IMG/VR virus record: IMGVR_UViG_3300000956_000003
Span: 1 to 64,000 of that record
DNA: 64,000 nucleotides
Direction: 5' to 3' (one strand)
Source of the DNA: a virus
Shown: positions 1 through 64,000 of the stretch, piece by piece
Position numbering within the stretch: position 1 is the stretch's first letter
Layout of the letters: every line of letters begins with the position of its first letter
The notes under the pieces: generated by a model
Told to the model about the DNA's origin: nothing
The model's database searches: none
Seen by the model: the letters and a program-made list of their open reading frames with translations, nothing else
Made by a program: the position numbers and the translations under genes

Positions 1-79
1 GGCAAGGGGGTGAGGATAAAGGAGGAGTGGTTAGCGGGATGGTTGGAAAGAAGAACCGTAAAAGCAAAAAAGTAAGGTT

Positions 80-325
80 ATGAAAGTAATCTGTGTCATC
101 TCATTCGATAAGGTACGGGCCGAAGCCGAAGCGCATGGTTGCCCTGTACCGGAAGTTGGTAGTGAATATATTGTTATTGCAACCAATGGCGAAGAGCCGG
201 ATTTATATTATCAGTTCGTTGGCTTTCCGGATGATTGCGAGTATGCGGCCTATGCCTTTTCAACCCTCCCCGAAGCCACAGCCGATGAAATGCAGGAAGA
301 AACAAGAGAGGCGATATTAGTTTAA
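80..325 (+). CDS. hypothetical small acidic protein (81 aa)
   Basis: ORF at window start in co-directional early operon; D/E-rich; no recognisable motif. Confidence 0.4.
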   Translation: MKVICVISFDKVRAEAEAHGCPVPEVGSEYIVIATNGEEPDLYYQFVGFPDDCEYAAYAFSTLPEATADEMQEETREAILV

Positions 326-408
326 CCCTTTAATCCGCACTATGAACTTAACTAAAGAAGAGGCTTTGGCCGCGATAGAACGATTTAATAACTGGCAAAA
401 AGAACAAC

Positions 409-681
409 ATGGAAAATAAAGACAGGCCGATTTACCCTTGTATGATGCAACAAATCGGCGATCATGAATTTCGGCTATCAATGCCAAAGGATGACCCCAG
501 GTGGCATATGCCGATGGCTGGACTAACAAAGCGCGAATACTTCGCAGCAATGGCCTTGCAGGGCAAGCTATCTCAACAGCCTTCGGGCTTCTATTCTGTT
601 GTTGATGCGCAAGCGGTAGCAATGGACGCCGTTAAACTTGCCGATGCTTTATTAGCCGAACTCGAAAAAACACAGCCATGA
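409..681 (+). CDS. hypothetical protein (90 aa)
   Basis: ORF in tightly packed + strand operon; no motif. Confidence 0.4.
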   Translation: MENKDRPIYPCMMQQIGDHEFRLSMPKDDPRWHMPMAGLTKREYFAAMALQGKLSQQPSGFYSVVDAQAVAMDAVKLADALLAELEKTQP

Positions 682-965
682 ACCAACTCATCTACGAAAT
701 CCCGGACAAATACTTTAAAGGCTACCGTGTAACCGTACCCTTCAGGGCAATGGTGAAGTATGAGGTAGTTAACGGTAAGGTTGTGCTGCGCGACATTCAA
801 ATGAGCGCCCTTTGTCTAACAGTGATCAGCAACACGGCTGGTCTGGTTGATCATATCCAGCGGGACATAATCGAGGCAGACAAGGCAAGAGTGAGGGAGC
901 GCAACAGCGACCTGCCGCCGGTGATGAGAACCCTGGTAAACAATTTTTCATCTGCAATAAAATAA
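678..965 (+). CDS. hypothetical protein (95 aa)
   Basis: ORF overlapping previous stop by 4 nt (operon coupling). Confidence 0.4.
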   Translation: MNQLIYEIPDKYFKGYRVTVPFRAMVKYEVVNGKVVLRDIQMSALCLTVISNTAGLVDHIQRDIIEADKARVRERNSDLPPVMRTLVNNFSSAIK

Positions 966-1147
966 CCATGAAACAGACAAAGCATTTACACTTTCATCCA
1001 CCGGTTGAAGAATGGCAGAAAGGATACTACACCATCAACCAGGGATCGAAATGGTTTGCAAAGCGCAAGGCGAGATCGAAGCTACAGAAGCAGTCACGCA
1101 AGGCAAACCGCAGTTAAAATAATTTTAGTCAGATATAAACCCTGATC

Positions 1148-1369
1148 ATGGACATCAATTTACAAATAGAATGCAAGAACGTAGCAATTGTTGCTAAAAC
1201 ATACAAAACCGTAGCGGTTGAAATAGAGTATGCTGATATGGAAAACGTCTTGGATAATTTCACTCTCAAACAGATTGTTGATAATTATGGCACTGGTGTA
1301 TTGCTGGATCAGATTGGAATCGAGGAATGTAAAAGGTATTTCGATCTGGTAGAAGATTCTGAAAAATAA
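1148..1369 (+). CDS. hypothetical protein (73 aa)
   Basis: ORF; an antisense ORF of identical length on the other strand is probably spurious. Confidence 0.35.
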   Translation: MDINLQIECKNVAIVAKTYKTVAVEIEYADMENVLDNFTLKQIVDNYGTGVLLDQIGIEECKRYFDLVEDSEK

Positions 1370-1437
1370 TTTTAGTAGCAAAGGTCCCCCTCGCAGCGGG
1401 TAATGGCTGAGGCCCGCTGCTTTTTTAAATCACAACA

Positions 1438-1755
1438 ATGAAAAAAGACAGCATTGAATATCTGGTTGCAGAGATCGATAAGTGGTCAAAGGAATATGAA
1501 TTCCAGTTTCAGTTTTGGGGTTCTGGCAATAACAGTGTTTTCATTTGCAAAGGTCATGTAGAGCTTATCAGCTTCGGTTGCGAAGATACCGTGAAAGATA
1601 TTCTGAAAACAGCCGTTGACTGGGTGCACTCAAAAAACCGAAAAGGCACTAAGCCAACGGAACAGATTCGCCGGTGCATGGAGTGCGGGACGGCAATTGC
1701 TAAAGGCAATGATCTATGTGGTGAATGCGCGTGTGAAGATGACGGGGAAATATAA
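1438..1755 (+). CDS. hypothetical protein with C-terminal Cys4 zinc-ribbon
   Basis: C-terminus CMECGTAIAKGNDLCGECAC resembles a CxxC...CxxC zinc ribbon. Confidence 0.45.
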   Translation: MKKDSIEYLVAEIDKWSKEYEFQFQFWGSGNNSVFICKGHVELISFGCEDTVKDILKTAVDWVHSKNRKGTKPTEQIRRCMECGTAIAKGNDLCGECACEDDGEI

Positions 1756-1877
1756 ACTTTTAACACTACATGGGCCACCGGGTAAAGCCGCATCCCCCAT
1801 GTTCGTAGGCTTGACCTACGGGGGCATCATGAATATTCTGCTGAGTAATGATGCTGGAAGGTGCGCAGATAGGTAAC

Positions 1878-1910
1878 GGGTAGCAGCCGAATAAAAGCTA
1901 CCCACTTTTT
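1878..1910 (+). terminator. rho-independent terminator candidate
   Basis: GGGTAGC-(12 nt loop)-GCTACCC stem followed by ACTTTTT; lies in a ~650 bp non-coding gap. Confidence 0.45.
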
Positions 1911-2414
1911 AATCTCAAATCCACCCTTATGATACTCTATTACCTGACTTACGGAAGCCCTATAATCGCCCTGTTCATTGTTGCTATGGTCCTTATTGTG
2001 AAGGTGACAATGGATGATAGAAAAAGATGGAAACAAATAAACAACAACTAAAATCTGGTCATGCAAATCCTAATCACCAAGATAAGTAGACGTGACACGA
2101 TCTGGTGCGCCTCTGTTTACCAGGGCGATAAATGCAAGTTCAGCGCATGTAGTACCAGATTTGGTTTTGTATTCAGATGTATTCTAACCTTTTATTATAA
2201 CAAATTATGTACCGGTTGAAAGGAATTATCAGTTGTTTATTGGACTTATTTATTCAGGTCTTTATAAGCGCGGCAGAAATGTTTACTAAAGATGAGCCAC
2301 TGGATGAACACGAAGAAAAGATATCATCATGATATTAATAACAAAACTCTTTATTGGCTGCTACATGAACAGCAGGTATAAGGCAGCGGACAAAGCATTG
2401 GAACAATTAAAATA

Positions 2415-2921
2415 ATGTATATGGCAAAGAAACTCGAACTATATCACAAAACCGTTGACATTCTCTTTCAGGCTTATTTCAATGATACATTGAGACATGG
2501 CAATTGTTATGCTTGCGCTGTAGGTAACATGATTGCAGCCAATGGAGGGTACAAATTTGAAACAGACGCAAACGCAGAAGACCCCGGCCTTAGTATTTAT
2601 TGGAAAGGATTTTCACCCTATAGCAGCGATTCGAAGGACCCGGTTTGGCCTGCATGGTTAGAGTATGTTCGCGAGGTTAATTATTATCGTGATGATGAGG
2701 AGGCTGCAAAGGAGGAGGTTAGACTAACCGGATACTCGAGAAATGAATTAATGCTAATCGAACACGCATTCGAAAACGCCGTTTACGGCAATTCTTATGA
2801 AGACTACATGTTCAACGGCCTCGTTGCTGTTCTTGAAGTTCTGAAGCAGATACACGAAATAGAGGACAACGAACCCCATGTTACACGGTTCAGAAATCAC
2901 TATAACACTAAGGTTTTCTAG
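2415..2921 (+). CDS. hypothetical protein (168 aa)
   Basis: long ORF after AT-rich promoter-like gap; no motif. Confidence 0.5.
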   Translation: MYMAKKLELYHKTVDILFQAYFNDTLRHGNCYACAVGNMIAANGGYKFETDANAEDPGLSIYWKGFSPYSSDSKDPVWPAWLEYVREVNYYRDDEEAAKEEVRLTGYSRNELMLIEHAFENAVYGNSYEDYMFNGLVAVLEVLKQIHEIEDNEPHVTRFRNHYNTKVF

Positions 2922-3144
2922 GATAAGGTTTTATGGTTGGAATTAACCACCCCCGGTTCCTTTCAAGGATGCCGGGTTCATTTAAAAAAAGTTATTTACA
3001 TAATTGCTATTGGTGAGTGCTTGTTGCAAGGTGTACAATTGCGGCGCGGCGCTTCAAAAAAGTCGGTTAATCAGGCCGGTTAAATGACGTAACGATTCAG
3101 CTCATCAATAGCATACTTCTCCCGGGTTTAGGATTAGGGGTATA

Positions 3145-3172
3145 GCCGGTCCGCGTGGGCGGCGGCTTTTTT
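3145..3172 (+). terminator. rho-independent terminator
   Basis: GC-rich hairpin GCCGGTCCGC-GTGG-GCGGCGGC followed by T6. Confidence 0.55.
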
Positions 3173-3205
3173 AAAACAGTGTTTAGTTTATGCTAAAACA
3201 ATTAT

Positions 3206-3739
3206 ATGAGTTTGACGGCGAATTATATACTTGCTAATACTACCGGTGATCCTGAAATGCGCAAGCATCTATGTAAGTCATATATCCGTTTGGCAGCAGT
3301 TGAATTTATTAAAAAGCGTGGACACTGGCCAACAAAGGAGAATGCGCAAGAGGTATATAATATATATGAAAGCCAGTGGCGCGATCATTATATCGACAAG
3401 CCGAATCGCACCGAAAGGAACAGGGTGGTAGGGCGCCCCATATGGCAATACGGGTGCTCCATTAAAATAGATGTGTACGCCAGTATGTGCCGATTCATGG
3501 AGTTTAAATATACCGTCCATATTACTAATCAGCATGGCAATACCTATCCAGAAAAGAATTGTGCAAAGATATTGGAAGAAATGAAAATTGAATTCATGGA
3601 GGCGCACATTATGGAGAACGGGTTATTTGATCAGTGGAAAACCTTCGCGCTCAGTAATCGTAGTAAGTTCCATTATCACAAAGGTTCTTATTCCGATTTC
3701 GGTCACTTAGCTTACAACGGTGTGACCGATGATTTATAA
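3206..3739 (+). CDS. hypothetical protein (177 aa)
   Basis: long ORF; no motif. Confidence 0.5.
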   Translation: MSLTANYILANTTGDPEMRKHLCKSYIRLAAVEFIKKRGHWPTKENAQEVYNIYESQWRDHYIDKPNRTERNRVVGRPIWQYGCSIKIDVYASMCRFMEFKYTVHITNQHGNTYPEKNCAKILEEMKIEFMEAHIMENGLFDQWKTFALSNRSKFHYHKGSYSDFGHLAYNGVTDDL

Positions 3740-3750
3740 AAACTATCACA

Positions 3751-4188
3751 ATGAACCGCAGCAAAAAAGATATCGAGGAATTTATACTGATCAACCACAT
3801 GTACTACACCGCCCAGGAACTAGCGGATGAGCTTGACATATCGGTTCCTACGGTATCGGTTTACACAGCTCGGTTAAAAGTGAGGCCAATCACAGCTAAA
3901 GAACAGGCTGTCGAGTTCATTAAAAAGCACAAGGATTGGAGTGTTGAGGATTTGGCCGCATACCTGGATTATCATCCGCAATACGTGCTGGAGATATTGA
4001 AGAAGAACGGACTTTATGTGAAGAAGGCGCCTCAACCATTTGGACCTGAACCAAAGAAGAAAAAGACCGTGAGAGTAAGAAGTGTATTCAACCAGACACA
4101 TAGCCCGTTCCGGTTTGCCGATGACCTCCGGGGTATCCGGGCAACGAAGGAGCCGCAGACATTATATATGGAAATAGTAAGATTATAA
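3751..4188 (+). CDS. putative HTH DNA-binding protein
   Basis: YTAQELADELDISVPTVSVYTARLK resembles a sigma-region-4/LuxR-type helix-turn-helix. Confidence 0.3.
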   Translation: MNRSKKDIEEFILINHMYYTAQELADELDISVPTVSVYTARLKVRPITAKEQAVEFIKKHKDWSVEDLAAYLDYHPQYVLEILKKNGLYVKKAPQPFGPEPKKKKTVRVRSVFNQTHSPFRFADDLRGIRATKEPQTLYMEIVRL

Positions 4189-4207
4189 AACAAATCAACA
4201 AATAGCC

Positions 4208-4921
4208 ATGACAAAAAATAATTCAACAAGCATGAAAACGGTGGTGGAAACTTATATCATCGAAGAAACACAGGAACTCATTTACGATAATGAGAAGCTG
4301 GACCAATGGAATGCGCACGTTGCTGCACTTGGATTGGAAGGTCAAGCAAAAATCCAAGTAAAGGATAAATCCCCCATTCCTTTCCTGCATATGAAAGCCT
4401 CCCTTGTAAATGTATTTACCCAATTATGCCCGCGTCATGTCGAAATAAAGGACTACGATAAAACACCAATACCGGTAGAGATATTGGATTTGGCTGCCTT
4501 GTCCGTTAAGGAATGCTATTTCAATAAAATTCAGATATGGTATGACGACGCCACGCCCGACCCAGCTTGTATCGGAGTACTGGGTGAATGGTATGCATAC
4601 GGTAAAGGATGGCAAGAAATTGGCAAATGGGCAACCAAAGAAGAAATGCAGTCCGCGAAAAGCACCTATACTGGGGTGTGGCAATCCGAAGGTTTCCGCG
4701 AAACGGCATACTATCTTGTAGGACGGTGGGCTGATGTTAAAATGTCGCTTGAACAATTAACGAAAAAGGCCCGTGCATTATTCATGGCATCGGAAAAGTC
4801 TTCTATTGATCAGCGTATCCGTGATGAGAAAAGAAAACTGGAAGACCTTGAACATGATGCTGATCGGAAATTTGGTATTGAAGGTGACATTAATGTACCA
4901 TTAAATAACCTGCCATTCTAA
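4208..4921 (+). CDS. hypothetical protein (237 aa)
   Basis: long ORF; no motif. Confidence 0.5.
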   Translation: MTKNNSTSMKTVVETYIIEETQELIYDNEKLDQWNAHVAALGLEGQAKIQVKDKSPIPFLHMKASLVNVFTQLCPRHVEIKDYDKTPIPVEILDLAALSVKECYFNKIQIWYDDATPDPACIGVLGEWYAYGKGWQEIGKWATKEEMQSAKSTYTGVWQSEGFRETAYYLVGRWADVKMSLEQLTKKARALFMASEKSSIDQRIRDEKRKLEDLEHDADRKFGIEGDINVPLNNLPF

Positions 4922-5139
4922 TGACCCTCACCCACACCATAACCACCGCAACAACAGACCTGACTATCCAGGTTGAGTACGACAGCCAGACCGATACGGT
5001 TGAGCGGATAAAGAAGGTATTCATGAACGGAACGAACGTAACCGGCATGATGGTAATGAATTTCGAGAATGATCTGAATAAAATTGTTGATACCGTGGAG
5101 TGGCGGGATATCTGTAACCAGGAAAAAATGACAGCATGA
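4921..5139 (+). CDS. hypothetical protein (72 aa)
   Basis: ORF with start/stop coupling (ATGA) to neighbours. Confidence 0.35.
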   Translation: MTLTHTITTATTDLTIQVEYDSQTDTVERIKKVFMNGTNVTGMMVMNFENDLNKIVDTVEWRDICNQEKMTA

Positions 5140-6083
5140 CAACCATAATAAAAAACGGTAGCAAGAATTACCAGATAGACACGGTATCCAACCGGATAAC
5201 CATGCTGGATGCGCGGTTTTACCAAACACCATCAGGAATATTTGTTCCATCGGTCACTACAATATTAGAGGCTTTTCCAAAATCATCACAGTTCTACGAC
5301 TGGTTAAAAAAGAACGGGGAGGATAGCGATGAGATCAGGGATGAAGCAGGTCGCCGGGGTAGTGTCGTACATGACCTCACCGAGCGGTATGATAACGGCG
5401 AAGAGGTAAGCCTGATGGATGAACAGGGGTACATTGACTTCAAAATGTTTGAATGGAACTGCTTTGAAAAATATGTGGAGTTCCGCAACCGCTATGAGGT
5501 AGAGATCCATGGTATTGAGTGCAATATGGTAAGTGAGACCCTAGGCATGGCCGGAACCATGGACCGGGATATGACTATCAAAATTAAAGGTAAGCGGTAC
5601 CTGGTGGACATAAAGACCTCCAATAACATATGGGATGAATACTGGCTGCAGCTGGTGGCCTATCAGAAAATAGCGGAGGACCTGGACGGCGCCAACCGGT
5701 TCGATGGACGGGCTATTCTTTGGCTGAATGCCAAGACAAAGACCGATGGTAAAAAAGATGCGATCCAGGGTAGGGGCTGGCAATTGATCATTGATGAGGA
5801 TGATCCGGAGGAGCAATGGCAGGTTTTTCTTGCCACACAAAAATTATGGAAGGCGAAGAACGGTGCCATGCAGCCACGGCAGGTATCGTACAGCCTTACC
5901 CATGCGGTAAAAAAGACTTCTGCTGAATGGGTATCTGAATTATATCCTGCTAATAATTTGACAATCCTCGATCCTGATGGATGGGATCGGTCGAACTATG
6001 GTTTTTCTTTCAATGAGGAGAAAATCACCAAAAGTGAGTTTCACCATCGGCTACTTAAATCCACTTGTTTAATAATACAATAA
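5136..6083 (+). CDS. PD-(D/E)XK family nuclease (RecB/Cas4-like phage exonuclease)
   Basis: Motifs GTMD, LVDIKTS (D-x-K) and YWLQLVAYQ (QxxxY) in the canonical order of PD-(D/E)XK nucleases. Confidence 0.6.
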   Translation: MTTIIKNGSKNYQIDTVSNRITMLDARFYQTPSGIFVPSVTTILEAFPKSSQFYDWLKKNGEDSDEIRDEAGRRGSVVHDLTERYDNGEEVSLMDEQGYIDFKMFEWNCFEKYVEFRNRYEVEIHGIECNMVSETLGMAGTMDRDMTIKIKGKRYLVDIKTSNNIWDEYWLQLVAYQKIAEDLDGANRFDGRAILWLNAKTKTDGKKDAIQGRGWQLIIDEDDPEEQWQVFLATQKLWKAKNGAMQPRQVSYSLTHAVKKTSAEWVSELYPANNLTILDPDGWDRSNYGFSFNEEKITKSEFHHRLLKSTCLIIQ

Positions 6084-6094
6084 AACATACAACT

Positions 6095-6715
6095 ATGGGC
6101 GCAATCACACAATCAAATGCCATCTATCTGACAATTTCCAATGGCCAGATCTGTAAGAAGGTCATTAAGCCGACAGCAACCTCCAAGGAACGTGTTAACA
6201 AAAACGGTGCTACTGTTCACGAAGAGCATTACAAAGGTTGGAAAGGGCGCATTACCGGTATAGCCGTTCGGGATCACAAAGATTATGGGAAACATTGGAA
6301 CGTAACCATTACCGATGAGGATGGCGATGCTATCCTGCAAATGAATTACAGCAGCGGATACAGTGCTGCTTTTCTGAAAATATTGCCCAATATTGATCTC
6401 AATAGTGAGGTGAATATTGTTCCCGATATGCGGGTAGAGGGTGATAAAAAGAAGACCACATTGTTTATTACCCAGCATGGTAAGCCGGTTAAATGGTATT
6501 ATACTAAAGATAATCCCAATGGATTGCCGCCGCTGAACAAGATCAGGGTAAAGGGTGAGGATACATGGGATGATTCGGACTGTATGGAGTACCTGGAAAA
6601 AATGGTGAACGAAACCATCGTGCCTAAACTCAGCAAGCAGGGAGTAGCCGTTAAGGCGGAGGTCCCTGCCGGTATCGAGGAGGATAAGGACGAAACAGAG
6701 GAATTGCCGTTCTAA
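6095..6715 (+). CDS. putative ssDNA-binding protein with SSB-like acidic C-terminal tail
   Basis: C-terminus DETEELPF resembles the SSB DDDIPF tip; follows the nuclease gene as in recombination modules. OB fold not verified; ORF may start at 6065. Confidence 0.35.
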   Translation: MGAITQSNAIYLTISNGQICKKVIKPTATSKERVNKNGATVHEEHYKGWKGRITGIAVRDHKDYGKHWNVTITDEDGDAILQMNYSSGYSAAFLKILPNIDLNSEVNIVPDMRVEGDKKKTTLFITQHGKPVKWYYTKDNPNGLPPLNKIRVKGEDTWDDSDCMEYLEKMVNETIVPKLSKQGVAVKAEVPAGIEEDKDETEELPF

Positions 6716-6945
6716 TGATTACCGTTGAATTTAAGAAGCAGGTTGTAGAGTTTCTGTCCGCTGAACTGGATTATGAATTTGAATACATACAACCCTACCA
6801 CATTAGGCTGACCCATCCAGATAAACGACGGCTGGATTACTTTCCGAAGTCCGGCCGCGCTACCTGGGTGGGTAGTCAAAAGTGGTTCGTGATAAATGAC
6901 ATTGAGGATTTTATTATAAAAACCTTTCAACTGGCCCCTGAGTAA
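6715..6945 (+). CDS. hypothetical protein (76 aa)
   Basis: ORF, stop/start coupled. Confidence 0.4.
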   Translation: MITVEFKKQVVEFLSAELDYEFEYIQPYHIRLTHPDKRRLDYFPKSGRATWVGSQKWFVINDIEDFIIKTFQLAPE

Positions 6946-7328
6946 TGATTACAAGGACTAATGTATATCAGATCAGTTATATGTTGATACCAGCCTTAAG
7001 GAGGAAAGGTGCTAAACGCGCACCACTACAGCTTGCATCAGTAGAAAAGGTATTGACATTGATATCCGGTCATTTTAACGTGTCTGAAAAGGAATTAAAA
7101 TCAAAAAAACATTACCGGGCAATTGCCTATCCGCGTCAGGTAGCTATGTATCTCATTTATAAATATTGTATCCATTCACTGGCGGAAGTCGGAAGACAAT
7201 TGAATAGGCATCACACTACTGTTATTCATGCACAGGAAACAATAAATGATTTAATGCAGTATGATCCTGTTATTAAAAATGAAGTTGAGCGACTTGAATT
7301 ATTGGTAATGAAAGAAACGGCTATATGA
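6945..7328 (+). CDS. DnaA C-terminal domain (domain IV, HTH) protein
   Basis: YPRQVAMYLIYKY...SLAEVGRQLNRHHTTVIHA matches the DnaA domain IV signature (RQIAMYL...SLPEIG...DHTTVLHA). Only 127 aa, so the AAA+ domain is absent. Confidence 0.65.
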   Translation: MITRTNVYQISYMLIPALRRKGAKRAPLQLASVEKVLTLISGHFNVSEKELKSKKHYRAIAYPRQVAMYLIYKYCIHSLAEVGRQLNRHHTTVIHAQETINDLMQYDPVIKNEVERLELLVMKETAI

Positions 7329-8665
7329 TCCTCCGCGACTACCAGGAATCCATCTCTACCGATGCAGCAAAAATGCTGGAATGGTTGAAAATATGTTATC
7401 TGTCCATGGAAGTCCGGACTGGAAAAACTACTACGGCGCTTGCAGCGGCAGAAAAGTATGGAGCAAAATCTGTGTTATTCCTGACGAAGAAAAAAGCGAT
7501 CAGCAGTATAACATCGGACTACGATAAGCTTGGGCCTGCTTTTAATTTGATCTGCACGAACTACGAGCAGGTGGATAATTTGAGTCCGGATTATACTTTC
7601 GACCTGGTTATCTGTGATGAGGCGCATGGTTTAGGGCAATTTCCCACGCCGGCCGAACGGACGAAGGAATTGCGTAAGGTGTGTGTCGATAAGCCGATCA
7701 TCTACCTGTCAGGAACACCCACACCAGAGAGCTATAGCCAACTGTACCACCAGTTCTGGATCAGTTCCTATAGCCCATTTAAAGAGTGGCCATCATTTTA
7801 CAAATGGGCAGCCGAGTTCGTGGATAAGAAAACAAAGTACTTCTATAACCGGCAGATCAATGATTGGTCCTGCGCTAAGAAGGAGAAGATTGATGAACTA
7901 ACAAAACATTTATTCATCAGCTATACGCAGGAGGAAGCCGGGTTTGAGCAACCGGTAGTAGAAGAAGTGATTAAAGTCCGGATGATGGAGAGCACATATA
8001 AATTGGCTGACTATATCAGGAAACACAGGGTATATGTAGGCCGTGGTGGGGAGGAAATATTAGCCGATACAGAGGTAAAGCTCATGCAGAAAATGCACCA
8101 GATATATAGCGGTACGGTGATCGGAGAAAATAAGGAAGGTAGTGTATTCGACCGGTCTAAAGCTTCTTTCATAAAACAGCATTTCGCGGGTAAGAAGATC
8201 GGAATCTTTTACAAGTTCCAGGCCGAACGGGTTATGCTCATCAGTGTGTTTGGATTTGACAAGCTGACTGAAGATCCCATGGAATTTAATCAGTCCGAGG
8301 ATAAAACATTTATGAGTCAGATCCAAAGTGGAAGGGAAGGAATTAATCTTAGTACCGCCGACTGCCTGGTATTTCTCAATATTGATTTCTCTGCATTATC
8401 ATACTGGCAGGCCCGCGCACGATTACAGGACAGGGACCGAACAAAGCAGGCAATAATCTATTGGGTGTTTGCTGACGGAGGCATCGAGGAAAAGATATAT
8501 GAACGGGTATTAGGCAAGCGGGATTATACGATATCACATTTTAGGAAGGATTATAAAATAAAATCACACCCATTGGTGAAAATGAAGGATGAGCTTAATG
8601 AATTCATGGATAAATATGATATAACAGAAATAAAAATGGGCAGTAGAGCTATTAAAAAGAATTAA
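7325..8665 (+). CDS. SF2 DNA helicase (DEAH box)
   Basis: LRDYQE start, Walker A RTGKTT, motif II VICDEAHGL, motif III SGTP. Confidence 0.75.
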   Translation: MILRDYQESISTDAAKMLEWLKICYLSMEVRTGKTTTALAAAEKYGAKSVLFLTKKKAISSITSDYDKLGPAFNLICTNYEQVDNLSPDYTFDLVICDEAHGLGQFPTPAERTKELRKVCVDKPIIYLSGTPTPESYSQLYHQFWISSYSPFKEWPSFYKWAAEFVDKKTKYFYNRQINDWSCAKKEKIDELTKHLFISYTQEEAGFEQPVVEEVIKVRMMESTYKLADYIRKHRVYVGRGGEEILADTEVKLMQKMHQIYSGTVIGENKEGSVFDRSKASFIKQHFAGKKIGIFYKFQAERVMLISVFGFDKLTEDPMEFNQSEDKTFMSQIQSGREGINLSTADCLVFLNIDFSALSYWQARARLQDRDRTKQAIIYWVFADGGIEEKIYERVLGKRDYTISHFRKDYKIKSHPLVKMKDELNEFMDKYDITEIKMGSRAIKKN

Positions 8666-8669
8666 TTAA

Positions 8670-9374
8670 ATGCCAATAAGCGAGACATATAACGAAGACA
8701 ACATGATCGGCATGTCACGGTACCCGGATAAGTTCTTTGATTTGGCTATTGTAGATCCGCCGTATGGGATAGGCGAGGATGGCGCAAGCAACCATACTCG
8801 GGGGAGTGCTGAAGGTGCAAACAAATGGAAAGGTTCAAGAAACACAAAAGGCGCAGGAATACGATCGACAGTTTTTGTTGCGAAAAATTGGGACAATTCA
8901 CCTCCGCCTGTTGAATATTTTGAAGAACTAAGAAGGGTGAGTAAACACCAGATAATATGGGGAGCAAATCATTTTATTTCAAGAATTCCATATGATAGTA
9001 GCTGTTGGATTGTCTGGGACAAAAATAATGGAACAACTGATTTTGCAGATTGTGAGCTTGCTTATACATCCTTCGAACGTGCCGTAAGAAAGTATTTATA
9101 TACATGGAACGGTATGCTACAGGGGGATATGAAAAATCGGGAAAAGCGAATTCATCCAACGCAGAAGCCTATTCAACTTTACAAATGGGTATTGAAAAAC
9201 TTCGCAAATCCCGGTTTTAAAATACTGGACACCCACATGGGTAGCCAATCCTCCAGAATAGCAGCATATAACATGGGCTTCGATTACTGGGGTTTCGAAA
9301 TTGACCCGGATTATTTCAATGACGGTAACAAACGATTCGCCGAACAAACCGCGCAACAACAATTATTCATATGA
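8670..9374 (+). CDS. DNA methyltransferase, beta-class amino-MTase (N6-adenine or N4-cytosine)
   Basis: N-terminal IVDPPYGI (motif IV); C-terminal HPTQKPIQL...FKILDTHMGSQSS (motifs X/I), the arrangement seen in N6_N4 MTases; no restriction partner nearby. Confidence 0.85.
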   Translation: MPISETYNEDNMIGMSRYPDKFFDLAIVDPPYGIGEDGASNHTRGSAEGANKWKGSRNTKGAGIRSTVFVAKNWDNSPPPVEYFEELRRVSKHQIIWGANHFISRIPYDSSCWIVWDKNNGTTDFADCELAYTSFERAVRKYLYTWNGMLQGDMKNREKRIHPTQKPIQLYKWVLKNFANPGFKILDTHMGSQSSRIAAYNMGFDYWGFEIDPDYFNDGNKRFAEQTAQQQLFI

Positions 9375-9706
9375 AAATATGCTACATCGCGCACCCAATA
9401 GGCGCCCCAACAAAGGAGGGCATTGAGGCAAATCTGGCTGACCTCCGAAGAATAGTTCGGCACATCAATTTGAACTACCCTGATGTAGTGCCATTCGTGC
9501 CGTACTACGCAGATATAGTAAGCCTGGATGATAATATATCGGAGGAAAGGTTTCGCGGAATAAAGAATGATGTTGCTGTATTGGAAAGCGGAATTGTGAA
9601 AGAGCTGTGGCTAACGGGGGATAGACTCAGCGGCGGGATGCAGGCCGAATATAAATTAGCCGAAAGACTGGGCATACATGTTATTGACCTAATTGGTAAA
9701 ATTTAA
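9371..9706 (+). CDS. nucleoside 2-deoxyribosyltransferase-like (DUF4406-like) protein
   Basis: N-terminus MKICYIAHPIGAP resembles MKIYIAGPMTG of the DUF4406/NDT-like fold; weak. Confidence 0.3.
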   Translation: MKICYIAHPIGAPTKEGIEANLADLRRIVRHINLNYPDVVPFVPYYADIVSLDDNISEERFRGIKNDVAVLESGIVKELWLTGDRLSGGMQAEYKLAERLGIHVIDLIGKI

Positions 9707-9725
9707 CAGCTTAAATATATACACC

Positions 9726-9902
9726 ATGGACAAAGTAAAAAAGCCCCGCGCTAAAAAGCAAACTACCGCTGAGGAGTTAATGACAGCCATCCAGCCGCAA
9801 ACCTTGGAAGTAAAGGTAACGCTGTATGGCCTACTAAGAGACTCAATTGATGGTGATAAAAAAGTATTGGAGGATCAGCTGGCATTACTGAAAGGGATAT
9901 AA
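9726..9902 (+). CDS. hypothetical small protein
   Basis: ORF (ATG at 9726 inside the tracked 9693 ORF). Confidence 0.3.
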   Translation: MDKVKKPRAKKQTTAEELMTAIQPQTLEVKVTLYGLLRDSIDGDKKVLEDQLALLKGI

Positions 9903-10163
9903 ATGCTGGAATCCCAGATCAAAAAGAAGTGTACCGGCCAGCTTGAAAAATGGGGCTGGCTGGTTATACACCTCATTCAAACGAACTGTAATGGGGTTCC
10001 GGATACAATTATATTAAGATCTTCTAAGGTATTTTTTATTGAGTTCAAGCAGCAGGGAAAGGCCCCACGCGAACTACAATCCTACCGCATACGAAAACTA
10101 CTTGATCAAGGATTTGAAACAATAGTAGTAACCGACCTTAAAGATATCCAGCATCTTAAATGA
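9903..10163 (+). CDS. VRR-NUC domain nuclease
   Basis: GVPDTIILRSSKVFFIEFKQQGKAPRELQSYRIRKLLDQGFETIVV fits the VRR-NUC pattern (G.PD....FiE.K......Q.......G). Confidence 0.7.
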   Translation: MLESQIKKKCTGQLEKWGWLVIHLIQTNCNGVPDTIILRSSKVFFIEFKQQGKAPRELQSYRIRKLLDQGFETIVVTDLKDIQHLK

Positions 10164-12688
10164 ACAAATTATTAACCGCTGCGTACGAATATATAACGAA
10201 TGGGATATGTGTCATACCAACCAATGACAGCAAGATCCCGTGCTTTGAATGGAAGAAGTACCACAATGATATTATTACCATTGAGGAGGCAGAACAAGGG
10301 TTCGAACTCACTTATGCAAAGTGCCTGGGGGTAGTATGTGGCAAGTCATCCGGTAACCTGGAGGTCATTGATATAGATACCAAATATGATCTTACCGGTA
10401 AGCTCTTTGAAGGCTATATGCAGGATATTGCCGATAATGATAAGCGCCTGCACGATAGCCTGATGGTCATCCAAACGAAGTCCGGCGGCTATCACCTGTA
10501 TTATAGATGTGAGAAAGTAGAGGGTAATATGAAACTGGCCCAGCGGCCGGCATCTGAGGAAGAAATTAAGCAAAACCCCGGCGACAAAATCAGGGTACTT
10601 ATTGAGACCAGGGGGCAGGGTGGATACGTAGTGGCGCCGCCATCGCTAGGGTATAAAAAATTCTCTGGTGATAAGATCCCGACCATAACAACGGATCAAC
10701 GGGATATACTGCTTGAACTAGCCCGGTCGTACAATGAGGTAATTGAGCCGCCAAAAAAGGATTACACCCTAACTACAAACACCAAAGAGTTTTTTACCAC
10801 CCCATGGGATGACTACAATAGCCGCGGTGATGTTATAGGCCTATTACAGAAGCATGACTGGGTTGCTGTTAAGCAGGATGCCTTCCGTACTTATTTCCGC
10901 CGGCCTGGCAAGAACAAGGGTATAAGCGCCGATTACCACCATCAGCTCAGGCTATTCAAAGCATTTACTACATCCAGTGTATTTGAGGTAGGGCATGCTT
11001 ATACGCATTATGGCGTGTTTAAAATGCTGGAATGCGATGGTGATAGTAAGAAGGCTGCCCGTAGATTGCTCGATACGGGTTATGGTGAAAAGCGCGTTTT
11101 CTACGGAGATAAGGAGGAGCGGGACATATTCAAAAAGAAGCAGGAGGGAATGAATGATGAGCAACTGGTCGGCTATGTGCAGTCCAAATTAGGTAAGGAT
11201 GCCCCCGCCGCCCAGGAGATGGTCAAAAACTTATCCAAATTATGGGGGGACCGGATATGTACATTTTGGGATATTGACCATAATAATGAGGCCATTATCA
11301 ATCGCGGACGCCTAATCGACTTCCTGTACACGCATGGCGGCTTCGCCTTGTTCTACTATGACAAAAACAGCACGATCTACCGTATAGTGCAATGTAAGGA
11401 CGGGTTCCTGCAGGAGGCGAGTAGTGAGTTCATGAAGAAATTCATTATCGATTACATTGAACGCCTGCCCGATACGTTCGATGGGGGCATTACGCCCGAT
11501 GATCTGAAGAATTTGATATTAAAGCAACATGACCGCCTTTTTGCCAATGGGCTAATGGAGTTTTTACCGCGCGGGGATTACAATCTACTGAATGATGAAT
11601 ACAATGCCGCTTACTTTCCTTTTAAAAACGGCGTGGTAAAAATTACTGCCGACGGGTTATCCCTCCTGACTTATAAAGATGTTAATAAAGTAGTGTGGAA
11701 AACACAGATCATTGATTTTGATATAAAGATCGATGTGGATATCGTGAGTAAAAAGATTGAGTACGCGGAGTTTATTAATTGTATCAGTGATAATGATCAG
11801 GATAAGTACCGGTATGCCTGTACATTGATCGGCTACCTGCTGCATAAATACAAAGACCCGGCTAAGCCATATTGTGTGATCCTGGCGGAGGAGAATGACA
11901 ATGAGAATAAGGGTGGCGGTACCGGTAAAGGCATATTCCTATCCGCTATCAGTAAGCTGGTGAATATGGAGCGGGTAGATGGAAAGAATTTTAAGCTGGA
12001 TAAAAATTTCGCTTTCCAGCGGATTGGTCTGGATACCAAACTGATTGCCATTGAGGACACGCGGAAGAACGTCGATTTTGAGGGCTTTTACTCCATTATT
12101 ACCGAGGGTATTACCGTTGAGAAGAAGAACAAGGATGAGCTATTTATACCCTATAAGGACAGCCCCAAGGTCGTTTTTACCACGAATTACACCATAGTTA
12201 ACAGCGGGGCGCATGCCAAACGCCGGCAAAAGACCTTTGAATTCGCCGCCTTCTTTGGCGCCGAGAAGACCCCTGTCCATCACTTCGGCCATAACCTGTT
12301 CGATGACTGGGATACCACCGAATGGAATCTGTTTTACAATTTCTTATTTGAGTGCTGTGTCGGCTACCTGGGCGCCGGGATCATGGAGGTTGAAAGCACT
12401 ATAAAAGTGAAACGCAAACATATCCGACTGAAGTACGGGGAGGAGTTTTTGGAGTGGTGGGATGAATGGACTAAAGAAGAAGCATATGAGTGGTGCAAAT
12501 TCATTGAATTGTATGAAGGATTCATTAATTCCACGGGTACCGAAAAGAAGTTTTTTAGCGCAAAGCGGTTTAGTATGGCCATTAAAGACAGCTCTGAAAT
12601 GATACTTGAAACGCCAGCCGATTTTGAAAAAGAGCGATCGTCGGAACCGGGCCGACCCCTAAAAGTGGTGCTCAAAAAAAGGACATAA
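10160..12688 (+). CDS. bifunctional primase-polymerase (Prim-Pol N-term) / D5-P4-type SF3 helicase
   Basis: N-term GICVIPT..., LEVIDID (DxD), TKSGGYHLYY; C-term Walker A GGGTGKG typical of P4-alpha/D5 primase-helicases. Confidence 0.85.
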   Translation: MNKLLTAAYEYITNGICVIPTNDSKIPCFEWKKYHNDIITIEEAEQGFELTYAKCLGVVCGKSSGNLEVIDIDTKYDLTGKLFEGYMQDIADNDKRLHDSLMVIQTKSGGYHLYYRCEKVEGNMKLAQRPASEEEIKQNPGDKIRVLIETRGQGGYVVAPPSLGYKKFSGDKIPTITTDQRDILLELARSYNEVIEPPKKDYTLTTNTKEFFTTPWDDYNSRGDVIGLLQKHDWVAVKQDAFRTYFRRPGKNKGISADYHHQLRLFKAFTTSSVFEVGHAYTHYGVFKMLECDGDSKKAARRLLDTGYGEKRVFYGDKEERDIFKKKQEGMNDEQLVGYVQSKLGKDAPAAQEMVKNLSKLWGDRICTFWDIDHNNEAIINRGRLIDFLYTHGGFALFYYDKNSTIYRIVQCKDGFLQEASSEFMKKFIIDYIERLPDTFDGGITPDDLKNLILKQHDRLFANGLMEFLPRGDYNLLNDEYNAAYFPFKNGVVKITADGLSLLTYKDVNKVVWKTQIIDFDIKIDVDIVSKKIEYAEFINCISDNDQDKYRYACTLIGYLLHKYKDPAKPYCVILAEENDNENKGGGTGKGIFLSAISKLVNMERVDGKNFKLDKNFAFQRIGLDTKLIAIEDTRKNVDFEGFYSIITEGITVEKKNKDELFIPYKDSPKVVFTTNYTIVNSGAHAKRRQKTFEFAAFFGAEKTPVHHFGHNLFDDWDTTEWNLFYNFLFECCVGYLGAGIMEVESTIKVKRKHIRLKYGEEFLEWWDEWTKEEAYEWCKFIELYEGFINSTGTEKKFFSAKRFSMAIKDSSEMILETPADFEKERSSEPGRPLKVVLKKRT

Positions 12689-12992
12689 TATCGTGTCGCC
12701 AGGATTAATGATCGTGTACAAAGGAGGTAATAATCATGTACAAGACCCGTCGCTAAAAAATTATCTGTCAACATGTACATGATTATTAAGTACAAAACAC
12801 GATGCCTTAAAGCTCATCGTGTCAAAATAATACATTGATTATCAATTTAAATAAACACTTGTACGTAATGTACTCGATTTTATACGGACTACGGCGTTTT
12901 ATCAAAAAATGCCCTAAAAGTATAAAAGGGTGGGGAAATATAGAAAGGCAAAAAATAGTGTCCATCGTGTCGGCCCTAAAAAAATCATTTTT
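12689..12992. repeat. AT-rich intergenic region with ATCGTGT(C/A) iterons and TGTACA palindromes (candidate ori/operator array)
   Basis: ATCGTGT(C/A) at 12690, 12711, 12816, 12964 (direct) and 12797 (inverted); TGTACA at 12715, 12737, 12774 including the 10-bp palindrome CATGTACATG. Confidence 0.5.
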
Positions 12993-13559
12993 ATGAGTAA
13001 TGAAATAATCCCTTTCGGAAAATACAAAGGGCAACAAGTAGATGTATTGATGAACGATCGGCCATACTTGGAATGGCTACAAGGGCAGGATTGGTTTCGG
13101 GCCAGATACCAAAACATAAACACCCTTATCGTCAACAACTTTAGGGAGCCGGCAGAAACCCCAGAACACAATAAGATGCAGGCGATGTTTCTGGATGATA
13201 ATTTCCTGCACTCGTTTGTGGATCATTTAAAATCAAGATATGCTTCTTGGTTTGATTATGAGCAAAGGATCGATGATGGACCCTGGAAAATATGTTCCTA
13301 TATAGCCGAGGATTGGGATAAATTAATTAATTCAAAAATAACTTTTGAAGAAAACGGTATTGATGTTTCCTGGGGACATCGTTTAAAAATTGAAATCAAG
13401 CCTGTTCTTTCGCACGATTACCCCGCTGTACTCAGGCAAATGAAATCGCAGGGCTGTAATATTCTTTTCATCGACAGTTTCTCTGCAGAAGGATTAACAA
13501 TAGAGAAGGTTAGAAAGATATTCTACCCAGCATTGATAATACTTAAAGGCGAACTATAA
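12993..13559 (+). CDS. hypothetical protein with FGKYKG...YLxWL motif (DUF3820/QSregVF_b-like)
   Basis: IPFGKYKGQQVDVLMNDRPYLEWL; start taken at ATG 12993 rather than the tracked 12930. Confidence 0.3.
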   Translation: MSNEIIPFGKYKGQQVDVLMNDRPYLEWLQGQDWFRARYQNINTLIVNNFREPAETPEHNKMQAMFLDDNFLHSFVDHLKSRYASWFDYEQRIDDGPWKICSYIAEDWDKLINSKITFEENGIDVSWGHRLKIEIKPVLSHDYPAVLRQMKSQGCNILFIDSFSAEGLTIEKVRKIFYPALIILKGEL

Positions 13560-13560
13560 C

Positions 13561-14370
13561 ATGAAACCAACCGAAGCTAATAGCCCGACAATCGAAATGA
13601 AACAACACCCCATACTTTTTTCAACGCCCATGGTCCAGGCCATCATGAAAGGTAGCAAGGCACAGACAAGGCGGATAAAAGGGCTTGAATTGGTTAATGA
13701 ATCTCCGAGCACATGGCGCCATCAAAAGTATGGCGGAATGGCTATCGGCCCACATGTGGGATGGAAATACCAATTCTGGGATCAGACAGGTAGGGGCTAC
13801 CTTGATCCCGGTATAAAATGCCCCTATGGCCAGGTAGGCGATGTTCTGTGGGTACGGGAGACATGGCGCAAACATCATATTACCGATACATTTGGTGAAA
13901 CACATTTCGACAAGCCCGCTATCATTAAATATGCTGCAGATCGACCCGAGCCGGTATATGAAGTCGATGGTGATGGATTCCAAGTCTTCAACAAAGATGG
14001 TTCTGAAAAATTCATTCCCTGGCGCCCTTCTATCTTCATGCCGAAAGCAGCCTGCCGGCTATACCTCCAGATCACCGACATCCGGGTAGAGCGATTGCAG
14101 GATATCAGCGAGGAAGATGCGAAGGCGGAAGGGGTGCAACCAAACTGCGATGGGGCCGAGAATTGCCCCTCCCCGAAATGTAAAGCAACCGGTTGCCAGT
14201 CTGCCGGGGAATACTACCACTACATGAGGGACTTTGAAGATTTCCCTGCATTTAGCGCGAAAGAATCTTTTGAATCGCTTTGGGAGAAGATTAACGGCGC
14301 CGAATCCTGGGAGGCTAACCCCTGGGTATGGGTAATCTCCTTCAAGAAAATAGACAACCCCAATGCCTGA
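13561..14370 (+). CDS. ASCH-like domain protein with Cys-rich C-terminus
   Basis: ILFSTPMVQAIMKGSKAQTRR approximates the ASCH GxKxxExR motif; GDVLWVRETW follows. Confidence 0.4.
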   Translation: MKPTEANSPTIEMKQHPILFSTPMVQAIMKGSKAQTRRIKGLELVNESPSTWRHQKYGGMAIGPHVGWKYQFWDQTGRGYLDPGIKCPYGQVGDVLWVRETWRKHHITDTFGETHFDKPAIIKYAADRPEPVYEVDGDGFQVFNKDGSEKFIPWRPSIFMPKAACRLYLQITDIRVERLQDISEEDAKAEGVQPNCDGAENCPSPKCKATGCQSAGEYYHYMRDFEDFPAFSAKESFESLWEKINGAESWEANPWVWVISFKKIDNPNA

Positions 14371-14734
14371 TATCCGCACCCACATATTAACCCACCACCG
14401 TGTCGAACTGATACAGCAGTGTATGATGTACCGGGCGTCGATCACACTAAACGGGCAGGAATACGCCAGGGTGCGGTTAACCGAGGAAGAGGCGGTTGAG
14501 GCCTTGATAAAGCATTGTGAGAAAACATTTGTACAACCGGAGGAGGTAGAGGCTGGAATAGTGGAGTCAAACACATGGCATCGGTGGAAGCGCAATATAT
14601 GTATCCGCTGCGGGATCAGTAGAAAACGGAAGAACTGGAAAATATTAACCCCACTTAAAACCAGTAGTAGCTGGTGGTATGGGGAGGAAAATAAATTCAC
14701 GAGACCAAATTGTAATAACCAACAAAATCAATAA
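14363..14734 (+). CDS. hypothetical protein (123 aa)
   Basis: ORF, overlap-coupled. Confidence 0.4.
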   Translation: MPDIRTHILTHHRVELIQQCMMYRASITLNGQEYARVRLTEEEAVEALIKHCEKTFVQPEEVEAGIVESNTWHRWKRNICIRCGISRKRKNWKILTPLKTSSSWWYGEENKFTRPNCNNQQNQ

Positions 14735-14736
14735 GG

Positions 14737-15162
14737 ATGAGGCAGTTCAAATTTAGATCTTGGGATAATAAAGGGAAGGTAATGATTGACTGGTTGACCT
14801 TATCTCAAACCGCATTCAACAGAAATGATCGTTCACTCTCCTTGATGTACGCCGTAATCATTAATGATACTCGACAGTTTGAAACGATGGAATGGATTGG
14901 CTTGAAGGATAAGCACAAAACTCATGTTTATGATGGAGACATTCTTTCTGATTGCAGCAGTCCCATGGCCGAGCATTGTTGCTGGTTTGAAGTTTTTTGG
15001 CATGATGGTGACGCAGCATCGGGAGGCGTTGGTTATAAGTTAAGATTCGTCACACATCACGCTATATGCGGGGGAGTGACCCCGGTGGTATTACCAAAGA
15101 ACCTATCAAAGATGAAAGTTATTGGAAACATATACGAAAACCCTGAACTCTTACAACAATGA
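14737..15162 (+). CDS. YopX family protein
   Basis: MRQFKFRSWD... N-terminus and VIGNIYENPELL C-terminus are hallmark YopX motifs. Confidence 0.7.
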   Translation: MRQFKFRSWDNKGKVMIDWLTLSQTAFNRNDRSLSLMYAVIINDTRQFETMEWIGLKDKHKTHVYDGDILSDCSSPMAEHCCWFEVFWHDGDAASGGVGYKLRFVTHHAICGGVTPVVLPKNLSKMKVIGNIYENPELLQQ

Positions 15163-15614
15163 ACCTACCACAGACTACCATTGACCGGATAGAGAAAGAG
15201 GCGGAGCATGCCGGCAGAATGCTATGCTCAGAATGGCCTTTTAATGCTGCAAAAATAGCTTATTCAAGAGGTGCTACAGCCGAAGCTACCCGCGCTCTAC
15301 CATTATATGAGGCGCTGAAGTTATCCAAACAATTATTGAACGCATATGCCATCCGCCACAAAGATACCGCACAATTATTGTTAGGATACACCAATGAAGA
15401 GGCTTTTGCTAAAATAGACACAGCCCTCGCCTCCTACGATTCAGGGGAACCGGTAGAAGAAAAGGAACAGGGTAAAGAGGCGAAGGAGTTCGCGGAGTGG
15501 TTGGATATACAAAGGAATAATGGTACCGATTATTACAAGGATATGGCAATATGGGGTAAAGAGGACGCCTTTGAGCGCATGTACACCATCTGGCAACAAT
15601 CACTAAAACAATGA
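15159..15614 (+). CDS. hypothetical protein (151 aa)
   Basis: ORF. Confidence 0.45.
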   Translation: MNLPQTTIDRIEKEAEHAGRMLCSEWPFNAAKIAYSRGATAEATRALPLYEALKLSKQLLNAYAIRHKDTAQLLLGYTNEEAFAKIDTALASYDSGEPVEEKEQGKEAKEFAEWLDIQRNNGTDYYKDMAIWGKEDAFERMYTIWQQSLKQ

Positions 15615-15986
15615 AAAAGGCAGACAGGGAATCCATACGGTTGAAGTATAATAATAAGTGCGCTTACTAACAGATGGCACGCAGATCATTTAGAGGCATT
15701 GCATCGGGATTCTTTTTATGATAAAGAGAAGCGTAGGTATGTGAGTACTGGAACTTGCCAACATCCAGAAAATGAGCATTTTGATAACTATATGCCATCG
15801 TGCGCAAGTTGCAATATCACAAAAGCTACAATGTCATTGGAAAAATTCAGGGCATACATTCAGCAGACCGTTGACTCATTGAATAAAAATAAGTATGCAG
15901 CTTACAAGTTTGCCAAGCGATATGGACTTGTGCAGGAAACTATCAAACCCGTGGTATTCTACTTTGAAACACTAAAACAACAATAA
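15611..15986 (+). pseudogene. HNH endonuclease, frameshifted/N-terminally disrupted
   Basis: Frame 0 from 15645 gives ...WHADHLEALH...CASCNITK (HNH DH...N...CxxCNxxK) but has no ATG and no first Cys pair. A +1 frame ATG at 15611 gives MKKADRESIRLKYNNKCAY then stop at 15668. The track's 15699 start is a TTG. Confidence 0.4.
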
Positions 15987-16423
15987 TGAGTCTATCCGTT
16001 GAGCAGCTAATGCAGCGACGCTATAAAGTTATTGCCGATTATCCAAATAGTCCATACAAGATTGGCGATATTTTAGTGGAGCAAAATTTAGGTGCAACAG
16101 AAAATCCTTTCTATCTGCAAGGTAGATTTGGATTTGCAAATGAATCATCCCTCTATTATCCGCAGAAATATCGTGCTAATCTCGAGCCACTTCCTTGGTG
16201 GAGTGAAAGAAAAGCGGAAGAAATGCCACCGTACCTCAAATTAGTTTTAAACAATAAAATCCTGATTGTCCGTAAGGTTGAGAAGTGGGAAGGCTTCAAT
16301 ACTTATAATCAACCACTGTATAGCTATTACAATAAAGTCAATTACCTATCTGTTGCTTGCATCTATGGACTTGACCCTGCAACTGAATCAGAATACCTCA
16401 CCTACAAACAGAATAACCCATGA
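15986..16423 (+). CDS. hypothetical protein (145 aa)
   Basis: ORF. Confidence 0.45.
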   Translation: MSLSVEQLMQRRYKVIADYPNSPYKIGDILVEQNLGATENPFYLQGRFGFANESSLYYPQKYRANLEPLPWWSERKAEEMPPYLKLVLNNKILIVRKVEKWEGFNTYNQPLYSYYNKVNYLSVACIYGLDPATESEYLTYKQNNP

Positions 16424-16938
16424 TATACGATAACAAAATATTGGCTGTTGTAAAATTCAATGACGGCGAAGCGCTGGTGCTTGAAAGACCTATTAACCTG
16501 AAGTGGAATAATCACGGCACAACGCTAATCGGCATTGACGGCCCATTCCGGTCTTGCCTTTTTTTAGATCGAATTACACCCGGCTTCTTAGCCTTTGCAG
16601 GTAGAAAGTTTGACATTCATCTGGAAAATGGTGAGGTAATTAATTGCTGTGGCCAATATTGGGATGGTTGGGATAAAACAGCAATGGAGTTGTACGGGCC
16701 AATTCATCGGGCAACAGCAAGTGATATTAAGTCCCTGAAAAACTGTTATGTGTTTTGCGGTTATTATGTCAACGCTGAATTATACAAGCAATTCCGATCA
16801 ACCTATAAAGACATTGTTTATGACTATTGGGAATACGAAATGCTTATTACATCAAATAAATATAGGCGGCCTGACCATAAATTGAAGCCATTCCTTCGAA
16901 AATTACGTAATCAAAGAAGAAAACAATTACACCCATGA
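16420..16938 (+). CDS. hypothetical protein (172 aa)
   Basis: ORF. Confidence 0.45.
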   Translation: MIYDNKILAVVKFNDGEALVLERPINLKWNNHGTTLIGIDGPFRSCLFLDRITPGFLAFAGRKFDIHLENGEVINCCGQYWDGWDKTAMELYGPIHRATASDIKSLKNCYVFCGYYVNAELYKQFRSTYKDIVYDYWEYEMLITSNKYRRPDHKLKPFLRKLRNQRRKQLHP

Positions 16939-17201
16939 CCACCACAGAGATGAATAAAGCAATAGGCGAGTATGATGGATGGGAGTTTGGCCAGTATTTT
17001 GTTGATGAGGCCCAGTATCATTTATCCTTTGACTGGCTCATGCCTGTCTGGTTCAAAATCCAACAAGCAGGTGCAGACGAAGGCTATGCTTTCAAAAAGT
17101 ATCATGAAGCTTTCCACGCCGGAATAGATCATCAATCAATTGAAAAATGCCACAAGGCGGTCTATGAGGCTGTGTTGTGGTTAAAAGGAAAGGAGAAATG
17201 A
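16935..17201 (+). CDS. hypothetical protein (88 aa)
   Basis: ORF. Confidence 0.4.
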   Translation: MTTTEMNKAIGEYDGWEFGQYFVDEAQYHLSFDWLMPVWFKIQQAGADEGYAFKKYHEAFHAGIDHQSIEKCHKAVYEAVLWLKGKEK

Positions 17202-17680
17202 ACTATATGCACCAAAGCCAGCTAATACCAAATAACAATAAATTCCATAAAGGCAATGGAGATGATGGTAAGCATTATTGGCTAACACCACCTGAAATAT
17301 ACGATGCGCTTAACAATGAATTCCATTTCGATTTTGATCCTTGTCCCTTTCCACTACCTGATGGTTTTGATGGTTTAACGTGCGAATGGGGTAAAAGCAA
17401 TTATGTAAATCCCCCCTTTGGCTCTATTATCCATGAGGGGAAAAAGAAAGGGCCAACTGCTTGGGTCAGAAAAGCAATACAGGAAAGTGAGAAAGGAAAA
17501 ACCGTTGTACTGGTTTACCCGATAGATAAATGGATTCTCATGTTATTAAAGACCATCGGATCCGAGGTTCGAAACCTTGGTGATGTAAGATGGCTGGCGA
17601 CTGAAGACATGCTACCCGGAAAGGGAACAGGTAGACACATTGCTTGTTTTATTTTAAGACCAAAAACCCCACAACAATGA
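17198..17680 (+). CDS. phage-type DNA N6-adenine methyltransferase (Dam family)
   Basis: YWLTPPEIYDALNNEFHFDFDPCPFP and NYVNPPFG (NPPF catalytic motif) match the phage Dam family; ATG 17198 overlaps the upstream stop (ATGA), AGGAG just upstream. Confidence 0.8.
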   Translation: MNYMHQSQLIPNNNKFHKGNGDDGKHYWLTPPEIYDALNNEFHFDFDPCPFPLPDGFDGLTCEWGKSNYVNPPFGSIIHEGKKKGPTAWVRKAIQESEKGKTVVLVYPIDKWILMLLKTIGSEVRNLGDVRWLATEDMLPGKGTGRHIACFILRPKTPQQ

Positions 17681-18009
17681 TAGACATTAAGCAATACCTG
17701 CACTACTACATGGGCTGCGAATTTTGGACTGACAACAGCCAAGGACAAATTAATAGCGAAACCCTACGTTTTATTTATGCGATGATTGATAGCGGAAAGA
17801 AGGTTCAGCTTATCGTACGGCGTCTGGATAATTTAACGGATAAAGAGAATAAGGAATTGGGAAAGGCTGCATTGAATGTGTTCACAGGCAATATTAGCTA
17901 TAACGCTGAACAATTCCACTACCTCCTCTCTCGTGGCTTCTGGCTATTTGGAGATGAAGCGTTTGAGCAGGGGGTGGTTATTGATGCAGAAACTTTAAAA
18001 GAAAAATAA
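17644..18009 (+). CDS. hypothetical protein (121 aa)
   Basis: ORF. Confidence 0.4.
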   Translation: MFYFKTKNPTTMIDIKQYLHYYMGCEFWTDNSQGQINSETLRFIYAMIDSGKKVQLIVRRLDNLTDKENKELGKAALNVFTGNISYNAEQFHYLLSRGFWLFGDEAFEQGVVIDAETLKEK

Positions 18010-18010
18010 T

Positions 18011-18343
18011 ATGAAAACAGGTATCGAACTAATTAACGAAGAGCGGCGCGAACAAATTGAAATACATGGGTGGTCACTGGAACATGACAAGCAGTATGTT
18101 AATAAGGAATTGGTTCAAGCCGCAGAGTTCTGTATGTTAACGGCAGGCATGATTGATAAAAACGTTTTCTGGCCACCCTCATGGGACTTTCGATATGCAC
18201 GCAAAATACTAATAAAGGATAAGATTGGGCAATTAACGGTTGCCGGAGCTTTTTTAATGGCAGAAAATGCTCGAAGGGGCGACCGGTTCCATGACGAGCG
18301 AATTAATTTAATTGCCGCTGAAATTGATCGACTTCAAAAATAA
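18011..18343 (+). CDS. hypothetical protein (110 aa)
   Basis: ORF. Confidence 0.4.
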   Translation: MKTGIELINEERREQIEIHGWSLEHDKQYVNKELVQAAEFCMLTAGMIDKNVFWPPSWDFRYARKILIKDKIGQLTVAGAFLMAENARRGDRFHDERINLIAAEIDRLQK

Positions 18344-18348
18344 CAGCC

Positions 18349-18633
18349 ATGACCCCCAAACACAAGGCAGAAGAACTGGTTGATAGGTTCCGGCCCTATG
18401 CCTATGGCCCAACACCGGAGATGGAGACGAATAACGCCAAACGGTGTGCGGGTATTTTCGTTGAAGAAATTATTGCCTTACTGGAAACCTTGCATAAACC
18501 TGAATACACGGCCTTTATTGCCAAACACATCTACACCATAGATGGTACCGAATATAACACACATATTCAGGGCTATGAACTATTGGATTATTTTAAGAAA
18601 GTTAAAAGAGAAATCAAAAAGATAAAGCTATGA
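18349..18633 (+). CDS. hypothetical protein (94 aa)
   Basis: ORF. Confidence 0.4.
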   Translation: MTPKHKAEELVDRFRPYAYGPTPEMETNNAKRCAGIFVEEIIALLETLHKPEYTAFIAKHIYTIDGTEYNTHIQGYELLDYFKKVKREIKKIKL

Positions 18634-18971
18634 CCCCCGAATTGCAAAAACAAGTAGAGGTGGAGGCAAAAGATAAATATCCAGCAAACTCCACCATCTA
18701 TTTAGAAATGAGAAGTGGATATATAGCAGCGGTTACCCCTTACGCCGAACAGGAAAGGCAATTAAGGGCATCCATTGACCTGTACAATAACCAGACAGTT
18801 ACGATTATGAGGCTCGAACGGGAGGTTGAGAGGCTGCGGAAGCTGATCAAAGATACGGTCTTTTATAATGCTCATTCAGAATGCTTGAATTACCTAAACA
18901 CTGGTGCTACAAAAGCTGGCATAGTGGCCCTAAAGACATTGGATAATTTCATAAAAGAAAACAACCTATAA
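18630..18971 (+). CDS. hypothetical protein (113 aa)
   Basis: ORF. Confidence 0.4.
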   Translation: MTPELQKQVEVEAKDKYPANSTIYLEMRSGYIAAVTPYAEQERQLRASIDLYNNQTVTIMRLEREVERLRKLIKDTVFYNAHSECLNYLNTGATKAGIVALKTLDNFIKENNL

Positions 18972-18973
18972 CA

Positions 18974-19192
18974 ATGGACAAGCTCGAACCAAAAACGGTA
19001 TATGTGCCGGTAGCCAAGGACTCTATCTATGCGCTATATAAAGGCTTTACGGGGCAGTCCTATCTGGAAGAACTCCCCAACGTCTATCCCCTTACCGGGG
19101 AGCAGTTGGAAGAATTGCTAACAGAATATAGTAGGCTTAGTGCCTTATATACCGTGAAACGTTTTTTAACAAAAAAAGGAGTAACAAAATGA
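18974..19192 (+). CDS. hypothetical protein (72 aa)
   Basis: ORF. Confidence 0.35.
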   Translation: MDKLEPKTVYVPVAKDSIYALYKGFTGQSYLEELPNVYPLTGEQLEELLTEYSRLSALYTVKRFLTKKGVTK

Positions 19193-19482
19193 AATGGATA
19201 AATGCCAGCGAACGACTACCGGAAAACAAAAAGTGGAATTATATTTTCCGACAGGCCCGGAATAGCAGAAGCGCCAGAGTTGTTTATCTGGATCATGCGC
19301 CCAATATCAGCGCATACATGCAATTGCCAATTGAAAATATCGAATGGCTCGACGAAAGTCAGGACGAAAAGGACAAAGAGATAGAGCGGCTGAAAGCCGA
19401 ATTACGCGGCGCAATCGGTGCCCTCGAATTCGCTCAGTTTGCAATTGATCAAAACGCAAAAGAAGCAAAGCACAACCTTTAA
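19189..19482 (+). CDS. hypothetical protein (97 aa)
   Basis: ORF. Confidence 0.4.
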   Translation: MKWINASERLPENKKWNYIFRQARNSRSARVVYLDHAPNISAYMQLPIENIEWLDESQDEKDKEIERLKAELRGAIGALEFAQFAIDQNAKEAKHNL

Positions 19483-19752
19483 ATGCAGGTCGCATCCTTC
19501 AATAATACTCCTGATGCGAAAACCCTATACCAATGCAATGTGTGTGGATTGTTCAGATCGTGGTCTGAATCTCACAGGCACATTGAAAGGCCGGTCGGGC
19601 ATTGGTATTTCGGTTACGAGGTATATTTCATTACCTGTTCCAATGAATGCAGAAATAAGCAGCGGGAAGTATTTATTGAATGGCTAAGCAAGTATGATGG
19701 GTGGACAAGAAAGGCCGCTGAGAGCAATTTTGACCAATACATTAAAGCATAA
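19483..19752 (+). CDS. hypothetical zinc-ribbon protein (89 aa)
   Basis: CNVCGLF...CSNEC Cys pairs. Confidence 0.4.
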   Translation: MQVASFNNTPDAKTLYQCNVCGLFRSWSESHRHIERPVGHWYFGYEVYFITCSNECRNKQREVFIEWLSKYDGWTRKAAESNFDQYIKA

Positions 19753-19769
19753 CCTTTAAAAACAGTGAT

Positions 19770-19952
19770 ATGACATACGTATTGCACATTCTGAATATAA
19801 GACTATGGGAGTATGAGGCAGTAAGAGATAAGGCCGAGATGGAAATGCTTAAACATGGTCCGGATCAATATAATACAGAGGCACAGATTACGGCAACAAG
19901 CCGAATAAGTGAAATAAAAACTGCAATAGATAAACTTTCCAGCCAATGCTAA
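19770..19952 (+). CDS. hypothetical small protein (60 aa)
   Basis: ORF. Confidence 0.3.
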   Translation: MTYVLHILNIRLWEYEAVRDKAEMEMLKHGPDQYNTEAQITATSRISEIKTAIDKLSSQC

Positions 19953-20314
19953 CCATAACCACCAAACCCGGATGTGAGCTGCTGCTGGTAGGGGTTCCAA
20001 AGGAGGCAACCGGCCTTGAATCCAGTATGCAGGATGATGGTATTCCAGCCCTTACTTACTGGTATAAGGATAATTTGGATGCAACTGTTATTTGCCTCCC
20101 TCCCGGCTCATGGGAGTTCGTAGCCACAACGGATACGATAAAGGAAGAGCAGGCGGCAGGATTGGTGGCCTGCTATATTGATAATTTCTATGAGGACTAC
20201 ACTAAAAAAGACACATGGGAGAGTTTTTCCAACGCCATCGAATCCCTCAAAAGCGCCATCACCGCAGCAGGAGGGGATAAGAATACCGTTTACGCAATAC
20301 TTAAAAAACAATAA
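19946..20314 (+). CDS. hypothetical protein (122 aa)
   Basis: ORF. Confidence 0.4.
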   Translation: MLTITTKPGCELLLVGVPKEATGLESSMQDDGIPALTYWYKDNLDATVICLPPGSWEFVATTDTIKEEQAAGLVACYIDNFYEDYTKKDTWESFSNAIESLKSAITAAGGDKNTVYAILKKQ

Positions 20315-20316
20315 CA

Positions 20317-20537
20317 TGCCAAATCAACGCGAACACAGTAAGCAAAATTGGGCCTCTGGTGGAAGTGTCGAAGAAATTAACTCCGGCAGCCTTCAACGAA
20401 TAGCAGATGCCACGGAGATCATGGCGCAGAATTATGTTACGCTGCAGAATGATCTTAAATGGTATAAAGGGGAACGAACGAACTGTCCGATGCAAATGTT
20501 CGACTGCTCCGCCGCATTGCAGCCCTGCAGGGAGTGA
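20317..20537 (+). CDS. hypothetical small protein (73 aa)
   Basis: ATG 20317 just after the previous stop; preferred over the overlapping tracked 20178 start. Confidence 0.3.
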
Positions 20538-20576
20538 TCACCAAAATGAAGAACAAGTCCACAAAAAAGTAAAACA

Positions 20577-20975
20577 ATGAAATACATAGCAATCAATATT
20601 CTGGCCCTGTCAGCACTTTCCTGTAACGCTCAAACGGCTATCATTAAACCAGGCTTTACCATCGGCGAATGGGTTGTCTCCGGGGAGTTCTTTACCAATA
20701 AAAAGCCGGTAGGTAAGGTTGAAATCTTCAGCAATGGGCACAGATACGTCATCCAGTATGAAGACGGAACCAATGCATTCGCTGAGCTATTAGAGGCCCG
20801 GGCATGGCTGAAGACTATCAAAGAGCCGGGGTATTGTGAACACAACGATTTCACGCAGGAACAATGTTCAAAAAAGGCGCAATATGAGGCGAGGCTGAAA
20901 GCTCATCAGATTGTCATTTGGAAAGCCCCATCCGATAGCATTTACACGAAGGTCCGGGTAGAAAAAATCAAATAA
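20577..20975 (+). CDS. secreted protein with Sec signal peptide
   Basis: MKYIAINILALSALSCNAQ signal peptide. Confidence 0.5.
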   Translation: MKYIAINILALSALSCNAQTAIIKPGFTIGEWVVSGEFFTNKKPVGKVEIFSNGHRYVIQYEDGTNAFAELLEARAWLKTIKEPGYCEHNDFTQEQCSKKAQYEARLKAHQIVIWKAPSDSIYTKVRVEKIK

Positions 20976-20985
20976 AAAGGAGACC

Positions 20986-21447
20986 ATGAAATACATTATA
21001 ATACTGCTGCTTATTCTCACCGCCTGCGCACCGTCAAAGCCTTCCGCGCCGCGCAATGACCGGGAGGCTCACATTTTCAAATACACGGACCTGGCCGTGC
21101 AGGCCGAGATAAACCACAAAATGGACTCGGTTGAATATTACCTACGCATGGCCATGAGTTACGACTCAATGCACAAAATTGAATGGTATGGGCCGCCAAT
21201 CCAGATGAATATAGACACGATACCGGTTCGTCAAACCGCGGAGGTCAAATTATTCGATGCTATATGGGATTCTGGCTGGACTTCATATATGGTGAGGTCT
21301 ACGTACGAAGACGGTCAACCACAAACCTTAATGGAATACTTACTACATCACGATACCTTAACTATCCAGCCGACACCTGCGGATTCTTTACTGAAAAGGG
21401 CTAAAGTGATCCTTGCCGGCGGAAAAACATTTATTGAGAAACCATGA
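20986..21447 (+). CDS. putative lipoprotein
   Basis: MKYIIILLLILTACAP lipobox-like. Confidence 0.5.
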   Translation: MKYIIILLLILTACAPSKPSAPRNDREAHIFKYTDLAVQAEINHKMDSVEYYLRMAMSYDSMHKIEWYGPPIQMNIDTIPVRQTAEVKLFDAIWDSGWTSYMVRSTYEDGQPQTLMEYLLHHDTLTIQPTPADSLLKRAKVILAGGKTFIEKP

Positions 21448-21695
21448 AACGCCAAACCTTTAAAGAACCAGTGCTTTACCTCCTGCTGATAGCGTCGATC
21501 GCCTGCACCAAACAAACAACCTGGTGCGAACGCTGGCAGGTAGAGATCTACGAAAAGAAGGAAGCCATCTGCCCAACGGGAAGGCTGGATACGGTATCCG
21601 TTTGCTACAATTCGGTCGATCATGAGAGCATGGAAGGAGTTTTGCAGAAGGCGGATGACACTACCTACCATATGTTTAAATGCATAGTAAAATGA
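21444..21695 (+). CDS. putative lipoprotein (83 aa)
   Basis: LLLIASIACTKQ lipobox-like. Confidence 0.45.
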   Translation: MKRQTFKEPVLYLLLIASIACTKQTTWCERWQVEIYEKKEAICPTGRLDTVSVCYNSVDHESMEGVLQKADDTTYHMFKCIVK

Positions 21696-22036
21696 TCACA
21701 GTAAAAGAACTCGACAGGGAGATAGGCCATCTGCGGGAGATCATAAACGAGCGGGAGAAGCAACGCATACAACATGACCAGCTCACTGAATTGGCGATCG
21801 ACAAGGCCGTAATAGGCATTGATGAGCGGTTGAAGAGTATGAATGAGTTTCGCGGACAACAAAAAGATATGATTGCGACCCTGGTACGAAAAGAGGAGCT
21901 GGCATCGCTGATTAAGGAGTTAGATGAACTCAAGGAGTGGAAGGCAAATAGCCAGGGACGAACAACAATTATCATGTTTTTGTGGCCCATTGCCGTGGCC
22001 CTGATAACGTTTGTGATAACCAAGTTTTTGAAATAA
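21680..22036 (+). CDS. tail-anchored coiled-coil membrane protein
   Basis: Coiled-coil body plus C-terminal TM segment IIMFLWPIAVALITFVITKFL. Confidence 0.45.
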   Translation: MHSKMITVKELDREIGHLREIINEREKQRIQHDQLTELAIDKAVIGIDERLKSMNEFRGQQKDMIATLVRKEELASLIKELDELKEWKANSQGRTTIIMFLWPIAVALITFVITKFLK

Positions 22037-22064
22037 AAACCGGTCCCGGAAGGGCGAGAGAAAT

Positions 22065-22259
22065 ATGAAAAAGATAATACTGTTTTTGTTCCTATTTGGA
22101 ATAATCAATTTTCTGGCGGTTCTCGGCCACATTGAATTATTCCAGTCGAATATCCCATATATAAGCTGGACGAGCATGGCGATTCATGTAGTCGGCCTGG
22201 TACTTTTCCCCTACAAAAGATTTTTCATCATAAAACAACAAACAAATGAAAGCAAGTAA
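22065..22259 (+). CDS. small two-TM membrane protein (possible NfeD-like partner of the SPFH protein)
   Basis: 64 aa with two hydrophobic helices; overlaps the SPFH gene start by 14 nt. Confidence 0.4.
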   Translation: MKKIILFLFLFGIINFLAVLGHIELFQSNIPYISWTSMAIHVVGLVLFPYKRFFIIKQQTNESK

Positions 22260-23046
22260 ACTGCTGCAATTCTCAATGTTATTCTGCATTCTATCGGTAA
22301 CAGCCTGTACATGCAATCGCGTTCAGCCAAATTATGAGGGCGTACTAATGACCGGGTACGGTCGTAATGGAAAGGCTGACTTTAAAGCGGTTACCGGCGC
22401 CCAGGGCATTCTCGGACCAGGATCAGAACTCTACCATGTGCCCATGTATGAGCAAAAGGCAGACCCATCCGAGGTGCTTATTACAGCCCGCGATGCCGGT
22501 TCGTTCTCCGTTGACCCGACCTACACGTATGCGGCCACCAGGGGGAAAGGCGTGGATATTATATTCAGTTACAAACACCTCGGGATCGACGACCCGGTAG
22601 TTATGATGGATAATATTGAGAACAGTGTGCTGAACCAGCTTGTAATAAACGCCTACCGGGAGACAGCCCGGGACTATACCACGGATAGTTTGATGAATCA
22701 TCTCAGTGATTTTGAAAAGCGTGTTGAGCTTCGTTTAAACACCGACTTTGAAGGTAAATACTTTCACCTGGTTAACCTCACCAGTGGATTAAAGCCGCCG
22801 GCATCCATGGTCCAGGCGATTGAGAAACGCAACAACGCAATCCAGCAGGCGGAGCAGGTGCGCAACGAACTGGAGGTAGCCCGCATGGGACTGGAAAAGG
22901 CAAAAATCGAAGCAGAGACCAATAAAGCAAAAGCGTCAGGTCTGGAACCGCGTGTCCTGCAGGAGCAATGGATAGAAGCCATCCGCACGACTCAGAACAA
23001 AGTAATTATCACAGACGGTAGAACACCAATCATTTTAGGTCAATAA
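22246..23046 (+). CDS. SPFH/band-7 (prohibitin/HflC-like) lipoprotein
   Basis: Lipobox LSVTAC; C-terminal AIEKRNNAIQQAEQVRNELEVARMGLEKAKIEAETNKAKA matches the SPFH-domain helical region. Confidence 0.65.
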   Translation: MKASKLLQFSMLFCILSVTACTCNRVQPNYEGVLMTGYGRNGKADFKAVTGAQGILGPGSELYHVPMYEQKADPSEVLITARDAGSFSVDPTYTYAATRGKGVDIIFSYKHLGIDDPVVMMDNIENSVLNQLVINAYRETARDYTTDSLMNHLSDFEKRVELRLNTDFEGKYFHLVNLTSGLKPPASMVQAIEKRNNAIQQAEQVRNELEVARMGLEKAKIEAETNKAKASGLEPRVLQEQWIEAIRTTQNKVIITDGRTPIILGQ

Positions 23047-23070
23047 AAAAGGCCCGGGAAACCGGGCTTT
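23045..23070 (+). terminator. rho-independent terminator (bidirectional-looking)
   Basis: A6 then GCCCGG-GAAA-CCGGGC then TTT, directly after the SPFH stop. Confidence 0.7.
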
Positions 23071-23097
23071 ACTAAAGTTACTAAAGTTACTAAAGTG
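23071..23097. repeat. 3 x 9-bp tandem repeat ACTAAAGT(T/G)
   Basis: actaaagtt actaaagtt actaaagtg immediately after the terminator. Confidence 0.6.
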
Positions 23098-23129
23098 AGG
23101 CAGGTTAACACAGCTTAAATAATGGTACG

Positions 23130-23588
23130 ATGATACAAAGCGATAAGCATTACCACACAATACCTTACGATGAATGGCAAGCTAAGTGGTTGCCGCTCGA
23201 ACAGGAAAACGCGGACCTGAAAAACGAACTGGAACGGAAGAATATAGACGTTAGACTTAACCGGCGGCATTACGGCGGCTCATTCTGGGATGAGACCGTT
23301 AAGGTGGGGTATTACGAAATAGATGTTAGCCTGCCCCACAACCTGAAGATCGACAAAGATCATGTGAAAAAGATATTATTGGAACACGAGCAGGACGATG
23401 AATATGGATACATCTATTCAGAACAGCATGCGGCAAAAGTTCGGCAGGGAATAGTAGATAAGATCACCCAGCAGCAGGAAGTAGAAGAGTCAATTCAAAA
23501 ATACATTCGGCGGAATTCCCGGATCATGCGGGTATTAGCCGCGCTTCTCATTGTTAATCTGATCATTGTGTACAAGTATTATGTGTAA
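23130..23588 (+). CDS. hypothetical protein with C-terminal TM anchor
   Basis: C-terminus RIMRVLAALLIVNLIIVYKYYV is hydrophobic. Confidence 0.45.
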   Translation: MIQSDKHYHTIPYDEWQAKWLPLEQENADLKNELERKNIDVRLNRRHYGGSFWDETVKVGYYEIDVSLPHNLKIDKDHVKKILLEHEQDDEYGYIYSEQHAAKVRQGIVDKITQQQEVEESIQKYIRRNSRIMRVLAALLIVNLIIVYKYYV

Positions 23589-23611
23589 TAAAAGTTGATA
23601 AAACCATTAAA

Positions 23612-23842
23612 ATGAACGAAGAATCCATTATCGTTGGAAAGCTGGAACCGGGAACTGAGTTCAAATTGCCGGACAAAGAAACCATTTACCGGGTACTCAC
23701 CAGGCGGAAATGGAACGCCTCGCCAGCCCATGGGGTAATCGACTGCCTGAATCTGGATACTAATAAGTCGGAACAGGTGAAGTGTAAAACAAAGGTAATT
23801 ATTGTTTCATGTGGAACTATTCGTAAATTCAGAAAAAATTGA
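23612..23842 (+). CDS. hypothetical protein (76 aa)
   Basis: ORF. Confidence 0.35.
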   Translation: MNEESIIVGKLEPGTEFKLPDKETIYRVLTRRKWNASPAHGVIDCLNLDTNKSEQVKCKTKVIIVSCGTIRKFRKN

Positions 23843-23966
23843 AAGATTCCCTACCTTTAGGCATAGTTAAGTCTTATTCAATAACATTGATGAAATGTTG
23901 AATTATCATGCAAGTTAATGATAGTCAATTGATAGTGTCAATGTATTGTAGATAAAATAGAAGTGC

Positions 23967-24242
23967 ATGGCGCGTAATGGAACAAAGACAGGTGGCAGGG
24001 TGAAAGGAACGCCCAATAAAAAGACTGCTGCTCAAATGGAGCGGGCTGAAAAGGTATTGCAAGTTTTGGAAGGCAATTACCTGGATAAGGATATCAAGAA
24101 ACTGACAGCTTCCCAAAGAGTACTGCTTTATTGTGACATGCTCGAATATGTCGCGCCCAAATTAAGCCGGATTGAACACAAGGGCGGGACCGATAACTCC
24201 TTAACTATAAAAATTGTCAGAAGTCGAAATAAGGCTGAATGA
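23967..24242 (+). CDS. terminase small subunit (putative)
   Basis: MARNGTKTGGRVKGTPNKKT basic N-terminus; sits immediately upstream of and overlaps TerL. Confidence 0.5.
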   Translation: MARNGTKTGGRVKGTPNKKTAAQMERAEKVLQVLEGNYLDKDIKKLTASQRVLLYCDMLEYVAPKLSRIEHKGGTDNSLTIKIVRSRNKAE

Positions 24243-25461
24243 ACTACATGGTCCGCAGGAAAGGGTCATGAGTGAGGCGGATCGGTTCAATGTCCTTTGT
24301 TGTGGCCGGCGATGGGGCAAAACAACACTTTCCGAAGACCTGCTTATATCTCCCGATGATGAAAATAATGGCGCCCTAAATGGCTTTCCTGTTGCTTATT
24401 TCGCACCTACCTATAAAATGCTCATGGAAGTGTGGCGCGAGGTCAATCAAACTTTGTACGGGGTTATCAATAACAAATCAGAAACGGAAAAGAGAATTGA
24501 ACTGTATGGCGGCGGAGTTATTGACTTTTGGAGCCTCGAAGATCCTAACAGTATAAGGGGACGAAAGTACAAGCGTGGCGTGTTGGATGAGGCTGCTATA
24601 GCACGCAACCTGGAAGAGGCCTGGCTAAAGGTTATAAGGCCCACCTTAACAGATTTGCAAGGGGATGCATGGTTTCTTTCTACTCCAAAGGGCAAGAACA
24701 ATTACTTCTATGACCTGTTCCAGATGCCGGATAGGTTCGCTGATTGGCGATGCTGGCAAATGCCCACCTCAACTAACCCGCATATTCTACCGGAAGAAAT
24801 AGAGCAGGCGCGTAGCCAACTTGATCCGCTTACGTTTGCCCAAGAGTATCTGGCCAGCTTTGTAACGGAAAATCTCAATGCATGGGCTTATTGTTTCAAT
24901 TACGCAAAGCATGTGGGGCCAACCGCTTTAAACAAAAAGCATGAGGTCTATTTGTCGTTTGACTTTAATAGGGACCCCGTCTCCTGCTCGGTTTTTCAAT
25001 TTTACAACAATACGCATTATGGCATTGAGCAGATAAAGCTCCAAAGCAGCAACATATATGCTTTGTGCGATTATATTATTGCAAATTACGGGGCCTGCAT
25101 GCTATTGGTTACCGGCGATGCCACGGGTAAGGCCTCCTCTGCGCTGGTGAAGGATAATATCAATTACTACACGGTGATCAAAAGTAAATTAAACCTAAGC
25201 ATGAATCAGCTCAGGGTTCCATCTATCAACCCCACCTTAATAGAGAACAGGGTATTGGTAAATTCAATTCTTCACAATCATAACGTAATCCTGGACCCCA
25301 TAAAATGTAAAGCCTTAATATTTGATCTCGAATATGCCGCTGTATTACCCGACGGATCATTGGATAAAACGGACCGGAAAGACCCTACGAAACAGTTAGA
25401 TGCCTGCGACTGTTTTCGCTATTATTTAAACACCTTCCATAAGCATCTGCTAAAGTTTTAA
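24214..25461 (+). CDS. terminase large subunit
   Basis: Walker A CCGRRWGKTT, Walker B GVLDEAA; position after TerS. Confidence 0.75.
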   Translation: MSEVEIRLNELHGPQERVMSEADRFNVLCCGRRWGKTTLSEDLLISPDDENNGALNGFPVAYFAPTYKMLMEVWREVNQTLYGVINNKSETEKRIELYGGGVIDFWSLEDPNSIRGRKYKRGVLDEAAIARNLEEAWLKVIRPTLTDLQGDAWFLSTPKGKNNYFYDLFQMPDRFADWRCWQMPTSTNPHILPEEIEQARSQLDPLTFAQEYLASFVTENLNAWAYCFNYAKHVGPTALNKKHEVYLSFDFNRDPVSCSVFQFYNNTHYGIEQIKLQSSNIYALCDYIIANYGACMLLVTGDATGKASSALVKDNINYYTVIKSKLNLSMNQLRVPSINPTLIENRVLVNSILHNHNVILDPIKCKALIFDLEYAAVLPDGSLDKTDRKDPTKQLDACDCFRYYLNTFHKHLLKF

Positions 25462-25504
25462 TTATTTCTTTCATTTTTTTCTGAAAATTCAATAACTTCG
25501 GTGA

Positions 25505-25867
25505 ATGCCACACCAATGTTGTCCCTGTTTTGAGGATTATATTGTCAAATGCCCGGAAGAAATCCAGGTATACGCGCAACTAACCCCTTTAACAGAATTC
25601 ACCTGGGTAATTACCGACAAATTCGATAGACAATACTCCGGAACGTTCACTACAGATGAAAATGGTTTCTGGACAATACCGGTTACCGATCTCCCCGATG
25701 GACTCCTTACTGAATTCTCTGGCAACTTCAAATTGGAAGTAATGGACGGCGACTGTAAGCCGATTAAATTCCTGATCGCTTCAGAATACGACTGCATCAA
25801 TTTTACTATCAAAGCCGGGACAAGAGAGAAAGACAATCTTGGATGTTTTTTTTTAACCAGCCCGTAG
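25505..25867 (+). CDS. hypothetical Cys-rich protein; possible N-terminal part of a -1 frameshift fusion with the Gly-rich ORF
   Basis: ORF; T9 run 25846-25854 (heptamer T_TTT_TTT in frame) links it to the downstream -1 frame ORF. Confidence 0.4.
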   Translation: MPHQCCPCFEDYIVKCPEEIQVYAQLTPLTEFTWVITDKFDRQYSGTFTTDENGFWTIPVTDLPDGLLTEFSGNFKLEVMDGDCKPIKFLIASEYDCINFTIKAGTREKDNLGCFFLTSP

Positions 25868-25869
25868 AT

Positions 25870-26709
25870 ATGATAACAAATATCTACGATACCGCTGGCT
25901 CATTCACCTGGACAAAACCACTTGGCGCCAAATGGGTAACAGTGATTGCCGTCGGTGCCGGTTCAGGTGGAGGCAGCGGTCAAAAAACATCAGGTAATGC
26001 CATTGGTGGAGCAGGGGGCGGAGCAGGGGGAGTTGTGGAAGCTGAATTTAATCCTGATGATCTGCCTGATACTATTGATGTAACAGTAGGTGCAGGGGGC
26101 ATAGGTGGCGCTTCAGTGACCGCAAATAGTACTAATGGCAACACGGGTACCAATGGAGCACAATCCAAATTTGGAGACTACATAGCTGCAGGTGGAAGTA
26201 CAGGTGGTGCAGGCGGTGGAACAACCGGCGGCAGTTCTGCCTCGGCTGGCAATGGTGCAATTGGTTTAGTATGGAAATCTATATCCGGAGGCCAGGGCGG
26301 CACCGGTAGATTAAATGTCGGCGATAGCGCAGGCGTTGTCAACAGCGACGGTAACACGGGTGGTGGTGCTGGCGGTGGAATTAATTCAAACGTAGCAAAC
26401 AATGCCGGTAACGGTGGTCAACGCGGTAATATATCCGGTGTACAATCCGGAAGGCCATTATTGCAATCAGGTGGCGTAGGCGGAACGGCTGCGGGAACGC
26501 TAGATGGAACGAACGGTTCGACTTCAGGACTATACGGCACCGGCGCAGGCGGTGGTGCAGCTTCATTAACTACCAATGCCGGGAGCGGCGCCAATGGTGG
26601 TCGTGGTGCCGGAGGAGGTGGTGGCGGTGCTGCGAGAAATGACGCAGGCAATTCAGGCGCAGGTGGTAACGGAGGTGATGGATATTTAATCGTAAAATCC
26701 TACTTCTAA
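25870..26709 (+). CDS. glycine-rich repeat protein
   Basis: WTKPLGAKWVTVIAVGAGSGGGSG then about 250 aa of GGxGG repeats; tracked start 25843 lies inside the T-run, ATG 25870 is the alternative. Confidence 0.5.
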   Translation: MITNIYDTAGSFTWTKPLGAKWVTVIAVGAGSGGGSGQKTSGNAIGGAGGGAGGVVEAEFNPDDLPDTIDVTVGAGGIGGASVTANSTNGNTGTNGAQSKFGDYIAAGGSTGGAGGGTTGGSSASAGNGAIGLVWKSISGGQGGTGRLNVGDSAGVVNSDGNTGGGAGGGINSNVANNAGNGGQRGNISGVQSGRPLLQSGGVGGTAAGTLDGTNGSTSGLYGTGAGGGAASLTTNAGSGANGGRGAGGGGGGAARNDAGNSGAGGNGGDGYLIVKSYF

Positions 26710-26948
26710 TGCCCTGCTGCGTACCCACCATATTTGAATTTGTAAACGTGCCATCAACGGTTATTCCTTACACGCCTGCCATGAAGGAGCAATACGGATC
26801 AATGCCCAAAGTACAGGTAGCATATCTGGACCCTGATACCGGAGAATATTATTTGAGCGGATTTTTTACCAGGGTGAGTTATGCTGCTGATACGATTACG
26901 GTTGATCATGGTGGGGATTCGCAAACTGGCCTGGTCACAATAATGTAA
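26709..26948 (+). CDS. hypothetical protein (79 aa)
   Basis: ORF. Confidence 0.4.
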   Translation: MPCCVPTIFEFVNVPSTVIPYTPAMKEQYGSMPKVQVAYLDPDTGEYYLSGFFTRVSYAADTITVDHGGDSQTGLVTIM

Positions 26949-26954
26949 CAAGCA

Positions 26955-27698
26955 ATGAAGGGGATTTATAAAATAACAACACCATCTGGGCATATTTATA
27001 TCGGGCAATCCTGTAATCTATTGAGAAGAAGAGGGGATTATGTCAGATTAACAATAAAGAGCAGGCAAACGCCTATCCATAGATCAATTCTAAAATATGG
27101 ATTTAATGCACATTCCTTTGAAATAATCCATGAATTACCAGAGGATGCATCAACCGAAGTGTTGACCCAGTTCGAGCAAGCGTATATGGATTTTTACAAA
27201 GAGGCCGGTATTGTAATGTTGAATATTAGCCCTTCAGCAGGAAGCACCCAAGGATTAAAGAGATCAGAAGAATCTAAGAGGCTTCAGTCAATTAGAATGA
27301 AAGGCAAGCCATCTCCAATGAAGGGGAGGGTTCAGTCGGAGGCAACACGCAATATATTGAGAGAAAAAAGAAAAATACAGACCCAAAAGGCAGGCCACAA
27401 AACGGCTGCAGAACGAGCCGCATTAAAAGCAAACACACCTCCTCGAACAAGAAAAGGATTTACAATCTCTGATCAGATGAAGGAAACGATAAGCAAAAAG
27501 TTAATGGGTCGAAAGCTATCTCCGGAATCAATTATTAAGCGTGAAGAAACAAGAAGATTAAATGGGAACAATAAAGGGTGGAGCAATGAGGCAAGAAAAA
27601 GGAGATCCGAATTATATAAAGGTCGTAAGCTTTCAGATGAGCATAAGAGAAACATCAGCTTAGCATTAATAAGAAAATCCGCAACGATCAATTCATAA
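26955..27698 (+). CDS. GIY-YIG homing endonuclease with NUMOD3-like repeats
   Basis: GIYKITTPSGHIYIGQS (GIY...YIG), RR and E catalytic residues, repeated H.E.tR.K.S DNA-binding motifs in the C-terminal half. Confidence 0.8.
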   Translation: MKGIYKITTPSGHIYIGQSCNLLRRRGDYVRLTIKSRQTPIHRSILKYGFNAHSFEIIHELPEDASTEVLTQFEQAYMDFYKEAGIVMLNISPSAGSTQGLKRSEESKRLQSIRMKGKPSPMKGRVQSEATRNILREKRKIQTQKAGHKTAAERAALKANTPPRTRKGFTISDQMKETISKKLMGRKLSPESIIKREETRRLNGNNKGWSNEARKRRSELYKGRKLSDEHKRNISLALIRKSATINS

Positions 27699-27699
27699 C

Positions 27700-28011
27700 A
27701 TGATTGAAAAGATACTCATCATATCGTTACTGGTACTTTCAATTCACTACACCTACCAGCCTGGTGAAATTTTCGCAAGGCTTGGTAGTTGGTTCGAGAA
27801 GAATTTGCCGTATCAAATTCATCAGCCAGTTTTTGATTGTAATATCTGCATGTGCCCTTGGTATGGTAGTGTGATCTATTGGGCGGTGTGGGGCTTATGG
27901 CTACACACGGGTACATGGCAGGAGTGGTTAATAGTAATTATCGGGGCAATGGGTATCAATATCATTATTAATAAATGGGCGCCGGATAAAGATGACAGAG
28001 ATCCTAAGTAA
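27700..28011 (+). CDS. small multi-TM membrane protein
   Basis: three hydrophobic helices. Confidence 0.45.
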   Translation: MIEKILIISLLVLSIHYTYQPGEIFARLGSWFEKNLPYQIHQPVFDCNICMCPWYGSVIYWAVWGLWLHTGTWQEWLIVIIGAMGINIIINKWAPDKDDRDPK

Positions 28012-28225
28012 ATATGGCTTCAAATATTCCGGTTCATGTAATTGCAACGGGGTATTCACGCAGAAGTATAAGAAAGGGGATTACCTGGTTAGGGTAAGAA
28101 AGAATAGATACAAGTTCATGATTCAGAAAGGAGGGAAATCAACAACGATATGGTTACCAACTGCCGAACTCGAAAACAAGTTAAATGAAATACTGGAAAG
28201 CGATAAAAAGCCTGTTAAAGCGTAA
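27992..28225 (+). CDS. hypothetical protein (77 aa)
   Basis: ORF. Confidence 0.35.
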   Translation: MTEILSKYGFKYSGSCNCNGVFTQKYKKGDYLVRVRKNRYKFMIQKGGKSTTIWLPTAELENKLNEILESDKKPVKA

Positions 28226-28778
28226 GCCAAAGTTCAAGCCGTTACCAACCGGTGAAGTTGCGGTGGAAGCCTTCCGGCACAACGGAAAGGTTTATTACCA
28301 TTTCACTGATAGCTTTAAAGTACCGGCTGGCAGGTTAATATGCGCGCTGGCCATATATGAGGAACTTCGCATGAGGCTTACCCCCGAGTACATAGAAAAG
28401 CATTGCAAGGCCATTGAAATGATATTGAGCGATCCTAAGAAAATCAATATCCAGGCGATTGCGATTATCAACAACAATATGAAGGAGCGCCTTTCACTGG
28501 TCCCCTTTCCGGATCATATTTACAAACTGGCATCCGTTACTTTTTTTGATGAAAGTGAAAGTCCCTATAACTATGAGTTCGAGTATAACAAAAAGAAAAT
28601 AGAGGAGTGGAAGAAAGATCCGGCTATACTGGATTTTTTTTTGCGGACGCAGTTCGCCGACTTGATACCGTTTTCGAATTCATCCGGAATGAATGCAGGC
28701 ATGTATTTTCAAGTGAGCGAGGAAATCAACAAGATGCACCAGGATTATCTGTCACAGGTCATATCCGGGACCAATTAA
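28185..28778 (+). CDS. tail assembly chaperone-like protein (gpG analogue, short form)
   Basis: Sits immediately upstream of the tape-measure-like gene; contains the slippery T_TTT_TTT at 28634-28640. Confidence 0.45.
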   Translation: MKYWKAIKSLLKRKPKFKPLPTGEVAVEAFRHNGKVYYHFTDSFKVPAGRLICALAIYEELRMRLTPEYIEKHCKAIEMILSDPKKINIQAIAIINNNMKERLSLVPFPDHIYKLASVTFFDESESPYNYEFEYNKKKIEEWKKDPAILDFFLRTQFADLIPFSNSSGMNAGMYFQVSEEINKMHQDYLSQVISGTN

Positions 28779-28939
28779 AGAGTCACTTTGATCATATGTG
28801 CTGGTTGGGCAATGATAACCCTGCGGAGATAAGGGCGATAGGAGAGATGGCAGGGGTAGAGTATTTTATCATGCTGGATAAAAAGATCGCCAATACGAAA
28901 AAGCAGATTCAAAACGCCCGCAAAAACGGGAAAAAATAA
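28607..28939 (+). CDS. -1 frame extension ORF (gpT-like part of the putative G-T frameshift product)
   Basis: Open in the -1 frame across the T9 run and ends 1 nt before the tape-measure-like start; product would span 28185..28939. Confidence 0.4.
   Translation: MEERSGYTGFFFADAVRRLDTVFEFIRNECRHVFSSERGNQQDAPGLSVTGHIRDQLKSHFDHMCWLGNDNPAEIRAIGEMAGVEYFIMLDKKIANTKKQIQNARKNGKK
28634..28640 (+). other. candidate -1 programmed ribosomal frameshift slippery heptamer U_UUU_UUU
   Basis: X_XXY_YYZ pattern in the 0 frame of the upstream ORF. Confidence 0.4.
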
Positions 28940-31900
28940 ATGGCTGAAAATATTCTCATAGAATTTACGACAGATACCTCTGGTCTTGAACCTGCAGTTG
29001 ATCAGTTGGAGAAACTGGGCACAATTGATAAGCAGTCTGCCGCTGCTTTCCGTGCTACTAATGCAGAGCTTGCCAAACGACAGACTACATTAAAGGCAAC
29101 AGCAGCCGCGACCGCACAATCCGCCACCACGACAAAAAAGTCCATTGATGATGTAGATAAGGCTGTTAATAAGCTAACCCAGGATTTTGTGGAAGGGTTC
29201 CAGGAGGGTGTTACTGAAGCATTGAAAGAGGCCGGTGTGAGTGCGGAAGAATTCAGTGATGCCATAAAGAAAGGCGGAACAGAGATCGACAAATCAAGCC
29301 AAACAATCAAACAACGGCAAAAAGAAATTCTTGAGCAATTGGCTCAAATGAAACTGAGAGGAGAGGAGAACACGCAGGAATACAAGGCGCTTGTCAAGGA
29401 AGGGGGGAATTTGCGTGATGTCATGGGTGATGTTGCGCAAGAGGTTAATAATGTCGCCTCTGATACAAGTGCGTTTGATGGCCTAATTGGTGTTGCGCAA
29501 GGGGTAACAGGTGGATTCGCAACTGCTGCTGCGGCAACGGCTATTTTTGGTGAACAGGGTGAAGAATTGGGGGAAACGCTTTTGAAGGTAAACTCCTACA
29601 TGGCGGCATTACAGGGTTTACAACAAATTCAAACGGTTCTACAGAAGGAAAGCACAGCAGTAACTTTCCTGCAAACCGCCGGCCAAAAAATCTACAACGT
29701 AGTTATTGGTGAATCAATTGGGTTAATGGCTGCTTTCAGAGTTGCGTTAGCAGCTACCGGTGTTGGCCTGCTTATTCTCGGCATTGCTGCCTTGGTTCAA
29801 ATTCTGGATAAAGAGGAAAAGGCACTTGCCAGAGTAAATGCCGCCCTCGATGCGAATAAAAAGAATATTGAAGCTGATACCAGGGCTATCGAGGATTTGG
29901 CGGAGGCTGAAATTGCCAGGGCTGAAGCTGCAGGAGCATTGGAAAGTGATATTACGAGAATCAGGGGCAAGTCATTACAGGCGCAGCGATCGGCAATTGA
30001 AGAACAAAACCAACTCCTCACGGAACAACGCGATGCATTGGATAGCACATCAGAAGGCTATTTTAAATTGAATGCAGCCATTGATGAAAATAATACCAAG
30101 GTCAAAGAGATAGATACAAAGACCCGCATTGAAGCTATTAACCTCGGTAAGCAGCAGCGCGAGGAAGAACTAAAAGGTATTGCCGACGTAGCCGCCGCCC
30201 GCCTGGCCGGCACTATTAAGAACTCGAAAGATGAATTGAATGCAGCCAAAGCCGCTGCCCGTGCAAAAGCTGTTGTTGATATCAATGCAGCGGGACAAAA
30301 TGCAGCAGAGATATTACGCATAAATGCCGAACTCAACGACCAGTTATTGGAACTGGATCGGAATTTCGCCCAGGTCCGCCAACAAAACCGTATAGCAGGG
30401 GTAGAGGCTGCCCTTATTGCCGAGCAGCAAATCAGTCAGGCTATCAATGCCCGTCAATCGCAGGCCGAAATTGACCTTCAGAAACGGCTTATACAGGAGA
30501 AGGCCAACCTCGAATTATTGCAGGAGGGATTAACACAAAACCAGATACTTCAGATAAAGCGGACCGCCCAGGCAGAAATTCTAAGACTGCAAAAGGAATT
30601 CAACAAACAATCAGCAGAGGAATCACTACAGGATTTCATTAGCGCCAATAATGCGCAGCTTGCTGCCATTGATATTACGAATAAGGAGAAGCTGCAACTA
30701 ACCATTGATAACATCATCGCTCAGGCTGAAATCGAGGTACAACAGAATCAGGGGTTGTCGGAAAAGATAAAGGAAATCAATTCAAAGCGTGATGCCGATA
30801 TAAAATCCGCGCGACTACAGTCTATTCAGCAATCGGTAGAGGAAGAAATTGCTTTACGGGCTGCTACGGGTGGTGTCGATACGAGGGGAGATGAGCGGCT
30901 ATTGGCCGCACAGGATCAAATACGGGCCGCTGCAACGGAGCGTGAAAAGCGTGCCATTGAGGAAAGGTTGGCGGTTCGCCGACTGGGACTGCAGGAAGAA
31001 ATTAATCTTATTGACCAAATTGGGGAGAAGGAGTTAGAGGCCGGGAACATTCGCATTTCAGCACTCAATGACTCTTTTGCGCAGGGATTGATCAGTTACA
31101 AGGATTATAATTTACAATACACGCAACTAACTGACGAACAAGCCAAGATTACAGAAGATACCGAGCAGAAAAAAAGGAATGCCTACGCCAAAACAGAAGA
31201 AGAACAAAGAGCACGAAACAAACGCACCCTCGAATTCGCAATAAATACTGCCCAGCAAACAACCGAATTATTAGGTCAACTATTCGCCCAACAGGCTGAG
31301 CGCGAACTGCAAAGGGTGGAAGAGCAGCGGACCCGGATCACAGAGCTCCGTGAATCGGGAGCCATCACCGAGAAAGAGGAAAAGCAGCGGTTAAAAAGAT
31401 TGGAGATTGAGGAGCGGCGTATCCGTACGCAGCAGGCGCGTCGTGAAAAGGCGCTTGCCATATTCAACGCTGTAATTAATACCGCCCAGGCCGTAGTTGC
31501 CGCATTGGCTGTAGGACCGCCGCAGGGTTTCATATTTGCCGCTATCACCGCTGCGTTAGGTGCAGCACAAATAGCGCTCATTGCCTCTAAGCCTATACCT
31601 GCATTCGGTAAGGGTAAGAAAAATGCGTACGAAGGTCCCGCCCGTGTGGGTGAGACCGGCGCGGAATTGATAGAACGCGATGGGCGGTTGTATGTGGCGC
31701 CAAAAGAAACCATTGTTTACCTGGGCGCGAAGGATAAGGTGTTTAACCCGGAAGAAACCAAAGCGATTTTGGAAAAGCCTGGATTGCATGCCAGTCGGGT
31801 AGATACACTACATGCGGAAGCTAAAATTAATGGTGAAAAGATTGATTATGATAAACTCGGCCGTGCTGTGGGGAAAAACATACCGCAGTTCGGCCTAAAC

Positions 31901-31984
31901 ATAGACAGTAATGGATTCAATGAATGGTTAAAGACCGCAACCTCCTTCAATAAATATCTCAACAAAAGGAGGGGGTATAAATAA
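28940..31984 (+). CDS. tape measure-like protein (1014 aa)
   Basis: Very long A/Q/E-rich predicted helical protein with internal hydrophobic segments; directly follows the chaperone/frameshift pair. Confidence 0.5.
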   Translation: MAENILIEFTTDTSGLEPAVDQLEKLGTIDKQSAAAFRATNAELAKRQTTLKATAAATAQSATTTKKSIDDVDKAVNKLTQDFVEGFQEGVTEALKEAGVSAEEFSDAIKKGGTEIDKSSQTIKQRQKEILEQLAQMKLRGEENTQEYKALVKEGGNLRDVMGDVAQEVNNVASDTSAFDGLIGVAQGVTGGFATAAAATAIFGEQGEELGETLLKVNSYMAALQGLQQIQTVLQKESTAVTFLQTAGQKIYNVVIGESIGLMAAFRVALAATGVGLLILGIAALVQILDKEEKALARVNAALDANKKNIEADTRAIEDLAEAEIARAEAAGALESDITRIRGKSLQAQRSAIEEQNQLLTEQRDALDSTSEGYFKLNAAIDENNTKVKEIDTKTRIEAINLGKQQREEELKGIADVAAARLAGTIKNSKDELNAAKAAARAKAVVDINAAGQNAAEILRINAELNDQLLELDRNFAQVRQQNRIAGVEAALIAEQQISQAINARQSQAEIDLQKRLIQEKANLELLQEGLTQNQILQIKRTAQAEILRLQKEFNKQSAEESLQDFISANNAQLAAIDITNKEKLQLTIDNIIAQAEIEVQQNQGLSEKIKEINSKRDADIKSARLQSIQQSVEEEIALRAATGGVDTRGDERLLAAQDQIRAAATEREKRAIEERLAVRRLGLQEEINLIDQIGEKELEAGNIRISALNDSFAQGLISYKDYNLQYTQLTDEQAKITEDTEQKKRNAYAKTEEEQRARNKRTLEFAINTAQQTTELLGQLFAQQAERELQRVEEQRTRITELRESGAITEKEEKQRLKRLEIEERRIRTQQARREKALAIFNAVINTAQAVVAALAVGPPQGFIFAAITAALGAAQIALIASKPIPAFGKGKKNAYEGPARVGETGAELIERDGRLYVAPKETIVYLGAKDKVFNPEETKAILEKPGLHASRVDTLHAEAKINGEKIDYDKLGRAVGKNIPQFGLNIDSNGFNEWLKTATSFNKYLNKRRGYK

Positions 31985-34158
31985 TGGACCACCGGTTTCA
32001 CCTGGACGAATTGCCTATTGAGGAGCCTATTGGAATGGCCGATTTTGAGATTTCCATCAAACGGGATGATAAATTTCATGGCATGCAGTTCGAGGCAAGC
32101 ACAGGTACGCTGGGTTTCTACGGTGATGCTGCGAATTATTTGAAACAAAAGAAGGAAACCGAAGGCATCGGAGCCAATGTAACATTCAAGGCAGAAGGCA
32201 CATGCGATACAGATTACGAAGAAATAATAAGCGGCCGACTGAATTTCGGCAAATACGATGGGGAATGTGGTCTTGATTGTAGGGTATCCTTACCGGTGGA
32301 AGAGCAGTCGTGTAAGGTTGTCCTGGCCTCCCGGTTTGACCAAAAGGTTGACATTGATTCCCTGGTAGCTTTTGATAAACAGACTGCTTTACCTGCTTAC
32401 GCTAATATGGGCGATGAAATTGAGATCCCGGCAAAAGCACTGTTTGTTGGATCTCATGGCAAGGTGGCGGATGCCGGGGATACAATGAATATTGAATTGG
32501 GGGGCCTTGTTTTTATTCGCCCGATATATGCAGCACTCGACGAAAGTATCCATACTAGTCAATTGTCGGACCCATTTGTAGTAAGTGAATACGAATTAAT
32601 AACCGATGAACCAATAACGCCACAACTATTATTCGATGATTTAATTACCTGCTTCCCGGGTGAATTCACCTATAACCATCGTATGAAGGGCTCATATAAT
32701 AACCCGAGCGGCAACGGGGCTTTATTAAGCATTAAGGTGAAACACATTCAATGGGATGGAGTCGGTGATATTTTCGACGATGGGACCATAATAGATGAAA
32801 CCGTGGTATTTGCTGGCCCAACTGACCCTGCGCCCTTTAGCGGAACATTTGATGTTACGCATGCTGGAACAATGACCCTCCCGGAGGGCATTGGGGTTTA
32901 TCATGTAATTGAGTTCGCAGTAATTATAACAGCAAACCCGGCCTTCGTTGATGTAACCTTTGATAAAGAGACAGAATTTTCAATAGAAGCGACCCGGTTA
33001 TGCCCCAATACAAATACCAAAGCCTATCTTATTCATGAAACCCTTTCCCGTGTTGCAGAGGCCATTACAGACACCTGCATTCGCGTTAAATCTGAATACT
33101 ATGGCCGCATAGATAGTCAGCCGTTCGCGTTTGACTCAGATGGATGCGGGGGGCTGCGCATGCTAACAAGTGGTTTAAAGATTCGCCAGGCACCGGAGGA
33201 CAAGTTTTTTGCTTCCATGAAGGACCTGCTCGATGGCCTAAATGGGATAGATAATATAGGGTTCTCCATTGAACCCGATGTGGAATTGCCGGGCAAATAT
33301 ATTTTGAAGATTGAACCCGTCCAGGAGTTTTACCTGAATGAAGAAGTGCTGGTCCATGATTATATACCGAAGGGCAATGAGAAGGTTCAAGAGTCTTTAC
33401 ACTATTCAAAAATCCTTGCAGGTTACCGTAAATGGACTGTTGAAAGGGTGAATGGATTGGGTGAAATAAATAGCACCCGGGAGTATCGTACTGGACTAGA
33501 AACAATCAGCAATACATTGGATATTCAATCCGACCTGGTTACAGGCTCTTATCCCATAGAGATCACAAGGCAACAGTCTTTTGCTGCTACGGGCGCCGCG
33601 GATACAAATTACGACAACGATACTTTTCTTATCACCTTGGTCCGGAATGCATATGACTTTGCGGTGGAACAGGGCAACATAACGGATCCGGATAATATTT
33701 TCGATCCGGCTACTGTATTAAATTTCCGGCTCAGCCCTGTTCGCAATCTCATGCGCTGGTATAAGTCGATCATAAACTCATACCCGACCATTTCGTCCTC
33801 GTTATCAAAGCTAATATTCTCGGCAGGTACCGGTAATCTAACGGCCGAGGGGGAAATAACAGAAGGGGCGTACGATGAGCTATGCAAATTGGAGAGCATG
33901 GTAATACGGGAAAATCAGGATTTATTTATCACCCATTTTGAACGGCAGGAAGATGCTACACCAATGTGGAAGCCTGAATTTATCACCTACGAATACCCAA
34001 TGTCAATTTCAGATTATAAGAAGGTGAGGGAAAATCCATACGGATATATTTCTTTCCAGTGTGGGAATGGTGAGTATGAAAAGGGGTTTATCCAGGAGAT
34101 AAAGTACCGGCCATTAAAAGGTAAGGCAACGTTCACGCTTAAAAAGAAATGGGAATAA
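31984..34158 (+). CDS. putative tail/baseplate protein (724 aa)
   Basis: Large ORF immediately downstream of the tape-measure-like gene (synteny only). Confidence 0.35.
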   Translation: MDHRFHLDELPIEEPIGMADFEISIKRDDKFHGMQFEASTGTLGFYGDAANYLKQKKETEGIGANVTFKAEGTCDTDYEEIISGRLNFGKYDGECGLDCRVSLPVEEQSCKVVLASRFDQKVDIDSLVAFDKQTALPAYANMGDEIEIPAKALFVGSHGKVADAGDTMNIELGGLVFIRPIYAALDESIHTSQLSDPFVVSEYELITDEPITPQLLFDDLITCFPGEFTYNHRMKGSYNNPSGNGALLSIKVKHIQWDGVGDIFDDGTIIDETVVFAGPTDPAPFSGTFDVTHAGTMTLPEGIGVYHVIEFAVIITANPAFVDVTFDKETEFSIEATRLCPNTNTKAYLIHETLSRVAEAITDTCIRVKSEYYGRIDSQPFAFDSDGCGGLRMLTSGLKIRQAPEDKFFASMKDLLDGLNGIDNIGFSIEPDVELPGKYILKIEPVQEFYLNEEVLVHDYIPKGNEKVQESLHYSKILAGYRKWTVERVNGLGEINSTREYRTGLETISNTLDIQSDLVTGSYPIEITRQQSFAATGAADTNYDNDTFLITLVRNAYDFAVEQGNITDPDNIFDPATVLNFRLSPVRNLMRWYKSIINSYPTISSSLSKLIFSAGTGNLTAEGEITEGAYDELCKLESMVIRENQDLFITHFERQEDATPMWKPEFITYEYPMSISDYKKVRENPYGYISFQCGNGEYEKGFIQEIKYRPLKGKATFTLKKKWE

Positions 34159-34358
34159 TGGCACTCGTAGTTGACAATAAGTACACGATCGGTGATACCG
34201 TTTACCTTGTAACTGACATTGATCAATTGCCGCGTTTAGTATTAGCGTATAAAATATATAAAGAGGGAGAAATTATGTATGAATTAATTCAAGGGACCAG
34301 CGCAAGCATGCACTATGCTTTTGAAATTCAAACAGAAAAATCGTTAATATCAACTTAA
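34149..34358 (+). CDS. hypothetical protein (69 aa)
   Basis: ORF. Confidence 0.3.
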   Translation: MGIMALVVDNKYTIGDTVYLVTDIDQLPRLVLAYKIYKEGEIMYELIQGTSASMHYAFEIQTEKSLIST

Positions 34359-35095
34359 TGGCTTATTCAATTCAAACCAGCCAGTTCTCATTTATACAGT
34401 TCGCCGAAAGTGATTCGGTAACCGCCTGTAATTGGCAAACTACCGAACAATGCTTACCGGTTTTCTCACCGGAAGATGTTTGGACCCAGTGGGTGATCAA
34501 TGCGGATACGGGCGTAGAGGCTGATGATCTTTGCGACTTAACAAACTCATTGATTACTGTGGGTCTGGTAAAAGCTTGTTCTGATGGCTTCCTAATTGAG
34601 TTCAGCGAAAAACCGGAACGATATAGAATAAGTTCAACACAGGTATTGTATGTTTGGAAACATGGGTTGCCCAGTTTCGATAGCGTGCTGGAGGTTGGCG
34701 ATTGTTTTCATATCAAAGTTGAGGTGGCCGATCAGTCCTGGTGTACGAATTGTTTTCAGCGGATAGGTGATGATTGCCACACATCAGTACTCGAGTATTA
34801 TAACGATGAAAACTACGCCGGATTTAATTATTGCGCATCCAATGAAGGGATAGATGCAGACGAGGATGATTGCGACCCGACTATCATACAATTTACCAAC
34901 CAGGCGAATATGGTTATTCCTTGGACGGCATATTTGAGTAATAAATACGGACTGGCCCCGACGATATCCGTATGGGTTCTTGATGGCGGCGAATTAGTTC
35001 AAGCAGGCATGAGGGTAGCATTTGACACTTATCCACCAACAGAAATACGCATTGATATGGGTGGACCTGGCACTGGCATTATAAAAATTATGTAG
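34358..35095 (+). CDS. hypothetical virion-module protein (245 aa)
   Basis: ORF. Confidence 0.4.
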   Translation: MAYSIQTSQFSFIQFAESDSVTACNWQTTEQCLPVFSPEDVWTQWVINADTGVEADDLCDLTNSLITVGLVKACSDGFLIEFSEKPERYRISSTQVLYVWKHGLPSFDSVLEVGDCFHIKVEVADQSWCTNCFQRIGDDCHTSVLEYYNDENYAGFNYCASNEGIDADEDDCDPTIIQFTNQANMVIPWTAYLSNKYGLAPTISVWVLDGGELVQAGMRVAFDTYPPTEIRIDMGGPGTGIIKIM

Positions 35096-35096
35096 T

Positions 35097-35294
35097 ATGA
35101 ATATTTGTTCTGACATAAAAATACCATCGAAACCGCTTGAATGCGGTGAGGTAACCGGCAGGGTCAAGAGGATAGAGCTTGGCGGACCGCTGTTAAAAAC
35201 ATGTCTTGTTTGTAGGGTTCAGTTTTTTGCAAATAGCGGTGTTATAGAATGTCCGAGGTGCCACACCATAAACGCCTATTCAATAAACAAATAA
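35097..35294 (+). CDS. small zinc-ribbon protein
   Basis: CGEV...CLVC...CPRCHT. Confidence 0.35.
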   Translation: MNICSDIKIPSKPLECGEVTGRVKRIELGGPLLKTCLVCRVQFFANSGVIECPRCHTINAYSINK

Positions 35295-36451
35295 TGGCAT
35301 TCATTAACCGCATACGACTTCCGATAAAAATTACTCGCCCTCAATTGACGGAGGAGCGAGAGTCTTTCACTAAGGCCAATGGTGCTACAAAAACCTTGTC
35401 TGTTGTTATCAAAAAGGAATACGAGGGACAGACTGACCATTGGCCGGAAAAAATGCATGACCGCCTTAAAATTGCCTTGGCTCATGATACAGTGACCATT
35501 GAAGGCGAAAGGTATGTAGGTGGTATTTCTGCTACAGGTGATTATACCATTGAATGGCCGGACTTCCTGGATCATCCTTTTGGTAAAGCACAATTTAAAG
35601 TATTGGCCACCCCCTTCAATGCATCGAATAGCAATTGCGCTACCTGTGATGACTTCGCCCAGGTGGTTTGTGAAGATGATGATCTCGGGACAATCGGGGA
35701 GGATGAGAGTCAGTCGGTAGCGGTACTGGACAATGATTCTATTTGCTGTTACCCCTTTGAAATATCCCTGGTAACCTTTAATTCGGATTACCTCGATAGC
35801 TGCGTTATCAATGGCAATAATATCGAGATACATACCAAAACTGGTTTAGTTACAGCAAATGATGTGAGATTGGTAACCTACCAGGTCACCTGCGAAAGCG
35901 GACTTTTTGACGAGGCGGATATTATTGCAGATATAGAGGGGACGGTAGAACCAGAATGCGGCCAACCATCGTTTTTGGACGCTGGTTTAGGATCGGCCGG
36001 ACCCGGGTCAGCGGCACCAAATTGGGATGAGCCGGTACCTGCGCCCGTTGGTTATAACTATGCACTGTATTTATTGCCCGATACGGTTACGCCCATTGAT
36101 TCCGGGTCCACTACTGCAACTTCGGTTCTTTACGAAGACCTGGAACCAGGGGATTACCGATTTACGCTTATTGTAGACTGCGGAGAAGGGGGTCTTTCAG
36201 CGCCGCTAGAGGTAGACTTTACGATTGCCGAAACCGCCCTTGGCTGCGGAAGATACCAATTGCGGGTTATCGCCCATCCATTGAGTCAGAATGCTACCTA
36301 CCAAGATTGTAATGGTGATGATCAGACCGTGAATTATACCAGCGGAAGCCCCAGGTTGATTTGCGCTGCCGAAACATCGCCCGGCAATCCCGTTTCCATT
36401 GTGCCTAACAATCCGGCTTCCACCCAAATACTTTATATCGATGAATGTTAA
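35294..36451 (+). CDS. hypothetical Cys-rich structural-module protein
   Basis: ORF; ATG 35294 preferred over tracked 35249. Confidence 0.4.
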   Translation: MAFINRIRLPIKITRPQLTEERESFTKANGATKTLSVVIKKEYEGQTDHWPEKMHDRLKIALAHDTVTIEGERYVGGISATGDYTIEWPDFLDHPFGKAQFKVLATPFNASNSNCATCDDFAQVVCEDDDLGTIGEDESQSVAVLDNDSICCYPFEISLVTFNSDYLDSCVINGNNIEIHTKTGLVTANDVRLVTYQVTCESGLFDEADIIADIEGTVEPECGQPSFLDAGLGSAGPGSAAPNWDEPVPAPVGYNYALYLLPDTVTPIDSGSTTATSVLYEDLEPGDYRFTLIVDCGEGGLSAPLEVDFTIAETALGCGRYQLRVIAHPLSQNATYQDCNGDDQTVNYTSGSPRLICAAETSPGNPVSIVPNNPASTQILYIDEC

Positions 36452-37316
36452 ACGCGGCATATTACTTATTGCGAGTGGTTCCCCCTTTTATGGGCGAATG
36501 GCCTTTAACTTATGCATGAGCATTAAGGCGACCGACCCGAACTTTCCTGTTGCCGTAGCGATTTCAGGCAGTTCACTGAACCATTTAAATAGCCGGCAGA
36601 AAGCGCTGTTCGATGAGATATTGTTTTTACCTTCAGAGACTTCTGGATTTGGAGCAAAATTGTTTCTTGATCAGATAAGTCCTTTCGAGGAAACTCTTTT
36701 TTTCGATGCGGATATGGCGTGGCTACCGAAGTATTCCCCTCATGTCCTATTCGACTCACTGAAAGATGTTGATTTTACAGCTATCACGGAAGGCTACTGT
36801 GATATGAAAACGCAGGACAAGGCTAACGCTAATTCAAAATATTACTTTTGGGCAGAGACAGAAGAAATTGCAGAGGTGTATAATATCAGGGAAGGAAATC
36901 TATATCAGTGGCGTAGTGAAGTAATGTATTTCAAGAAAAGCGAACGAACAGCAGCGTTCTTTAAGACTGCCCGTGAGGTATATGCCACACCCAATCTCAA
37001 CACGATTCATTTGTTTGCTAACTCTATACCTGACGAACTGGCTATTAATATCAGTGCCGCTATTCACGGAATAGAACCACACAAATACAAATGGATGCCC
37101 GCTTATTGGCCAAGAATGAGCGGTGGCCATGTACCGAGCCTGGAAGAACTTTATTCAAAGTATTATCTGTTGAGTTGTGGGAGCAACGTAACGACAGCGA
37201 ATACGAAATTGGCTTATAACCGGGTGGTAAAGGCGGCGGCCTATAAGTTGGGATTTTCGCACCTTTTCCCGCTCGCAAATAAGAAAGAAACGATGCCTGA
37301 CCGGCAAAGAATGTAA
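36441..37316 (+). CDS. putative GT-A fold nucleotide-sugar glycosyltransferase
   Basis: N-terminus ILLIASGSPFYGRMAFNLCMS then FFDADM (DxD) about 90 aa later, a GT8/Nucleotid_trans-like arrangement. Confidence 0.4.
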   Translation: MNVKRGILLIASGSPFYGRMAFNLCMSIKATDPNFPVAVAISGSSLNHLNSRQKALFDEILFLPSETSGFGAKLFLDQISPFEETLFFDADMAWLPKYSPHVLFDSLKDVDFTAITEGYCDMKTQDKANANSKYYFWAETEEIAEVYNIREGNLYQWRSEVMYFKKSERTAAFFKTAREVYATPNLNTIHLFANSIPDELAINISAAIHGIEPHKYKWMPAYWPRMSGGHVPSLEELYSKYYLLSCGSNVTTANTKLAYNRVVKAAAYKLGFSHLFPLANKKETMPDRQRM

Positions 37317-37326
37317 AACCTAAACA

Positions 37327-39132
37327 ATGGCACTACAAAGCATATATATTTTCGATGACCTGAGGCCTTATTTTGAGGGCAGCAACAGGCATTATTATTA
37401 CAAAGAATCAAAAGAATGTTGCGATAAGTTTGCGCCCCATGCTGATGGCGTTTATCCAGAGGAATTGATTGAGTGTCGGCGTCCAAATGAACCATTAGAG
37501 GTGAAGGATTACCGTAAAAAAATATGGAAGCCAAAGACAAAGCCAACGTTCACTAAAATTATCTCATCCCTATCTAAGATCCGCCGCTCTTCCGACTGGT
37601 CTATTAAGTACCCGGAAGATATTTTCAGCAAGATCAAAGAAGGGGAGAAGCTGGAAGACTATTGCGAAAAGAATTTTCCTTATTTCGGGTCCATGACGAC
37701 CTGGGTATTTTCTGTTCTGCTTAAAAAATACCTGACAGACCCAAATGCATGCATATTGGTTTTGCCTCTGGTAACGGCAGAGGTAGCCGAAACGGAATAC
37801 CTGAAACCTTACCCATTTATTTTTGACTCGTGCGATGTTATTGAGTACATGGACGGCGAGAAAGCTATACTGAATATACCGGAAGGCTGCACGTATCAAA
37901 CCAGGGCAGGCCGTGGAGTTTATGACAACAAGGGCAAGTCTTATTACGTGGTTGATAAGGGTGTTATTGAACGTTGGGATCAGATTGATAATAAAGGAAA
38001 TTATACTATTGTTTCCACCTTTGCGCACGGAATAGGACTTTTGCCAGTCTTTAAAATTGGTGGCGTTATCGGCCAATCTGAAGGCAATCATTTTTTGTAT
38101 GAATCACGTATAGAAGGTATTATCCCTGATCTGGATGAGGCATTGCGGGAGTATTCAGATTTACAGGCCGCCAAGGTGCTGCACATATTCCCTGAGCGTT
38201 GGGAATTCACGCAAAATGAGTGCGGAGTCTGCAAGGGATTGGGTAAAAGAAGAAACCCCATGTGGTATGAAGGATGTGGAGAAAGTGTATTGCCGGAAGT
38301 GCCCTGCGATGCTACCGGTTGCCATAACGGATACATTGCTGCAGGTCCGTACACTAAAATGATTATCCGCCCTACTAATAATGCATTGGAGGGTGGTGGC
38401 ACAATACCAAATCCACCAGCCGGTTATGTTGAAAAAGACGTTGAGATTGTGAAGGTGATGGAATTGAGCGTTAAGCAGCACATATATGACGCGCTGGCTG
38501 CTATCAACTTTCAGTTCCTGGAGCAAACGCCGTTGAATCAATCCGGAACCGCAAAGGAAGTCGATAAAGAAGAATTGAACAACACCGTTCACGCGATCGC
38601 CGAGGATTTAGTGAGGGTGATGGACCGCAATTATAAATTAACCGCCTACTACCGGTATAAAAACTTATACTCTGTTGCTGATATTGATAAAATGACTCCC
38701 GCGGTTGCAGTGCCTGAGCATTATGACCTCTTATCTTCTCAATTCATGCAGACAGAGGTTGATACGGCGAAGAAGTCCAAAATGAATCCTATTATTATCA
38801 ATGCCATGGAGATCGAATACAGTGGTAAAAGATTCATGGATGATCCGGAAATCAAAGACCGGCTGGAATTGGTATTGCGGCTAGACCCCTTACCAAATGT
38901 TTCCATGGACGAAAAAATGGGGATGTTATCAAATTCAACCATTACCAAAGAGACGGCTATCATCTCAGATAATATTCATGAGTTCGTGCAACGGGCCATT
39001 GAGGAAGACGAAGGTTTCGCGGAGAAAGAATTGAAGGAGCAAAAGGCCAAAATAATAGAATACGCAAAAGCGCAAATAGCAGAGAGCAGCGCAGCCGGAA
39101 AGGTTATAGCAAATGAACTTGCAGTTGCATAA
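37327..39132 (+). CDS. portal protein (putative)
   Basis: 601 aa with helical acidic C-terminus, immediately upstream of the MuF-like head morphogenesis gene (SPP1 gp6-gp7 synteny). Confidence 0.45.
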   Translation: MALQSIYIFDDLRPYFEGSNRHYYYKESKECCDKFAPHADGVYPEELIECRRPNEPLEVKDYRKKIWKPKTKPTFTKIISSLSKIRRSSDWSIKYPEDIFSKIKEGEKLEDYCEKNFPYFGSMTTWVFSVLLKKYLTDPNACILVLPLVTAEVAETEYLKPYPFIFDSCDVIEYMDGEKAILNIPEGCTYQTRAGRGVYDNKGKSYYVVDKGVIERWDQIDNKGNYTIVSTFAHGIGLLPVFKIGGVIGQSEGNHFLYESRIEGIIPDLDEALREYSDLQAAKVLHIFPERWEFTQNECGVCKGLGKRRNPMWYEGCGESVLPEVPCDATGCHNGYIAAGPYTKMIIRPTNNALEGGGTIPNPPAGYVEKDVEIVKVMELSVKQHIYDALAAINFQFLEQTPLNQSGTAKEVDKEELNNTVHAIAEDLVRVMDRNYKLTAYYRYKNLYSVADIDKMTPAVAVPEHYDLLSSQFMQTEVDTAKKSKMNPIIINAMEIEYSGKRFMDDPEIKDRLELVLRLDPLPNVSMDEKMGMLSNSTITKETAIISDNIHEFVQRAIEEDEGFAEKELKEQKAKIIEYAKAQIAESSAAGKVIANELAVA

Positions 39133-40091
39133 TGCCATCTTTCACCGACATATTAACACGCATCGAGGAAGCCATTGAGGATTTCAATAAGAAAATCCCG
39201 GCGGCACAGCAGAATATTCTTGATGGAATAGAGGAAGATCTACGGCGCCTGGACCTGAAAAACGGTAAGATAAAACCCACGGTCAACAATCTCAAGGTAG
39301 TAGCATCCATCAAAAATAAGCTGCTTAAAATCGTTCTGAATGATGATTACATTGAGGATGTAAAAAAGTATATCCAGGCATTTAAGGACGTTACAACACT
39401 ACAAAATGAATACTGGCAGTCGGTTGAAAAGAATTTCAAGCCAACGTCCATTTTAAAAGAAATCCGCAGCCTAGCTATTGAGGATACGGTAAGCAAATTA
39501 ACAGAAGCTGGCATTGGAAATGGGGTGGCTAGCAGGATTACCGACATTCTGAAAACCAATGTCACTACCGGCGGCTCACTAAAAGACCTTACGGCCCAGT
39601 TACGGGGTGGTTTAACGAATACCGATGCATCTGATGGGTATTTAGCGAAGTACGCCAAACAGGTCACTACAGATGCTATAACGCAGTATTCCCGGAACTA
39701 TACGCAACTGGTTTCGTCTGATCTGGGGTATGAATGGTACGCTTACCAAGGTACAGATATAAAGACGACGAGGCATTTCTGCGATGCGATGACTGACATA
39801 CGATACTTCCATTTAAGCCAAATACCGGGGTTACTGCAGGCGAAAGATCTATATTATTCAGACAAGGATGGCGGTAAAAAGAAGGTAGAGATCAACCCCA
39901 AAACAGATCTACCCTACGGTATGATCGAAGGCACCAATGCGGAGAACTTTTTTATCCGGGCCGGCGGGTATAATTGCCAGCATGCGATAAGACCAGTTAG
40001 TGACAAGCTGGTGCAGATGCAGGATAAAGCATTGTACGATAATGTTGTATCCACGCCTGAATATAAGGCTTGGAAGTCGGCCAATGGTTGA
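39132..40091 (+). CDS. phage head morphogenesis protein (Mu F / SPP1 gp7 family)
   Basis: C-terminal GGYNCQHAIRPV resembles the conserved H.NCRC region of Phage_Mu_F. Confidence 0.5.
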   Translation: MPSFTDILTRIEEAIEDFNKKIPAAQQNILDGIEEDLRRLDLKNGKIKPTVNNLKVVASIKNKLLKIVLNDDYIEDVKKYIQAFKDVTTLQNEYWQSVEKNFKPTSILKEIRSLAIEDTVSKLTEAGIGNGVASRITDILKTNVTTGGSLKDLTAQLRGGLTNTDASDGYLAKYAKQVTTDAITQYSRNYTQLVSSDLGYEWYAYQGTDIKTTRHFCDAMTDIRYFHLSQIPGLLQAKDLYYSDKDGGKKKVEINPKTDLPYGMIEGTNAENFFIRAGGYNCQHAIRPVSDKLVQMQDKALYDNVVSTPEYKAWKSANG

Positions 40092-40106
40092 TTATCTTAG
40101 ATCCCC

Positions 40107-40287
40107 ATGTTTCAAATCGTTGAATTTAGTTCTGAATGGCACCAGGTCGATACTACTTGTGATACCTGTACTGCATGCAAGGAGATCATTTACGGAAAGC
40201 AATACCAGCTATTTTTGAATAACCAGCCAACGGAGCAGATCATTTGCGAACCTTGTTATCAGGAAGTGATGAGGGAGGATGAGTAAT
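40107..40287 (+). CDS. small zinc-ribbon protein (59 aa)
   Basis: MFQIVEF...CDTCTAC...CEPC; below the track's length cut-off; convergent with the minus-strand cassette. Confidence 0.25.
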
Positions 40288-40290
40288 TCA

Positions 40291-40770
40291 TTAATCGGCC
40301 TTTAGCCAATCCCTTGCTCGATCTTCGAGTGATTTATAATCGGAAATTTCTTTTCCTGTAATTGCAAAGTGGAGATTTTGAAGTTGATGCACAAATTGAA
40401 AAGTGCTGGATAGATTAGGAGAATACACCTCATTGCCAGACGCGAAGCAAAGCCGATACCTTGAACCCGTTTCGGGGAAATTTGGTCCCGGGAAGGAGAG
40501 GATTTTAAAAAAGGCAGTCAGGTCGTCATGAATATAAAATATGTATCCTTCCTTTTCGGATACCTGTTTGTATTCCCGCTTGAAACCCCATTGCTCCAGC
40601 CAGTTACCGGTTAGCGGAATACCCTGCATGGAATTGATTAAATGAGCATTGGATTGCTTAAACAGCTTGCCCATCATTCTAAAATCAAGCTCGATTTCCT
40701 CACCATCTACTATAATCCAATTGTTAAGTTTTATATCCCTTGAATGCAGTCGATTATTTACATCAATCAT
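40291..40770 (-). CDS. hypothetical protein, paralogue of 60964..61386
   Basis: Shares MI.xN / NNW / FVHQLQNL[HF][FY]A[IL]TG.E motifs with the second copy. Confidence 0.5.
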   Translation of the reverse strand: MIDVNNRLHSRDIKLNNWIIVDGEEIELDFRMMGKLFKQSNAHLINSMQGIPLTGNWLEQWGFKREYKQVSEKEGYIFYIHDDLTAFFKILSFPGPNFPETGSRYRLCFASGNEVYSPNLSSTFQFVHQLQNLHFAITGKEISDYKSLEDRARDWLKAD

Positions 40771-41351
40771 AGCGTTACTCTTATCATTTCGTAATCCTCA
40801 AATATATGCTTTCTTATAACCTCGTATTTACATACCCCTAACTGATTCTGTATTGCCCTCGGCTGCTGTGCTTTATACCACAAAGCCGCTATAAATTCCG
40901 GCCCACTTCGTGGGTGAGGTAGCATTTTATATTTACCGTGTAATTCTAAGACGGGAATTTTCAATCTTTGCAAATTGAATCTCATCTCATTATCTTCACT
41001 TCTCGAAAAGTAATCATTATGATACCCGCCAACCTTTTCAAATGTCGTCGGTTCAAACATAGTCACGCCACCTAGGTAATCACGCAACTGAATTTTACTT
41101 CCAGCCAACTGGGTGACACCTGGATTTGGACTGTAGTCAACCTCAACAGGTAGCATATCCACATCATGGGCAACGAAGTAACCAGGCTTGGCTTCCAGAT
41201 AACCAATGTTAATCAACCTCCCCCGGTTGAATGGTTTATCATCCGCCTGCTCAATGACAACAATCTTCGCATAAGGCAGATACGCGCGCATGTGCGGGAT
41301 GAATTGGGTTAAATGTTCTGGGCGATTTCGGTATGGTACGATGATGGTCAT
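40767..41351 (-). CDS. beta-1,4-galactosyltransferase-like glycosyltransferase (GT7/GT2-like)
   Basis: IIVPYRNRPEHL, FNRGRLINIGY, HDVDMLP, YLGGVTMF, SRSEDNEM match the conserved B4GalT-family blocks. Confidence 0.6.
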   Translation of the reverse strand: MTIIVPYRNRPEHLTQFIPHMRAYLPYAKIVVIEQADDKPFNRGRLINIGYLEAKPGYFVAHDVDMLPVEVDYSPNPGVTQLAGSKIQLRDYLGGVTMFEPTTFEKVGGYHNDYFSRSEDNEMRFNLQRLKIPVLELHGKYKMLPHPRSGPEFIAALWYKAQQPRAIQNQLGVCKYEVIRKHIFEDYEMIRVTL

Positions 41352-41848
41352 GGCTGCGTGTCTTTAGGAATATTAGGAAATATGCCCATCATTCGCTCCA
41401 TTTCACAGGAAAGATTTTGTGCGACGGCTAATAAATCTATCTTGTTTGCATCAACCTTATACACATCCTGGGGTCGCCATGTGCCTAATTCTACTTTATA
41501 TGAAATAAATTTTTCCTGGTTGTCTTTTAGGTATTGCGTTGGTGTAGGCGGGTCAGTTGAGAAATCAAAGCATTTCAAGAATTCGTCTGTTTGATCATTC
41601 TCGGTTGCAGGGTTTGGAGCGCTCATTAATATTGCTTTAATAAGGCAGTCCTTAATATCCCTAAAGGTTAAGCCTTTTACCTCAGTTTGACCACGTAAGC
41701 CGTTGTCTGTCCATGGTTGCCCGTCATATGGTCTCTCCCTATCATTGCGAAAGTCTGAACAGCTTTGTGTGCTCCATATATTAAACGCTAATTCATCTTT
41801 GAAGTCAGGGGATTCCGAATCCAGTATTGGTATATCTGCATCTATCAT
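41348..41848 (-). CDS. hypothetical protein (166 aa)
   Basis: ORF in the cassette operon. Confidence 0.4.
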   Translation of the reverse strand: MIDADIPILDSESPDFKDELAFNIWSTQSCSDFRNDRERPYDGQPWTDNGLRGQTEVKGLTFRDIKDCLIKAILMSAPNPATENDQTDEFLKCFDFSTDPPTPTQYLKDNQEKFISYKVELGTWRPQDVYKVDANKIDLLAVAQNLSCEMERMMGIFPNIPKDTQP

Positions 41849-42261
41849 TTTCGTAAAAGTTTAAGTGCCTGTGTCATTAAATGCGAGTGTAGGTATGCTT
41901 CCGACTCATATTCCCTGTTCCGATCAAGAATTTCAGGAAGAATAAACTGGCAAAGATGCAGACATTCATGCGCAAGCATAATCATATCCCAATCACAGAA
42001 CTCAAACGGTCGTTTTAAGATTAAATAAAAATAGGTTGATTCTTGGCCGCTTGTTTTTATAGTTACTGTTCTTTTAAGAGCGAAAAAGGTCCCGCCATCT
42101 ATCAGTGCCTTGTCTTCATTCAGGCCCAGTGCATATCCATGAGCTTTAATTTTTTTATAATAGGCAATTATCTCTTCATAAGTGTAGCCCACGGAGAAAC
42201 TTACATGCACAGGAAATATTCCTGTATTTAAGCATTCTATGAACCTTTTAGATTTTTTCAT
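41845..42261 (-). CDS. hypothetical protein with HExxH motif
   Basis: LAHECLHLCQF contains HECLH. Confidence 0.35.
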   Translation of the reverse strand: MKKSKRFIECLNTGIFPVHVSFSVGYTYEEIIAYYKKIKAHGYALGLNEDKALIDGGTFFALKRTVTIKTSGQESTYFYLILKRPFEFCDWDMIMLAHECLHLCQFILPEILDRNREYESEAYLHSHLMTQALKLLRK

Positions 42262-43135
42262 TCCTCAATTCCTCCAATATTTTTTGTTTGCACCCCTGGT
42301 AGGTGAAATACGGTTTAATTCTATCCAGGTTCTGCCGCAATACCGTGATCATCGGCTTTGGTACATCCGATAAGGCCTGTTTGATATCATCATTAGGGCC
42401 GAGCATAAGCCCGTAGTCGAAGGGTAAATTGTAGGGAAGTAAATGCTTGTCCGAAATATAAACTGGAATAGCGCCCTGTTCTATGGCTTCTGAGATCCGA
42501 AAAGACGTAGCACTATACCCGCGTGGACATAAGGCGAATACCGATCGGGCCATGGTGGTGCAGTACTCATCCATTTTCTGGTCCTTCGTGGAGATAAAAC
42601 ACCCTTCAATGCCTTCCAGGGCTTTTATCATTTTTCCTCGTATTTCATGCGTTATCTTGCCAACGAAAGAGGCATATAGGTCCCGGTTCTGAACTTTTTT
42701 TATTGGCTGTTGCTGGCTGATAAGTGGGATAGGATAATCGTTTCTACCGCCGGCCATACCAAATACTTTTATATCCAGCCCTTTAAAGTGGATTCTGTCC
42801 TTATTGTCTGGGCCATCATCATACTGGCATATCGTGTAGTACTTTTTGCTTCGGTCAAGGGAGTCAATAAAGCTCTGCAGGTGTTTAATGGAACGCAGAT
42901 CAGTGCCAAATTTGTTAGCGCAATAGTAGCTGGTCCAATGAATAGGGAGATAAAGCCTGTCGGCTTCCATCGCTGGCGAATAGGTTTCGAAATACCAGCG
43001 CTCAAATTCCAGGTGATTCGATGGGGGGTATTTGAAAGGGTGTTTAAGACGGAACTGCACCGGCACAGGGACAATCCCAGGGGGCGGTTGTCGCTTTGCT
43101 GAAACTACGCGTGGGTATCGGGGGCGGATGATCAT
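42248..43135 (-). CDS. exostosin-like glycosyltransferase (GT47-like)
   Basis: FALCPRGYSATSFRISEAIEQGAIPV matches the exostosin C-terminal signature; ATG at 43135 (MIIRPRYP) preferred. Confidence 0.55.
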   Translation of the reverse strand: MIIRPRYPRVVSAKRQPPPGIVPVPVQFRLKHPFKYPPSNHLEFERWYFETYSPAMEADRLYLPIHWTSYYCANKFGTDLRSIKHLQSFIDSLDRSKKYYTICQYDDGPDNKDRIHFKGLDIKVFGMAGGRNDYPIPLISQQQPIKKVQNRDLYASFVGKITHEIRGKMIKALEGIEGCFISTKDQKMDEYCTTMARSVFALCPRGYSATSFRISEAIEQGAIPVYISDKHLLPYNLPFDYGLMLGPNDDIKQALSDVPKPMITVLRQNLDRIKPYFTYQGCKQKILEELRNEKI

Positions 43136-43818
43136 AGCAGGGTTCTTTTGATGTATAAGGAATCTCCCCAACCCTGGTCTGTCCATTTCGTTTCTACCCG
43201 GCCAAAGTCCTCCAATAGCTTATCCAATTCAGTAATACCAGCCGCACCCTGGTAAAGGTTTGCATTGTCTTGGTTTACTTCTGTGTAAACGTAGTTGATA
43301 TGCTTCAACGTTTCTGCCGCCCCCATCAAAACCCGGTTTTCAAACCCCTGCACGTCCATATTGAGCAGGTTATATCGACTTCCAAGATTCAGGGAGTCAA
43401 GCGTGCATACCCGCACCTGTTCTGTGCCTTTAAATTGAATAGATGGGTAATGCTTCAGGTGTTCAACGGGCCTTAACAGGCTATTTGATTGACCCTTATT
43501 GGCGGTTTCGGTGTGCATGATTGCTGTTCCGTTCTCGGTCCCACAGGCTACATTAAATAGCTTGATATGGTGATGGGCGGCAAATTTTAATTGTAGTATC
43601 TGGTATGCCGCCTTACAGGGTTCAATCAAAACAACATCCTTAATACCGTGTTGGTGATAGGTTGCCACTTCCTCGCCGTGGTGGGCACCGCAGTGTATGA
43701 CTCCGGTTATTTTAAGCGAAAACTTTTTTACCAACGTTGAGAAATCTAAGAGCATAATGCAAATGTTAAAGCGATTAGTGAAAGGATTAAAGCCACACTG
43801 GAAATTATCATTGACCAT
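43132..43818 (-). CDS. FkbM-family SAM-dependent methyltransferase
   Basis: VIHCGAHHGEE and YNLLNMDVQGFENRVLMGA; start uncertain (internal M at MLLDFS). Confidence 0.65.
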   Translation of the reverse strand: MVNDNFQCGFNPFTNRFNICIMLLDFSTLVKKFSLKITGVIHCGAHHGEEVATYHQHGIKDVVLIEPCKAAYQILQLKFAAHHHIKLFNVACGTENGTAIMHTETANKGQSNSLLRPVEHLKHYPSIQFKGTEQVRVCTLDSLNLGSRYNLLNMDVQGFENRVLMGAAETLKHINYVYTEVNQDNANLYQGAAGITELDKLLEDFGRVETKWTDQGWGDSLYIKRTLL

Positions 43819-43885
43819 TTCCAGTATATAATATCCGGGTCTTTGCTACGGATCAATGCCGTTAGCAGTTCGCGGGTGGTGATTT

Positions 43886-44434
43886 TCATCTTTCAGACTG
43901 AATTAAAACAATGGGTGATTGGCAATCATAAAATACATTTGTAAATGGCCAGCCCAAGCGTTTTGCGCTTACATTAACAGGCAGGCCAGCTCGATAAAAT
44001 TCCTGATCACATGTGTGCAGGTCTTCGATATAATAATGCCTACCATTATAAAGGCCGTAGAACGTCATCATTTGATCGCGAGAATTATGTGAACCGTCAT
44101 CGATCACAATATCGAAATCTTCATTACGTAGCGCATCCAGCAGCACATAGTCGCACTGATTCCCTTGGCGCAGCACAATGTTTTTACAACCACATTCATC
44201 CAGTAAATAACTGCGCACATCTGCTTCTGAATGATCGGCAAACAAATCAACACCCCATATTTCAGTATCAGGAAAATATTCCGACCACATTGCCAGACTC
44301 GCCCCTTTAAATACTCCAATTTCCAAAAGCTTCTTAGGCTTTTTTGGCAACGTTCTTTCATAAAACTGACAGTAGTTATGCGCAGTGCTGCTTTTGTCTG
44401 TTCCGTATTTTAGGGCCAGTTCATCTAATGTCAT
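43886..44434 (-). CDS. class I SAM-dependent methyltransferase (GTDK-motif sugar O-methyltransferase-like)
   Basis: KYGTDKSSTAHNYCQFYE...LLEIGVFKGASLAMW...GVDL. Confidence 0.55.
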   Translation of the reverse strand: MTLDELALKYGTDKSSTAHNYCQFYERTLPKKPKKLLEIGVFKGASLAMWSEYFPDTEIWGVDLFADHSEADVRSYLLDECGCKNIVLRQGNQCDYVLLDALRNEDFDIVIDDGSHNSRDQMMTFYGLYNGRHYYIEDLHTCDQEFYRAGLPVNVSAKRLGWPFTNVFYDCQSPIVLIQSER

Positions 44435-45071
44435 GCGTGGTAATTAAAAAGTTTGCAAATCGGTAGTCTTCAACAAAGTTTTCTTCCGTCAGTTCAACCA
44501 GGGTATTCCCTACCAGCTCATACGCCTTGTAGCCGAACTGACCGACAAACTGTATAACATCTACGAAGGTTATTCCCGCATCCGGGTAAGTGCCACCATA
44601 TTCCACCTGAATGAAGTGGATGTGTTGTTGGCCAAGTAACCCGGCAGCGCCTTTGAGTACTTTTAGTTCAGCGCCCTCGACGTCTATTTTCAGGAAGTGG
44701 ATGTGTGTAAACCCGGCAACGCCGCATAAATTATCAACCGTTGTGCATGACTTTTCTTCCTCCACATAATCCACCTGGTTAAACACATCGCGGTTGTAAG
44801 TACTGGAAAGCTCATCAGCTTTATTGAGGCATCTATAAAATACCTCCCTCCCTTCATGATCGCTCAGAAGGACGCCATATACGTACCTGTGCTTTAACTG
44901 AGCATATAAAAAATCATTAGGCTCGAATAGCAGGCACCACGCATCCGGGAACTTACTCATCACGTAGTCCGTCCATGCCCCTTTATAAGCTCCCACATCA
45001 AAAATGATCGGCTTACCTGGGAGGTACGGAATACACTTGTCGAATATTATTTTTTCGTCGGGAGTTAGCAT
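44421..45071 (-). CDS. FkbM-family SAM-dependent methyltransferase
   Basis: IFDVGAYKGAWT and IHFLKIDVEGAELKVLKGA. Confidence 0.75.
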   Translation of the reverse strand: MLTPDEKIIFDKCIPYLPGKPIIFDVGAYKGAWTDYVMSKFPDAWCLLFEPNDFLYAQLKHRYVYGVLLSDHEGREVFYRCLNKADELSSTYNRDVFNQVDYVEEEKSCTTVDNLCGVAGFTHIHFLKIDVEGAELKVLKGAAGLLGQQHIHFIQVEYGGTYPDAGITFVDVIQFVGQFGYKAYELVGNTLVELTEENFVEDYRFANFLITTHDIR

Positions 45072-45077
45072 ATACGA

Positions 45078-45827
45078 TCATATTTTTATCCAGTTTTCGC
45101 AATAAATGTCTGTCGGATCAAGATTAGAATTCCCGGGCCCAAACCAAACAGACGGTGCGATGACTATTTTATCAGGGTTTGGGTTCAGCCATGCTCCCCA
45201 CCAGGAGAATGAACTGTTGGCGATGATGTTGTTTACGCAACCGGCCATTATAGCCAACGCAAGTTTAGGCTCAACCACATCGCAATAAACAACATCAACC
45301 CCCGTTGCATAGCTTTCTATGTATTCCTTTAGAATTGATTTAGCGGCTTGTAAATCATCGGAAAACACTAAGAACTTTCTGGTGTGTGATTTCGATACCA
45401 TTAAATCCATGGCATTGTAAAGGTATTCTGCGGTTACTGGCGGATGCTTATCCTTAAACTGTATATAATCACATAGTCTGATGTGTACCGAGCAGTGGTC
45501 TGATAAAACCGGTACAATTCCGAACAGATCTATTATTTCCTCACTTTTATCCACGAAATACTTTTCGCACTGCCAATAGCCATGGAGTTTAACATCTTTC
45601 AGGTATGCAGGGATAGGGGAATATCTATGACTGTGCTCTGTATAGTTTCTAAAAAGGCGTCGTGGATTAACCTTTGGTAAATGTTTAAAATAGGTTTCCC
45701 CGGTGTAGCTTCCTTGCGCTTTATCCGGGAAAGCAAAAGACTGACCAACGCGCCAGGCATGAGCCGCTGATGTGGCAATTTGAAACATTTGGTTGCCCAT
45801 CCTTCCTATGAGGTCGCAGCTTACCAT
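45078..45827 (-). CDS. GT11-family alpha-1,2-fucosyltransferase-like glycosyltransferase
   Basis: GRMGNQMFQIA (GT11 motif I), HGYWQCEKYF, SFSWWGAWL. Confidence 0.75.
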   Translation of the reverse strand: MVSCDLIGRMGNQMFQIATSAAHAWRVGQSFAFPDKAQGSYTGETYFKHLPKVNPRRLFRNYTEHSHRYSPIPAYLKDVKLHGYWQCEKYFVDKSEEIIDLFGIVPVLSDHCSVHIRLCDYIQFKDKHPPVTAEYLYNAMDLMVSKSHTRKFLVFSDDLQAAKSILKEYIESYATGVDVVYCDVVEPKLALAIMAGCVNNIIANSSFSWWGAWLNPNPDKIVIAPSVWFGPGNSNLDPTDIYCENWIKI

Positions 45828-46057
45828 GTATGTAATTGATTAGCAAAAAAATGTTTTGAACAATATTTCACAATTCCGCTGCGCGAAAATAATCGTTGCA
45901 AGAAATTTCTGTTATCTTTTATCTTCACCTTAATCTTAAACACCGCAACTGATGATCGCAACCTGCCATCATCATATTTGTTGAAAAACTTTGTCATGTA
46001 AGTAAATCGCTTACCATTCTCGACGAACTGATCTAATATTATGTCTGGATTATTCAT
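45821..46057 (-). CDS. hypothetical protein (78 aa)
   Basis: ORF. Confidence 0.35.
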   Translation of the reverse strand: MNNPDIILDQFVENGKRFTYMTKFFNKYDDGRLRSSVAVFKIKVKIKDNRNFLQRLFSRSGIVKYCSKHFFANQLHTW

Positions 46058-46815
46058 AACGCCATTATCATTTTCTTGATCTTTTCCGATTGCTCCATAT
46101 TGTATTTCGCGTCTTCAAGGAAGCCAGATCGGCTGTGCACCAAATGCTCGTACCTCATGTCAGGAACAATATAAAATGAGTTGTCGGCCGCCAGCCATAG
46201 GTAAGAAAACCATAAAGTATCTGTCGCTTTCATTTCCGGATTATGCTGGTAAACATTTAAATATTCATCACGATGCACGATATAGTTACAGCAGTTTAGG
46301 GACATCGTAAGTTCTTTACCATGAGGTCCGCGAAGCAATTGGGCAACATTGTTACGGTTTATGGTTACGGCCGCAAGGTTGGTAAAATTGAAATTGGGCA
46401 TTGCGAAATCCGGACAATATATTACCGTCTTTGGATGCATTTGGGTATTGCTCAGGGTCGGTGAGAAGTTGACTAAATCAAATTCCCATTCTGCTCGTAG
46501 ACGGTCATTTTCAAAGGCATCAAAATATTCAGGTGCAACAACGTTATCCGAGTCAATAATGGCGACCCATTCATTTGTAGCGTATGAAATCGCGTCGGCC
46601 TTGTTCCTGCTCATGCCCCGGTTATAAGCCTGCTGCATCACGCGCACATGCGCGTAGGGGACGAAATAATCCCGCAGTTTTTCATAACTGCCGTCGGTGC
46701 TTTTGTCGTCGAGAATCACAATATCGTCTATACGCGGATCATTCAGCACCTGAGCGCATGATTTGATCGGGAGATCAAAACGGTTGTAGGTTGTGATGGC
46801 TAAGCTTATTTTCAT
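46054..46815 (-). CDS. GT2-family glycosyltransferase
   Basis: ISLAITTYNR, VILDDKSTDGS, IDSDN (DxD). Confidence 0.8.
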   Translation of the reverse strand: MKISLAITTYNRFDLPIKSCAQVLNDPRIDDIVILDDKSTDGSYEKLRDYFVPYAHVRVMQQAYNRGMSRNKADAISYATNEWVAIIDSDNVVAPEYFDAFENDRLRAEWEFDLVNFSPTLSNTQMHPKTVIYCPDFAMPNFNFTNLAAVTINRNNVAQLLRGPHGKELTMSLNCCNYIVHRDEYLNVYQHNPEMKATDTLWFSYLWLAADNSFYIVPDMRYEHLVHSRSGFLEDAKYNMEQSEKIKKMIMAL

Positions 46816-46819
46816 GAGA

Positions 46820-47116
46820 TTAATTGAAAACGATAAATGATTTCTTTCGGCCGGTGTAGAAAACTATTTTATGTTTGAAATGTTCATAAAAATCCCATTC
46901 AATAGGTGCCTCTCGGTTAAAATTGCCATATAAATCAAAATAACCTTTTCCCACAATTGATATTTCACTCACATTAATACTTGGCTTGAGTAAGAATTGC
47001 AAATGCGCCCTGGGACCGCAAAGGTCCTGGAGGAGTTTTTGTTTTTCCTTTTCGTTTTCTTCTAAATTGCCGCAGCAATCACCGAACCCATAGTTAATAT
47101 TACAGTTCGATATCAT
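46820..47116 (-). CDS. hypothetical protein (98 aa)
   Basis: ORF. Confidence 0.4.
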   Translation of the reverse strand: MISNCNINYGFGDCCGNLEENEKEKQKLLQDLCGPRAHLQFLLKPSINVSEISIVGKGYFDLYGNFNREAPIEWDFYEHFKHKIVFYTGRKKSFIVFN

Positions 47117-47433
47117 GGCTTAAAAATTATTTCACTACCCATTTCCCCAACAATAGCGGGATTCCCGGGCGCACCTGTCGGAAATCTGGGTGTCGGCTGC
47201 GAAGCAATCATTGCAACCTGCAAGGCTCCCATCGGCGCTGCCATGATCAGCCTAAGCCGCGCCCGCTGTTTATTGATGCGCTTAAGTGGGCGTCTATCAA
47301 TTTTTCCGAATGCGCGTTTTGGGGGGTATGCCTCTTTAGCGTTTCGGATTATTGTGAACGCTGTATCCGTAATACAGGCAGCCAGACTAAGTGCCTTTTG
47401 TTTTCTGAATTGCGAAATATCTGTTTCGTTCAT
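47113..47433 (-). CDS. hypothetical protein (106 aa)
   Basis: ORF. Confidence 0.4.
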   Translation of the reverse strand: MNETDISQFRKQKALSLAACITDTAFTIIRNAKEAYPPKRAFGKIDRRPLKRINKQRARLRLIMAAPMGALQVAMIASQPTPRFPTGAPGNPAIVGEMGSEIIFKP

Positions 47434-47621
47434 GGCTTAACAGGTTTTCCCTCCCGACAGCGTTCCCACTCCCGGATAATTGAGTATATAGTTTGCTCCA
47501 AACTGTATTGGGAAATACTTCGTTCCGCCTTAATCTTACCCTGCTCCATTAAGATGATTTTAAATACATCATCCGGCATCTTTTTGAGAGGGTAAACCTT
47601 GCCATTTCGGTCTTCACTCAT
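47430..47621 (-). CDS. small protein, first gene of the minus-strand cassette (possible regulator)
   Basis: SISQYSLEQTIYSIIREW looks helix-turn-helix-like; weak. Confidence 0.3.
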   Translation of the reverse strand: MSEDRNGKVYPLKKMPDDVFKIILMEQGKIKAERSISQYSLEQTIYSIIREWERCREGKPVKP

Positions 47622-47675
47622 ATTAATTGGTTACTAAGAGGTACCAAATTACGTAAAATACTGAACTTTCAGATA

Positions 47676-47683
47676 AAAATGAA
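47676..47683 (+). promoter_or_regulatory. Bacteroidetes-type -7 promoter element TAnnTTTG
   Basis: TATTTTTG about 27 nt upstream of the 47711 start in the divergent intergenic region 47622-47710. Confidence 0.4.
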
Positions 47684-47710
47684 AGTATTTTTGTTTTACA
47701 ACATAATTCT

Positions 47711-47980
47711 ATGCTCAAAGGAGATTATTTAAGAGTGCTGAGTCCGAAGACCACGAACGGTATTAATGTGAAATTGGATGAGGACGACAGGGTAGAGTAC
47801 AAGGAAACCTTTCTACCCCTTACTGCAAAGAAGGCGCTCGAAGAACAGAACAAAAAACTTCCTGATCACTTAAAGAAGAAAATTGAGCCGGTTTATTCGG
47901 GGATTGAACCCGAAAAGTCGGAAGGTCAACAATATCAGCCCATGCGTAAAAAGCCAGGGCCGAAACCGAAAAATCGTTAA
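47711..47980 (+). CDS. hypothetical basic protein (89 aa)
   Basis: ORF. Confidence 0.4.
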   Translation: MLKGDYLRVLSPKTTNGINVKLDEDDRVEYKETFLPLTAKKALEEQNKKLPDHLKKKIEPVYSGIEPEKSEGQQYQPMRKKPGPKPKNR

Positions 47981-48081
47981 TCATGGTACGCCTCAATATT
48001 ATTTATTGTTCAAAACCTGGATGTGGAGGAGGTCGCGGAACAAGGGGTACGCGCGGCGGGAGAGGTCGTTAAAAAACATTT

Positions 48082-49029
48082 ATGGCAAAAAAAGTAATTG
48101 ATTTCTTGAAGTCTTTAGCCGCTAAGGCAGGTGCGAATATGGAAGATGAAGCATTGAAAACGGCCTTTGCCGCAGTAAATGCTGATGCAGAATTGCCGGA
48201 TGAGCTTGTCACCGCAATTGATAACGGGCTGCTGTCTGTTGCCAATGCGAAGAACAACCACCCGGAGATTAAAAAGCACTATTTCGCCCAAGCATATAAC
48301 GGACTTGACAAAGAACTTGATGACTTTATTGCCGAAGAAAAACTCCCCGAAGAAATGGTTGCGGCCATTAAGGCCGAACAATCATCAACTAAACGCGCTA
48401 AACTGGTGGCCCTGAAGATCAAGGATCTACAACAGCAGAAAGCGAATGCCGGTAAGTCTGACAAGGAGGAACTGAATAAGCAGATAGCCGACCTGAATAA
48501 GGAACTGCGGGATATTAAGGACAAGGAGCAGAGTATTCATGCTGATTACAAAAAGCAGATCCAGGAGGTCAAAATGGGTCATGTTTTGGGTGGCTTACTC
48601 GGCTCTTACAAAACCGTCTTTGATGAACTCGATCCCGCTACGAAGGAAATTACTTTGAAGTCCATTATAAATAAGAATCTCGGAATCAAAAAGGCTCAAC
48701 TAAGCCTGGATGAGTCAGGTAACCTGGCTCTGATCGGTGCCGATGGTGCTAATGTATTCGGTGATGATCACCGGCCATTGACCCCGAAAGCCTTTCTGGA
48801 TTCTATAATGGCAAACGAAAAGATATTAAAGGTTACTGAAAACAGTAACAACAATTCTTCCAACAACGGCTCTAACGGGCAACACTTCAACGGCCAGCAA
48901 CGGCAACAGTTTAACAACGGCAACCAGAATCAAAATGGTAATGCCGGTAAAAAGAACACGGTCCTCGCCTCGCTATTACAGGAGAGTCAAACAGCTCTTG
49001 ACCTGGCGGGTAAATCACCTGTTCTGTAA
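48082..49029 (+). CDS. scaffolding protein (putative)
   Basis: Helical charged coiled-coil-like protein with Q/N-rich tail, immediately upstream of the capsid candidate. Confidence 0.4.
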   Translation: MAKKVIDFLKSLAAKAGANMEDEALKTAFAAVNADAELPDELVTAIDNGLLSVANAKNNHPEIKKHYFAQAYNGLDKELDDFIAEEKLPEEMVAAIKAEQSSTKRAKLVALKIKDLQQQKANAGKSDKEELNKQIADLNKELRDIKDKEQSIHADYKKQIQEVKMGHVLGGLLGSYKTVFDELDPATKEITLKSIINKNLGIKKAQLSLDESGNLALIGADGANVFGDDHRPLTPKAFLDSIMANEKILKVTENSNNNSSNNGSNGQHFNGQQRQQFNNGNQNQNGNAGKKNTVLASLLQESQTALDLAGKSPVL

Positions 49030-49060
49030 CAATCTTTTTTAACTCATAACTCTTTTAATT

Positions 49061-50191
49061 ATGGCCACCGGATTTTGTCCGAGCCTGCTTTATCATATAA
49101 ATGAGATAGCGGGCGAAAATGCTCCTGCGCGTAAGATGCACGTTGCCGGTTTTCTTGCTATGTTGTTCTGTTGCCAGAACAGCTCAGTATCACCCCTTAA
49201 TGATCCTTTTGCAAACGGTCACCAACGCGGATTGCAAATAAAATACAGGCGCCGGCCAGTGCTTGGCGATGTGCAGGATGAAGACAATTGCGATATCAAC
49301 ACGCAACCGGGATACCTGGAATGGACAATCCCAACCCTTTTACACCGTCAGGTTTCTTTTCATATATCGGACGATCTGATCAGCCGGTATTGCGAAGATG
49401 CAAGCCGTATGCGCGCAACAGGCGCTCCTCCCACTCAGGTAATGATGGAAGTATATGACCTGATCATTGAACACGCTAACATCTTGATGCGGGCCATCAA
49501 CCGTGCAGTTGTTACCTCACAAGCTACCGAATTCGGGGTTAACGTAACCACTGGTAGCGATACCGGTAAGGTGATCAATATACCTCGTAATGGCAATGAT
49601 TTTGTTTTGGATAACGGTATCATAGACATGATGCAGGATATCCAGGAGAACGAAATCTGCGGTGATCCTTGTATTGTCGGTGGTGGTATTTATGCCGCTT
49701 ACGACAAAGCCCGGGCCATTGCCTGCTGTAATGCCGCAGGAATTGATCTGTCCCGCACCGGTGTTCCGAACTTCTTCTTTGACAAGGATACCCAGTCGAT
49801 TTGGGGTACCAATTCAATCGGCCTCTTTGCGCCTGGTAGCGTGAAGTTCATTAGCCGTAACAAATTCGTTCGTGGATTTGCCGGCCAGAAGGGTACCAGC
49901 TTCTTCACAACACTCCCATTGCCGGTTCAGGAATTTGGTTGCGCTGACGATTGTCTCCGCGACCTGGTACTTGACATGCAATTGAAATACTTCGATTGCC
50001 CGACCGATGACGGTAATGGCGGAACCATTGAGCGCGGATGGCAGGTAATTCTGTCTAAGGATTTCGCACTGTGGACACAACCTACCGATGCCTTCCAGGC
50101 AACCGATGAACTGTTCGAAACCAATGGAACGCTGAAATACTTTGTAGCAAATACAAGCTATGGCGGCGATTCATACGCATACGCATTCTAA
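49061..50191 (+). CDS. major capsid protein (putative)
   Basis: 376 aa ORF following the scaffold-like gene; synteny only. Confidence 0.45.
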   Translation: MATGFCPSLLYHINEIAGENAPARKMHVAGFLAMLFCCQNSSVSPLNDPFANGHQRGLQIKYRRRPVLGDVQDEDNCDINTQPGYLEWTIPTLLHRQVSFHISDDLISRYCEDASRMRATGAPPTQVMMEVYDLIIEHANILMRAINRAVVTSQATEFGVNVTTGSDTGKVINIPRNGNDFVLDNGIIDMMQDIQENEICGDPCIVGGGIYAAYDKARAIACCNAAGIDLSRTGVPNFFFDKDTQSIWGTNSIGLFAPGSVKFISRNKFVRGFAGQKGTSFFTTLPLPVQEFGCADDCLRDLVLDMQLKYFDCPTDDGNGGTIERGWQVILSKDFALWTQPTDAFQATDELFETNGTLKYFVANTSYGGDSYAYAF

Positions 50192-50221
50192 AATTAACGG
50201 GGGATTCGTCCCCCTTTAAAT

Positions 50222-50734
50222 ATGCTTACCTGTTTCGTTGACTATATAGGCCTGCAGAATTGTGGTGGCGTTTACGAGGAATCTGAAAGCGGTCTATATA
50301 TCAATTCACTGCCGGGCATTAGCCTTGAATCCATTGATAAAATTGCCGACGCAGAGCAGATAACATACAAAGGTGTATGGGATGATGTTCAGACAGAGGC
50401 AATGGTCAGATTCAAAATTGATTTTATCACCGAGGTAACGAAGTGCTATAAGATCAACAAAGAATGTGATTACGAGGCTATAGCATGCGAGAATAAAGAA
50501 ACATTGGTAAATGCCTGGCGGTATCTGTTAGGCAACCAGTTGATGTTATTCCGACTGCACACTACTCGGTTAAACAGGTTCACGACCATTGATAAGGATA
50601 GCGCAGTTGAGCTGCGGGATTTTTATCAGGTGGAATACGAAAAAGCATTAACCCAGGCAGTAAAGCTAATTGATGTTTCTAGCTGCTGCATGGAATGTGG
50701 AGGCAACCCAGAAATTGTTTATTTCCTGCCCTAA
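50222..50734 (+). CDS. hypothetical virion protein (connector/completion candidate)
   Basis: late-operon position. Confidence 0.35.
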   Translation: MLTCFVDYIGLQNCGGVYEESESGLYINSLPGISLESIDKIADAEQITYKGVWDDVQTEAMVRFKIDFITEVTKCYKINKECDYEAIACENKETLVNAWRYLLGNQLMLFRLHTTRLNRFTTIDKDSAVELRDFYQVEYEKALTQAVKLIDVSSCCMECGGNPEIVYFLP

Positions 50735-51189
50735 TGGCTTCGATCAAACTAAATACAAATCTCCAAACTGTGACCGGTGATATCCGGGCGCGGATTGAAA
50801 AGCTAAAGGATAAGGATTACCTCCTGCGGCCGGTTTGCTTTGATCTGATTGATATAATGACCAAACGGATTCACAACAATGGCATTGCCAGCGATGGGGC
50901 GCCGATTGGAATCTATAGCAAAAGCTATTTGAAATTAAGGCAGGCGAAATATAAAAGGGATTCAGACCCTAAAACAATTGTTTCCCTCACTCGGCAGCTT
51001 GAAAACGATTGGTCTGTAATTGCTACACCAAAAGGCTATGGAATTGGATTTCTCAACGAATTCAATTTAAAAAAAGCCCGGTACGTGGAGCAAATAAAGG
51101 ATCGAATCATATTCAATCTAACAATGGAAGAAAATCAATATGCGATTGATCTTTTTAATGATCTGACAAACAAGGCGCTGAATGATTGA
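50734..51189 (+). CDS. hypothetical virion protein
   Basis: ATG 50734 preferred over tracked 50695. Confidence 0.35.
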   Translation: MASIKLNTNLQTVTGDIRARIEKLKDKDYLLRPVCFDLIDIMTKRIHNNGIASDGAPIGIYSKSYLKLRQAKYKRDSDPKTIVSLTRQLENDWSVIATPKGYGIGFLNEFNLKKARYVEQIKDRIIFNLTMEENQYAIDLFNDLTNKALND

Positions 51190-51730
51190 GGATATCATTG
51201 ACATATTGAATGGTTCGCTGACTGGCCTGCACAGGGATGAAAAACTTTATAGCTTGGCACAATCGGTTATCAGAAAACAGGGCACCGAAATAGAGTTGCT
51301 CCCCGGCTTGATTGATAAAACAGGAGAAGTTCAATATGTGGGTATCGATGATGTTTCGACATTTATTCTTTACCACAAGTTGAATACGCTTTCGACAACG
51401 GCCAAGAATAACGGCCATGGCGATAAGCCCGGGGATCTGGTTAGTACCTACGGCCTTTCAATGATTATCTATTGGGACCGCAAAAGACTGAACAAGATGC
51501 CCGATGAATTACTCATGCTGTTTCATGCCCGGTTACCCCAGCTGATAACCAATATTCCGGATGTGAAAATGACGAAGATAAAAACGGGTAACGCGAATTT
51601 CAGCAGCCTGCAGGTGTATAACCAGGAGTATCAAGGAGCATCTTTTAATCTGCCGCCCAATGTGAATCTTATCAATTTGAATTACACAATCGAAATGACT
51701 TTTAACCCGGCCTGTTTGCCAACATGCTAA
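51182..51730 (+). CDS. hypothetical virion protein
   Basis: late-operon position. Confidence 0.35.
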   Translation: MIEDIIDILNGSLTGLHRDEKLYSLAQSVIRKQGTEIELLPGLIDKTGEVQYVGIDDVSTFILYHKLNTLSTTAKNNGHGDKPGDLVSTYGLSMIIYWDRKRLNKMPDELLMLFHARLPQLITNIPDVKMTKIKTGNANFSSLQVYNQEYQGASFNLPPNVNLINLNYTIEMTFNPACLPTC

Positions 51731-51751
51731 CGGGCCTCAAATAAAAATACT

Positions 51752-52312
51752 ATGGCATACGCTGTTTATTATCCCTCCGGCTGCGGAACATCGGTTCCCG
51801 ACCATTACTGTAATCCATGCGAAACCCTGGAACATGGAAGAATTCGATCAGTGGCATTTATTGCCAGTGATTTTGAGTTTACCGATCCCTCTGATCCCGA
51901 TGAATGGGAAGCCGGCATTGCAGCTAAGAAAATCATTGTCATTCCTGAAGTAAACGGAACATTTGACGGTGGATCAGAAGTTGAAACGGCTGGTTACGGT
52001 GATCAGCAAACAAAACTTGTTGGTTATAACTTCCAATCAACCTTCAATGATCCGAACTACAAGCTGAACGCGGATTTCTATAATGCAGTGAAACTATCCC
52101 GTAATTACAGGTACGCATACAGAACGGAAACCCAGGTGCATTTGACCACCAACACCGTTTCCATTATACCAAAAAACCCAGTGACCGAGGATCTTACATC
52201 TGAGGTTGTATGGAATGTTCTGGTAAAATGGTCGGAAGGGGATTTGCCCGTGCCTTACGATATGCCTACCGGAATATTTACGTGTTTCGACTATAGCGGC
52301 GTAATCGTTTAA
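51752..52312 (+). CDS. hypothetical virion protein (tail tube candidate)
   Basis: position upstream of the fibre/tailspike-like gene. Confidence 0.3.
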   Translation: MAYAVYYPSGCGTSVPDHYCNPCETLEHGRIRSVAFIASDFEFTDPSDPDEWEAGIAAKKIIVIPEVNGTFDGGSEVETAGYGDQQTKLVGYNFQSTFNDPNYKLNADFYNAVKLSRNYRYAYRTETQVHLTTNTVSIIPKNPVTEDLTSEVVWNVLVKWSEGDLPVPYDMPTGIFTCFDYSGVIV

Positions 52313-52366
52313 TCGGGATAGCCCGAATCAGTTATATAACTAAGGCGGGCGACCGCCTTTTAATTT

Positions 52367-55300
52367 TTGTATATGATCCGATTCATTTTTTTATTGATAT
52401 TAATCATCCCAACAATCTGCTTTTCCCAATCGGTTCTACCGCTTCGTGCGGATACTGTGCGGATTGAAAAAATAAATGGTTCTGCGGAGCTTCATTTAAG
52501 GAATGCTACTAGGGATAGCCTTGGGGTATTAACCAATATCGGCAATGGTCGCACCAGATTTTTGAAATCAAGGAAATCGGGTGACACTGTTTTTGTGGGA
52601 AAGGATACGATAATAGTTCCACAATTCACCCCAACCAACTTCGGATCGTACTATCGGCTATTCGTGCCGCCCAATAAATGGCGTACGCTGCGATCACCTT
52701 CGGATTGGCTTGTATTGGATACGGCCGGCACAGATGAAATGAGATTGATTATAGCTCCACAGGTCGGGTATGGATTGAACGTTGATTTCTTTGATGTCAT
52801 CCATGCCGATACCACGGAACTGGCAACGCAGTACGATTTAACGCAGATAAGTGGCGGCGGCTCCGGCGGTCCGGACTCCACCTTTTATAAACTCTCCTGG
52901 ACAGACGTAGAAAAATTTGGCGCCAAGCCGGACGGCGTTGAAGATTCTACCGGTAATATAACCGCCACATCAGCAACATTTACATCTTCGACCGCGAATT
53001 TCACAGCTGCCGATATAGGAAAGTACATAGCGGTTGGCGGCGCTGGTGCTGCGGGGGCAGAGCTTATTACAACGATCTCAGGGTTCACCAATAGCACAAC
53101 CGTAACACTCACGGCATCAGCCGGAACAACCGTTACTGATGCACGGTATCGGTATGGCACTAACAATACGGCCGCAATTCAGAACGCTATAAACTCCCTC
53201 GCGGATAGTTCAGCGGGTACATTGTATTTCCACCCTGGTAAATATTTTGTAACCGATCCACCCGTTACAGATGTTGACGGGTACAACCCTAATAGTGTAT
53301 TGTATATTCCACATTCTCCATACGCGCCATCTGCTAACCAGAAATCTATTCGGCTGTTAGGTTCTACGCCGCCGAACTTATTTATAGATTTTGCCAGTGG
53401 CCAGGCTGCTCCTGATGCTGGTACAGTGATTATGGCATTGCGCAATGATAGTGCAGCCTCTTTATTAGGCACAGTTGCCGACACAGCGCTGTATGGGATA
53501 TTTAATTGGAGAATGTGTTATTTGGAAAATCTGACGCTAAGAACAAAGTCAGACGACCAGGTAACTGATAAGAAGGCGCTGATGTCAGGTATCAATTTCG
53601 GACGACAAAACTTTGTTGTTATGAATAATGTTCGTGTGCAAACGACAAGTGCAACCGAAAATAGTGTGAAGCCGGACTCTTTATCGTATGGCATTTATCT
53701 TCCGATCGTCAACAATGGCGGGAACAACCATGTAGAAAATGTACTTGTTCAGGGGTACGGTATTGGCTTTAAGGTGAGCGAAAATACGTATGGAAATAAA
53801 CTTACTATATCATCGTGCAATATAGCATTGCAGATAGACAGTAGCCTTCACGCACTTGAATTTGGAAGAATACTAACGACGTGGTGTCCCACCAAACTGA
53901 AGGTTACCGGGACGTCATATTTCAGCATCAAGCAATACGATATTGAACATTATAGTATTGGATCATATTGGTTCAACGATGTGGTGGATTTGGACGAAAG
54001 GTTAGCGTATAATTCAATAGGTGATATAACATACTTTATTCAATTAGCTTATGGTGGACAGTCGATAAATACGTTCACCCGGACAGGTAATTATATGACT
54101 TCTGGAATAAAAGCTAATCCAATCGGTGGGGTTGTGTCTCACAATTTTGTGAACGCCACAAATCAGGAAGTTCGTATCGGATCAATGAAGGGCGCAGACG
54201 GCAGTTTTATGTTGATCACCGACGGTACGGGACAAACTAGTAATAACCTCGCATTTGGAGGCGTGAAAAAAAGATCATTTGGAATTGGATTAGCAGGCAC
54301 AGGCATAAATGATCATTTTACTTACAATGTCGCTACCGGACGGGTCAATCAATATATTGATGTGGACGATAATCAATATTTCGGTGGAGCGCAGGCGCAT
54401 ATTACGCCTCAACTATCATTATTACGTGCCGATAGTTCTGCAATATTCGCAGGACAGGCAACGTTCAACGCAGGCTCGATGATCTTTACAAGACAAAGCG
54501 GAACTTTTCCAACATTTTATTACGGCAACCTGGCGGGGGCTAGTAACGCAAAATGGGCTGATTGGTACAATTCGGGTACCGTTATATCTCACCGGTGGTT
54601 AACAGACGCCCTTGCTGGTCCTGTTGAATTCTTTAAAGCAACAAGAGGCGGGGATGTGGAATTCCCGTCTGGCAATGTCGCTACAGCGGGTAATCTGTCG
54701 ATCGGGTCAACCACTACAACAGATGCCAGGTTGAAGGTTGAAAACAATACCAATGCGGCCAATCTGACTTTGTTCAAAAATACGGATGCCGGATCAGGAG
54801 CAAGCGTAATGAACCAGTTTCAGAATAATGCGGGATCGGTGTATATGTACCTATCCTCATCAACTTCCGCGCTGTCAAATGAATTTTTGATTCAACAAAC
54901 GATTGGTAATATCCGTATGTACACGGGAGCGGGTGAAGTTGTCCGGATAACATCTGGCGGAAAATTTAGGATAACGGCTACTCCGGATAGCGGTGCAGCT
55001 ACCGGTGGTTATCTATATAGAGATTTTGCAACAGGCGATGTAAGGTTAGGGCCAGGCGCGAGTGGGGCGGATGGCAACGGCATTTACACTGGCAATGGAT
55101 CATTATCAGGTAGTACAACTATAACCGGTGCAGGCAACACGCTAACAATGACCGGCACCCAATCATCCCTGTATGCTTTTAATGTGACCAATACGGGAAA
55201 TGGTGGTGCAGGATCCTTTGCCACCAACGGAACAGGCTCTGCTCTAACGGGTGCTAACAGTTCGTCGGGTAATGGCGTACTGGCAACCTCTTCTTCCGGT

Positions 55301-56014
55301 AATGGTATCAGCGCTACGAGCGTATCGAGCATTGCCGGGCGATTTAAGATCACGCCGACATCGACCAATACCGTAGTGCATGTTTTCCGTACAATACGCG
55401 GCAGTAGCAACACAATGGCAGCAGGTGGCGGCGGTGGTTGGGATATGCAGGTAACCGACGATGCCGGTAATGATGTTAGCGGGGCATCTATAGCGCCCGT
55501 ACTTACCTCTGCTGCAACCGGGGCAACAACTACCGATATACAAATGGAAACCACAAATAGTGGATCAAAGACGCTGAAGTTTACGCTGAAGGGCAATGGT
55601 CAGCAACGACTGCACGCATACACAACAGGCGCATTCGCTGGCACACCAACAGACGTATTAGCGTCGGACGCAAGTGGTAATGTTGTTCAAGCCACACCTA
55701 CACAATTAAATGCGCTCATGGCTATGTCTGTAGTTGCCGCCGATCCGGACAACTGGAATGCAGCAGTAAGTACATTCACAACCTTACCCAGCCTGGCAGG
55801 CGCAGGAGGTAGCAAGACGGTTACGCTGCCTTCTGCGGCCAGTAATACTGGTAAGACTATAATCCTGCACAACGTAAACGCCGATGCGAATCTGTGGTCG
55901 TTCGCTGCCGCGATAACCTTGGCGAACGGAACAACTACCACAACTTTTGGGAATCAAACGCTAAAAACATTATTAAGTAATGGGTCTGTATGGATACAAA
56001 TTTCAAGTCAATAA
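52367..56014 (+). CDS. tailspike/depolymerase-like beta-helix protein (pectate-lyase fold) with Sec-type signal peptide
   Basis: N-terminus MYMIRFIFLLILIIPTICFSQS; FGAKPDGVEDSTGN...NTAAIQNAIN matches the Pectate_lyase_3 N-terminal signature; 1215 aa, S/T/G/N-rich. Confidence 0.55.
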   Translation: MYMIRFIFLLILIIPTICFSQSVLPLRADTVRIEKINGSAELHLRNATRDSLGVLTNIGNGRTRFLKSRKSGDTVFVGKDTIIVPQFTPTNFGSYYRLFVPPNKWRTLRSPSDWLVLDTAGTDEMRLIIAPQVGYGLNVDFFDVIHADTTELATQYDLTQISGGGSGGPDSTFYKLSWTDVEKFGAKPDGVEDSTGNITATSATFTSSTANFTAADIGKYIAVGGAGAAGAELITTISGFTNSTTVTLTASAGTTVTDARYRYGTNNTAAIQNAINSLADSSAGTLYFHPGKYFVTDPPVTDVDGYNPNSVLYIPHSPYAPSANQKSIRLLGSTPPNLFIDFASGQAAPDAGTVIMALRNDSAASLLGTVADTALYGIFNWRMCYLENLTLRTKSDDQVTDKKALMSGINFGRQNFVVMNNVRVQTTSATENSVKPDSLSYGIYLPIVNNGGNNHVENVLVQGYGIGFKVSENTYGNKLTISSCNIALQIDSSLHALEFGRILTTWCPTKLKVTGTSYFSIKQYDIEHYSIGSYWFNDVVDLDERLAYNSIGDITYFIQLAYGGQSINTFTRTGNYMTSGIKANPIGGVVSHNFVNATNQEVRIGSMKGADGSFMLITDGTGQTSNNLAFGGVKKRSFGIGLAGTGINDHFTYNVATGRVNQYIDVDDNQYFGGAQAHITPQLSLLRADSSAIFAGQATFNAGSMIFTRQSGTFPTFYYGNLAGASNAKWADWYNSGTVISHRWLTDALAGPVEFFKATRGGDVEFPSGNVATAGNLSIGSTTTTDARLKVENNTNAANLTLFKNTDAGSGASVMNQFQNNAGSVYMYLSSSTSALSNEFLIQQTIGNIRMYTGAGEVVRITSGGKFRITATPDSGAATGGYLYRDFATGDVRLGPGASGADGNGIYTGNGSLSGSTTITGAGNTLTMTGTQSSLYAFNVTNTGNGGAGSFATNGTGSALTGANSSSGNGVLATSSSGNGISATSVSSIAGRFKITPTSTNTVVHVFRTIRGSSNTMAAGGGGGWDMQVTDDAGNDVSGASIAPVLTSAATGATTTDIQMETTNSGSKTLKFTLKGNGQQRLHAYTTGAFAGTPTDVLASDASGNVVQATPTQLNALMAMSVVAADPDNWNAAVSTFTTLPSLAGAGGSKTVTLPSAASNTGKTIILHNVNADANLWSFAAAITLANGTTTTTFGNQTLKTLLSNGSVWIQISSQ

Positions 56015-56021
56015 GATAACG

Positions 56022-57296
56022 ATGAAAAAACTACTTCTTTTTTTACTACTCATACCAGCCCTGCTGACTGCCCAGCGTGTGGATTACTATCCCAAAAGGG
56101 ACAGCACTTGGAAGGTAGTCCGGACCGTGGGCTTTGCCGTCTTACTTCCCGACAATTACAATACCAGTAAAAAATGGCCGTTTAAAATCGCTATTCACGG
56201 CATCGGGGAAAGAAGCGCCGGAACAATGGATAATCTGAAAAATCTGGTGTTAGGGTTCGACTATAACAATGATGGTTTCCGCGAAGGATCAGGCCTTGTA
56301 ACCGATGATATGAAGAAGGCGGTTAACATGTACGGTATCGTGCTGGTAATTCCCACTTACGAATCAACGGAGTTTTTTGAACCTGCACTGGTTAACTATG
56401 TGTATGATTTTATGCAGGCTAACTATTCAATAGTGCCTAAAATGTTTCTTACGGGCTTCTCATACGGCGGCGGGGCTGTTACAAAATACATAACCAGCAG
56501 CACGGCTAATGCCAGTAGGGTCGCGTATGCGGTCCCGTGTGCGCCCGTGAATTCCATTGTTACGGCCTCCATTCCGGGGCAATTTAAAATACCGGTGCAT
56601 TTTTTCGTCAACGATAACGATAATAACGGATCCACCAATTTGAATGTGACAAAGAATATGGTGAACGCTTTAAACGCAAGCAATCCAACTATACCAGCTA
56701 TTTACACAGCGTTTCGAAAGGACGGCCACGGAGGAAATGTAGAGGCATGGTCCTTAACGCCGCCCAAAGCACCAGGCGGGCAAGGCTTCACAGACGCGGC
56801 AGAAAACGTGTATCAGGTTTACCTCGATATACTGGCCAATGGTCCGCGGCAAATGAAATCAGGATCGGCTGTTATTGTTCAACCCCCGCCGCCTACCACA
56901 ATCACGACTAAAGCAATTGTCTCATTCACACTTACAGGCAACATAGTCCGGTTGGATGGTTCAAAATCTACCGGATACACAACTGGCCTTGATGGTGTGT
57001 GGGAGCTGGCAAACGCACCTGCGGGGCTATACGGTTGGGATGTTTTCCTTAAAGGTTCCAGCTATATAGTGGCAGATGCCACATTAACGAAACCCGGCGC
57101 CTATTCCTTCCGATTTAAATTGAAAGGAGATCCGGAGGTGAAGACGGTGGACATTAACTACGGGAAAACGTTCGTGGCATTTGATTCAGCAACAGACCTG
57201 ATTACATATAGCGACGGCACGACGCAGAAGGGAACGGCATTTTATTCTAACGGGAAGTGGGTGGTTAAAACAGATACAGGAACTATCATTCAATAA
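56022..57296 (+). CDS. secreted alpha/beta-hydrolase esterase
   Basis: Signal peptide MKKLLLFLLLIPALLTAQ; IHGIGERS and the GFSYGGG nucleophile elbow (GxSxG); beta-rich C-terminal domain. Confidence 0.55.
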   Translation: MKKLLLFLLLIPALLTAQRVDYYPKRDSTWKVVRTVGFAVLLPDNYNTSKKWPFKIAIHGIGERSAGTMDNLKNLVLGFDYNNDGFREGSGLVTDDMKKAVNMYGIVLVIPTYESTEFFEPALVNYVYDFMQANYSIVPKMFLTGFSYGGGAVTKYITSSTANASRVAYAVPCAPVNSIVTASIPGQFKIPVHFFVNDNDNNGSTNLNVTKNMVNALNASNPTIPAIYTAFRKDGHGGNVEAWSLTPPKAPGGQGFTDAAENVYQVYLDILANGPRQMKSGSAVIVQPPPPTTITTKAIVSFTLTGNIVRLDGSKSTGYTTGLDGVWELANAPAGLYGWDVFLKGSSYIVADATLTKPGAYSFRFKLKGDPEVKTVDINYGKTFVAFDSATDLITYSDGTTQKGTAFYSNGKWVVKTDTGTIIQ

Positions 57297-57307
57297 AAAA
57301 ATACTTT

Positions 57308-57724
57308 ATGTGGCAACTATATCTTACCTGCACAGCCATCGCACTTATAGGCATGGCATTACAGGTCGCCTTAAAATTAAAATCATTGCAGGAAAAGGCG
57401 GCCGTTTCCAATGCGGAGTTTAATGTAGGGATGTACTTTAAGTATGACTGGGTATCCCTGTTATGCTCTGTATTGACCATTGCATTATTTCTTTTTTTCC
57501 TAAAGGATGCGGTTGAAAAATACCCGAACCTGCTTATTATAAAATTACTATTCGGATTCATTGGTTATACCGGCGCTGATGTGGCAAGCAGGTTGTTTAG
57601 CGTGGTCAACAAACGATTGAACCACATTATTGATCTGAAGACAAATGTATCTGATAAGGTAAGCCCATCGGCGGCACCGCAGTCGGTAGATACTAAGGCA
57701 AGCACGGGTGGAAAAACAGTTTAA
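57308..57724 (+). CDS. 3-TM membrane protein
   Basis: three hydrophobic helices. Confidence 0.4.
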   Translation: MWQLYLTCTAIALIGMALQVALKLKSLQEKAAVSNAEFNVGMYFKYDWVSLLCSVLTIALFLFFLKDAVEKYPNLLIIKLLFGFIGYTGADVASRLFSVVNKRLNHIIDLKTNVSDKVSPSAAPQSVDTKASTGGKTV

Positions 57725-57832
57725 AATGTGCATAATGAGCATTGATAAATCAACAACTCACAACCATTATTATGGTTGTGATCCAACTATTTCGGACAAA
57801 CTAAATTTTTTAATTCAACAAAACACAAAAAT

Positions 57833-58052
57833 TATGGCAGACTTAACAAAACTTGAACAGGAAGTTTCTGAAAACAAAACGGTAATGCAATCGGCTGTTA
57901 CTCTTTTACAGGGACTGAAACAGAAACTCGATGAAGCCGGTACCGATGCGGTTAAATTGAAACAGCTCAGCGATGAACTGGACAGCAATACGAATGCTTT
58001 GGCAGAAGCAGTTTCGGCAAACACGCCAGCTGAAGGTCAACCTACTGAGTAG
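57833..58052 (+). CDS. small coiled-coil protein
   Basis: ATG 57833 (MADLTKLEQE) inside the tracked 57708 ORF. Confidence 0.3.
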
Positions 58053-58060
58053 GCTTTTTT
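58041..58060 (+). terminator. rho-independent terminator
   Basis: CCTAC-TGA-GTAGG then C + T6, overlapping the stop codon. Confidence 0.45.
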
Positions 58061-58076
58061 CTTAGTATTATCCATA

Positions 58077-58106
58077 TGGCCGCTGCAGAAATGTGGCGGC
58101 CCATTT
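58077..58106 (+). terminator. second terminator-like hairpin
   Basis: GGCCGC-(11 nt)-GCGGCC then CATTTTAAAA. Confidence 0.4.
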
Positions 58107-58170
58107 TAAAACCTCCAATAACACCATGAATTACCATCGCCCCTAAATACATAAGTAAGGAGCGAATCGT

Positions 58171-58686
58171 ATGCAACAACAAAAAACTTACTCCCAGCAA
58201 GTCAACATCTTGACGTACGTGCTGGAGGATGACGAAGACATTATTGAACTGCTTGATCAGTTATTTAAAATGAATGGTTTTGTAGATTATGTGTTCTTCA
58301 AAGAATCCGAAAAATTTGTACTGAACCTTAACGAACGTGTTCACATTTGCGTCATAGATTACTCGTTAGGTGGGAAGATGAACGGGATAGACATTTTAAA
58401 GATCGTGCTCAGCCAAAACCCCTGGTGTAAGGTGATCATGGTCACCGGTAATGTGAATCCGCGGATTGTCATCGACTTTGTGAACAATGGCGGGTTTAGG
58501 TTTATACCAAAAGGAGAACCCGAGTTCAATAACCTTTTGGTGACTTATTTACAGGAGGCTATTGCGATTGTAAAGATGCAGCTTGATACGCATCAGGAAT
58601 TGAAGGCGTCTTATGAAGAATTAAAACAACGAAAAGAAAAAAAATCACCGCCCAGTGAAACCGGATATATACCAATTGATAGCTAA
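58171..58686 (+). CDS. standalone response-regulator receiver (REC/CheY-like) domain protein with coiled-coil tail
   Basis: ILTYVLEDDEDI (acidic pocket), HICVIDYSLGGKMNGIDILK (phospho-acceptor Asp), KVIMVTG (Thr), FIPKGEP (Lys); AGGAG 8 nt upstream; no output domain. Confidence 0.7.
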   Translation: MQQQKTYSQQVNILTYVLEDDEDIIELLDQLFKMNGFVDYVFFKESEKFVLNLNERVHICVIDYSLGGKMNGIDILKIVLSQNPWCKVIMVTGNVNPRIVIDFVNNGGFRFIPKGEPEFNNLLVTYLQEAIAIVKMQLDTHQELKASYEELKQRKEKKSPPSETGYIPIDS

Positions 58687-58939
58687 ATCGATTGCCGAAT
58701 TAGTAATGTATGGAATATCCATATTCGCTGTTTTACAGGGTTGGAAATTATTCATACAGGAAAAGTCTGTCGGCAAAACAGCCATTAACAAAATAAAGGA
58801 AGATTACAATACCCTGCGAAAAGAGTTAGAGGATTACAAAAAGGATCACGAGGAAATGAAGGATAATATTGAGCACATTGAATCCCAATACGAGAAACTG
58901 ATCGAAAAAATATTGAACAATTTTCCCTTCAACAAATAA
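58655..58939 (+). CDS. small TM + coiled-coil protein
   Basis: ORF; internal ATG 58706 would avoid overlap with the REC gene. Confidence 0.35.
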   Translation: MKPDIYQLIAKSIAELVMYGISIFAVLQGWKLFIQEKSVGKTAINKIKEDYNTLRKELEDYKKDHEEMKDNIEHIESQYEKLIEKILNNFPFNK

Positions 58940-58940
58940 T

Positions 58941-59588
58941 ATGAAAGTCCACCTGCAAAAATACTGGTTCACTTACCTGCTGGCCGCTGTCGCCATCTTC
59001 CTACTGATTCTTTTGCTGTCGGGTAATAAGCCGATTGACAGCCACGCGTCGGAAGCGGCGGCACTGAAGAAGGAGAACGCTGAACTATCCGATCGGATCA
59101 GCCGGGAACAGAAGGTTCACGATAGCCTGCATGCGGAGATCCGGCACAAAGACAGTGCTGTATCGGCGCTGCGCATTCAACAAACCGTTAAGGACCAGCA
59201 GATCAGAAAAGCCAAAGGGCAGGTATTGGCCCTGGCGGATGACGTCCGGGAGTTGCAACGTAATGACACATCAGAACTGGCCCGCAAAGCCGACAGCCTG
59301 CAACAGTACACCCGCGATCTGATCATGCTAAATGATGCTTATGTTGAATTCACTGATTCGCTCAATAGCCTTGTGGATAGAAACAAGGCTGATTACGAAC
59401 GGCTGATTTCCGATAAGGATAAGTTATTCAACCAGGTGAATGCGGCCCGGGATCGGTGTGTGGAAGATTATGCGGGGCTTAAAAAAGACTACGATAAACT
59501 TGGTAAAAAGTTGAAGCGAAATAAATTGTTAACAAAGGTTACTGCTGTACTGGCCGGGGCACTGGCTGTGATTGCGGCGGTGAAGTAA
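58941..59588 (+). CDS. membrane-anchored coiled-coil protein (N- and C-terminal TM segments)
   Basis: TM helix at each end with about 160 aa of coiled coil between; lies in the lysis cassette. Confidence 0.45.
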   Translation: MKVHLQKYWFTYLLAAVAIFLLILLLSGNKPIDSHASEAAALKKENAELSDRISREQKVHDSLHAEIRHKDSAVSALRIQQTVKDQQIRKAKGQVLALADDVRELQRNDTSELARKADSLQQYTRDLIMLNDAYVEFTDSLNSLVDRNKADYERLISDKDKLFNQVNAARDRCVEDYAGLKKDYDKLGKKLKRNKLLTKVTAVLAGALAVIAAVK

Positions 59589-59710
59589 AATACTTGTACG
59601 GTTACAAGAGGTTTGCATATCCAATTGAATTGATAATGAATTATTTGAAGTTTCCCGGAACAATCTTTTTGTATCAATACAAAACCTTTTTAAACTAAAA
59701 AATCAACTAT

Positions 59711-60052
59711 ATGGGTAAGAAAATAAGAGATGACGAAAAGCTGATGACCATTGTGGTCTGCGGCATATTTACGCTGGGGTTAATAATCCTGGAACTGGTT
59801 TATGGCATGTTCAGCCAGATGAATGGCTTCATGTGGTTAGCTGTCATTGTGCTTCACATTCTTCTCGGGTACTGCTGGTTTGTGGTCTTAAAAAACATGT
59901 ACGACCCGAACTTCGATAAATGGCGCGGCTTTAATATAGGAATAGCCATTGTTACCATTATAGTAGTTCTGGGCCACCGATCCGACAAGCTCGGAACCAT
60001 TGAGTTCTGGAAGGAAGTGGAAAAGAATAAGATCGAAAACGCAGCGCCATGA
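59711..60052 (+). CDS. holin-like 3-TM membrane protein
   Basis: 113 aa, three TM helices, two genes upstream of the endolysin. Confidence 0.45.
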   Translation: MGKKIRDDEKLMTIVVCGIFTLGLIILELVYGMFSQMNGFMWLAVIVLHILLGYCWFVVLKNMYDPNFDKWRGFNIGIAIVTIIVVLGHRSDKLGTIEFWKEVEKNKIENAAP

Positions 60053-60390
60053 TCAGTATTATCCTTTTCATCCTGGCCGCCTTCTTTAATGCGGTTATGG
60101 ATGCTACCGAAAACGCACCCAACTTTAACGAAAGCCGGTTTAAAAACCTGCCTAAAACATTTTGGTTAAAGGAAGTAAGCTGGAAGTATGCCGCCCGGTT
60201 GTTCAATTACAAATTGGATGCCTGGCACATCGCTAAGTCCTGCATGGTCATCTGTTTTGTTCTTACTGCTATCTTCTTTGACTGGCCGGTTGAGAAATGG
60301 CAGGATGTGGCGATATATCTTATTGCAGGCGGCGTTATCTGGAATGCAACCTTTTACTTTTTCTATCACGTTTTATTTAAAGTCAAGTAA
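60049..60390 (+). CDS. holin-like/membrane protein
   Basis: 113 aa, 3-4 TM helices, overlap-coupled to the endolysin. Confidence 0.45.
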   Translation: MISIILFILAAFFNAVMDATENAPNFNESRFKNLPKTFWLKEVSWKYAARLFNYKLDAWHIAKSCMVICFVLTAIFFDWPVEKWQDVAIYLIAGGVIWNATFYFFYHVLFKVK

Positions 60391-60869
60391 TGGTAACATC
60401 GAAAGAGTTTTATGAAAAGTACGGTCACCCCTCGAAGCTAAACAACATTGTAATGTGGGATGTGCCCGCCGAGCTTGAAATAGGCGTGATCCCGAAACGG
60501 ATATACTGCAATAAGGATCTAATAGGCCCCTTGTCGCAAGCGTTCAGCAACCTGATCCATCGCGGCTTTGTGAAAGAATTAAAGACCTGGGACGGCTGTT
60601 ATAATTTCAGGCCCATCCGTGGTTATGAAAAGAAGTACGAGGCGGCCATGAAAGCTGGCAACATTGCATTGGCTATTACCTACCTATCTACTCATAGCTG
60701 GGGTGGTTCAGTAGATGTAAATGCTTTTGAAAATGGGTTAGGCAAAGAACCAAAGTTGTCTCCCGGATTCGTAAAATGCTTTACTGATGCAGGACTTGAA
60801 TGGGGTGGAACCTGGAAAAGAAAGGATGGCATGCATTTTCAGCTTGCAAAATTACCTGCAACTAATTAA
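60390..60869 (+). CDS. endolysin, peptidase M15 family (L-alanyl-D-glutamate peptidase / VanY-like)
   Basis: STHSWGGSVD (H-x6-D zinc ligands) and DGMHFQL (third His). Confidence 0.75.
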   Translation: MVTSKEFYEKYGHPSKLNNIVMWDVPAELEIGVIPKRIYCNKDLIGPLSQAFSNLIHRGFVKELKTWDGCYNFRPIRGYEKKYEAAMKAGNIALAITYLSTHSWGGSVDVNAFENGLGKEPKLSPGFVKCFTDAGLEWGGTWKRKDGMHFQLAKLPATN

Positions 60870-60963
60870 ACTCGGTTCTAAATAATAACCCATCGTAAGG
60901 GTTAGATTCTTTCGGCCCTCCGTCTCAACGGTTGGGCCCTCTTTGTTTTACGGGTTCCCGTAA

Positions 60964-61386
60964 TTATTTTAAAACGGTTTCTTTTATTGTGAGTTCTGTG
61001 CCGGTGAGGGCGTAGAATAAGTTCTGCAACTGGTGGACGAAATAAAGAGCAGCATACTTATTGTGCGTAAAATGAAGACGATATTCCTCCAATTTTTCAC
61101 CTTCATAAATAAAAATATTATACCTGCCTAAAGAGGGGGCATTGTAGCACTCGCCCGTAAATTCAAACCCAAAATTAAGTAGAATTTCCTCTTCCAAAGG
61201 AATGGGGTCAAGATCCGAAAGCGTACAATCGGAAGCCCAAAAACAGTTCTTTGCCCAGTCTTGTTCAATTACCTGGATAGGGTGAATACGGTCTTTACAA
61301 ACAGCCCTCAATTCATACCAGTTGTTACCGGGCATATCGTTTCTTAATACGTAATTTCCTATTCGAAGTTCGTTTGCTTGTATCAT
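60964..61386 (-). CDS. hypothetical protein, paralogue of 40291..40770
   Basis: Shared MIQAN / NNW / FVHQLQNLFYALTGTEL motifs. Confidence 0.5.
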   Translation of the reverse strand: MIQANELRIGNYVLRNDMPGNNWYELRAVCKDRIHPIQVIEQDWAKNCFWASDCTLSDLDPIPLEEEILLNFGFEFTGECYNAPSLGRYNIFIYEGEKLEEYRLHFTHNKYAALYFVHQLQNLFYALTGTELTIKETVLK

Positions 61387-61695
61387 ACTTTACCGGCTCC
61401 TATCCGGCGGGGGTTAAAATATCAATTTTATATTCCGTTTGATCGTCGGTATAAGATACGCGTTTATATTCCTTTATTGCGTTCGCCTCATTATTTGACG
61501 CAATAATCCTTCCATTTATATTATACATTCTTATCCCCGGCGCATACCATTTTTCAATGCATTTTTCTACTTTGCCCCAAAGTTCATCTTTATTGAATGC
61601 GTCGACTTTTCTGGATTTATTAAAGCATTCGCCATTTGAGTGGTTTTATTTCCATCCGTATTTTTTGAGTACCGGCAAAAGCGCCGGCCAGTGGG

Positions 61696-62298
61696 TTAAT
61701 GTGTTTTGGTGTTAGTAGCCAAATCAATTGCATGTCCGTTATCAATTAAGCTGAATACATCAATGCCATTGCGGAATAGGTAAACAAGTGAATCCGGAGT
61801 ATCTACAATTCGCAGCAGATCCCCCGCATTGTCCCGACATTCATAACACAGTTTCTTGTATTCCTCTTTTTGCTGTTTTGTCATATCGGATGGATGGGTT
61901 AAAAACAATTGAAAGTTCCCATCCAGCCTAAAGTCATTTATTTCGAAACTGTTTAACCATAGGTTGCCCGGAATAACATCCTTTTTATTAGCCCCGATAT
62001 TATCCCCCATCAATGCCCCGTCATATAAAATTGCTTCAAGGCGACTTTCTATGTAATCGCCATCATGGAAGGTGAATCGATATCTACAACCTAAATAGTA
62101 GTGAGCGTAATCACAGCAAGGGTTATGCTTTTTCTTAGCCCATCTTTTCTTTGCACCCAATTTGGCAATTTCGCTTCTTCTTTCTGGGGTCAGCTTTTCA
62201 GCACGAGCAGGCCCGCCCTTTTTGCCTCCCAGCCTACCCAGTTTAACTGCGGCAGGGTTCTTTCCTAAAACCTCAATATCTGAGCAAGCGTCTGTCAT
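61696..62298 (-). CDS. hypothetical protein with basic KGG-like N-terminal nucleic-acid-binding segment
   Basis: LGRLGGKKGGPARAEKLTPERRSEIAKLGAKKRWAKKK followed by an uncharacterised about 150 aa domain. Confidence 0.45.
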   Translation of the reverse strand: MTDACSDIEVLGKNPAAVKLGRLGGKKGGPARAEKLTPERRSEIAKLGAKKRWAKKKHNPCCDYAHYYLGCRYRFTFHDGDYIESRLEAILYDGALMGDNIGANKKDVIPGNLWLNSFEINDFRLDGNFQLFLTHPSDMTKQQKEEYKKLCYECRDNAGDLLRIVDTPDSLVYLFRNGIDVFSLIDNGHAIDLATNTKTH

Positions 62299-62301
62299 GG
62301 C

Positions 62302-62502
62302 CTACTTTTTAGCCTTTTTATTCTCCTTCGCGAAATTGATCAATACATGTTCCATAAGGTTCTTCAGGCTGCGGTTCTGGTCCTCAGCAATTTCCCGTAG
62401 GTCTTTAATTACATCTGGGTGCAGGTGTACTTCGTGCCTGGCGGTGTCGAGTGATTTCGGCATGCCGCTAATATACGGCTTGTCCTTCTTTTCGGTTAAC
62501 AT
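62302..62502 (-). CDS. ribbon-helix-helix (CopG/Arc-like) DNA-binding protein
   Basis: HEVHLHPDVIKDLREIAEDQNRSLKNLMEHVLINFAKE fits the beta-strand/helix/helix RHH pattern. Confidence 0.5.
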   Translation of the reverse strand: MLTEKKDKPYISGMPKSLDTARHEVHLHPDVIKDLREIAEDQNRSLKNLMEHVLINFAKENKKAKK

Positions 62503-62552
62503 ACGATGAAGATACGTAAAGGTTACGTAACCTGCAAATAAAAGATGTCCCC

Positions 62553-62826
62553 TTATTTCTTCTTACCCGGCCTTTTCTTTACCCCGATCTGGTTGTAGAT
62601 CAGCGTCAATAATTCATCCAGACTTATTTTAAAGTAGTCGCAAAACCGGTGCATTTCTTCCAGGGTTAGCCCCTCGGGTTCTTCTATCAGTCTCAGCATG
62701 CGGTTGTAGTTGGCGCCGATAGCGCTGGCGACCGTGGACCTGGGGAAGGTGTCGAAGATTTCAGACCACCTGGTGATGTCCCCGGTGGCGATCATACTTT
62801 TTATAATGAGGTACCTTTTGTCGGGC
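62553..62826 (-). CDS. putative HTH (XRE-like) regulator adjacent to the integrase
   Basis: LTLEEMHRFCDYFKISLDELLTLI resembles the C-terminal helices of XRE HTH domains; divergent from int. ATG 62826 preferred over tracked 62888. Confidence 0.3.
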
Positions 62827-62998
62827 ATATGGCAAGATATGAGAAAAAAGAATACTGTAAGGGTTGGATGCCACCTTGTCAAGGACATTAAGAGGGGTAG
62901 GAGTTATGGGAACGTGTAATGTATCAAAAAACAAACAAATTATTTATTATAATATGTAAAATTGTAATAATGAGTTGATTGAAAATCATACTGAAATT

Positions 62999-63023
62999 GT
63001 TCGATTCCCCTCACCTCCACCCA
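62999..63023 (+). other. candidate att core: tRNA 3'-end-like fragment
   Basis: GTTCGATTCCCCTCACCTCCACCCA resembles a tRNA T-loop plus acceptor 3' strand, but no D or anticodon arm lies upstream. Confidence 0.3.
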
Positions 63024-63028
63024 TACAC

Positions 63029-63060
63029 GCCCGCTGAAACCCACGTTTGGCGGGCTTTTC
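63029..63060 (+). terminator. rho-independent terminator-like hairpin
   Basis: GCCCGC-(14 nt)-GGCGGGC then TTTTCTCTTTTC. Confidence 0.45.
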
Positions 63061-63145
63061 TCTTTTCTGACGCGACTTTCAGGGCAAATTATCTTCAAGT
63101 TTATTTATATTGCTTTATACTATTTTATAGTATTTTAGTGCGAAT

Positions 63146-63166
63146 AACGTGCGACAAAACGTGCGA
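63146..63166 (+). promoter_or_regulatory. direct repeat AACGTGCGA x2 upstream of int (candidate operator/arm site)
   Basis: aacgtgcgacaaaacgtgcga ends 12 nt before the int ATG. Confidence 0.35.
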
Positions 63167-63177
63167 AAACCGCTAAC

Positions 63178-64000
63178 ATGCCGACTGCCAAAGCCCTTCT
63201 GGACACCCGCTATAAGTCGAAAGATAACACATACCCGGTCATTATCCGGTGCCGGCACCAGGGAAAGACCCGCGACATGGCCACCGGTTGGAAGATTGAT
63301 AAAAAGTACTGGGCCGGTGAACAGGTCAGCGGCAGACATCCCGATGCGGTGATCATCAACGGCCGGATATCGGATCTACTCAACCAGGCCAAACAGTACT
63401 ACGCCACCTGCCAGCTACAGGGCAGGCCAGTGAAGCTGGATCTAATAGGCTCACAGCGACACAGCTACTCATTTAACGCCTATCTCCTGCACCGCGCTAA
63501 ACAGTTCGACGAAAAAGAAATGATCATTATGGGCAGGAAAACGCGGCGGTTGGAGAAGGAGATAAAACTATGCTTCTCCCGGGAGATTTTCTTTGAGGAT
63601 ATAACGGCCGATCTCCTGCGCGACTTGGAAGCCTGGATGGTGCAACAGGGTAATATCAATAACACGCGACATAAGAAGTTTAAATTCCTCGGGGAGTTTT
63701 ATAGCCAGGCAGTAACCGACGGGAAGGCAACGGATCCAAATCCTTTTAAACAGTATAAGATCAAACGGAAACCCGTACAGAAAGAGAAGCTAACGCCGGA
63801 AGAGATAAAGGCCATCGAGGATCTTCAGTTGAATCCGGGACCGGTTAACAATGCCCGGAACCTGTTTCTCTTTTCCTACTACTGTAAGGGTGTTCGATTC
63901 GCAGACTGCATCACCTGCGGAAGGGACCATGTAGTTAATGGCCGAATTATTTTCGAGACCGGCAAGACCGGCAAGTTCATATCCATAAAAATTCACCAAC
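63178..64000 (+). CDS. int: tyrosine-type site-specific integrase, Bacteroidetes type (N-terminal arm-binding domain); 3'-truncated by the window end
   Basis: Open frame from ATG 63178 to the window end, hand-translated and absent from the ORF track. AKALLDTRYKSKDNTYPVIIRCRHQGKTRDMATGWKIDKKYW matches the Bacteroidetes integrase arm-binding N-domain; LFLFSYYCKGVRFADCI resembles the SAM-like core-binding domain. Confidence 0.7.
   Translation, partial: MPTAKALLDTRYKSKDNTYPVIIRCRHQGKTRDMATGWKIDKKYWAGEQVSGRHPDAVIINGRISDLLNQAKQYYATCQLQGRPVKLDLIGSQRHSYSFNAYLLHRAKQFDEKEMIIMGRKTRRLEKEIKLCFSREIFFEDITADLLRDLEAWMVQQGNINNTRHKKFKFLGEFYSQAVTDGKATDPNPFKQYKIKRKPVQKEKLTPEEIKAIEDLQLNPGPVNNARNLFLFSYYCKGVRFADCITCGRDHVVNGRIIFETGKTGKFISIKIHQ

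Follow-up and report, generated by a model that had tools for sequence, protein, structure and literature searches.

A cassette of soluble glycan enzymes within the head genes of a temperate Bacteroidota phage, possibly serving virion glycosylation

To our knowledge, mycobacterial phages and algal viruses are so far the only viruses with a demonstrated coat of methylated, fucose-containing glycan on the virion. In the chlorovirus PBCV-1, the fucose-containing, methylated glycan of the major capsid protein is a cytoplasmic product of virus-encoded soluble glycosyltransferases (GTs) and sugar O-methyltransferase activity (A064R and others), and it does not depend on the export-coupled pathway of the host. 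This scheme resembles the one considered here for a phage gene cassette, although PBCV-1 is a giant virus of eukaryotes whose glycans are N-linked and whose glycan genes are scattered, and the two are likened by description. Virion glycosylation of mycobacteriophages was reported by Freeman et al. (2023, cited in PMC11600133, PMC12363180 and PMC11256854). According to the available text of these sources, the enzymes gp35-38 of Corndog (cluster O) glycosylate the capsid and the tail tube (PMC11600133, PMC12363180), and GT genes of the Che8 type (cluster F; Che8 gp110) are located close to the right genome end (PMC11256854). The gene order in Corndog is portal (gp34; Phage_portal, 1.7e-43), TylF/Methyltransf_24 O-methyltransferase (gp35), three GTs (gp36-38), capsid maturation protease and capsid.

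We analysed a 64,000-nt stretch of viral DNA, hereafter the window, which comes from a temperate phage. Its lysogeny module (62553-64000) consists of a repressor-like gene on the minus strand (62553-62888; HTH_26, 6.2e-6) and the N-terminus of a tyrosine integrase on the plus strand (63178-64000, truncated by the window end; Arm-DNA-bind_5, 5.2e-7; Phage_int_SAM_5, 4.3e-9). The phage belongs to a large, uncharacterised lineage with more than 300 metagenomic relatives, which is tied to Bacteroidota MAGs and bears out the host phylum given in the original prediction. An opposite-strand block of glycan enzymes within the head genes is confirmed: positions 40291-47621 form a tight, unbroken minus-strand block, and these bounds agree with the first and last ORFs of the block. 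It contains 14 ORFs of at least 63 aa, instead of the 11 counted earlier. The cassette position agrees with that in Corndog, the one published precedent among bacterial viruses, which has its glycan genes in the equivalent gap between portal and capsid genes. The proposed likeness to mycobacteriophages holds for cluster O, except that the Corndog glycan genes lie on the head-gene strand, whereas the window cassette is opposite. The Che8-type genes are at the right end. Both Corndog and the window phage combine a sugar O-methyltransferase of the TylF/Methyltransf_24 kind with several GT-A glycosyltransferases, both sets of enzymes are soluble and lack export machinery, and the mycobacteriophages and the window phage are all soil phages. 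In contrast, the GTs are GT2-like and GT25-like in Corndog but GT2, GT7, GT11 and GT47 plus a core GT8 in the window, and the host phylum is Actinomycetota for one and Bacteroidota for the other. Glycans on capsid and tail tube are demonstrated in mycobacteriophages and predicted for the window phage; a lineage-wide variable slot like that described below is not mentioned for mycobacteriophages in the available text of those reports.

The genes on either side of the cassette are on the plus strand. Directly upstream of the portal gene lies a gene for a GT8/glycogenin-like retaining GT-A glycosyltransferase (36438-37316; the listed ORF begins at TTG 36399, but ATG 36438 suits the length of the homologs). 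The AF2 model of this enzyme (pLDDT 94.3) retrieved glycogenin, UGGT, Skp1 alpha-GalT, LgtC and WbbM as the best PDB matches in Foldseek (E 9e-9, probability 1.0), and its DxD motif (D90, D92) is invariant in 55 homologs. The extra GT-A gene predicted beside the portal is thus real. With 309 homologs, and found also in relatives lacking the cassette, it is a core gene of the lineage, located in the head operon on the late-gene strand. The portal protein itself (37327-39132; phrog_7376 portal, 3.6e-14) shows 33-97% identity in all related loci, and a 319-aa protein (39132-40091) is kept beside it in 23 loci. The gap before the cassette is filled by a 59-aa ORF with a CxxC...CxxC pattern (40107-40286; no Pfam match), whose stop codon and the convergent stop of the cassette are 4 nt apart. 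The right border is a conserved small head-module protein of 89 aa (47711-47980) with homologs in 10 loci, including the cassette-free L028; a TAnnTTTG box is located at 47686-47693 ahead of this gene. It is followed by a putative scaffold-like protein (48082-49029), which is helical and A/E/K-rich with an N/Q/G-rich tail as read from the translation, and by the major capsid protein with the HK97 fold (49061-50191; AF2 pLDDT 73). The top 50 Foldseek matches of the latter are almost all phage capsid proteins (probability 0.97-1.0), and the few non-phage matches are encapsulins or an engineered cage, also of HK97 fold. The PHROG match and the structural model support the portal and capsid assignments of the original prediction, whereas the names 'MuF' for the 319-aa protein, at a MuF-like minor head position, and 'scaffold' for the protein directly upstream of the capsid gene are supported by position and composition, Pfam and PHROG searches giving no match for either.

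All enzyme families that had been read from the translations of the cassette were borne out by Pfam or PHROG profile matches: four GTs and three methyltransferases, two of these being FkbM enzymes and the third of class I. In the direction of transcription, the minus-strand unit begins with a conserved 63-aa gene (47430-47621; homologs in L008, L022, L026, L027, L040, L041 and L044) and a 106-aa ORF (47113-47433; homologs in L022 and L027), the C-terminus of which resembles a segment of the 1006-aa protein of L037 (tblastn, 46% identity over 43 aa, 1.7e-7) that is the counterpart of window positions 28940-31984. A 98-aa ORF (46820-47116) without a profile match precedes the GT2 GT-A enzyme (46054-46815; Glycos_transf_2, 1.7e-17), whose DSDN motif is invariant in 8 relatives. 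Next come a 78-aa ORF (45821-46057) with neither a profile match nor a homolog among the relatives examined, and the enzyme of the GT11, or alpha-1,2-fucosyltransferase, family (45078-45827; Glyco_transf_11, 9.9e-18; phrog_2644, 3.4e-37). The three methyltransferase genes are adjacent to each other: FkbM 2 (44421-45071; Methyltransf_21, 7.6e-19; TIGR01444, 1.6e-17), a class I SAM methyltransferase related to Methyltransf_24/TylF (43886-44434; phrog_21658 methyltransferase, 1.3e-28; Methyltransf_24, 3.5e-5 at 25.1 bits, just below the Pfam cut-off of 26.3 bits), and FkbM 1 (43132-43818; Methyltransf_21, 1.7e-15; TIGR01444, 4.7e-21; phrog_8156, 4.6e-27), which diverges strongly from FkbM 2 (pairwise E 1e-4). 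The GT47/exostosin-like GT (42248-43135; Exostosin_GT47, 2.1e-18; RXYLT1_C, 3.7e-6) probably starts at the second ATG, giving 295 aa, in an ORF listed as reaching 43186; its PRGY..SFR..EA..PVY motif is invariant in 7 relatives, and its 295 homologs are all on contigs of at most 98 kb, two of them fused to FkbM. A 138-aa protein with an HExxH motif (41845-42261; HECLH in the translation; phrog_20436, 1.4e-26) and a 166-aa protein (41348-41848; homolog in L044 only, no match in Pfam or PHROG) separate it from the GT7-like, or beta-1,4-galactosyltransferase-like, GT-A enzyme (40767-41351; Glyco_transf_7N, 9e-15; 7C, 4e-7). The closest PDB sequence of the latter is B4GalT7 (9e-16), and its HDxD motif is kept in 12 relatives. 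The last gene encodes a 159-aa protein (40291-40770; phrog_10066, 2.9e-13) that has a paralog elsewhere in the window (60964-61386), the two translations sharing the C-terminal motif FVHQLQNL. Besides the seven enzymes, whose catalytic motifs are intact and kept across relatives, the other seven of the 14 ORFs carry no glycan-related annotation.

We favour, tentatively, the reading that the cassette is a phage-borne soluble glycan pathway decorating the phage's own virion proteins as putative acceptors. In no cassette ORF does the Kyte-Doolittle mean over 19 residues reach 1.6; TM-like segments are thus lacking, and the proteins are predicted to be soluble. As had been predicted, profile searches found no match to Wzx, Wzy, phosphoglycosyltransferase or acyltransferase families among them, and no membrane, flippase, polymerase or priming component was found anywhere in the 64-kb window. 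However, the 'cytoplasmic pathway' deduced earlier from the missing membrane anchors does not follow, because GTs assembling undecaprenyl-linked O-units are also soluble. The intact enzyme set without hydrophobic segments, the lack of such components and the Corndog-like position nevertheless count for virion glycosylation. The same soluble enzymes could instead act at the inner membrane face on undecaprenyl-linked O-glycan, LPS or capsule intermediates, adding fucose, hexose and methyl groups to a product exported by the host flippase and transferase. The tailspike receptor would thereby be altered, resulting in serotype conversion, superinfection exclusion or shielding of progeny from readsorption. 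TarP, encoded by prophages of S. aureus, is a precedent: this soluble phage GT of the cytoplasm modifies a wall polymer that is lipid-linked. We consider such host remodelling fairly unlikely, but the phage is temperate and has a putative tailspike/depolymerase of 1215 aa (52367-56014, plus strand; phrog_32881 pectin lyase activity, 3.7e-24), whose L045 counterpart matches Pect-lyase_RHGA_epim and whose pectin-lyase-like character implies a polysaccharide receptor. This is the classic setting of serotype conversion and counts against virion glycosylation. Serotype-converting temperate phages (P22/SfV with GtrABC, Sf6 with Oac, D3/epsilon15) likewise have a glycan-degrading tailspike together with genes altering the surface glycan. 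They employ GtrA/B/C, an acetyltransferase or a polymerase, whereas no GtrA, GtrB or Gtr-type protein, O-acetyltransferase, Wzy or inhibitor was found among the scanned window ORFs. Their one to three enzymes are encoded next to the integrase and attachment site, whereas the seven enzymes of the window are encoded within the head module, about 15 kb from the integrase and not at the attachment-site end. Also in favour of remodelling, fucose and methylated sugars occur in the O-glycans of Bacteroidota, and the corresponding loci include genes for soluble GTs and methyltransferases (PMC8698959, PMC6120980).

The relatives bear on both readings. Glycan cassettes fill the same slot in all but two of about 20 relatives with a readable slot, either of the window type, of a GT2/FkbM/TylF type or of an inverted plus-strand type with a GDP-mannose dehydratase. 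L028 and L033, in which the slot is empty, manage without a cassette, which counts against virion glycosylation, but the GT8-like enzyme persists in the late head operon even there, pointing to a phage-intrinsic acceptor and away from host remodelling. In most relatives the cassette strand is opposite to the late genes, an arrangement that favours remodelling and counts against virion glycosylation. In L026, however, a related cassette with its own GDP-mannose 4,6-dehydratase is inverted and co-directional with the portal and p319 (the 63-aa first gene keeps the minus strand even here), which indicates that opposite-strand, 'moron-like' expression is not required and speaks against remodelling. 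The tight minus-strand unit also includes Tad3 in L039 and RNA ligase in L037, L045 and L046; such lytic-cycle genes argue for expression during infection rather than in lysogens only, again contrary to remodelling. The left half of the cassette shares about 67% DNA identity with L044, the same divergence as the flanking head genes, which marks an old resident of the head module and counts for virion glycosylation. Such co-divergence is what vertical inheritance with the phage, not repeated re-acquisition, would give, a weak point against remodelling because by itself it says nothing on the acceptor. On the other hand, the cassette content diversifies quickly, with replacement of the GT11 allele (33% versus 59% identity at a comparable core distance of the relatives), as surface antigens do, and this fits remodelling. 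So does the use of the slot as a hot spot for accessory genes. It has also accepted unrelated ones in L042/L046, coding for an AAA ATPase and a DUF932 protein, and the location alone may therefore reflect a permissive insertion site instead of a link to morphogenesis.

A permissive site would also suit a cassette carried as cargo without any tie to the head genes. The acceptor could then be a small protein or a lipid encoded by the phage, or a cytoplasmic protein of the host, or the product could be a methylated oligosaccharide in free form. Half of the cassette ORFs (7 of 14) have no known function, and among known phages, homologs of the GT11 gene (103 records, about 30% identity) and of the GT47-like gene (4 records) come only from T4-like cyanophages and huge phages, likewise without an established function. 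The GT genes of these phages are treated as genes for cell-wall synthesis and modification, not as head-module genes (PMC12801897). Their clusters, which include sugar epimerases, are multi-GT like the window cassette; they occur in lytic cyanobacterial myoviruses or megaphages rather than in a temperate phage, and offer no experimental function to transfer. We regard this explanation as improbable, since the enrichment of glycan cassettes in this one slot and the additional GT as a core gene of the head operon are hard to ascribe to chance cargo.

The position beside packaging and head genes would also fit modification of DNA before packaging, in which a glycan assembled by the GTs on a modified phage base would protect against restriction, following T4, RB69 and metaviromic GT clusters. 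The available text on phage DNA-glycan clusters (Pyle et al., bioRxiv 10.1101/2023.12.21.572611; Lee et al., PMC13326640) describes multiple GTs related to LPS enzymes, as in the window. According to the former, such GT-A and GT-B enzymes put mono- to trisaccharides on 5hmC, and the clusters sometimes neighbour structural and anti-defence genes; genes of the anti-defence type (Tad3, RNA ligase) share the operon in our relatives. However, the defining feature of such clusters is a neighbouring gene for a 5mYOX/TET, ThyA-like or C5-methyltransferase enzyme, which produces the acceptor base. A Pfam scan (E at most 1e-3; ORFs of at least 55 aa outside genes already annotated) detected no 5-methylpyrimidine dioxygenase/TET-JBP, thymidylate-synthase-like hydroxymethylase or C5 methyltransferase in the window, only an N6/N4 methylase and a weak Dam-like match. 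Moreover, four oligosaccharide-assembly GTs with three O-methyltransferases exceed the DNA glycans described in the available text of these papers, where GT11, GT47 and FkbM are not named as DNA-modifying enzymes. DNA hypermodification is accordingly very unlikely.

Against virion glycosylation stand also the lack of detectable sequence similarity between the cassette and the Corndog enzymes and the uniform length of the capsid protein (373-404 aa in 350 homologs), none of which has a C-terminal extension linked to the cassette and comparable to those carrying glycans in mycobacteriophages. If virion proteins are nevertheless the acceptors, the product is most likely a short branched oligosaccharide, fucosylated and O-methylated. 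During the lytic cycle, the GT8-like enzyme, the cassette GT2 or both would start the chain by transferring a sugar to a structural protein within the cytoplasm. Judging from family chemistry, the GT7-like enzyme could add a beta-linked hexose, to which GT11 would transfer alpha-1,2-fucose from host GDP-fucose, and the GT47-like enzyme might attach a further residue. The two FkbM enzymes and the TylF-related methyltransferase would O-methylate the sugars. With alternative cassettes in the same slot, the 'glycotypes' of the particles would differ between related phages.

The minus-strand cassette (40291-47621) consists of 14 consecutive ORFs of at least 63 aa each, overlapping or a few bases apart, and not of 11 ORFs as the original prediction had counted. 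Nearly all other genes in the window lie on the plus strand, except for a few near the lysogeny module, and the cassette differs little in GC content (0.40-0.45) from the rest of the window; the strand skews alone flip. Family membership was accepted when a Pfam score exceeded the curated gathering cut-off, and profile searches confirmed every enzyme family that had been named from the sequence alone. We found, all on the minus strand, a GT2 enzyme (46054-46815; 64.3 bits against a cut-off of 23.3), a GT11 enzyme (45078-45827; 64.8 against 23.9), an Exostosin/GT47-like enzyme (42248-43135 from its probable start, the listed ORF extending to 43186; Exostosin_GT47, 67.1 bits against 33.4), a GT7-like enzyme with both domain halves (40767-41351; GT7N, 54.9 against 27 bits; GT7C, 30.1 against 23), and two FkbM methyltransferases (43132-43818 and 44421-45071; Pfam, 58.0 and 68.9 bits against 22.7; TIGR01444, 75.7 and 64.3 bits against 37.7). 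The third methyltransferase, the class I enzyme MT24 (43886-44434, minus strand), matched phrog_21658 (1.3e-28) and scored 25.1 bits for Methyltransf_24, below the cut-off of 26.3. We infer that the methyltransferases act on sugar hydroxyl groups. In alignments of 7-12 relatives, the DSDN motif of GT2 and the PRGY..SFR..EA..PVY motif of the GT47-like enzyme are invariant, and HDxD of the GT7-like enzyme is conserved. The GT11 motif H.R..DY is only mostly conserved among the relatives aligned, and the window has HIRLCDY in the place of the usual HxRRxD. NCBIfam gave no more specific enzyme names, only FkbM and generic sub-threshold GT2 matches, and PDB sequence searches with the four cassette glycosyltransferases retrieved generic family members only. 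None of the cassette proteins has a hydrophobic or transmembrane-like segment, and Pfam detected no flippase, polymerase, priming transferase or acyltransferase in the cassette or elsewhere in the window, in agreement with the predicted absence of membrane and export components. Nor does the window hold a nucleotide-sugar synthesis gene, so the pathway must use host pools.

Seven of the 14 cassette ORFs carry no functional annotation. Between the glycan enzymes sits a 138-aa phrog_20436 protein (41845-42261, minus strand) with an HExxH motif (HECLH), which may be a small metallopeptidase-like protein. The gene that ends the cassette (40291-40770, minus strand) belongs to phrog_10066 and has a paralog adjoining the lysogeny module (60964-61386, minus strand); both share the C-terminal motif FVHQLQNL..T(G)xE, of which a third copy is found within the cassette of the relative L026. 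The first ORF of the minus-strand unit (63 aa, 47430-47621) is conserved in many relatives, and we suspect that it encodes a small DNA-binding regulator. Its counterpart in L026 (12251-12433) keeps the minus-strand orientation and diverges from the head genes, despite the inverted cassette of that relative. A 43-aa stretch at the C terminus of the 106-aa ORF (47113-47433, minus strand) is 46% identical (E 1.7e-7) to part of a 1006-aa protein of the relative L037; the window counterpart of that protein (28940-31984) has a weak PHROG tape-measure match.

Upstream of the cassette, the portal gene (37327-39132) is followed by a conserved 319-aa protein, p319 (39132-40091, plus strand), which occupies the place usual for MuF-like proteins. 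The portal of the predicted "portal/MuF" flank held, whereas the MuF name reflects position, with no profile match. The upstream flank also contains a Cys-rich ORF of 59 aa, which ends 4 bases from the stop codon of the last cassette gene. Downstream come a conserved 89-aa gene, then a protein called scaffold-like only for its composition (helical and rich in A/E/K, its tail rich in N/Q), and the 376-aa major capsid protein (49061-50191), for which the model built from 52 homologs matched HK97-fold capsid proteins throughout in Foldseek. The consensus TAnnTTTG is the -7 box typical of Bacteroidota promoters; one match, TATTTTTG at 47686-47693 (plus strand), lies 18 nt upstream of the ATG of the 89-aa gene, and no comparably clear box was seen before the divergent minus-strand unit. 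A scan for sigma-70 promoters and terminators between 39 and 49 kb gave counts equal to the shuffled expectation and is uninformative, as expected for Bacteroidota.

A further glycosyltransferase gene (36438-37316, plus strand) lies directly before the portal gene and after the gene of a 400-aa fn3-like protein. It has no Pfam or PHROG match. For its AF2 model (pLDDT 94.3), Foldseek retrieved glycogenin (9e-9, TM 0.54-0.65) and, among the further best matches, the UGGT catalytic domain, Skp1 alpha-galactosyltransferase, LgtC and WbbM. The DxD motif (D90, D92) is invariant in 55 homologs. These structural matches together with the invariant DxD indicate that the additional GT-A gene proposed next to the portal was correctly recognized, and we are confident in assigning the modelled protein as a GT8/glycogenin-like retaining GT-A enzyme.

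The cassette is carried by a phage whose replication module (exonuclease, helicase, N6/N4 DNA methylase and primase-polymerase) lies at 5-14 kb, followed by the large terminase (24214-25461), the virion genes, which span about 25.8-57 kb, and an M15 peptidase endolysin (60390-60869). A tyrosine integrase N terminus with Arm-DNA-bind_5 and Phage_int_SAM_5 domains (63178-64000, cut by the window end) and an HTH_26 gene of the lysogeny module (62553-62888, minus strand) at the right end show it to be temperate. Unusually, the large terminase and the portal gene are 12 kb apart (24214-39132); the interval holds genes for a tail-fibre-like protein rich in Gly (25843-26709), for a homing endonuclease (26955-27698) and for two larger proteins, one of 1014 aa that includes a tape-measure-like segment and one of 724 aa that belongs to the virion. 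Elsewhere on the plus strand we noted a response-regulator receiver-domain protein (58171-58686; Response_reg, 6.5e-11) and an SPFH/Band_7 protein labelled "lipoprotein" in PHROGs (22246-23046; phrog_200). In the relative L044, the matching tail-end region encodes a PAS-domain protein. No tRNA gene was found within the window, and "Serglycin" Pfam matches were discarded as artefacts of the Gly-Ser linkers used when concatenating ORFs.

Comparison with 50,697 phage records (megablast of 36-52 kb; tblastn of portal and capsid) revealed no likeness to sequenced phages, and the lineage is absent among sequenced isolates. With a portal profile we identified 4 viral and 23 metagenomic loci as well as 8 in genomes. 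The latter come from MAGs of Crocinitomicaceae, Chitinophagaceae, Flavobacteriales and unclassified Bacteroidetes, plus a single Rhodoferax bin; one is embedded in a 1.2-Mb Chitinophagaceae contig. These affiliations and the Bacteroidota-type integrase domains support a Bacteroidota host. With 309 homologs of the GT8-like gene and 350 of the capsid gene, many of them on 60-77 kb contigs, the lineage is large as well as uncharacterised.

We read the contents of the portal-to-capsid slot in about 20 relatives. The core order is the 400-aa fn3-like protein, the GT8-like enzyme, portal, p319, the slot, the 89-aa gene, the scaffold-like protein and capsid. The window type (type A) runs on the minus strand in the order GT7, GT47, FkbM, MT24, (FkbM), GT11, GT2, and is shared by L008, L037, L039, L040, L041, L044, L042/L046 and a 13-kb JGI contig, and partly by L045. 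In L016 and L018, GT7 and MT24 are joined by a GT2-like gene in a short hybrid. Type B, present in L017, L019, L021, L022, L027 and partly in L020, combines FkbM and a TylF O-methyltransferase with a two-domain GT2 (420-436 aa) and three small genes that are GT2-like. Type C, on the plus strand of L026 (6872-12256), adds a GDP-mannose 4,6-dehydratase (6e-114) and a 102-aa ORF that looked cupin-like, with no profile match; its gene order along transcription is that of type B, indicating an inversion in place, and the two added genes suggest that L026 itself supplies the 6-deoxyhexose precursor pathway, at least in part. The slot is empty in L028 and L033, where 62 and 444 bp separate the flanking genes. 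Flanking repeats that could explain cassette swapping or inversion were sought, and only short chance-level matches were found.

Small genes in the slot turn over even among very close relatives, and an extra 240-aa gene is present in a contig whose GT8 gene is 97% identical to that of the window. In some relatives a distant allele seems to have taken the place of the GT11 gene, identity to the window version being 30-33% in L037 and L039 versus 54-59% in L040 and L041. The left half, from GT7 through the first FkbM gene, is collinear with L044 at about 67% DNA identity, the same as in the flanking head genes. This equal divergence, together with the turnover of small genes and GT11, points to an old resident cassette with reshuffled content. 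Two homologs of the GT47-like protein (42248-43135), P0344 and P0347 (about 485 aa), have the GT47-like domain fused to an FkbM domain, suggesting that these neighbouring enzymes act in one pathway. The cassette operon of some relatives also includes anti-defence-type genes, namely Tad3 (PF25185) between FkbM and GT11 in L039 (18964-19554, minus strand) and RNA_ligase (PF09414) heading the unit in L037 (20078-20863, minus strand), L045 (1464-2222, minus strand) and L046 (1100-1840). HNH endonucleases occur in the slot or unit of L008 and L017. In one relative, p319 and the glycan cassette are separated by an additional island of about 8 kb (L042 13713-20870, equivalent to L046 8038-16372). It encodes an AAA ATPase of 474 aa together with DUF932, DUF8296 and DUF7736 proteins, and could be a defence/anti-defence island or a mobile element. 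The L042 slot had been considered as non-glycan, which was ruled out because a type-A cassette lies behind this island on the same contig.

The closest layout among known systems is that of the mycobacteriophage Corndog (cluster O), in which gp34 (portal; Phage_portal, 1.7e-43) is followed by gp35 (TylF/Methyltransf_24), three glycosyltransferase genes including gp37 (GT2-like) and gp38 (GT25-like), the gp39 capsid protease and then capsid. The window order of portal, p319, cassette, scaffold-like protein and major capsid protein likewise places O-methyltransferase and glycosyltransferases between portal and capsid. The Corndog enzymes are reported to glycosylate the capsid and tail tube (PMC11600133, PMC12363180). 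The likeness to mycobacteriophages put forward in the original prediction is borne out in this placement, but not in orientation relative to the head genes, which differs. When all cassette proteins were compared with the Corndog locus by tblastn, no match fell below E = 0.4 (MT24 against gp35, E 0.43), and no homology was seen to the essential glycosyltransferases of the mycobacteriophage system, Che8 (cluster F) gp110 and Corndog gp38. Sequenced-phage homologs of GT11 are mainly from T4-like cyanophages, uncultured marine viruses and huge phages, and those of the GT47-like enzyme only from one Synechococcus phage and huge phages.

Glycosylation of the phage genome itself was weighed because phage glycosyltransferases related to LPS enzymes glycosylate 5hmC and such clusters occur near structural genes, according to two reports (bioRxiv 10.1101/2023.12.21.572611; PMC13326640). 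However, DNA hypermodification clusters pair a glycosyltransferase with an enzyme for the acceptor base (5mYOX/TET, ThyA-like or C5 methyltransferase), and in a Pfam search none of the remaining window ORFs matched a TET/JBP-type dioxygenase, a ThyA-like enzyme or a C5 methyltransferase; the only DNA-modification families were N6_N4_Mtase and a weak Dam match. The window covers all but about 2.9 kb of what is presumably its source contig (66,887 bp), on which a 100%-identical capsid protein, P0121, is recorded. No DNA glycan described in the same two reports is as elaborate as this enzyme set, and we consider DNA as the acceptor very improbable.

We tentatively favour glycosylation of virion proteins by the cassette, a reading that we place somewhat short of an even chance. 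The Corndog layout is the sole bacterial-virus precedent, and the GT8-like gene is fixed in the head operon throughout the lineage, including members without a cassette, which suggests an acceptor belonging to the phage. The virion reading is further favoured by the occurrence of the cassette in either orientation, the L026 version running with the head genes, by Tad3 and RNA ligase as lytic-cycle functions in the cassette operon of relatives, and by the absence of machinery for handing a glycan to the envelope. Against it, the relatives present no acceptor signature: capsid protein lengths are uniform, giving no lead to the acceptor, and no cassette-linked capsid feature such as a Ser/Thr-rich tail or a C-terminal extension was found. 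The missing homology to mycobacteriophage enzymes and the permissiveness of the slot for unrelated cargo also speak against it.

Remodelling of the host surface glycan, the other acceptor originally proposed, is unlikely, though it deserves attention in a temperate phage that encodes a pectin-lyase-like tailspike and whose slot content diversifies fast, with the cassette usually opposite to the late genes. Bacteroidota O-glycans are fucosylated and methylated, and their synthesis on a lipid carrier relies on soluble enzymes (PMC8698959, PMC6120980), so the absence of membrane anchors is no argument against host remodelling. The core glycosyltransferase within the head operon, the inverted L026 cassette co-directional with the head genes and the lytic-cycle companion genes in the operon of relatives all weaken it, as does the distance of the cassette from the integrase. 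Serotype-conversion modules are carried by temperate phages next to the integrase or attachment site; the phage is temperate, and the cassette is about 15 kb from the integrase, inside the head module. Further, unlike in GtrABC/Oac/Wzy-type modules, Pfam detected no membrane flippase, glucosyltransferase, acetyltransferase or polymerase family in the window. We regard still other acceptors as unlikely, too.

From the enzyme families, we infer a short branched oligosaccharide as the product. The GT7-like enzyme would add a beta-linked hexose, on which GT11 would place an alpha-1,2-fucose; the GT2 and GT47-like enzymes would attach further residues, and up to three different O-methylations would then follow. 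In this widespread, uncultured lineage, a two-tier system is possible, though less likely than not: the core glycogenin-like enzyme would prime a virion protein and the swappable, invertible cassette would elaborate the glycan, producing "glycotypes" that differ among related phages.

Phage glycan-tailoring genes and virion glycosylation are already-known kinds of thing. Our literature searches found reports of virion glycosylation in bacterial viruses for actinobacteriophages only, and no description of it or of such a cassette in Bacteroidota phages. New here are the phylum of the host, the set of enzymes, a core glycogenin-like glycosyltransferase paired with a variable cassette and, judged from the relatives' sequences, the portal-to-capsid gap as a lineage-wide, swappable and invertible glycan locus. 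If virion glycosylation is true, the phenomenon extends to phages of Gram-negative Bacteroidota, and a core priming enzyme with a variable cassette becomes an architecture that can be searched for in other phages. With the two-tier system, if true, virion glycosylation would be recorded for the first time in phages of Gram-negative bacteria, and there would be first evidence of glycan serotype diversification in phage particles, like that of bacterial surfaces. A glycan coat would influence particle stability, adsorption to soil or mucus, capsid-sensing host defences and antibody recognition of therapeutic phages. If instead the host O-glycan or LPS is the target, the cassette would represent a new, soluble, multi-enzyme type of lysogenic conversion in Bacteroidota, with a bearing on phage-host specificity in soil and freshwater communities. 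On either reading, the more than 300 related contigs constitute a natural experiment in cassette swapping.

Follow-up and report, generated by a model that had tools for sequence, protein, structure and literature searches.

Why should two consecutive late genes of a phage, the first of them built like a tail fibre gene, encode proteins with export signals? The question is raised by a 64,000-nucleotide stretch of an IMG/VR virus record (IMGVR_UViG_3300000956_000003, positions 1 to 64,000), referred to here as the window. The open reading frame list showed two consecutive plus-strand ORFs at the position given in the earlier note. Their mechanical starts, TTG 52367 for ORF1 and ATG 55980 for ORF2, are probably too far upstream. 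Because homologues begin MIR(L/F)IF... and MKKLLL..., we place the starts at ATG 52373, which is backed by homologues P0005, P0008 and P0140, and at ATG 56022, 8 nt past the ORF1 stop codon. The homologue starts also correct the length of the ORF1 product, previously given as 1215 aa, to 1213 aa. A protein identical to ORF1 (P0001) is encoded on a 66.9-kb JGI contig.

52373..56014, + strand: ORF1, 1213 aa, predicted modular tailspike- or fibre-like exported protein; ATG preferred over TTG 52367
56022..57296, + strand: ORF2, 424 aa, predicted exported serine esterase; ATG 56022 preferred over 55980
52373..52426, + strand: ORF1 signal peptide, residues 1-18, MIRFIFLLILIIPTICFS then Q, called from leader features and family conservation
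56022..56072, + strand: ORF2 signal peptide, residues 1-17, MKKLLLFLLLIPALLTA then Q, called from leader features

Each leader begins with a positive n-region and continues with an h-region of 12 residues; the residue at -1 is small and the one at +1 is Gln. ORF1 reads M-I-R, FIFLLILIIPTI and C-F-S up to the cleavage point, followed by Q-S; ORF2 reads M-K-K, LLLFLLLIPALL and L-T-A, followed by Q-R. Mean Kyte-Doolittle hydropathy of the h-regions was 2.8-3.0 over 14 residues. Cys16 of ORF1 is not conserved in the family and a lipobox is absent. Both leaders are thus predicted to be of the Sec/signal peptidase I type with Gln at +1, the Bacteroidota "Q-rule". This rule is specific to Bacteroidetes signal peptidase I substrates, and pyroglutamate stabilises exported proteins (PMC5837995, PMC10653852). 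The leader calls are based on a rule-based scan and on conservation, and we infer cleavage, pyroglutamate formation and glycosylation. The Sec signal peptides proposed earlier for both proteins were borne out by the leader features, by Gln at +1 and, for ORF1, by family conservation, and we consider export and periplasmic maturation of the two proteins highly probable.

52427..52621, + strand: N-module of ORF1, residues 19-83, 65 aa, with four conserved D-[ST]-x sequons at residues 27, 48, 71 and 78

The sequence that follows the ORF1 leader defines a large protein family. A phmmer search of 1.84 billion representatives (E≤1e-3) linked the N-module to at least 363 clusters of proteins. Almost all of the matches listed have it starting no more than about 35 residues from the N-terminus, mostly at residue 19-25. 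The module had no match in Pfam, PHROGs or PDB, and its AF2 confidence was low. A leader was present in 139 of the 150 representatives examined; the remaining 11 begin inside the leader region or past it and appear to be truncated gene calls.

According to the textbook expectation for tailspike-like proteins, the two products would be ordinary cytoplasmic virion fibres, whose N-termini, not used by Sec, would be either anchors left uncleaved or hydrophobic by chance of composition; export here is, after all, predicted from sequence. Family conservation makes this very unlikely. The leader sequences are divergent, yet 139 of 139 keep the charge, a hydrophobic core, small residues at -1/-3 and Gln at +1, and such conservation amid drift suggests selection for signal peptidase I cleavage. 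Invariant Gln at +1 makes sense only if the leader is removed, and the leader sequence itself is unconserved; the earlier suggestion that the hydrophobic N-termini serve as virion anchors is therefore unsupported.

The distribution of O-glycosylation sequons also argues against ordinary fibres. In Bacteroidota, D-[ST]-[AILVMT] sites in exported proteins are generally glycosylated (PMC12871550). A hand count of 11 such sequons in ORF1 proved exact, compared with 5.5 ± 2.2 in shuffled sequences (P ~0.02); all 11 lie within residues 27-435. The N-module sites at residues 27, 48, 71 and 78 were kept in 147/149, 116/150, 116/150 and 139/150 members, respectively. With the N-module left out, the observed/expected ratio was 2.11 in 148 family members, where control motifs gave 0.6-1.25. 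It was 2.41 in nine other leader-bearing beta-helix homologues and 2.47 in 12 leader-bearing large proteins from fetched loci. Leaderless homologues (12 sequences) gave 0.98, the remaining proteins of this phage 0.74, and the tail proteins of phages B40-8 and 6H, likewise leaderless, 1.23. The initial sequon observation was thereby strengthened: four N-module sites are conserved, and a motif-specific enrichment of about 2.1-2.5-fold is tied to the leader. Leaderless homologues and the B40-8 and 6H fibres have neither leader nor enrichment.

52622..52891, + strand: shaft-like/linker segment of ORF1, residues 84-173, includes unit NFGSYYRLFVPPNKWRTLRS; low AF2 confidence
52892..54649, + strand: right-handed parallel beta-helix, residues ~174-760, putative glycanase/lyase domain
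54650..55084, + strand: Gly/Ser/Thr-rich middle region, residues ~760-904; AF2 pLDDT <50, aligned only by P0002
55085..56011, + strand: C-terminal module, residues ~905-1213, with a small beta domain at its end

The shaft-like segment is common to P0138, P0005, P0009 and P0014. By eye, a unit resembling NFGSYYRLFVPPNKWRTLRS recurs past the N-module in many family members, and P0139 aligns to query positions 74-111 in 22 separate stretches. In the beta-helix, AF2 pLDDT was mostly 80-98 over precursor residues 174-590 and moderate to ~760; half of the ORF1 model is unreliable. PHROG 32881, "pectin lyase activity", matched residues 178-293 (E=3.7e-24), a region that holds the FGAKPDG...NTAAIQNAIN motif, split by an insert of ~65 aa. 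Foldseek matches in PDB were mostly beta-helix proteins, including all eight best (best E=4.5e-4); among them were GH55 3eqn, AlgE4 2pyh and tailspikes 4ru5, 6eu4, 7w1c, 7vz3 and 4xkv. Pfam, pectate-lyase models included, matched nowhere in ORF1, and no catalytic residues were identified in the beta-helix. The pectate-lyase fold proposed for ORF1 is thus supported by PHROG, AF2 and Foldseek for about half of the protein, residues ~174-760, and not for its whole extent. The beta-helix region is common to P0002-P0007 and to leaderless proteins, judged non-Bacteroidota from their N-terminal sequences only. The C-terminal module is 80% identical to the C-terminus of P0005, the middle of which is a BNR_2 sialidase; it also occurs in P0008 and P0009, and its last 70 residues are common to P0007. 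No T9SS C-terminal-domain match was found in ORF1.

This architecture argues for a docking fibre over a free enzyme. It is quite possible that ORF1 is a virion receptor-binding fibre or tailspike that matures via the periplasm by leader cleavage, pyroglutamate formation and O-glycosylation. It would meet the cytoplasmically built particle at holin opening or after lysis and dock via its N-module; ORF2 may accompany it or remain free. Attachment of fibres and tailspikes to particles in vitro, in lysates, is known from the T4 and P22 complementation assays. The build is canonical for receptor binding: a conserved N-module, shaft-like units and exchanged enzymatic heads (SGNH, SASA, sialidase/BNR, beta-helix, LamG). 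Some family members bear BppL_N, Peptidase_S74, DUF5907 or, faintly, Phage_tail_beta; the first three are domains typical of virion receptor-binding proteins. Each phage has a single N-module gene in a fixed place after the neck genes, the N-termini of leaderless beta-helix homologues resemble tail-fibre proteins by eye, and the sole very large tailspike-like protein of the SU10-MCP-type contig L015 bears a leader. Against docking, the N-module matched no known particle-binding domain, and with four glycans on its 65 residues it could be hindered in binding another protein. Further candidates for fibres or tail tips, encoded near the tape-measure gene, have no leaders. The tail fibres of the isolated Bacteroidota siphophages B40-8 and 6H are also leaderless, so export is not a general need. 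A literature search found no tailed-phage structural protein routed through Sec, and we know of no precedent.

Known systems resemble ORF1 in part. Its enzymatic body is a right-handed parallel beta-helix, as in the tailspikes of P22, HK620 and Sf6, Pseudomonas phi297 gp61, Acinetobacter AS12 gp42, Klebsiella K1 lyase and Depo32. As in phage tailspikes and depolymerases, the build is modular, the N-terminal module being conserved and the catalytic parts exchanged horizontally, and the gene sits between structural and lysis genes. Unlike them, ORF1 has a predicted cleavable Sec/SPI leader, Gln at +1, enriched O-glycosylation sequons and an N-module without resemblance to particle-binding domains. 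Leader, following Gln and enriched, conserved D-[ST]-[AILVMT] sites are shared with Bacteroidota Q-rule substrates and O-glycoproteins (PMC5837995, PMC10653852, PMC12871550); unlike those host proteins, ORF1 lies in a phage late region and has a tail-fibre build, and its cleavage, cyclisation and glycosylation are predicted. Porphyromonas gingivalis prophages carry five Q-rule signal-peptide genes of unknown function, likewise phage genes with a host Bacteroidota-type export signal; that study describes neither enzymes of tailspike type nor a family with a conserved N-module, and no sequon enrichment (PMC10367356).

56073..56861, + strand: alpha/beta-hydrolase catalytic domain of ORF2, residues 18-280
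56460-56462, + strand: Ser147 nucleophile, invariant in 59 aligned homologues
56619-56621, + strand: Asp200, invariant in the same 59
56727-56729, + strand: His236, invariant in the same 59
56913..57164, + strand: Ig-like (PKD-type) beta-sandwich, residues ~298-381, past a Pro-rich linker; AF2 strands 301-380, pLDDT ~90
57165..57293, + strand: small C-terminal beta domain, residues ~382-424; AF2 strands 384-417

ORF2 is predicted from sequence and model to be a catalytically intact serine esterase. The expected GxSxG motif is GFSYG at residues 145-149, the Ser-Asp-His residues and the HG oxyanion motif (H59-G60) are invariant in the 59 aligned homologues, and the fold was matched (AF2 mean pLDDT 92). 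Foldseek matches in PDB included carboxylesterase 4q82 (E=8.7e-10), esterase 3doh, DPP4-type domains and feruloyl esterase BT_4077, and BFVD structural neighbours included phage esterases. Weak sequence matches were Hydrolase_4, PHB-depolymerase esterase and CE1 Fae1A (E 0.04-0.1). Fold, GxSxG elbow, triad and HG motif are shared with 4q82, 3doh, BT_4077/CE1 and LysB-type or phage esterases; unlike carbohydrate/feruloyl esterases and carboxylesterases, to which its sequence similarity is marginal, ORF2 has extra Ig-like and C-terminal beta domains. For the Ig-like domain, some homologues have a precomputed PF22352 (K319L-like_PKD) assignment, and S316, W327 and G359 are invariant in the 59 aligned homologues. 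The C-terminal domain has a strongly conserved consensus, FDSxTDLITYSDGSTEK, with invariant D398.

The two leaders, treated as equivalent in the earlier note, differ in their conservation. The ORF1-type leader is universal in its family. ORF2 has 105 homologues, the closest beginning MKKLLL..., and a leader occurs in 25 of 101 orthologues, with at least nine gains or losses and switched pairs up to 86% identical. The remaining 76 begin directly at the mature N-terminus, M-[QK]-V-x-Y-x-P-K; for the leaderless esterases of L003, L004 and L005, in-frame stops upstream were verified. The esterase family is depleted in sequons (0.56), with or without a leader. Tolerance of leader presence or absence fits an enzyme working at or after lysis; free switching also favours docking, as it suggests that the pre-lysis compartment is not critical in this system.

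57308..57724, + strand: holin-like membrane protein with hydrophobic segments, opening the lysis region 11 nt past ORF2
60390..60869, + strand: endolysin (Peptidase_M15_4/VanY type), Pfam E=3.5e-12, with PHROG endolysin matches

The holin-like protein had no family match. The pair stands directly upstream of the holin-like gene and the M15 endolysin, and this layout recurs in L001, L003, L004, L005 and L014; in L001 and L004 the endolysin family holds an equal relative place. Two unrelated lineages, L007 and L015, have the layout with other leader-bearing proteins, and in L007 a clear holin-like homologue comes after the block of leader-bearing protein and esterase. The pair, or at least the esterase, may be a lysis-cassette accessory that finishes lysis by attacking a layer of the envelope from the periplasmic side, as the mycobacteriophage LysB esterase acts after the endolysin. 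We regard this as unlikely. The 11-nt gap, with probable co-transcription, the esterase-then-holin order in L007 and the phage esterases among structural neighbours are in its favour, and the esterase is far more conserved than the catalytic part of ORF1, which suggests a conserved substrate. The leader dimorphism of close ORF2 relatives mirrors endolysins, which are either Sec-exported (secretory/SAR) or holin-dependent. Unlike endolysins, however, ORF2 is an alpha/beta-hydrolase esterase and not a peptidoglycan hydrolase, and unlike a weak SAR helix its leader is strongly hydrophobic and of the predicted cleavable SPI type. The esterase is dispensable, since its slot is taken by a 454-aa beta-helix protein in one relative and, in L014, by other proteins with leaders. 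Moreover, a spanin-like protein is already present in this phage, the Ig-like domain suggests polymer binding, homology to LysB is not established, and the exchangeable, host-specific heads of ORF1 are unlike a generic lysis role.

52342..52359, + strand: GC-rich hairpin and U-tract resembling a terminator or attenuator, between ORF1 and the 186-aa gene upstream of it

The hairpin was the top terminator-like site in a scan of 48000-61500. Its stem is identical in L001 and L003, and L014 has an analogous hairpin of other sequence. Separation of ORF1 from upstream genes in some relatives would suit expression from a prophage. The proteins would then trim or deacetylate nascent surface polysaccharide in the lysogen periplasm, together with the glycosyltransferase/methyltransferase cassette, causing lysogenic conversion or superinfection exclusion. 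The integrase carried by relative L001 makes a temperate lifestyle probable for the group, and the cassette is found alongside in three relatives. A bacterial precedent is WceF of Pantoea stewartii, an exported enzyme of tailspike-like fold that modifies EPS by trimming it; WceF acts on surface polysaccharide and resembles ORF1 in its beta-helix and export signal, but is encoded in a chromosomal EPS locus of a proteobacterium and has no N-module (PMC7949094). Gene arrangement makes the lysogen role quite improbable. Both genes are on the late strand, flanked by neck genes and lysis genes, and the 60 nt ahead of ORF1 contain no recognisable promoter. In L004 and L005 no hairpin was found and the ORF1-type genes lie 10-15 nt from the upstream gene. 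The link to the cassette is one of co-occurrence only, and in L003 the cassette is absent at that position while the leader-bearing protein is kept.

We tentatively favour the view that ORF1 and ORF2 are exported glycan-active enzymes, independent of the particle and freed at lysis, which is only slightly ahead of docking. Late in infection, Sec would translocate both leader-bearing precursors. Because Gln at +1 is invariant, signal peptidase I would be expected to cut before Gln19 of ORF1 and Gln18 of ORF2, and host glutaminyl cyclase to form an N-terminal pyroglutamate. Conservation and motif-specific enrichment of the sequons suggest that the host general O-glycosylation system would decorate D-[ST]-[AILVMT] sites, chiefly the four in the N-module. 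Stable glycoproteins would build up in the periplasm until freed by the holin/endolysin cassette directly downstream. The ORF1 beta-helix may then cleave host surface polysaccharide while the ORF2 esterase strips ester substituents from its putative substrate, so that capsule or slime would be cleared and receptors on debris and neighbouring cells destroyed. The capsule/EPS depolymerase and deacetylase activities suggested earlier are putative. The N-module would be a glycosylated, protease-resistant cap and oligomerisation nucleus rather than a particle-binding domain. Beyond leaders and sequons, the beta-helix, the esterase fold and triad, and the recurring position just upstream of the lysis genes favour this view. 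On the other side, it is not obvious why an enzyme set loose by lysis should be exported, yet no member has lost the ORF1-type leader. From a protein with a tail-fibre build, one would not expect an export signal conserved across the N-module family.

Leaders, meaning Sec/signal-peptidase-I (SPI) signal peptides, were found at the N-termini of two consecutive proteins:

52373-56014 (+), ORF1, tailspike-like beta-helix protein
56022-57296 (+), ORF2, alpha/beta-hydrolase esterase

The earlier note had described such a pair, and the pair stands; the length of 1215 aa that it gave for the first protein is probably too great, its start lying too far upstream. Homologues set the ORF1 start at ATG 52373 (1213 aa) and the ORF2 start at ATG 56022 (424 aa), 8 nt past the ORF1 stop. 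Judging by these homologous sequences, the mechanical starts of both ORFs are probably too long. A rule-based scan found a positive n-region, an uncharged, hydrophobic h-region of the expected length (about 10-15 residues) and small residues at -1 and -3 in both proteins: MIR-FIFLLILIIPTI-CFS followed by QS in ORF1, and MKK-LLLFLLLIPALL-LTA followed by QR in ORF2. These leader calls are rule-based, and the decisive evidence is comparative across the family.

A search with the first 151 residues of mature ORF1 among 1.84 billion representative proteins returned 363 proteins at E<=1e-3, corresponding to at least 363 clusters at 50% identity. In nearly all matches listed, the match to the N-module (ORF1 residues 19-83) began no more than about 35 residues from the N-terminus, mostly at residue 19-25. 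Of the 363 proteins, 150 were inspected: 139 carried a leader, and every one of these 139 had Gln at position +1 after the cleavage site. The remaining 11 begin within this region or past it and resemble genes whose starts were called too late. The leaders themselves drift in sequence while keeping a K/R start, an uncharged hydrophobic core and small residues before the cut. Gln also followed the leader in 25/25 leader-bearing esterases. Beta-helix homologues whose N-termini appeared by eye to be non-Bacteroidota were leaderless.

Gln at +1 follows the Bacteroidetes 'Q-rule', under which the residue is exposed by signal peptidase I and converted to pyroglutamate by a glutaminyl cyclase on the periplasmic face, stabilising exported proteins (PMC5837995, PMC10653852). 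Because this Gln matters only after cleavage, its invariance would be hard to explain unless the leader is cut; we give only a smaller share of probability to the leaders being non-functional. Gln at +1 points to a Bacteroidota host, and ORF1 and ORF2 would be translocated, cleaved and capped with pyroglutamate.

Other types of N-terminus or export were rejected. For an SPII lipoprotein, Cys16 of ORF1 lies in an atypical P-T-I-C context with no lipobox and relatives do without the Cys (...AISFSQ in P0005, an ORF1 homologue); the ORF2 leader contains no Cys. Type IX secretion cargo was dismissed, as neither protein matched TIGR04183 / Por_Secre_tail (NCBIfam, E<=1) and none of 59 family members did (Pfam). 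A SAR-type anchor was ruled out by the strongly hydrophobic Leu/Ile/Phe core, the canonical cleavage site and the invariant Gln.

BLAST against homologues and AlphaFold together partitioned ORF1 as follows:

residues 1-18, leader
residues 19-83, conserved N-module
residues 84-173, shaft-like segment; a similar unit recurs in relatives
residues about 174-760, beta-helix (AlphaFold pLDDT mostly 80-98 to residue 590)
residues about 760-904, Gly/Ser/Thr-rich stretch without a model
residues about 905-1213, C-terminal module

The confident AF2 region (residues 174-590) folds as a parallel beta-helix. Right-handed beta-helix proteins made up most Foldseek matches in the PDB, including the best eight (E modest, 4.5e-4 at best), among them GH55 glucanase, AlgE4 epimerase, the phi297, AS12, HK620 and Sf6 tailspikes and Klebsiella depolymerases. 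PHROG 32881 ('pectin lyase activity') matched residues 178-293 (E=3.7e-24). No Pfam family was assigned to ORF1 at E<=1, the Pectate_lyase_3 and Beta_helix models included; PF12708 or PF13229 was present in some of its homologues. The AF2 model was unreliable over the N-module, for which Pfam, PHROGs and an HMM profile search of all PDB sequences gave no identity.

What lies behind the N-module varied among relatives. In P0005, from the syntenic locus L001, the N-module was 91% and the C-module 80% identical to those of ORF1, with a BNR sialidase in the middle. Among 59 other N-module proteins, Pfam detected an SGNH esterase in 10, SASA sialate esterase, LamG and BppL_N in two each, and Peptidase_S74, DUF5907, BNR and a pectate-lyase-like domain in one each. 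The architecture of ORF1 and the domain repertoire of its relatives are RBP-like.

Two further features were seen in and after the N-module. An N-[LIV]-G-[ST]-[GA]-[YF]-R-[LWV]..P....[IV]-K-[TS]-like unit follows the module in many members (ORF1 residues about 90-110; window about 52640-52702), and the homologue P0139, whose N-terminus is not leader-like, matches the shaft-like part of the ORF1 query in 22 stretches; this recurrence suggests a fibre-shaft repeat. An Asn-x-Thr triplet (RNATRD, INSTKD, ENGTR...; ORF1 residues 44-46, 52502-52510) is conserved in >90% of N-module sequences. The triplet is probably structural, because PglB-type N-glycosylation is, to our knowledge, not known in Bacteroidota.

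O-glycosylation sequons have the form D-[ST]-[AILVMT]. The hand count of 11 in ORF1 proved exact, against 5.5 +/- 2.2 in shuffles, and all 11 fall within residues 27-435. The earlier note had called this a weak observation; the family data strengthen it considerably. Sequons at residues 27, 48, 71 and 78 were kept in 147/149, 116/150, 116/150 and 139/150 sequences, respectively, and substitutions in the N-module sequons remain within the motif.

Sequon O/E by protein group; counts are not independent because the sequences are related.
N-module family outside the module (n=148): 2.11 (1028 vs 487)
Leader-bearing beta-helix homologues without the module (n=9): 2.41
Large proteins with a leader, fetched loci of three phage lineages (n=12): 2.47
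Leaderless homologues (n=12): 0.98
Tail proteins without a leader, Bacteroides phage B40-8 and Flavobacterium phage 6H: 1.23
Other proteins of this phage: 0.74
Esterases, leader-plus or leader-minus: 0.56-0.57

In the N-module family the per-protein median O/E was 2.2, with values >1 in 91% of members. Control motifs (Glu, Asn or Gly for Asp; reversed; a non-permitted third residue; Ala/Gly or Asn/Gln for Ser/Thr) gave O/E of 0.59-1.25. Selection for glycosylation would be expected to leave just such an enrichment, confined to the exact motif and to proteins with a leader. When D-[ST]-[AILVMT] occurs in a non-cytoplasmic Bacteroidota protein it is, as a rule, glycosylated, and engineered copies of the motif are used as well (PMC12871550). 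ORF1 combines a predicted non-cytoplasmic location and the motif expected of an O-glycoprotein, with a leader, 11 motifs and a 2.1-2.5-fold family enrichment, and would be glycosylated at its sequons. ORF2 has only 2, and its family is depleted in them (O/E 0.56).

The AlphaFold model of ORF2 (mean pLDDT 92) showed three domains:

residues 18-280, alpha/beta-hydrolase domain, followed by a Pro-rich linker
residues about 298-381, Ig-like sandwich
residues 382-424, small beta domain

Foldseek matches to 4q82 (E=8.7e-10) and 3doh identified the alpha/beta-hydrolase fold, and structural neighbours comprised carboxylesterases, feruloyl esterases, DPP4-type peptidase catalytic domains and phage esterases. 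Sequence matches all fell below cut-offs (CE1 Fae1A, E=0.05; Hydrolase_4, E=0.11; PHB-depolymerase esterase, E=0.04). The proposed GxSxG esterase was borne out: GFSYG with S147, D200, H236 and the oxyanion motif H59-G60 are all invariant in 59 homologues.

For the esterase, a leader is optional. Of 101 full-length ORF2 orthologues, 25 had a leader ending in Gln and 76 began exactly at the mature N-terminus (M-[QK]-V-x-Y-x-P-K). In-frame stops upstream excluded missed leaders in L003, L004 and L005, loci of related phages. A crude tree required at least 9 leader switches, and leader-plus and leader-minus pairs were up to 86% identical. Some endolysin families switch between Sec-dependent and holin-dependent export, and the ORF2 esterase resembles them in its leader switching. 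The large protein is never without a leader in the same phages. Because the leader is optional in the one and always kept in the other, the compartment before lysis matters for ORF1-type proteins, not for the esterase.

The window is from a tailed phage and encodes, besides a helicase, a primase/polymerase, an exonuclease and a 724-aa virion protein:

24214, large terminase subunit
28185-28939 (+), ORFs of 197 aa and 110 aa that overlap in different frames, directly upstream of the tape-measure-like gene
28940, tape-measure-like protein
37327, portal
40291-46815 (-), cassette of glycosyltransferases and methyltransferases (GT7, GT47, FkbM x2, GT11, GT2)
49061-52312, probable capsid gene and four small neck-type genes
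57308, holin-like membrane protein, in the lysis region after ORF1 and ORF2
58941, spanin-like protein (weak), lysis region
60390, endolysin (Peptidase_M15_4), lysis region

The 197-aa and 110-aa ORFs look like a frameshifted tail assembly chaperone pair, for which an overlapping layout before the tape-measure gene is typical. The phage group is probably temperate, because the relative L001 has an integrase; a role for ORF1 in lysogenic conversion was allotted one of the smaller shares. No tRNA genes were found in the window. A search of 50,697 phage records (megablast/tblastn) with the region, ORF1, ORF2 and capsid proteins (the window's putative one and one SU10-type) yielded nothing useful on cultured relatives; the terminase was at most 32% identical to SSU5-like phages. 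A degenerate DNA pattern search found an N-module variant on three IMG/VR viral contigs of 61-63 kb, and another such pattern had no match in IMG/VR. The host search among species genomes gave a single irrelevant actinobacterial match.

The order of large leader protein, esterase or other leader protein, then holin...endolysin was shared by L001, L003, L004, L005, L014 and the contig of the homologue P0023. Upstream of it the recurrent layout reads [about 315 aa][capsid about 377][170][150][180][186]. Two unrelated lineages, L007 (same holin and esterase as in the window) and L015 (SU10-type capsid), also have large leader-bearing proteins immediately before the lysis genes. Fibres of B40-8 and 6H are leaderless, so the export feature is not phylum-wide.

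The earlier note had also placed the two genes beside a glycan-tailoring cassette. At least two relatives (L014 1-4625; P0023 contig) have the cassette at the corresponding position and in the same orientation, and L003 has an RNA ligase gene there instead; its company with a leader-bearing fibre-like protein is therefore frequent, not obligatory.

Several observations concern neighbouring genes. The block preceding the lysis genes in relatives holds up to three leader-bearing proteins in succession (L007 7098-14106; L014 15247-19010; L005 7552-12430), with a small lipoprotein as well in L005. Esterase-like 'HGNGE/GGNGE' motifs at the start of the 952-aa protein of L007 and the 1105-aa protein of L014 suggest that there are more exported esterase fusions. 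A hairpin with a U-tract (52342-52359) separates the 186-aa gene from ORF1. L001 and L003 have exactly this stem, L014 has an equivalent hairpin of another sequence, and L004 and L005, where the genes abut, have none; the hairpin may attenuate expression of the downstream enzymes.

Upstream of the terminase, a cluster of small exported proteins (20577-23046, +) comprises one SPI-type protein with Gln at +1 (20577, ...SCNA before QT), three lipobox proteins (20986 LTAC, 21444 SIAC, 22246 VTAC) and a 64-aa membrane protein. The 22246 protein matched phrog_200 'lipoprotein' (E=3e-33), and the cluster looks like a moron or superinfection-exclusion block. A homing endonuclease gene (26955-27698, +; phrog_314, E=5e-20) sits between the gene for a Gly-rich 288-aa minor tail protein (25843-26709) and the tail chaperone/tape-measure genes; the HNH/NUMOD endonucleases of L005 and L014 are at other places. 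A 305-aa protein between the tail-tip and portal genes (36399-37316, +) has a DxD-like 'FFDADMAW' and by eye looks like a GT8-type glycosyltransferase, with no Pfam or PHROG match. In the lysis region, 58171-58686 (+), between the holin-like and spanin-like genes, encodes a CheY-like response-regulator receiver domain (PF00072, E=1.8e-12), and no output domain was recognised in it.

Whether ORF1 leaves the cell free or on the particle was weighed on these data. We tentatively favour a free enzyme that is not on the particle, at somewhat below an even chance. This is the simpler reading, and the ORF1 and ORF2 genes adjoin the lysis cassette. Near the tape-measure gene there are leaderless fibre candidates: the Gly-rich minor tail protein and proteins of 724, 245 and 400 aa. 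With four predicted glycans on 65 residues, the N-module seems better suited to capping and protecting the protein than to docking. ORF1 and ORF2 would act on host surface polysaccharide; a lysis-accessory role takes another smaller share.

Alternatively, ORF1 could be a fibre that is Sec-exported, SPI-trimmed, pyroglutamate-capped and O-glycosylated by the host, and that attaches to the particle by its glycosylated N-module once the cell opens and not before. Receptor-binding proteins typically show this pattern, in which exchangeable heads and shaft units accompany a conserved N-module. Relatives of ORF1 carry virion-type domains, each phage has one N-module gene, and it is hard to see why an enzyme that lysis would free anyway should always have a leader. 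We rate docking as somewhat less likely than a free enzyme, and give about the same, fairly low probability to its extension to a receptor-binding fibre of a large uncultured Bacteroidota phage group, assembled outside the cytoplasm.

Tailspike-type depolymerases are treated as cytoplasmic virion parts. They share the fold and modularity of ORF1 but lack its export signal, and a depolymerase review makes no mention of signal peptides (PMC6966330). Host Q-rule glycoproteins share its maturation marks but not its phage-fibre-like build. Also comparable are five unexplained Q-rule proteins of P. gingivalis prophages (PMC10367356) and WceF, a bacterial, exported, tailspike-like enzyme (PMC7949094). 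The searchable literature, itself incomplete, gave no description of leader-bearing tail-fibre-like phage proteins (signal peptides on tail, receptor-binding or depolymerase proteins; virion glycosylation).

Attachment of ORF1 to the particle, if true, would be categorically new: a virion protein of a tailed phage would mature by way of the periplasm and receive host-type glycosylation, with one assembly step outside the cytoplasm. If the favoured reading as free enzymes is true, these proteins form a class of depolymerases and esterases that phages encode, that mature in the periplasm and that are probably glycosylated. The esterase family, with its naturally occurring leader-plus and leader-minus orthologues, lends itself to tests of the effect of export, and a leader with Gln at +1 is a host-phylum marker for metagenomic phages. 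Recombinant enzymes of this kind should have the mature Gln as their first residue, and glycosylation may be required. Pipelines that annotate any beta-helix protein beside lysis genes as a 'tail spike' may err for these phages, in which at least 363 clusters (50% identity) of fibre-like enzymes are committed to host export and bear the sequence marks of Bacteroidota envelope glycoproteins.

Follow-up and report, generated by a model that had tools for sequence, protein, structure and literature searches.

A Stand-Alone Response-Regulator Receiver and Its Small Coiled-Coil Partner near the Lysis Genes of a Temperate Bacteroidota Phage

Single-domain response regulators such as CheY, Spo0F, DivK, CpdR and EpsW consist of a receiver (REC) domain only, with a full acidic pocket, a phospho-acceptor Asp, the catalytic Ser/Thr and Lys residues and an aromatic switch, and their output must run through protein-protein contact. 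The phage protein described here is like them in all of these respects and differs from them in having no cognate kinase, a 40-residue extension of helix α5, an obligate small membrane/coiled-coil partner and no NCBIfam equivalog. Its best sequence matches are to DctD, NtrC1, NtrX and DgcR, with alignments that run through α5 into the linker helix (as far as residue 142 for NtrX, NtrC1 and DctD), and Foldseek matches to proteins of the DctD/NtrC1/NtrX type include 1l5y/1qkk (DctD receiver plus linker), 1zy2 and 6zxb. Unlike these regulators, the phage protein ends after the helix, with no AAA+, DNA-binding or GGDEF domain. Assignment as an NtrC/DctD-type sigma-54 activator or as a FixJ/NtrX regulator was considered and rejected, since the protein stops after its linker-like helix and scores far below the NCBIfam cut-offs.

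Small proteins encoded beside holin and endolysin genes, including the T4 antiholins RI and RIII, lambda S107 and P1 LydB, are known to set the timing of lysis, and we know of none among these with a receiver domain. Control of holin-like proteins by a two-component system is exemplified by the host LytSR system acting on lrgAB/cidAB, in which LytR is a host-encoded DNA-binding regulator. No sequence similarity was detected between the phage receiver and T4 RI/RIII, lambda S107, P1 LydB or LytSR.

Other viral receivers have been catalogued. Those of PHROG 731 and 5982 and of BFVD (143-153 aa) have the REC fold, and some align with the present protein over ~150-159 columns, terminal helix included; BFVD examples are A0A516LRC2, the 149-aa protein of Alteromonas phage vB_AmeM_PT11-V22, and a 'CheY-like receiver' of uncultured Caudovirales. 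They are 12-16% identical to the phage receiver and have no described function. Our full-text literature searches found no paper on a virus-encoded receiver-only response regulator, and none in which such a protein was assigned a role. A related case is that of human-gut phages with a truncated Spo0A, which keep the DNA-binding effector, drop the receiver and are independent of the signal (PMC10294663). Both they and the present phage carry half a response regulator that presumably interferes with, or exploits, a host decision circuit, the present phage being the mirror image in that it keeps the receiver, has no effector and depends on the signal.

The receiver protein and its family

The window that we have analyzed is a stretch of 64,000 nucleotides, positions 1 to 64,000 of IMG/VR virus record IMGVR_UViG_3300000956_000003, to which all coordinates refer. 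The receiver gene and the signals 5' of it are:

58041..58053, + strand: weak terminator-like hairpin with a 5-bp stem, followed by the T-run CTTTTTTCTT, immediately past the stop codon of the preceding gene
58078..58101, + strand: strong 10-bp G+C-rich hairpin, GGCCGCTGCA-GAAA-TGTGGCGGCC, followed by CATTTT
58157..58162, + strand: Shine-Dalgarno-like AAGGAG, 8 nt 5' of the ATG
58171..58686, + strand: stand-alone response-regulator receiver protein, 171 aa, ATG start (ORF, Pfam, AF2, Foldseek); REC ~14-118, heptad extension of α5 119-158, then a disordered tail

Residues 17-115 of the protein match PF00072 (Response_reg) with 47.8 bits, compared with a Pfam gathering cut-off of 30.2, and an E-value of 1.8e-12. 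This match lies far above chance level. The AlphaFold2 (AF2) model, with a mean pLDDT of 82.6, has the (β/α)5 CheY fold with five strand-helix units in the order E14-18, H22-34, E40-43, H46-51, E57-63, H72-82, E87-92, H97-105, E110-113 and H119-158, so that the sole addition to the domain is the 40-residue heptad extension of α5. Searched against the PDB with Foldseek, the model returns the receiver domains of CpxR, DctD, NtrX, NtrC1 and CheY at probability 1.00, with TM (target) values of 0.8-0.88 for CpxR, DrrB and NtrX. Alignment to solved receivers places the catalytic residues at D20/D21 (LEDDEDI), D63 (VIDYSL), T92 (MVTG) and K114 (IPKG), and the aromatic switch position at F111. It is virtually certain that this is a genuine single-domain receiver, and with its full set of phospho-chemistry residues it apparently can be phosphorylated. 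An earlier note on this DNA had claimed a REC fold, all of the canonical CheY/REC residues and no output domain beyond a coiled-coil tail; the fold is confirmed by Pfam, AF2 and Foldseek, every residue named there is real and aligns with a catalytic position of solved receivers, and PF00072 is indeed the only domain, followed by one helix and a disordered tail. Pfam, NCBIfam and PADLOC searches detected no second domain, no PADLOC defence family or lysis-family profile matched the protein, and NCBIfam equivalogs were scored at 19-36 bits against cut-offs of 255-714.

Phage-borne REC-like domains of another type do exist, namely the cREC domains of jumbo phages, which lie outside kinase-type systems and are linked to NAD+/ADP-ribose or cyclic-nucleotide enzymes (PMC7824862), and a cREC-annotated viral protein occurs among our weak BFVD fold matches (rank 26, E 1.5e-3). 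However, classical PF00072 is matched above threshold, classical receivers are the closest relatives in both sequence and fold, and no NAD+/ADP-ribose or cyclic-nucleotide enzyme adjoins the receiver in 12 contexts, so that hardly any weight can be given to a divergent cREC enzyme that processes cyclic nucleotides or ADP-ribose derivatives.

The receiver belongs to one family of stand-alone 135-190-aa proteins comprising ~300 clusters at 50% identity, with 298 representatives at E<1e-10. The best 150 profile matches among 1.84 billion representatives are nearly all stand-alone proteins of this length, and 146 of these 150 are shorter than 215 aa. Fusions of the Rosetta-stone kind were considered as a clue to output and discarded, the few longer matches being tandem receivers or hybrid kinases; N-extended members likewise suggest no output, as they add a coiled coil alone. 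Across 180 members with a mean identity of ~25% the phospho-acceptor D63 is invariant (180/180), and K114 and S/T92 (179/180 each), D20 (174/180), the aromatic residue at 111 (171/180) and D21 (138/180) are kept to differing extents; in the close family helix α1 is strongly conserved as well (I24, I25, L27, L28, D29, L31, F32 and K33). Judged from these alignments, the phospho-chemistry of the family is under strong purifying selection. This bears on whether the REC fold might serve as a phosphorylation-independent adaptor or scaffold, that is, as a binding module for assembling coiled-coil membrane proteins. Single-domain receivers can work unphosphorylated, CpdR as a ClpXP adaptor being an example, and many coiled-coil proteins are encoded around the receiver gene. 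Pseudo-receivers typically lose the acidic pocket, however, whereas Asp, Lys, Ser/Thr and the first acidic residue are here kept in 97-100% of the 180 members, and we regard a scaffold as very improbable.

The partner gene and the lysis neighborhood

The genes that surround the receiver gene are:

57308..57724, + strand: 138-aa protein with three transmembrane segments, a holin-like candidate (52% identity to the L002/L009 gene)
57708..58052, + strand: coiled-coil protein, 114 aa, or 72 aa from 57834 (59% identity to the L017 gene)
58655..58939, + strand: partner gene, 94 aa, GTG start (ORF), overlapping the REC gene by 32 nt
58941..59588, + strand: 215-aa protein whose transmembrane segments, 10-28 and 196-214, flank a long coiled coil (ORF)
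59711..60052, + strand: multi-transmembrane holin-like protein, 113 aa
60049..60390, + strand: multi-transmembrane holin-like protein, 113 aa, with ATGA overlaps with both neighbors
60390..60869, + strand: endolysin, Peptidase_M15_4 (Pfam PF13539, 47.1 bits, cut-off 25)

The second of these is called as 72 aa in an identical ENA contig, and an alternative ATG start at 58706 would shorten the partner to 77 aa. The partner consists of a moderately hydrophobic N-terminal helix (segment 8-26, KD 1.76), a long heptad coiled coil (heptads 44-73) and the C-terminal end NNFPFNK, and AF2 models it entirely as helix (H5-35, H40-64, H66-89) at a low pLDDT of 64.6. Helical homologues of 77-110 aa lie immediately 3' of the REC gene in 11 diverse loci, where the two genes overlap by up to 59 nt or are separated by up to 40 nt, overlap being usual, and partner homologues were detected on REC-bearing contigs alone. 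REC and partner quite probably form a functional unit, and this two-gene unit of a receiver and a small membrane/coiled-coil protein is a new finding of the present analysis. The earlier note had not recognized this obligatory pairing, the size of the family or the lack of a phage histidine kinase.

In most members Lys/Arg is more frequent in the flank C-terminal to the hydrophobic segment of the partner than in the N-terminal one, and a cytoplasmic coiled coil is favored if the segment does span the membrane; the moderate hydrophobicity of the segment among homologues (KD 1.4-2.1), together with the low-confidence model, makes both membrane insertion and topology uncertain. Were the coiled coil instead periplasmic, as in an i-spanin and as a weak match to PHROG 739 ('Rz-like spanin') might imply, it would have no contact with the cytoplasmic receiver, but coiled-coil composition may account for that match. 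A role in defence or anti-defence was rejected, as REC has no PADLOC match and those of the partner are coiled-coil noise. The 215-aa protein, which is conserved in close relatives (32-34% identity to 212-aa genes of L001/L003), may be a spanin-like envelope-spanning lysis protein, a reading for which a weak PHROG 739 match is the sole profile support.

Among relatives the receiver pair follows the tail-fibre genes and lies before or within the lysis region, a position that is kept down to ~26% identity. The endolysin is found 1.3-3.4 kb 3' of the receiver in 8 loci, and its type is swapped between relatives, with GH19, Phage_lysozyme or GH108 at the same position. The earlier note had the receiver heading the lysis cassette. 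Its proximity to lysis genes holds and is conserved, and the downstream genes (94-aa, 215-aa and two 113-aa multi-transmembrane proteins and the Peptidase_M15_4 endolysin) are as it described; heading the cassette does not hold here, because the genes at 57308-57724 and 57708-58052, which are 5' of the receiver in the window, have homologues 3' of receiver and partner in related phages, placing the receiver of the window inside the cassette. Nor is adjacency to lysis genes absolute, as the next three genes after the pair in L012 and L013 are tail-fibre/depolymerase genes, which in L012 stand between it and the remaining cassette genes, and no endolysin was seen within 10 kb of the pair in either of them.

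The arrangement in L012 is also relevant to the idea that the pair regulates the virion-surface or host-glycan side, either tail-fibre/depolymerase deployment or glycosylation of the host or the phage, by binding to a membrane enzyme. The pair always follows the last tail-fibre/depolymerase gene (Pect-lyase, Polysacc_lyase, Beta_helix, PKD), lying between such genes in L012, and the window contains a 7-kb island of glycosyltransferase and methyltransferase genes. A documented precedent is provided by Myxococcus EpsW, a single-domain regulator which activates a membrane glycosyl-phosphate transferase, the initiating phosphoglycosyl transferase, by direct binding (PMC12802240). We nevertheless consider such a role improbable: no sequence link connects the pair to any glycan enzyme, the island is 11 kb from the receiver and on the other strand, and the L012 genes that come next after the inserted fibres have their homologues among the cassette membrane proteins of the other phages, so that the fibre genes of L012 seem to have been inserted into this very cassette and not to mark another kind of association.

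The phage, its host and expression of the receiver

The window encodes a helicase, primase, large terminase, portal, tape-measure protein, endolysin and integrase, in agreement with the earlier view of the receiver as phage-encoded, and all 12 of the recovered genomic contexts of the gene are phage or prophage. One of these is a prophage integrated in Segetibacter aerophilus (Chitinophagaceae; GCA_007991655, contig BJYT01000004, ~80-93 kb), which is flanked by an integrase and host genes and whose receiver homologue has 152 aa. The lysogeny region of the window contains:

62553..62888, - strand: Cro/CI-type HTH protein (Pfam HTH_26, E 8.5e-07)
63166..64000, + strand: tyrosine integrase, truncated where the window ends (57% identity across 298 aa to the L009 integrase in tblastn, E 2e-113)

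The integrase marks the phage as temperate, and its host is assigned from the Segetibacter prophage, which came from the protein collection; a scan of GTDB species genomes gave one unrelated Eubacteriaceae match and nothing else. The source is a temperate phage of soil-type Bacteroidota, and the receiver family is a phage-specific one, carried by temperate phages of the Chitinophagaceae type (Bacteroidota). IMG/VR scans returned a single contig, and a metagenome scan 7 loci, of which L021, an ordinary bacterial kinase/regulator locus, was left out of the family. A tblastn search of 50,697 GenBank phage records with the REC protein found nothing at E 1e-3, nor at E 5, so there is no cultured-phage relative that could be used.

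In a classical two-component system the kinase is encoded near its regulator. At this locus it is not: the six-frame translation of the whole window has no match to HisKA/HATPase kinase cores, and the gene tables of relatives L001-L013 list no histidine kinase.

Both of the tandem terminator hairpins claimed in the earlier note were found, one strong (58078-58101) and one weak (58041-58053), as was its AGGAG, within the AAGGAG at 58157-58162. The region 58030-58175 folds with an MFE of -35.5 kcal/mol (z -2.1), and the stronger hairpin, 5' of the REC gene, is probably an intrinsic terminator. The Bacteroidetes promoter motif TAnnTTTG does not occur in 55.9-61 kb, which is consistent with late-operon expression of the receiver, and sigma-70-type matches are at background level only. 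In relatives the REC gene is immediately preceded by a private conserved element, GCCCGnTTTGTAG...GAGGGCA, which is absent from the window and whose putative hairpin has no covariation support.

These observations have to be weighed with regard to host-signalling hijack or lysogenic conversion, in which the receiver would compete for the kinase of a host regulator, as a phosphate sink or connector, and so re-wire a host two-component pathway (controlling, for example, envelope, capsule or receptor expression), acting early or from the prophage and in a manner unrelated to lysis. One point in its favor is that helix α1, highly conserved in the close family, is the kinase-specificity helix of receivers. 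The lack of a phage kinase in the window, the hairpins that insulate the receiver from upstream late genes, the private element of the relatives and a temperate phage with a glycan-modification island all speak for such a role, and phages are known to use the state of a host response regulator, as with the host CtrA binding sites in phages of Alphaproteobacteria (PMC9437464). Against it, the receiver shares the orientation of the late genes and at every locus is found between tail-fibre and lysis genes, away from the repressor and integrase of the lysogeny region; its translation is coupled to that of the next gene in the cassette, with no terminator of its own after it, and no host-type promoter motif was found upstream. 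A pure sink would, moreover, need neither a conserved membrane partner nor a conserved coiled-coil tail, and the conserved partner points to a role at the membrane rather than to a phosphate sink confined to the cytosol. On balance we think hijack or conversion unlikely.

A possible late membrane switch

Because the phage has no histidine kinase of its own, the phosphoryl group on the receiver would have to be donated by a kinase or a phosphotransfer protein of the host or by acetyl phosphate, which suggests that the phage reads host kinase signals through the receiver. The sole output element would be the heptad extension of α5. In DctD, NtrC1 and DgcR phosphorylation at the α4-β5-α5 face re-packs the dimeric coiled coil of the corresponding linker, and in the phage protein the extension may either self-associate or bind the coiled coil of the partner, with which it is co-translated. 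REC and partner would then make up a membrane-tethered switch, produced late in infection, which tunes a late membrane step, most probably the timing of holin/endolysin lysis according to the physiological state of the host. We put this whole chain, from a host-phosphorylated receiver through the membrane partner to a late membrane step that is probably lysis timing, forward tentatively, at somewhat less than even confidence; that the receiver controls lysis timing is, taken by itself, conceivable and rather doubtful. The roles proposed in the earlier note, in lysis timing, in the lysis-lysogeny decision or as a phosphate sink against host two-component defences, are speculative. A 122-nt gap separates the 215-aa gene from the holin-like gene at 59711..60052, so that REC, partner and the 215-aa gene on the one hand and the holin-like and endolysin genes on the other may be separate transcription units, and the hairpins ahead of the REC gene recall those that insulate a moron-type gene which a prophage expresses; both points count against the chain. 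In its most specific form the receiver would be the input to a lysis clock, a host kinase phosphorylating D63, the α5 coiled coil shifting and the partner releasing or restraining holin triggering, and this we judge decidedly unlikely. Were it true, lysis time or a lysis-inhibition state would be set by envelope or nutrient signalling of the host, and it would constitute both the first phage lysis under phosphorelay control and the first function for a virus-encoded single-domain response regulator.

Known means by which phages eavesdrop on their hosts are quorum-sensing receptors, arbitrium peptides and binding sites for host CtrA. The receiver is not a stray annotation; it represents a large family that is phage-restricted in the recovered contexts, kinase-less and accompanied by a fixed membrane partner, for which the Segetibacter aerophilus prophage provides a cultivable anchor. 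With this family, dozens of 'hypothetical' genes in the poorly understood lysis regions of Bacteroidota phages can be identified on structural grounds, and it offers a testable entry to the question of whether phages plug into the His-Asp phosphorelays of their hosts in order to time late events.

The receiver protein and its family

The ORF at 58171-58686 (+) encodes a 171-aa protein that is almost certainly a response-regulator receiver, referred to here as REC. It matches Pfam PF00072 (Response_reg) over residues 17-115 with 47.8 bits (E 1.8e-12), well above the gathering cut-off of 30.2 bits, and no second domain was found in the Pfam search. A phmmer search of PDB sequences returned the receiver domains of NtrX, NtrC1, DctD, DgcR and CpxR, with D63 (VIDYSL) aligned to their phospho-acceptor Asp and the NtrX alignment extending as far as residue 142. 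The AlphaFold2 model, computed with 32 homologues as input (mean pLDDT 82.6), comprises five beta-alpha units followed by one unbroken helix, 119-158, and Foldseek matched it to receiver domains only in the PDB (probability 1.00), answering the question raised in an earlier note of whether a REC fold is adopted. That note had listed a full set of canonical residues, and D20/D21, D63, T92 and K114 are indeed in place, with F111 at the aromatic switch position. Its description of a coiled-coil tail and no output domain is likewise borne out: in sequence and model alpha5 is prolonged by a heptad repeat whose a/d positions are L123, L127, A130, V134, Q137, H141, L144, Y148 and L151. REC belongs to the receiver superfamily and to the single-domain response regulator architectural class. 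It falls in no named regulator family, all NCBIfam scores being far under their cut-offs.

A word-indexed search gave 32 homologues, 147-178 aa long and in several cases from 55-63 kb contigs. When 1.84 billion cluster representatives were scanned with a profile, 298 came up at E<1e-10; among the best 150 of these all but 4 are stand-alone proteins of ~135-190 aa whose match includes the C-terminal helix.

Residue conservation in an alignment of 180 family members (~25% mean identity)
D63: 180/180
K114: 179/180
Ser/Thr92: 179/180
D20: 174/180
Aromatic residue at 111: 171/180

Such conservation of the catalytic residues is not a pattern of pseudo-receivers, and it argues, on sequence grounds, that phosphorylation is the selected function; that REC is instead a phosphorylation-independent scaffold appears very improbable. 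A cREC identity (cREC as in PMC7824862) was considered and rejected, and we give a cREC-type enzyme next to no chance.

Phage contexts and the partner gene

The element carrying REC is a temperate phage. The window codes for a helicase, a primase/polymerase, a large terminase, a portal, a virion protein and a tape-measure protein, with tail-fibre-type genes 5' of the REC region and repressor-type and integrase genes beyond it. Because the terminase is at most ~31% identical to that of any GenBank phage, the lineage is an uncultured one. The whole window encodes no histidine-kinase core, and the gene tables of relatives list no histidine kinase; REC is not half of a classical kinase-regulator pair.

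Features flanking REC in the window
57308-57724, 5' of REC: three-transmembrane-segment gene, 52% to the gene 3' of REC and partner in relatives L002/L009
57708-58052, 5' of REC: coiled-coil gene, 59% to a gene 3' of REC and partner in relative L017
58041-58053: weak hairpin and T-run
58078-58101: strong hairpin, then CATTTT
58157-58162: AAGGAG, Shine-Dalgarno-like, 8 nt before the REC ATG
58655 (GTG) or 58706 (ATG) to 58939 (+): partner gene
60390-60869: endolysin
62553-62888 (-): Cro/CI-type HTH gene
63166 to past the window end: tyrosine integrase, 57% identical to that of L009

A 7-kb block of ~11 genes (40291-47433, -) runs counter to the structural genes on either side. Its products are glycosyltransferases (GT7, Exostosin GT47, GT11, GT2) together with FkbM-type and other methyltransferases, and it resembles an island for glycan modification or lysogenic conversion inserted between the head and tail modules; a GT2 gene on the minus strand occupies the matching position in L003, L005 and L006.

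The REC family is phage-borne, 12/12 of the distinct contexts recovered being phage-like. In close relatives (~60% identity; L001-L006, L009, L015, L017) the genes run from tail fibre/depolymerase through REC, small coiled-coil genes, membrane proteins and endolysin to a divergent HTH region and an integrase, and the pattern recurs in unrelated phage backbones among distant members (26-36% identity).

Loci with distant REC-family members
L010: integrated prophage of Segetibacter aerophilus (Chitinophagaceae), ending in lysozyme and integrase adjoining host genes
L011: 41-kb phage contig with a distant member
L018, L020: short contigs with an endolysin-like or terminase-like neighbour

Within the REC-to-lysozyme cassette of L010 there is a 154-aa ECF-type sigma-factor-like protein (11066-11530; best NCBIfam E 1.3e-08, under cut-offs), for which no equivalent turned up in the window. 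L012 encodes an Acb2/Tad1-hairpin-like protein (19329-19993; anti-CBASS/Thoeris sponge family) with a RyR-domain protein just 3' of it.

In every locus a gene for a 77-110-aa protein lies immediately 3' of REC, at spacings from a 59-nt overlap to a 40-nt gap. These partners can be aligned among themselves and have in common a hydrophobic helix at the N-terminus, a break near E(R/K)SxGKTA and a long helix with heptads; in the window partner the hydrophobic segment spans 8-26 (Kyte-Doolittle 1.76) and residues 44-73 have hydrophobic a/d and otherwise polar heptad positions. The AlphaFold model is all-helical, at low confidence. A profile search with the partners found 13 proteins, located on REC-family-bearing contigs wherever contigs could be matched by length, so that the conserved unit is REC plus partner rather than REC alone, probably a functional two-gene unit. 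Lys/Arg are usually more numerous C-terminal than N-terminal of the moderately hydrophobic segment, which by the positive-inside rule would favour a cytoplasmic location for the predicted coiled coil.

Relation to the lysis genes

REC is followed in the window by 94-aa and 215-aa membrane/coiled-coil proteins, two multi-transmembrane 113-aa proteins and a Peptidase_M15_4 endolysin, the gene order described previously. The placement of REC at the head of the lysis cassette applies to most relatives but not literally to the window, where two cassette genes lie upstream. In L012/L013, moreover, the REC-partner pair is followed by an insertion of three large tail-fibre/depolymerase genes and a cassette-type membrane protein comes only 8 kb beyond it, and in the window the 215-aa gene and the holin-like genes are 122 nt apart. 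For these reasons we place the pair consistently at the tail-fibre/lysis junction; that it shares an operon with the holin and endolysin genes is only a possibility.

An N-terminal lipoprotein signal combined with a C-terminal transmembrane helix is the architecture of unimolecular spanins. Cassette proteins with a lipoprotein-type signal (e.g. LLTSC, ILTSC) and a C-terminal transmembrane segment occur in L011 (11005-11571), L015 (1899-2468) and L017 (2118-2357), supporting the label of lysis region; in their stead the window carries a 215-aa protein that lacks Cys and has a transmembrane segment at either end.

While the rest of the cassette is syntenic, the endolysin that closes it (L001 12540-13127; L003 13086-13544; L005 13093-13650; L002 13288-13845) is exchanged between enzyme families that are not related, namely M15 peptidase, GH19, Phage_lysozyme, GH108 + PG_binding_3 and an unannotated 185-aa protein, a modular replacement at a fixed position.

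Both hairpins reported upstream of REC are present, one strong and one weak, as is the ribosome-binding motif. Bacteroidota hosts are generally thought to use SD pairing little, and the SD-like sequence ahead of REC (GAGGG in relatives) may be a phage-specific translation signal. Close relatives carry a conserved element, GCCCGnTTTGTAG-(9-13 nt)-GAGGGCA-nTAATnATG, just 5' of the REC start codon (L001 9964-9976; L002 9966-9978; L003 9969-9981; L009 9779-9791), in one copy per locus and solely ahead of REC; it is not present in the window. Its TGCCC/GGGCA arms could pair and would mask the SD-like GAGG, a hairpin without covariation support, and the element may be a promoter or operator.

Possible output and role of the pair

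Phosphorylation re-packs the linker coiled coil in DctD, NtrC1 and DgcR, the best sequence and fold matches to REC and proteins with the same receiver-linker arrangement. As the phage has no kinase, the phosphodonor for REC would have to be host-derived, and the output would be a linker-type coiled coil re-packed as in these three proteins, with the partner's coiled coil, or a REC homodimer, as the putative natural target of alpha5. The gene position hints at a late, membrane-associated process, for which lysis timing would be the most economical guess, and control of lysis timing by the pair is a tentative possibility. Rival readings are hijacking of host signalling or a role in lysogenic conversion, which we consider doubtful, and control of tail-fibre or glycan functions, an improbable role in our estimation.

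A phage receiver as such is no novelty, since PHROG 731 and 5982 are viral stand-alone receivers, of unknown function, already in databases, as are several BFVD viral receiver entries (12-16% identity to REC). Full-text literature searches found no published function or description of a phage-encoded receiver-only protein; the nearest parallels in print are the exploitation of host CtrA by phages (PMC9437464) and gut phages with a Spo0A effector domain (PMC10294663). The latter are the mirror image, the effector kept and the receiver gone, whereas the window phage has the receiver only.

The 171-aa protein is real and was correctly identified in the earlier note; a better description is a phage-specific receiver-plus-membrane-partner module. 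As read from sequence, the module is a well-defined and experimentally tractable hint that phages may tap host His-Asp signalling.
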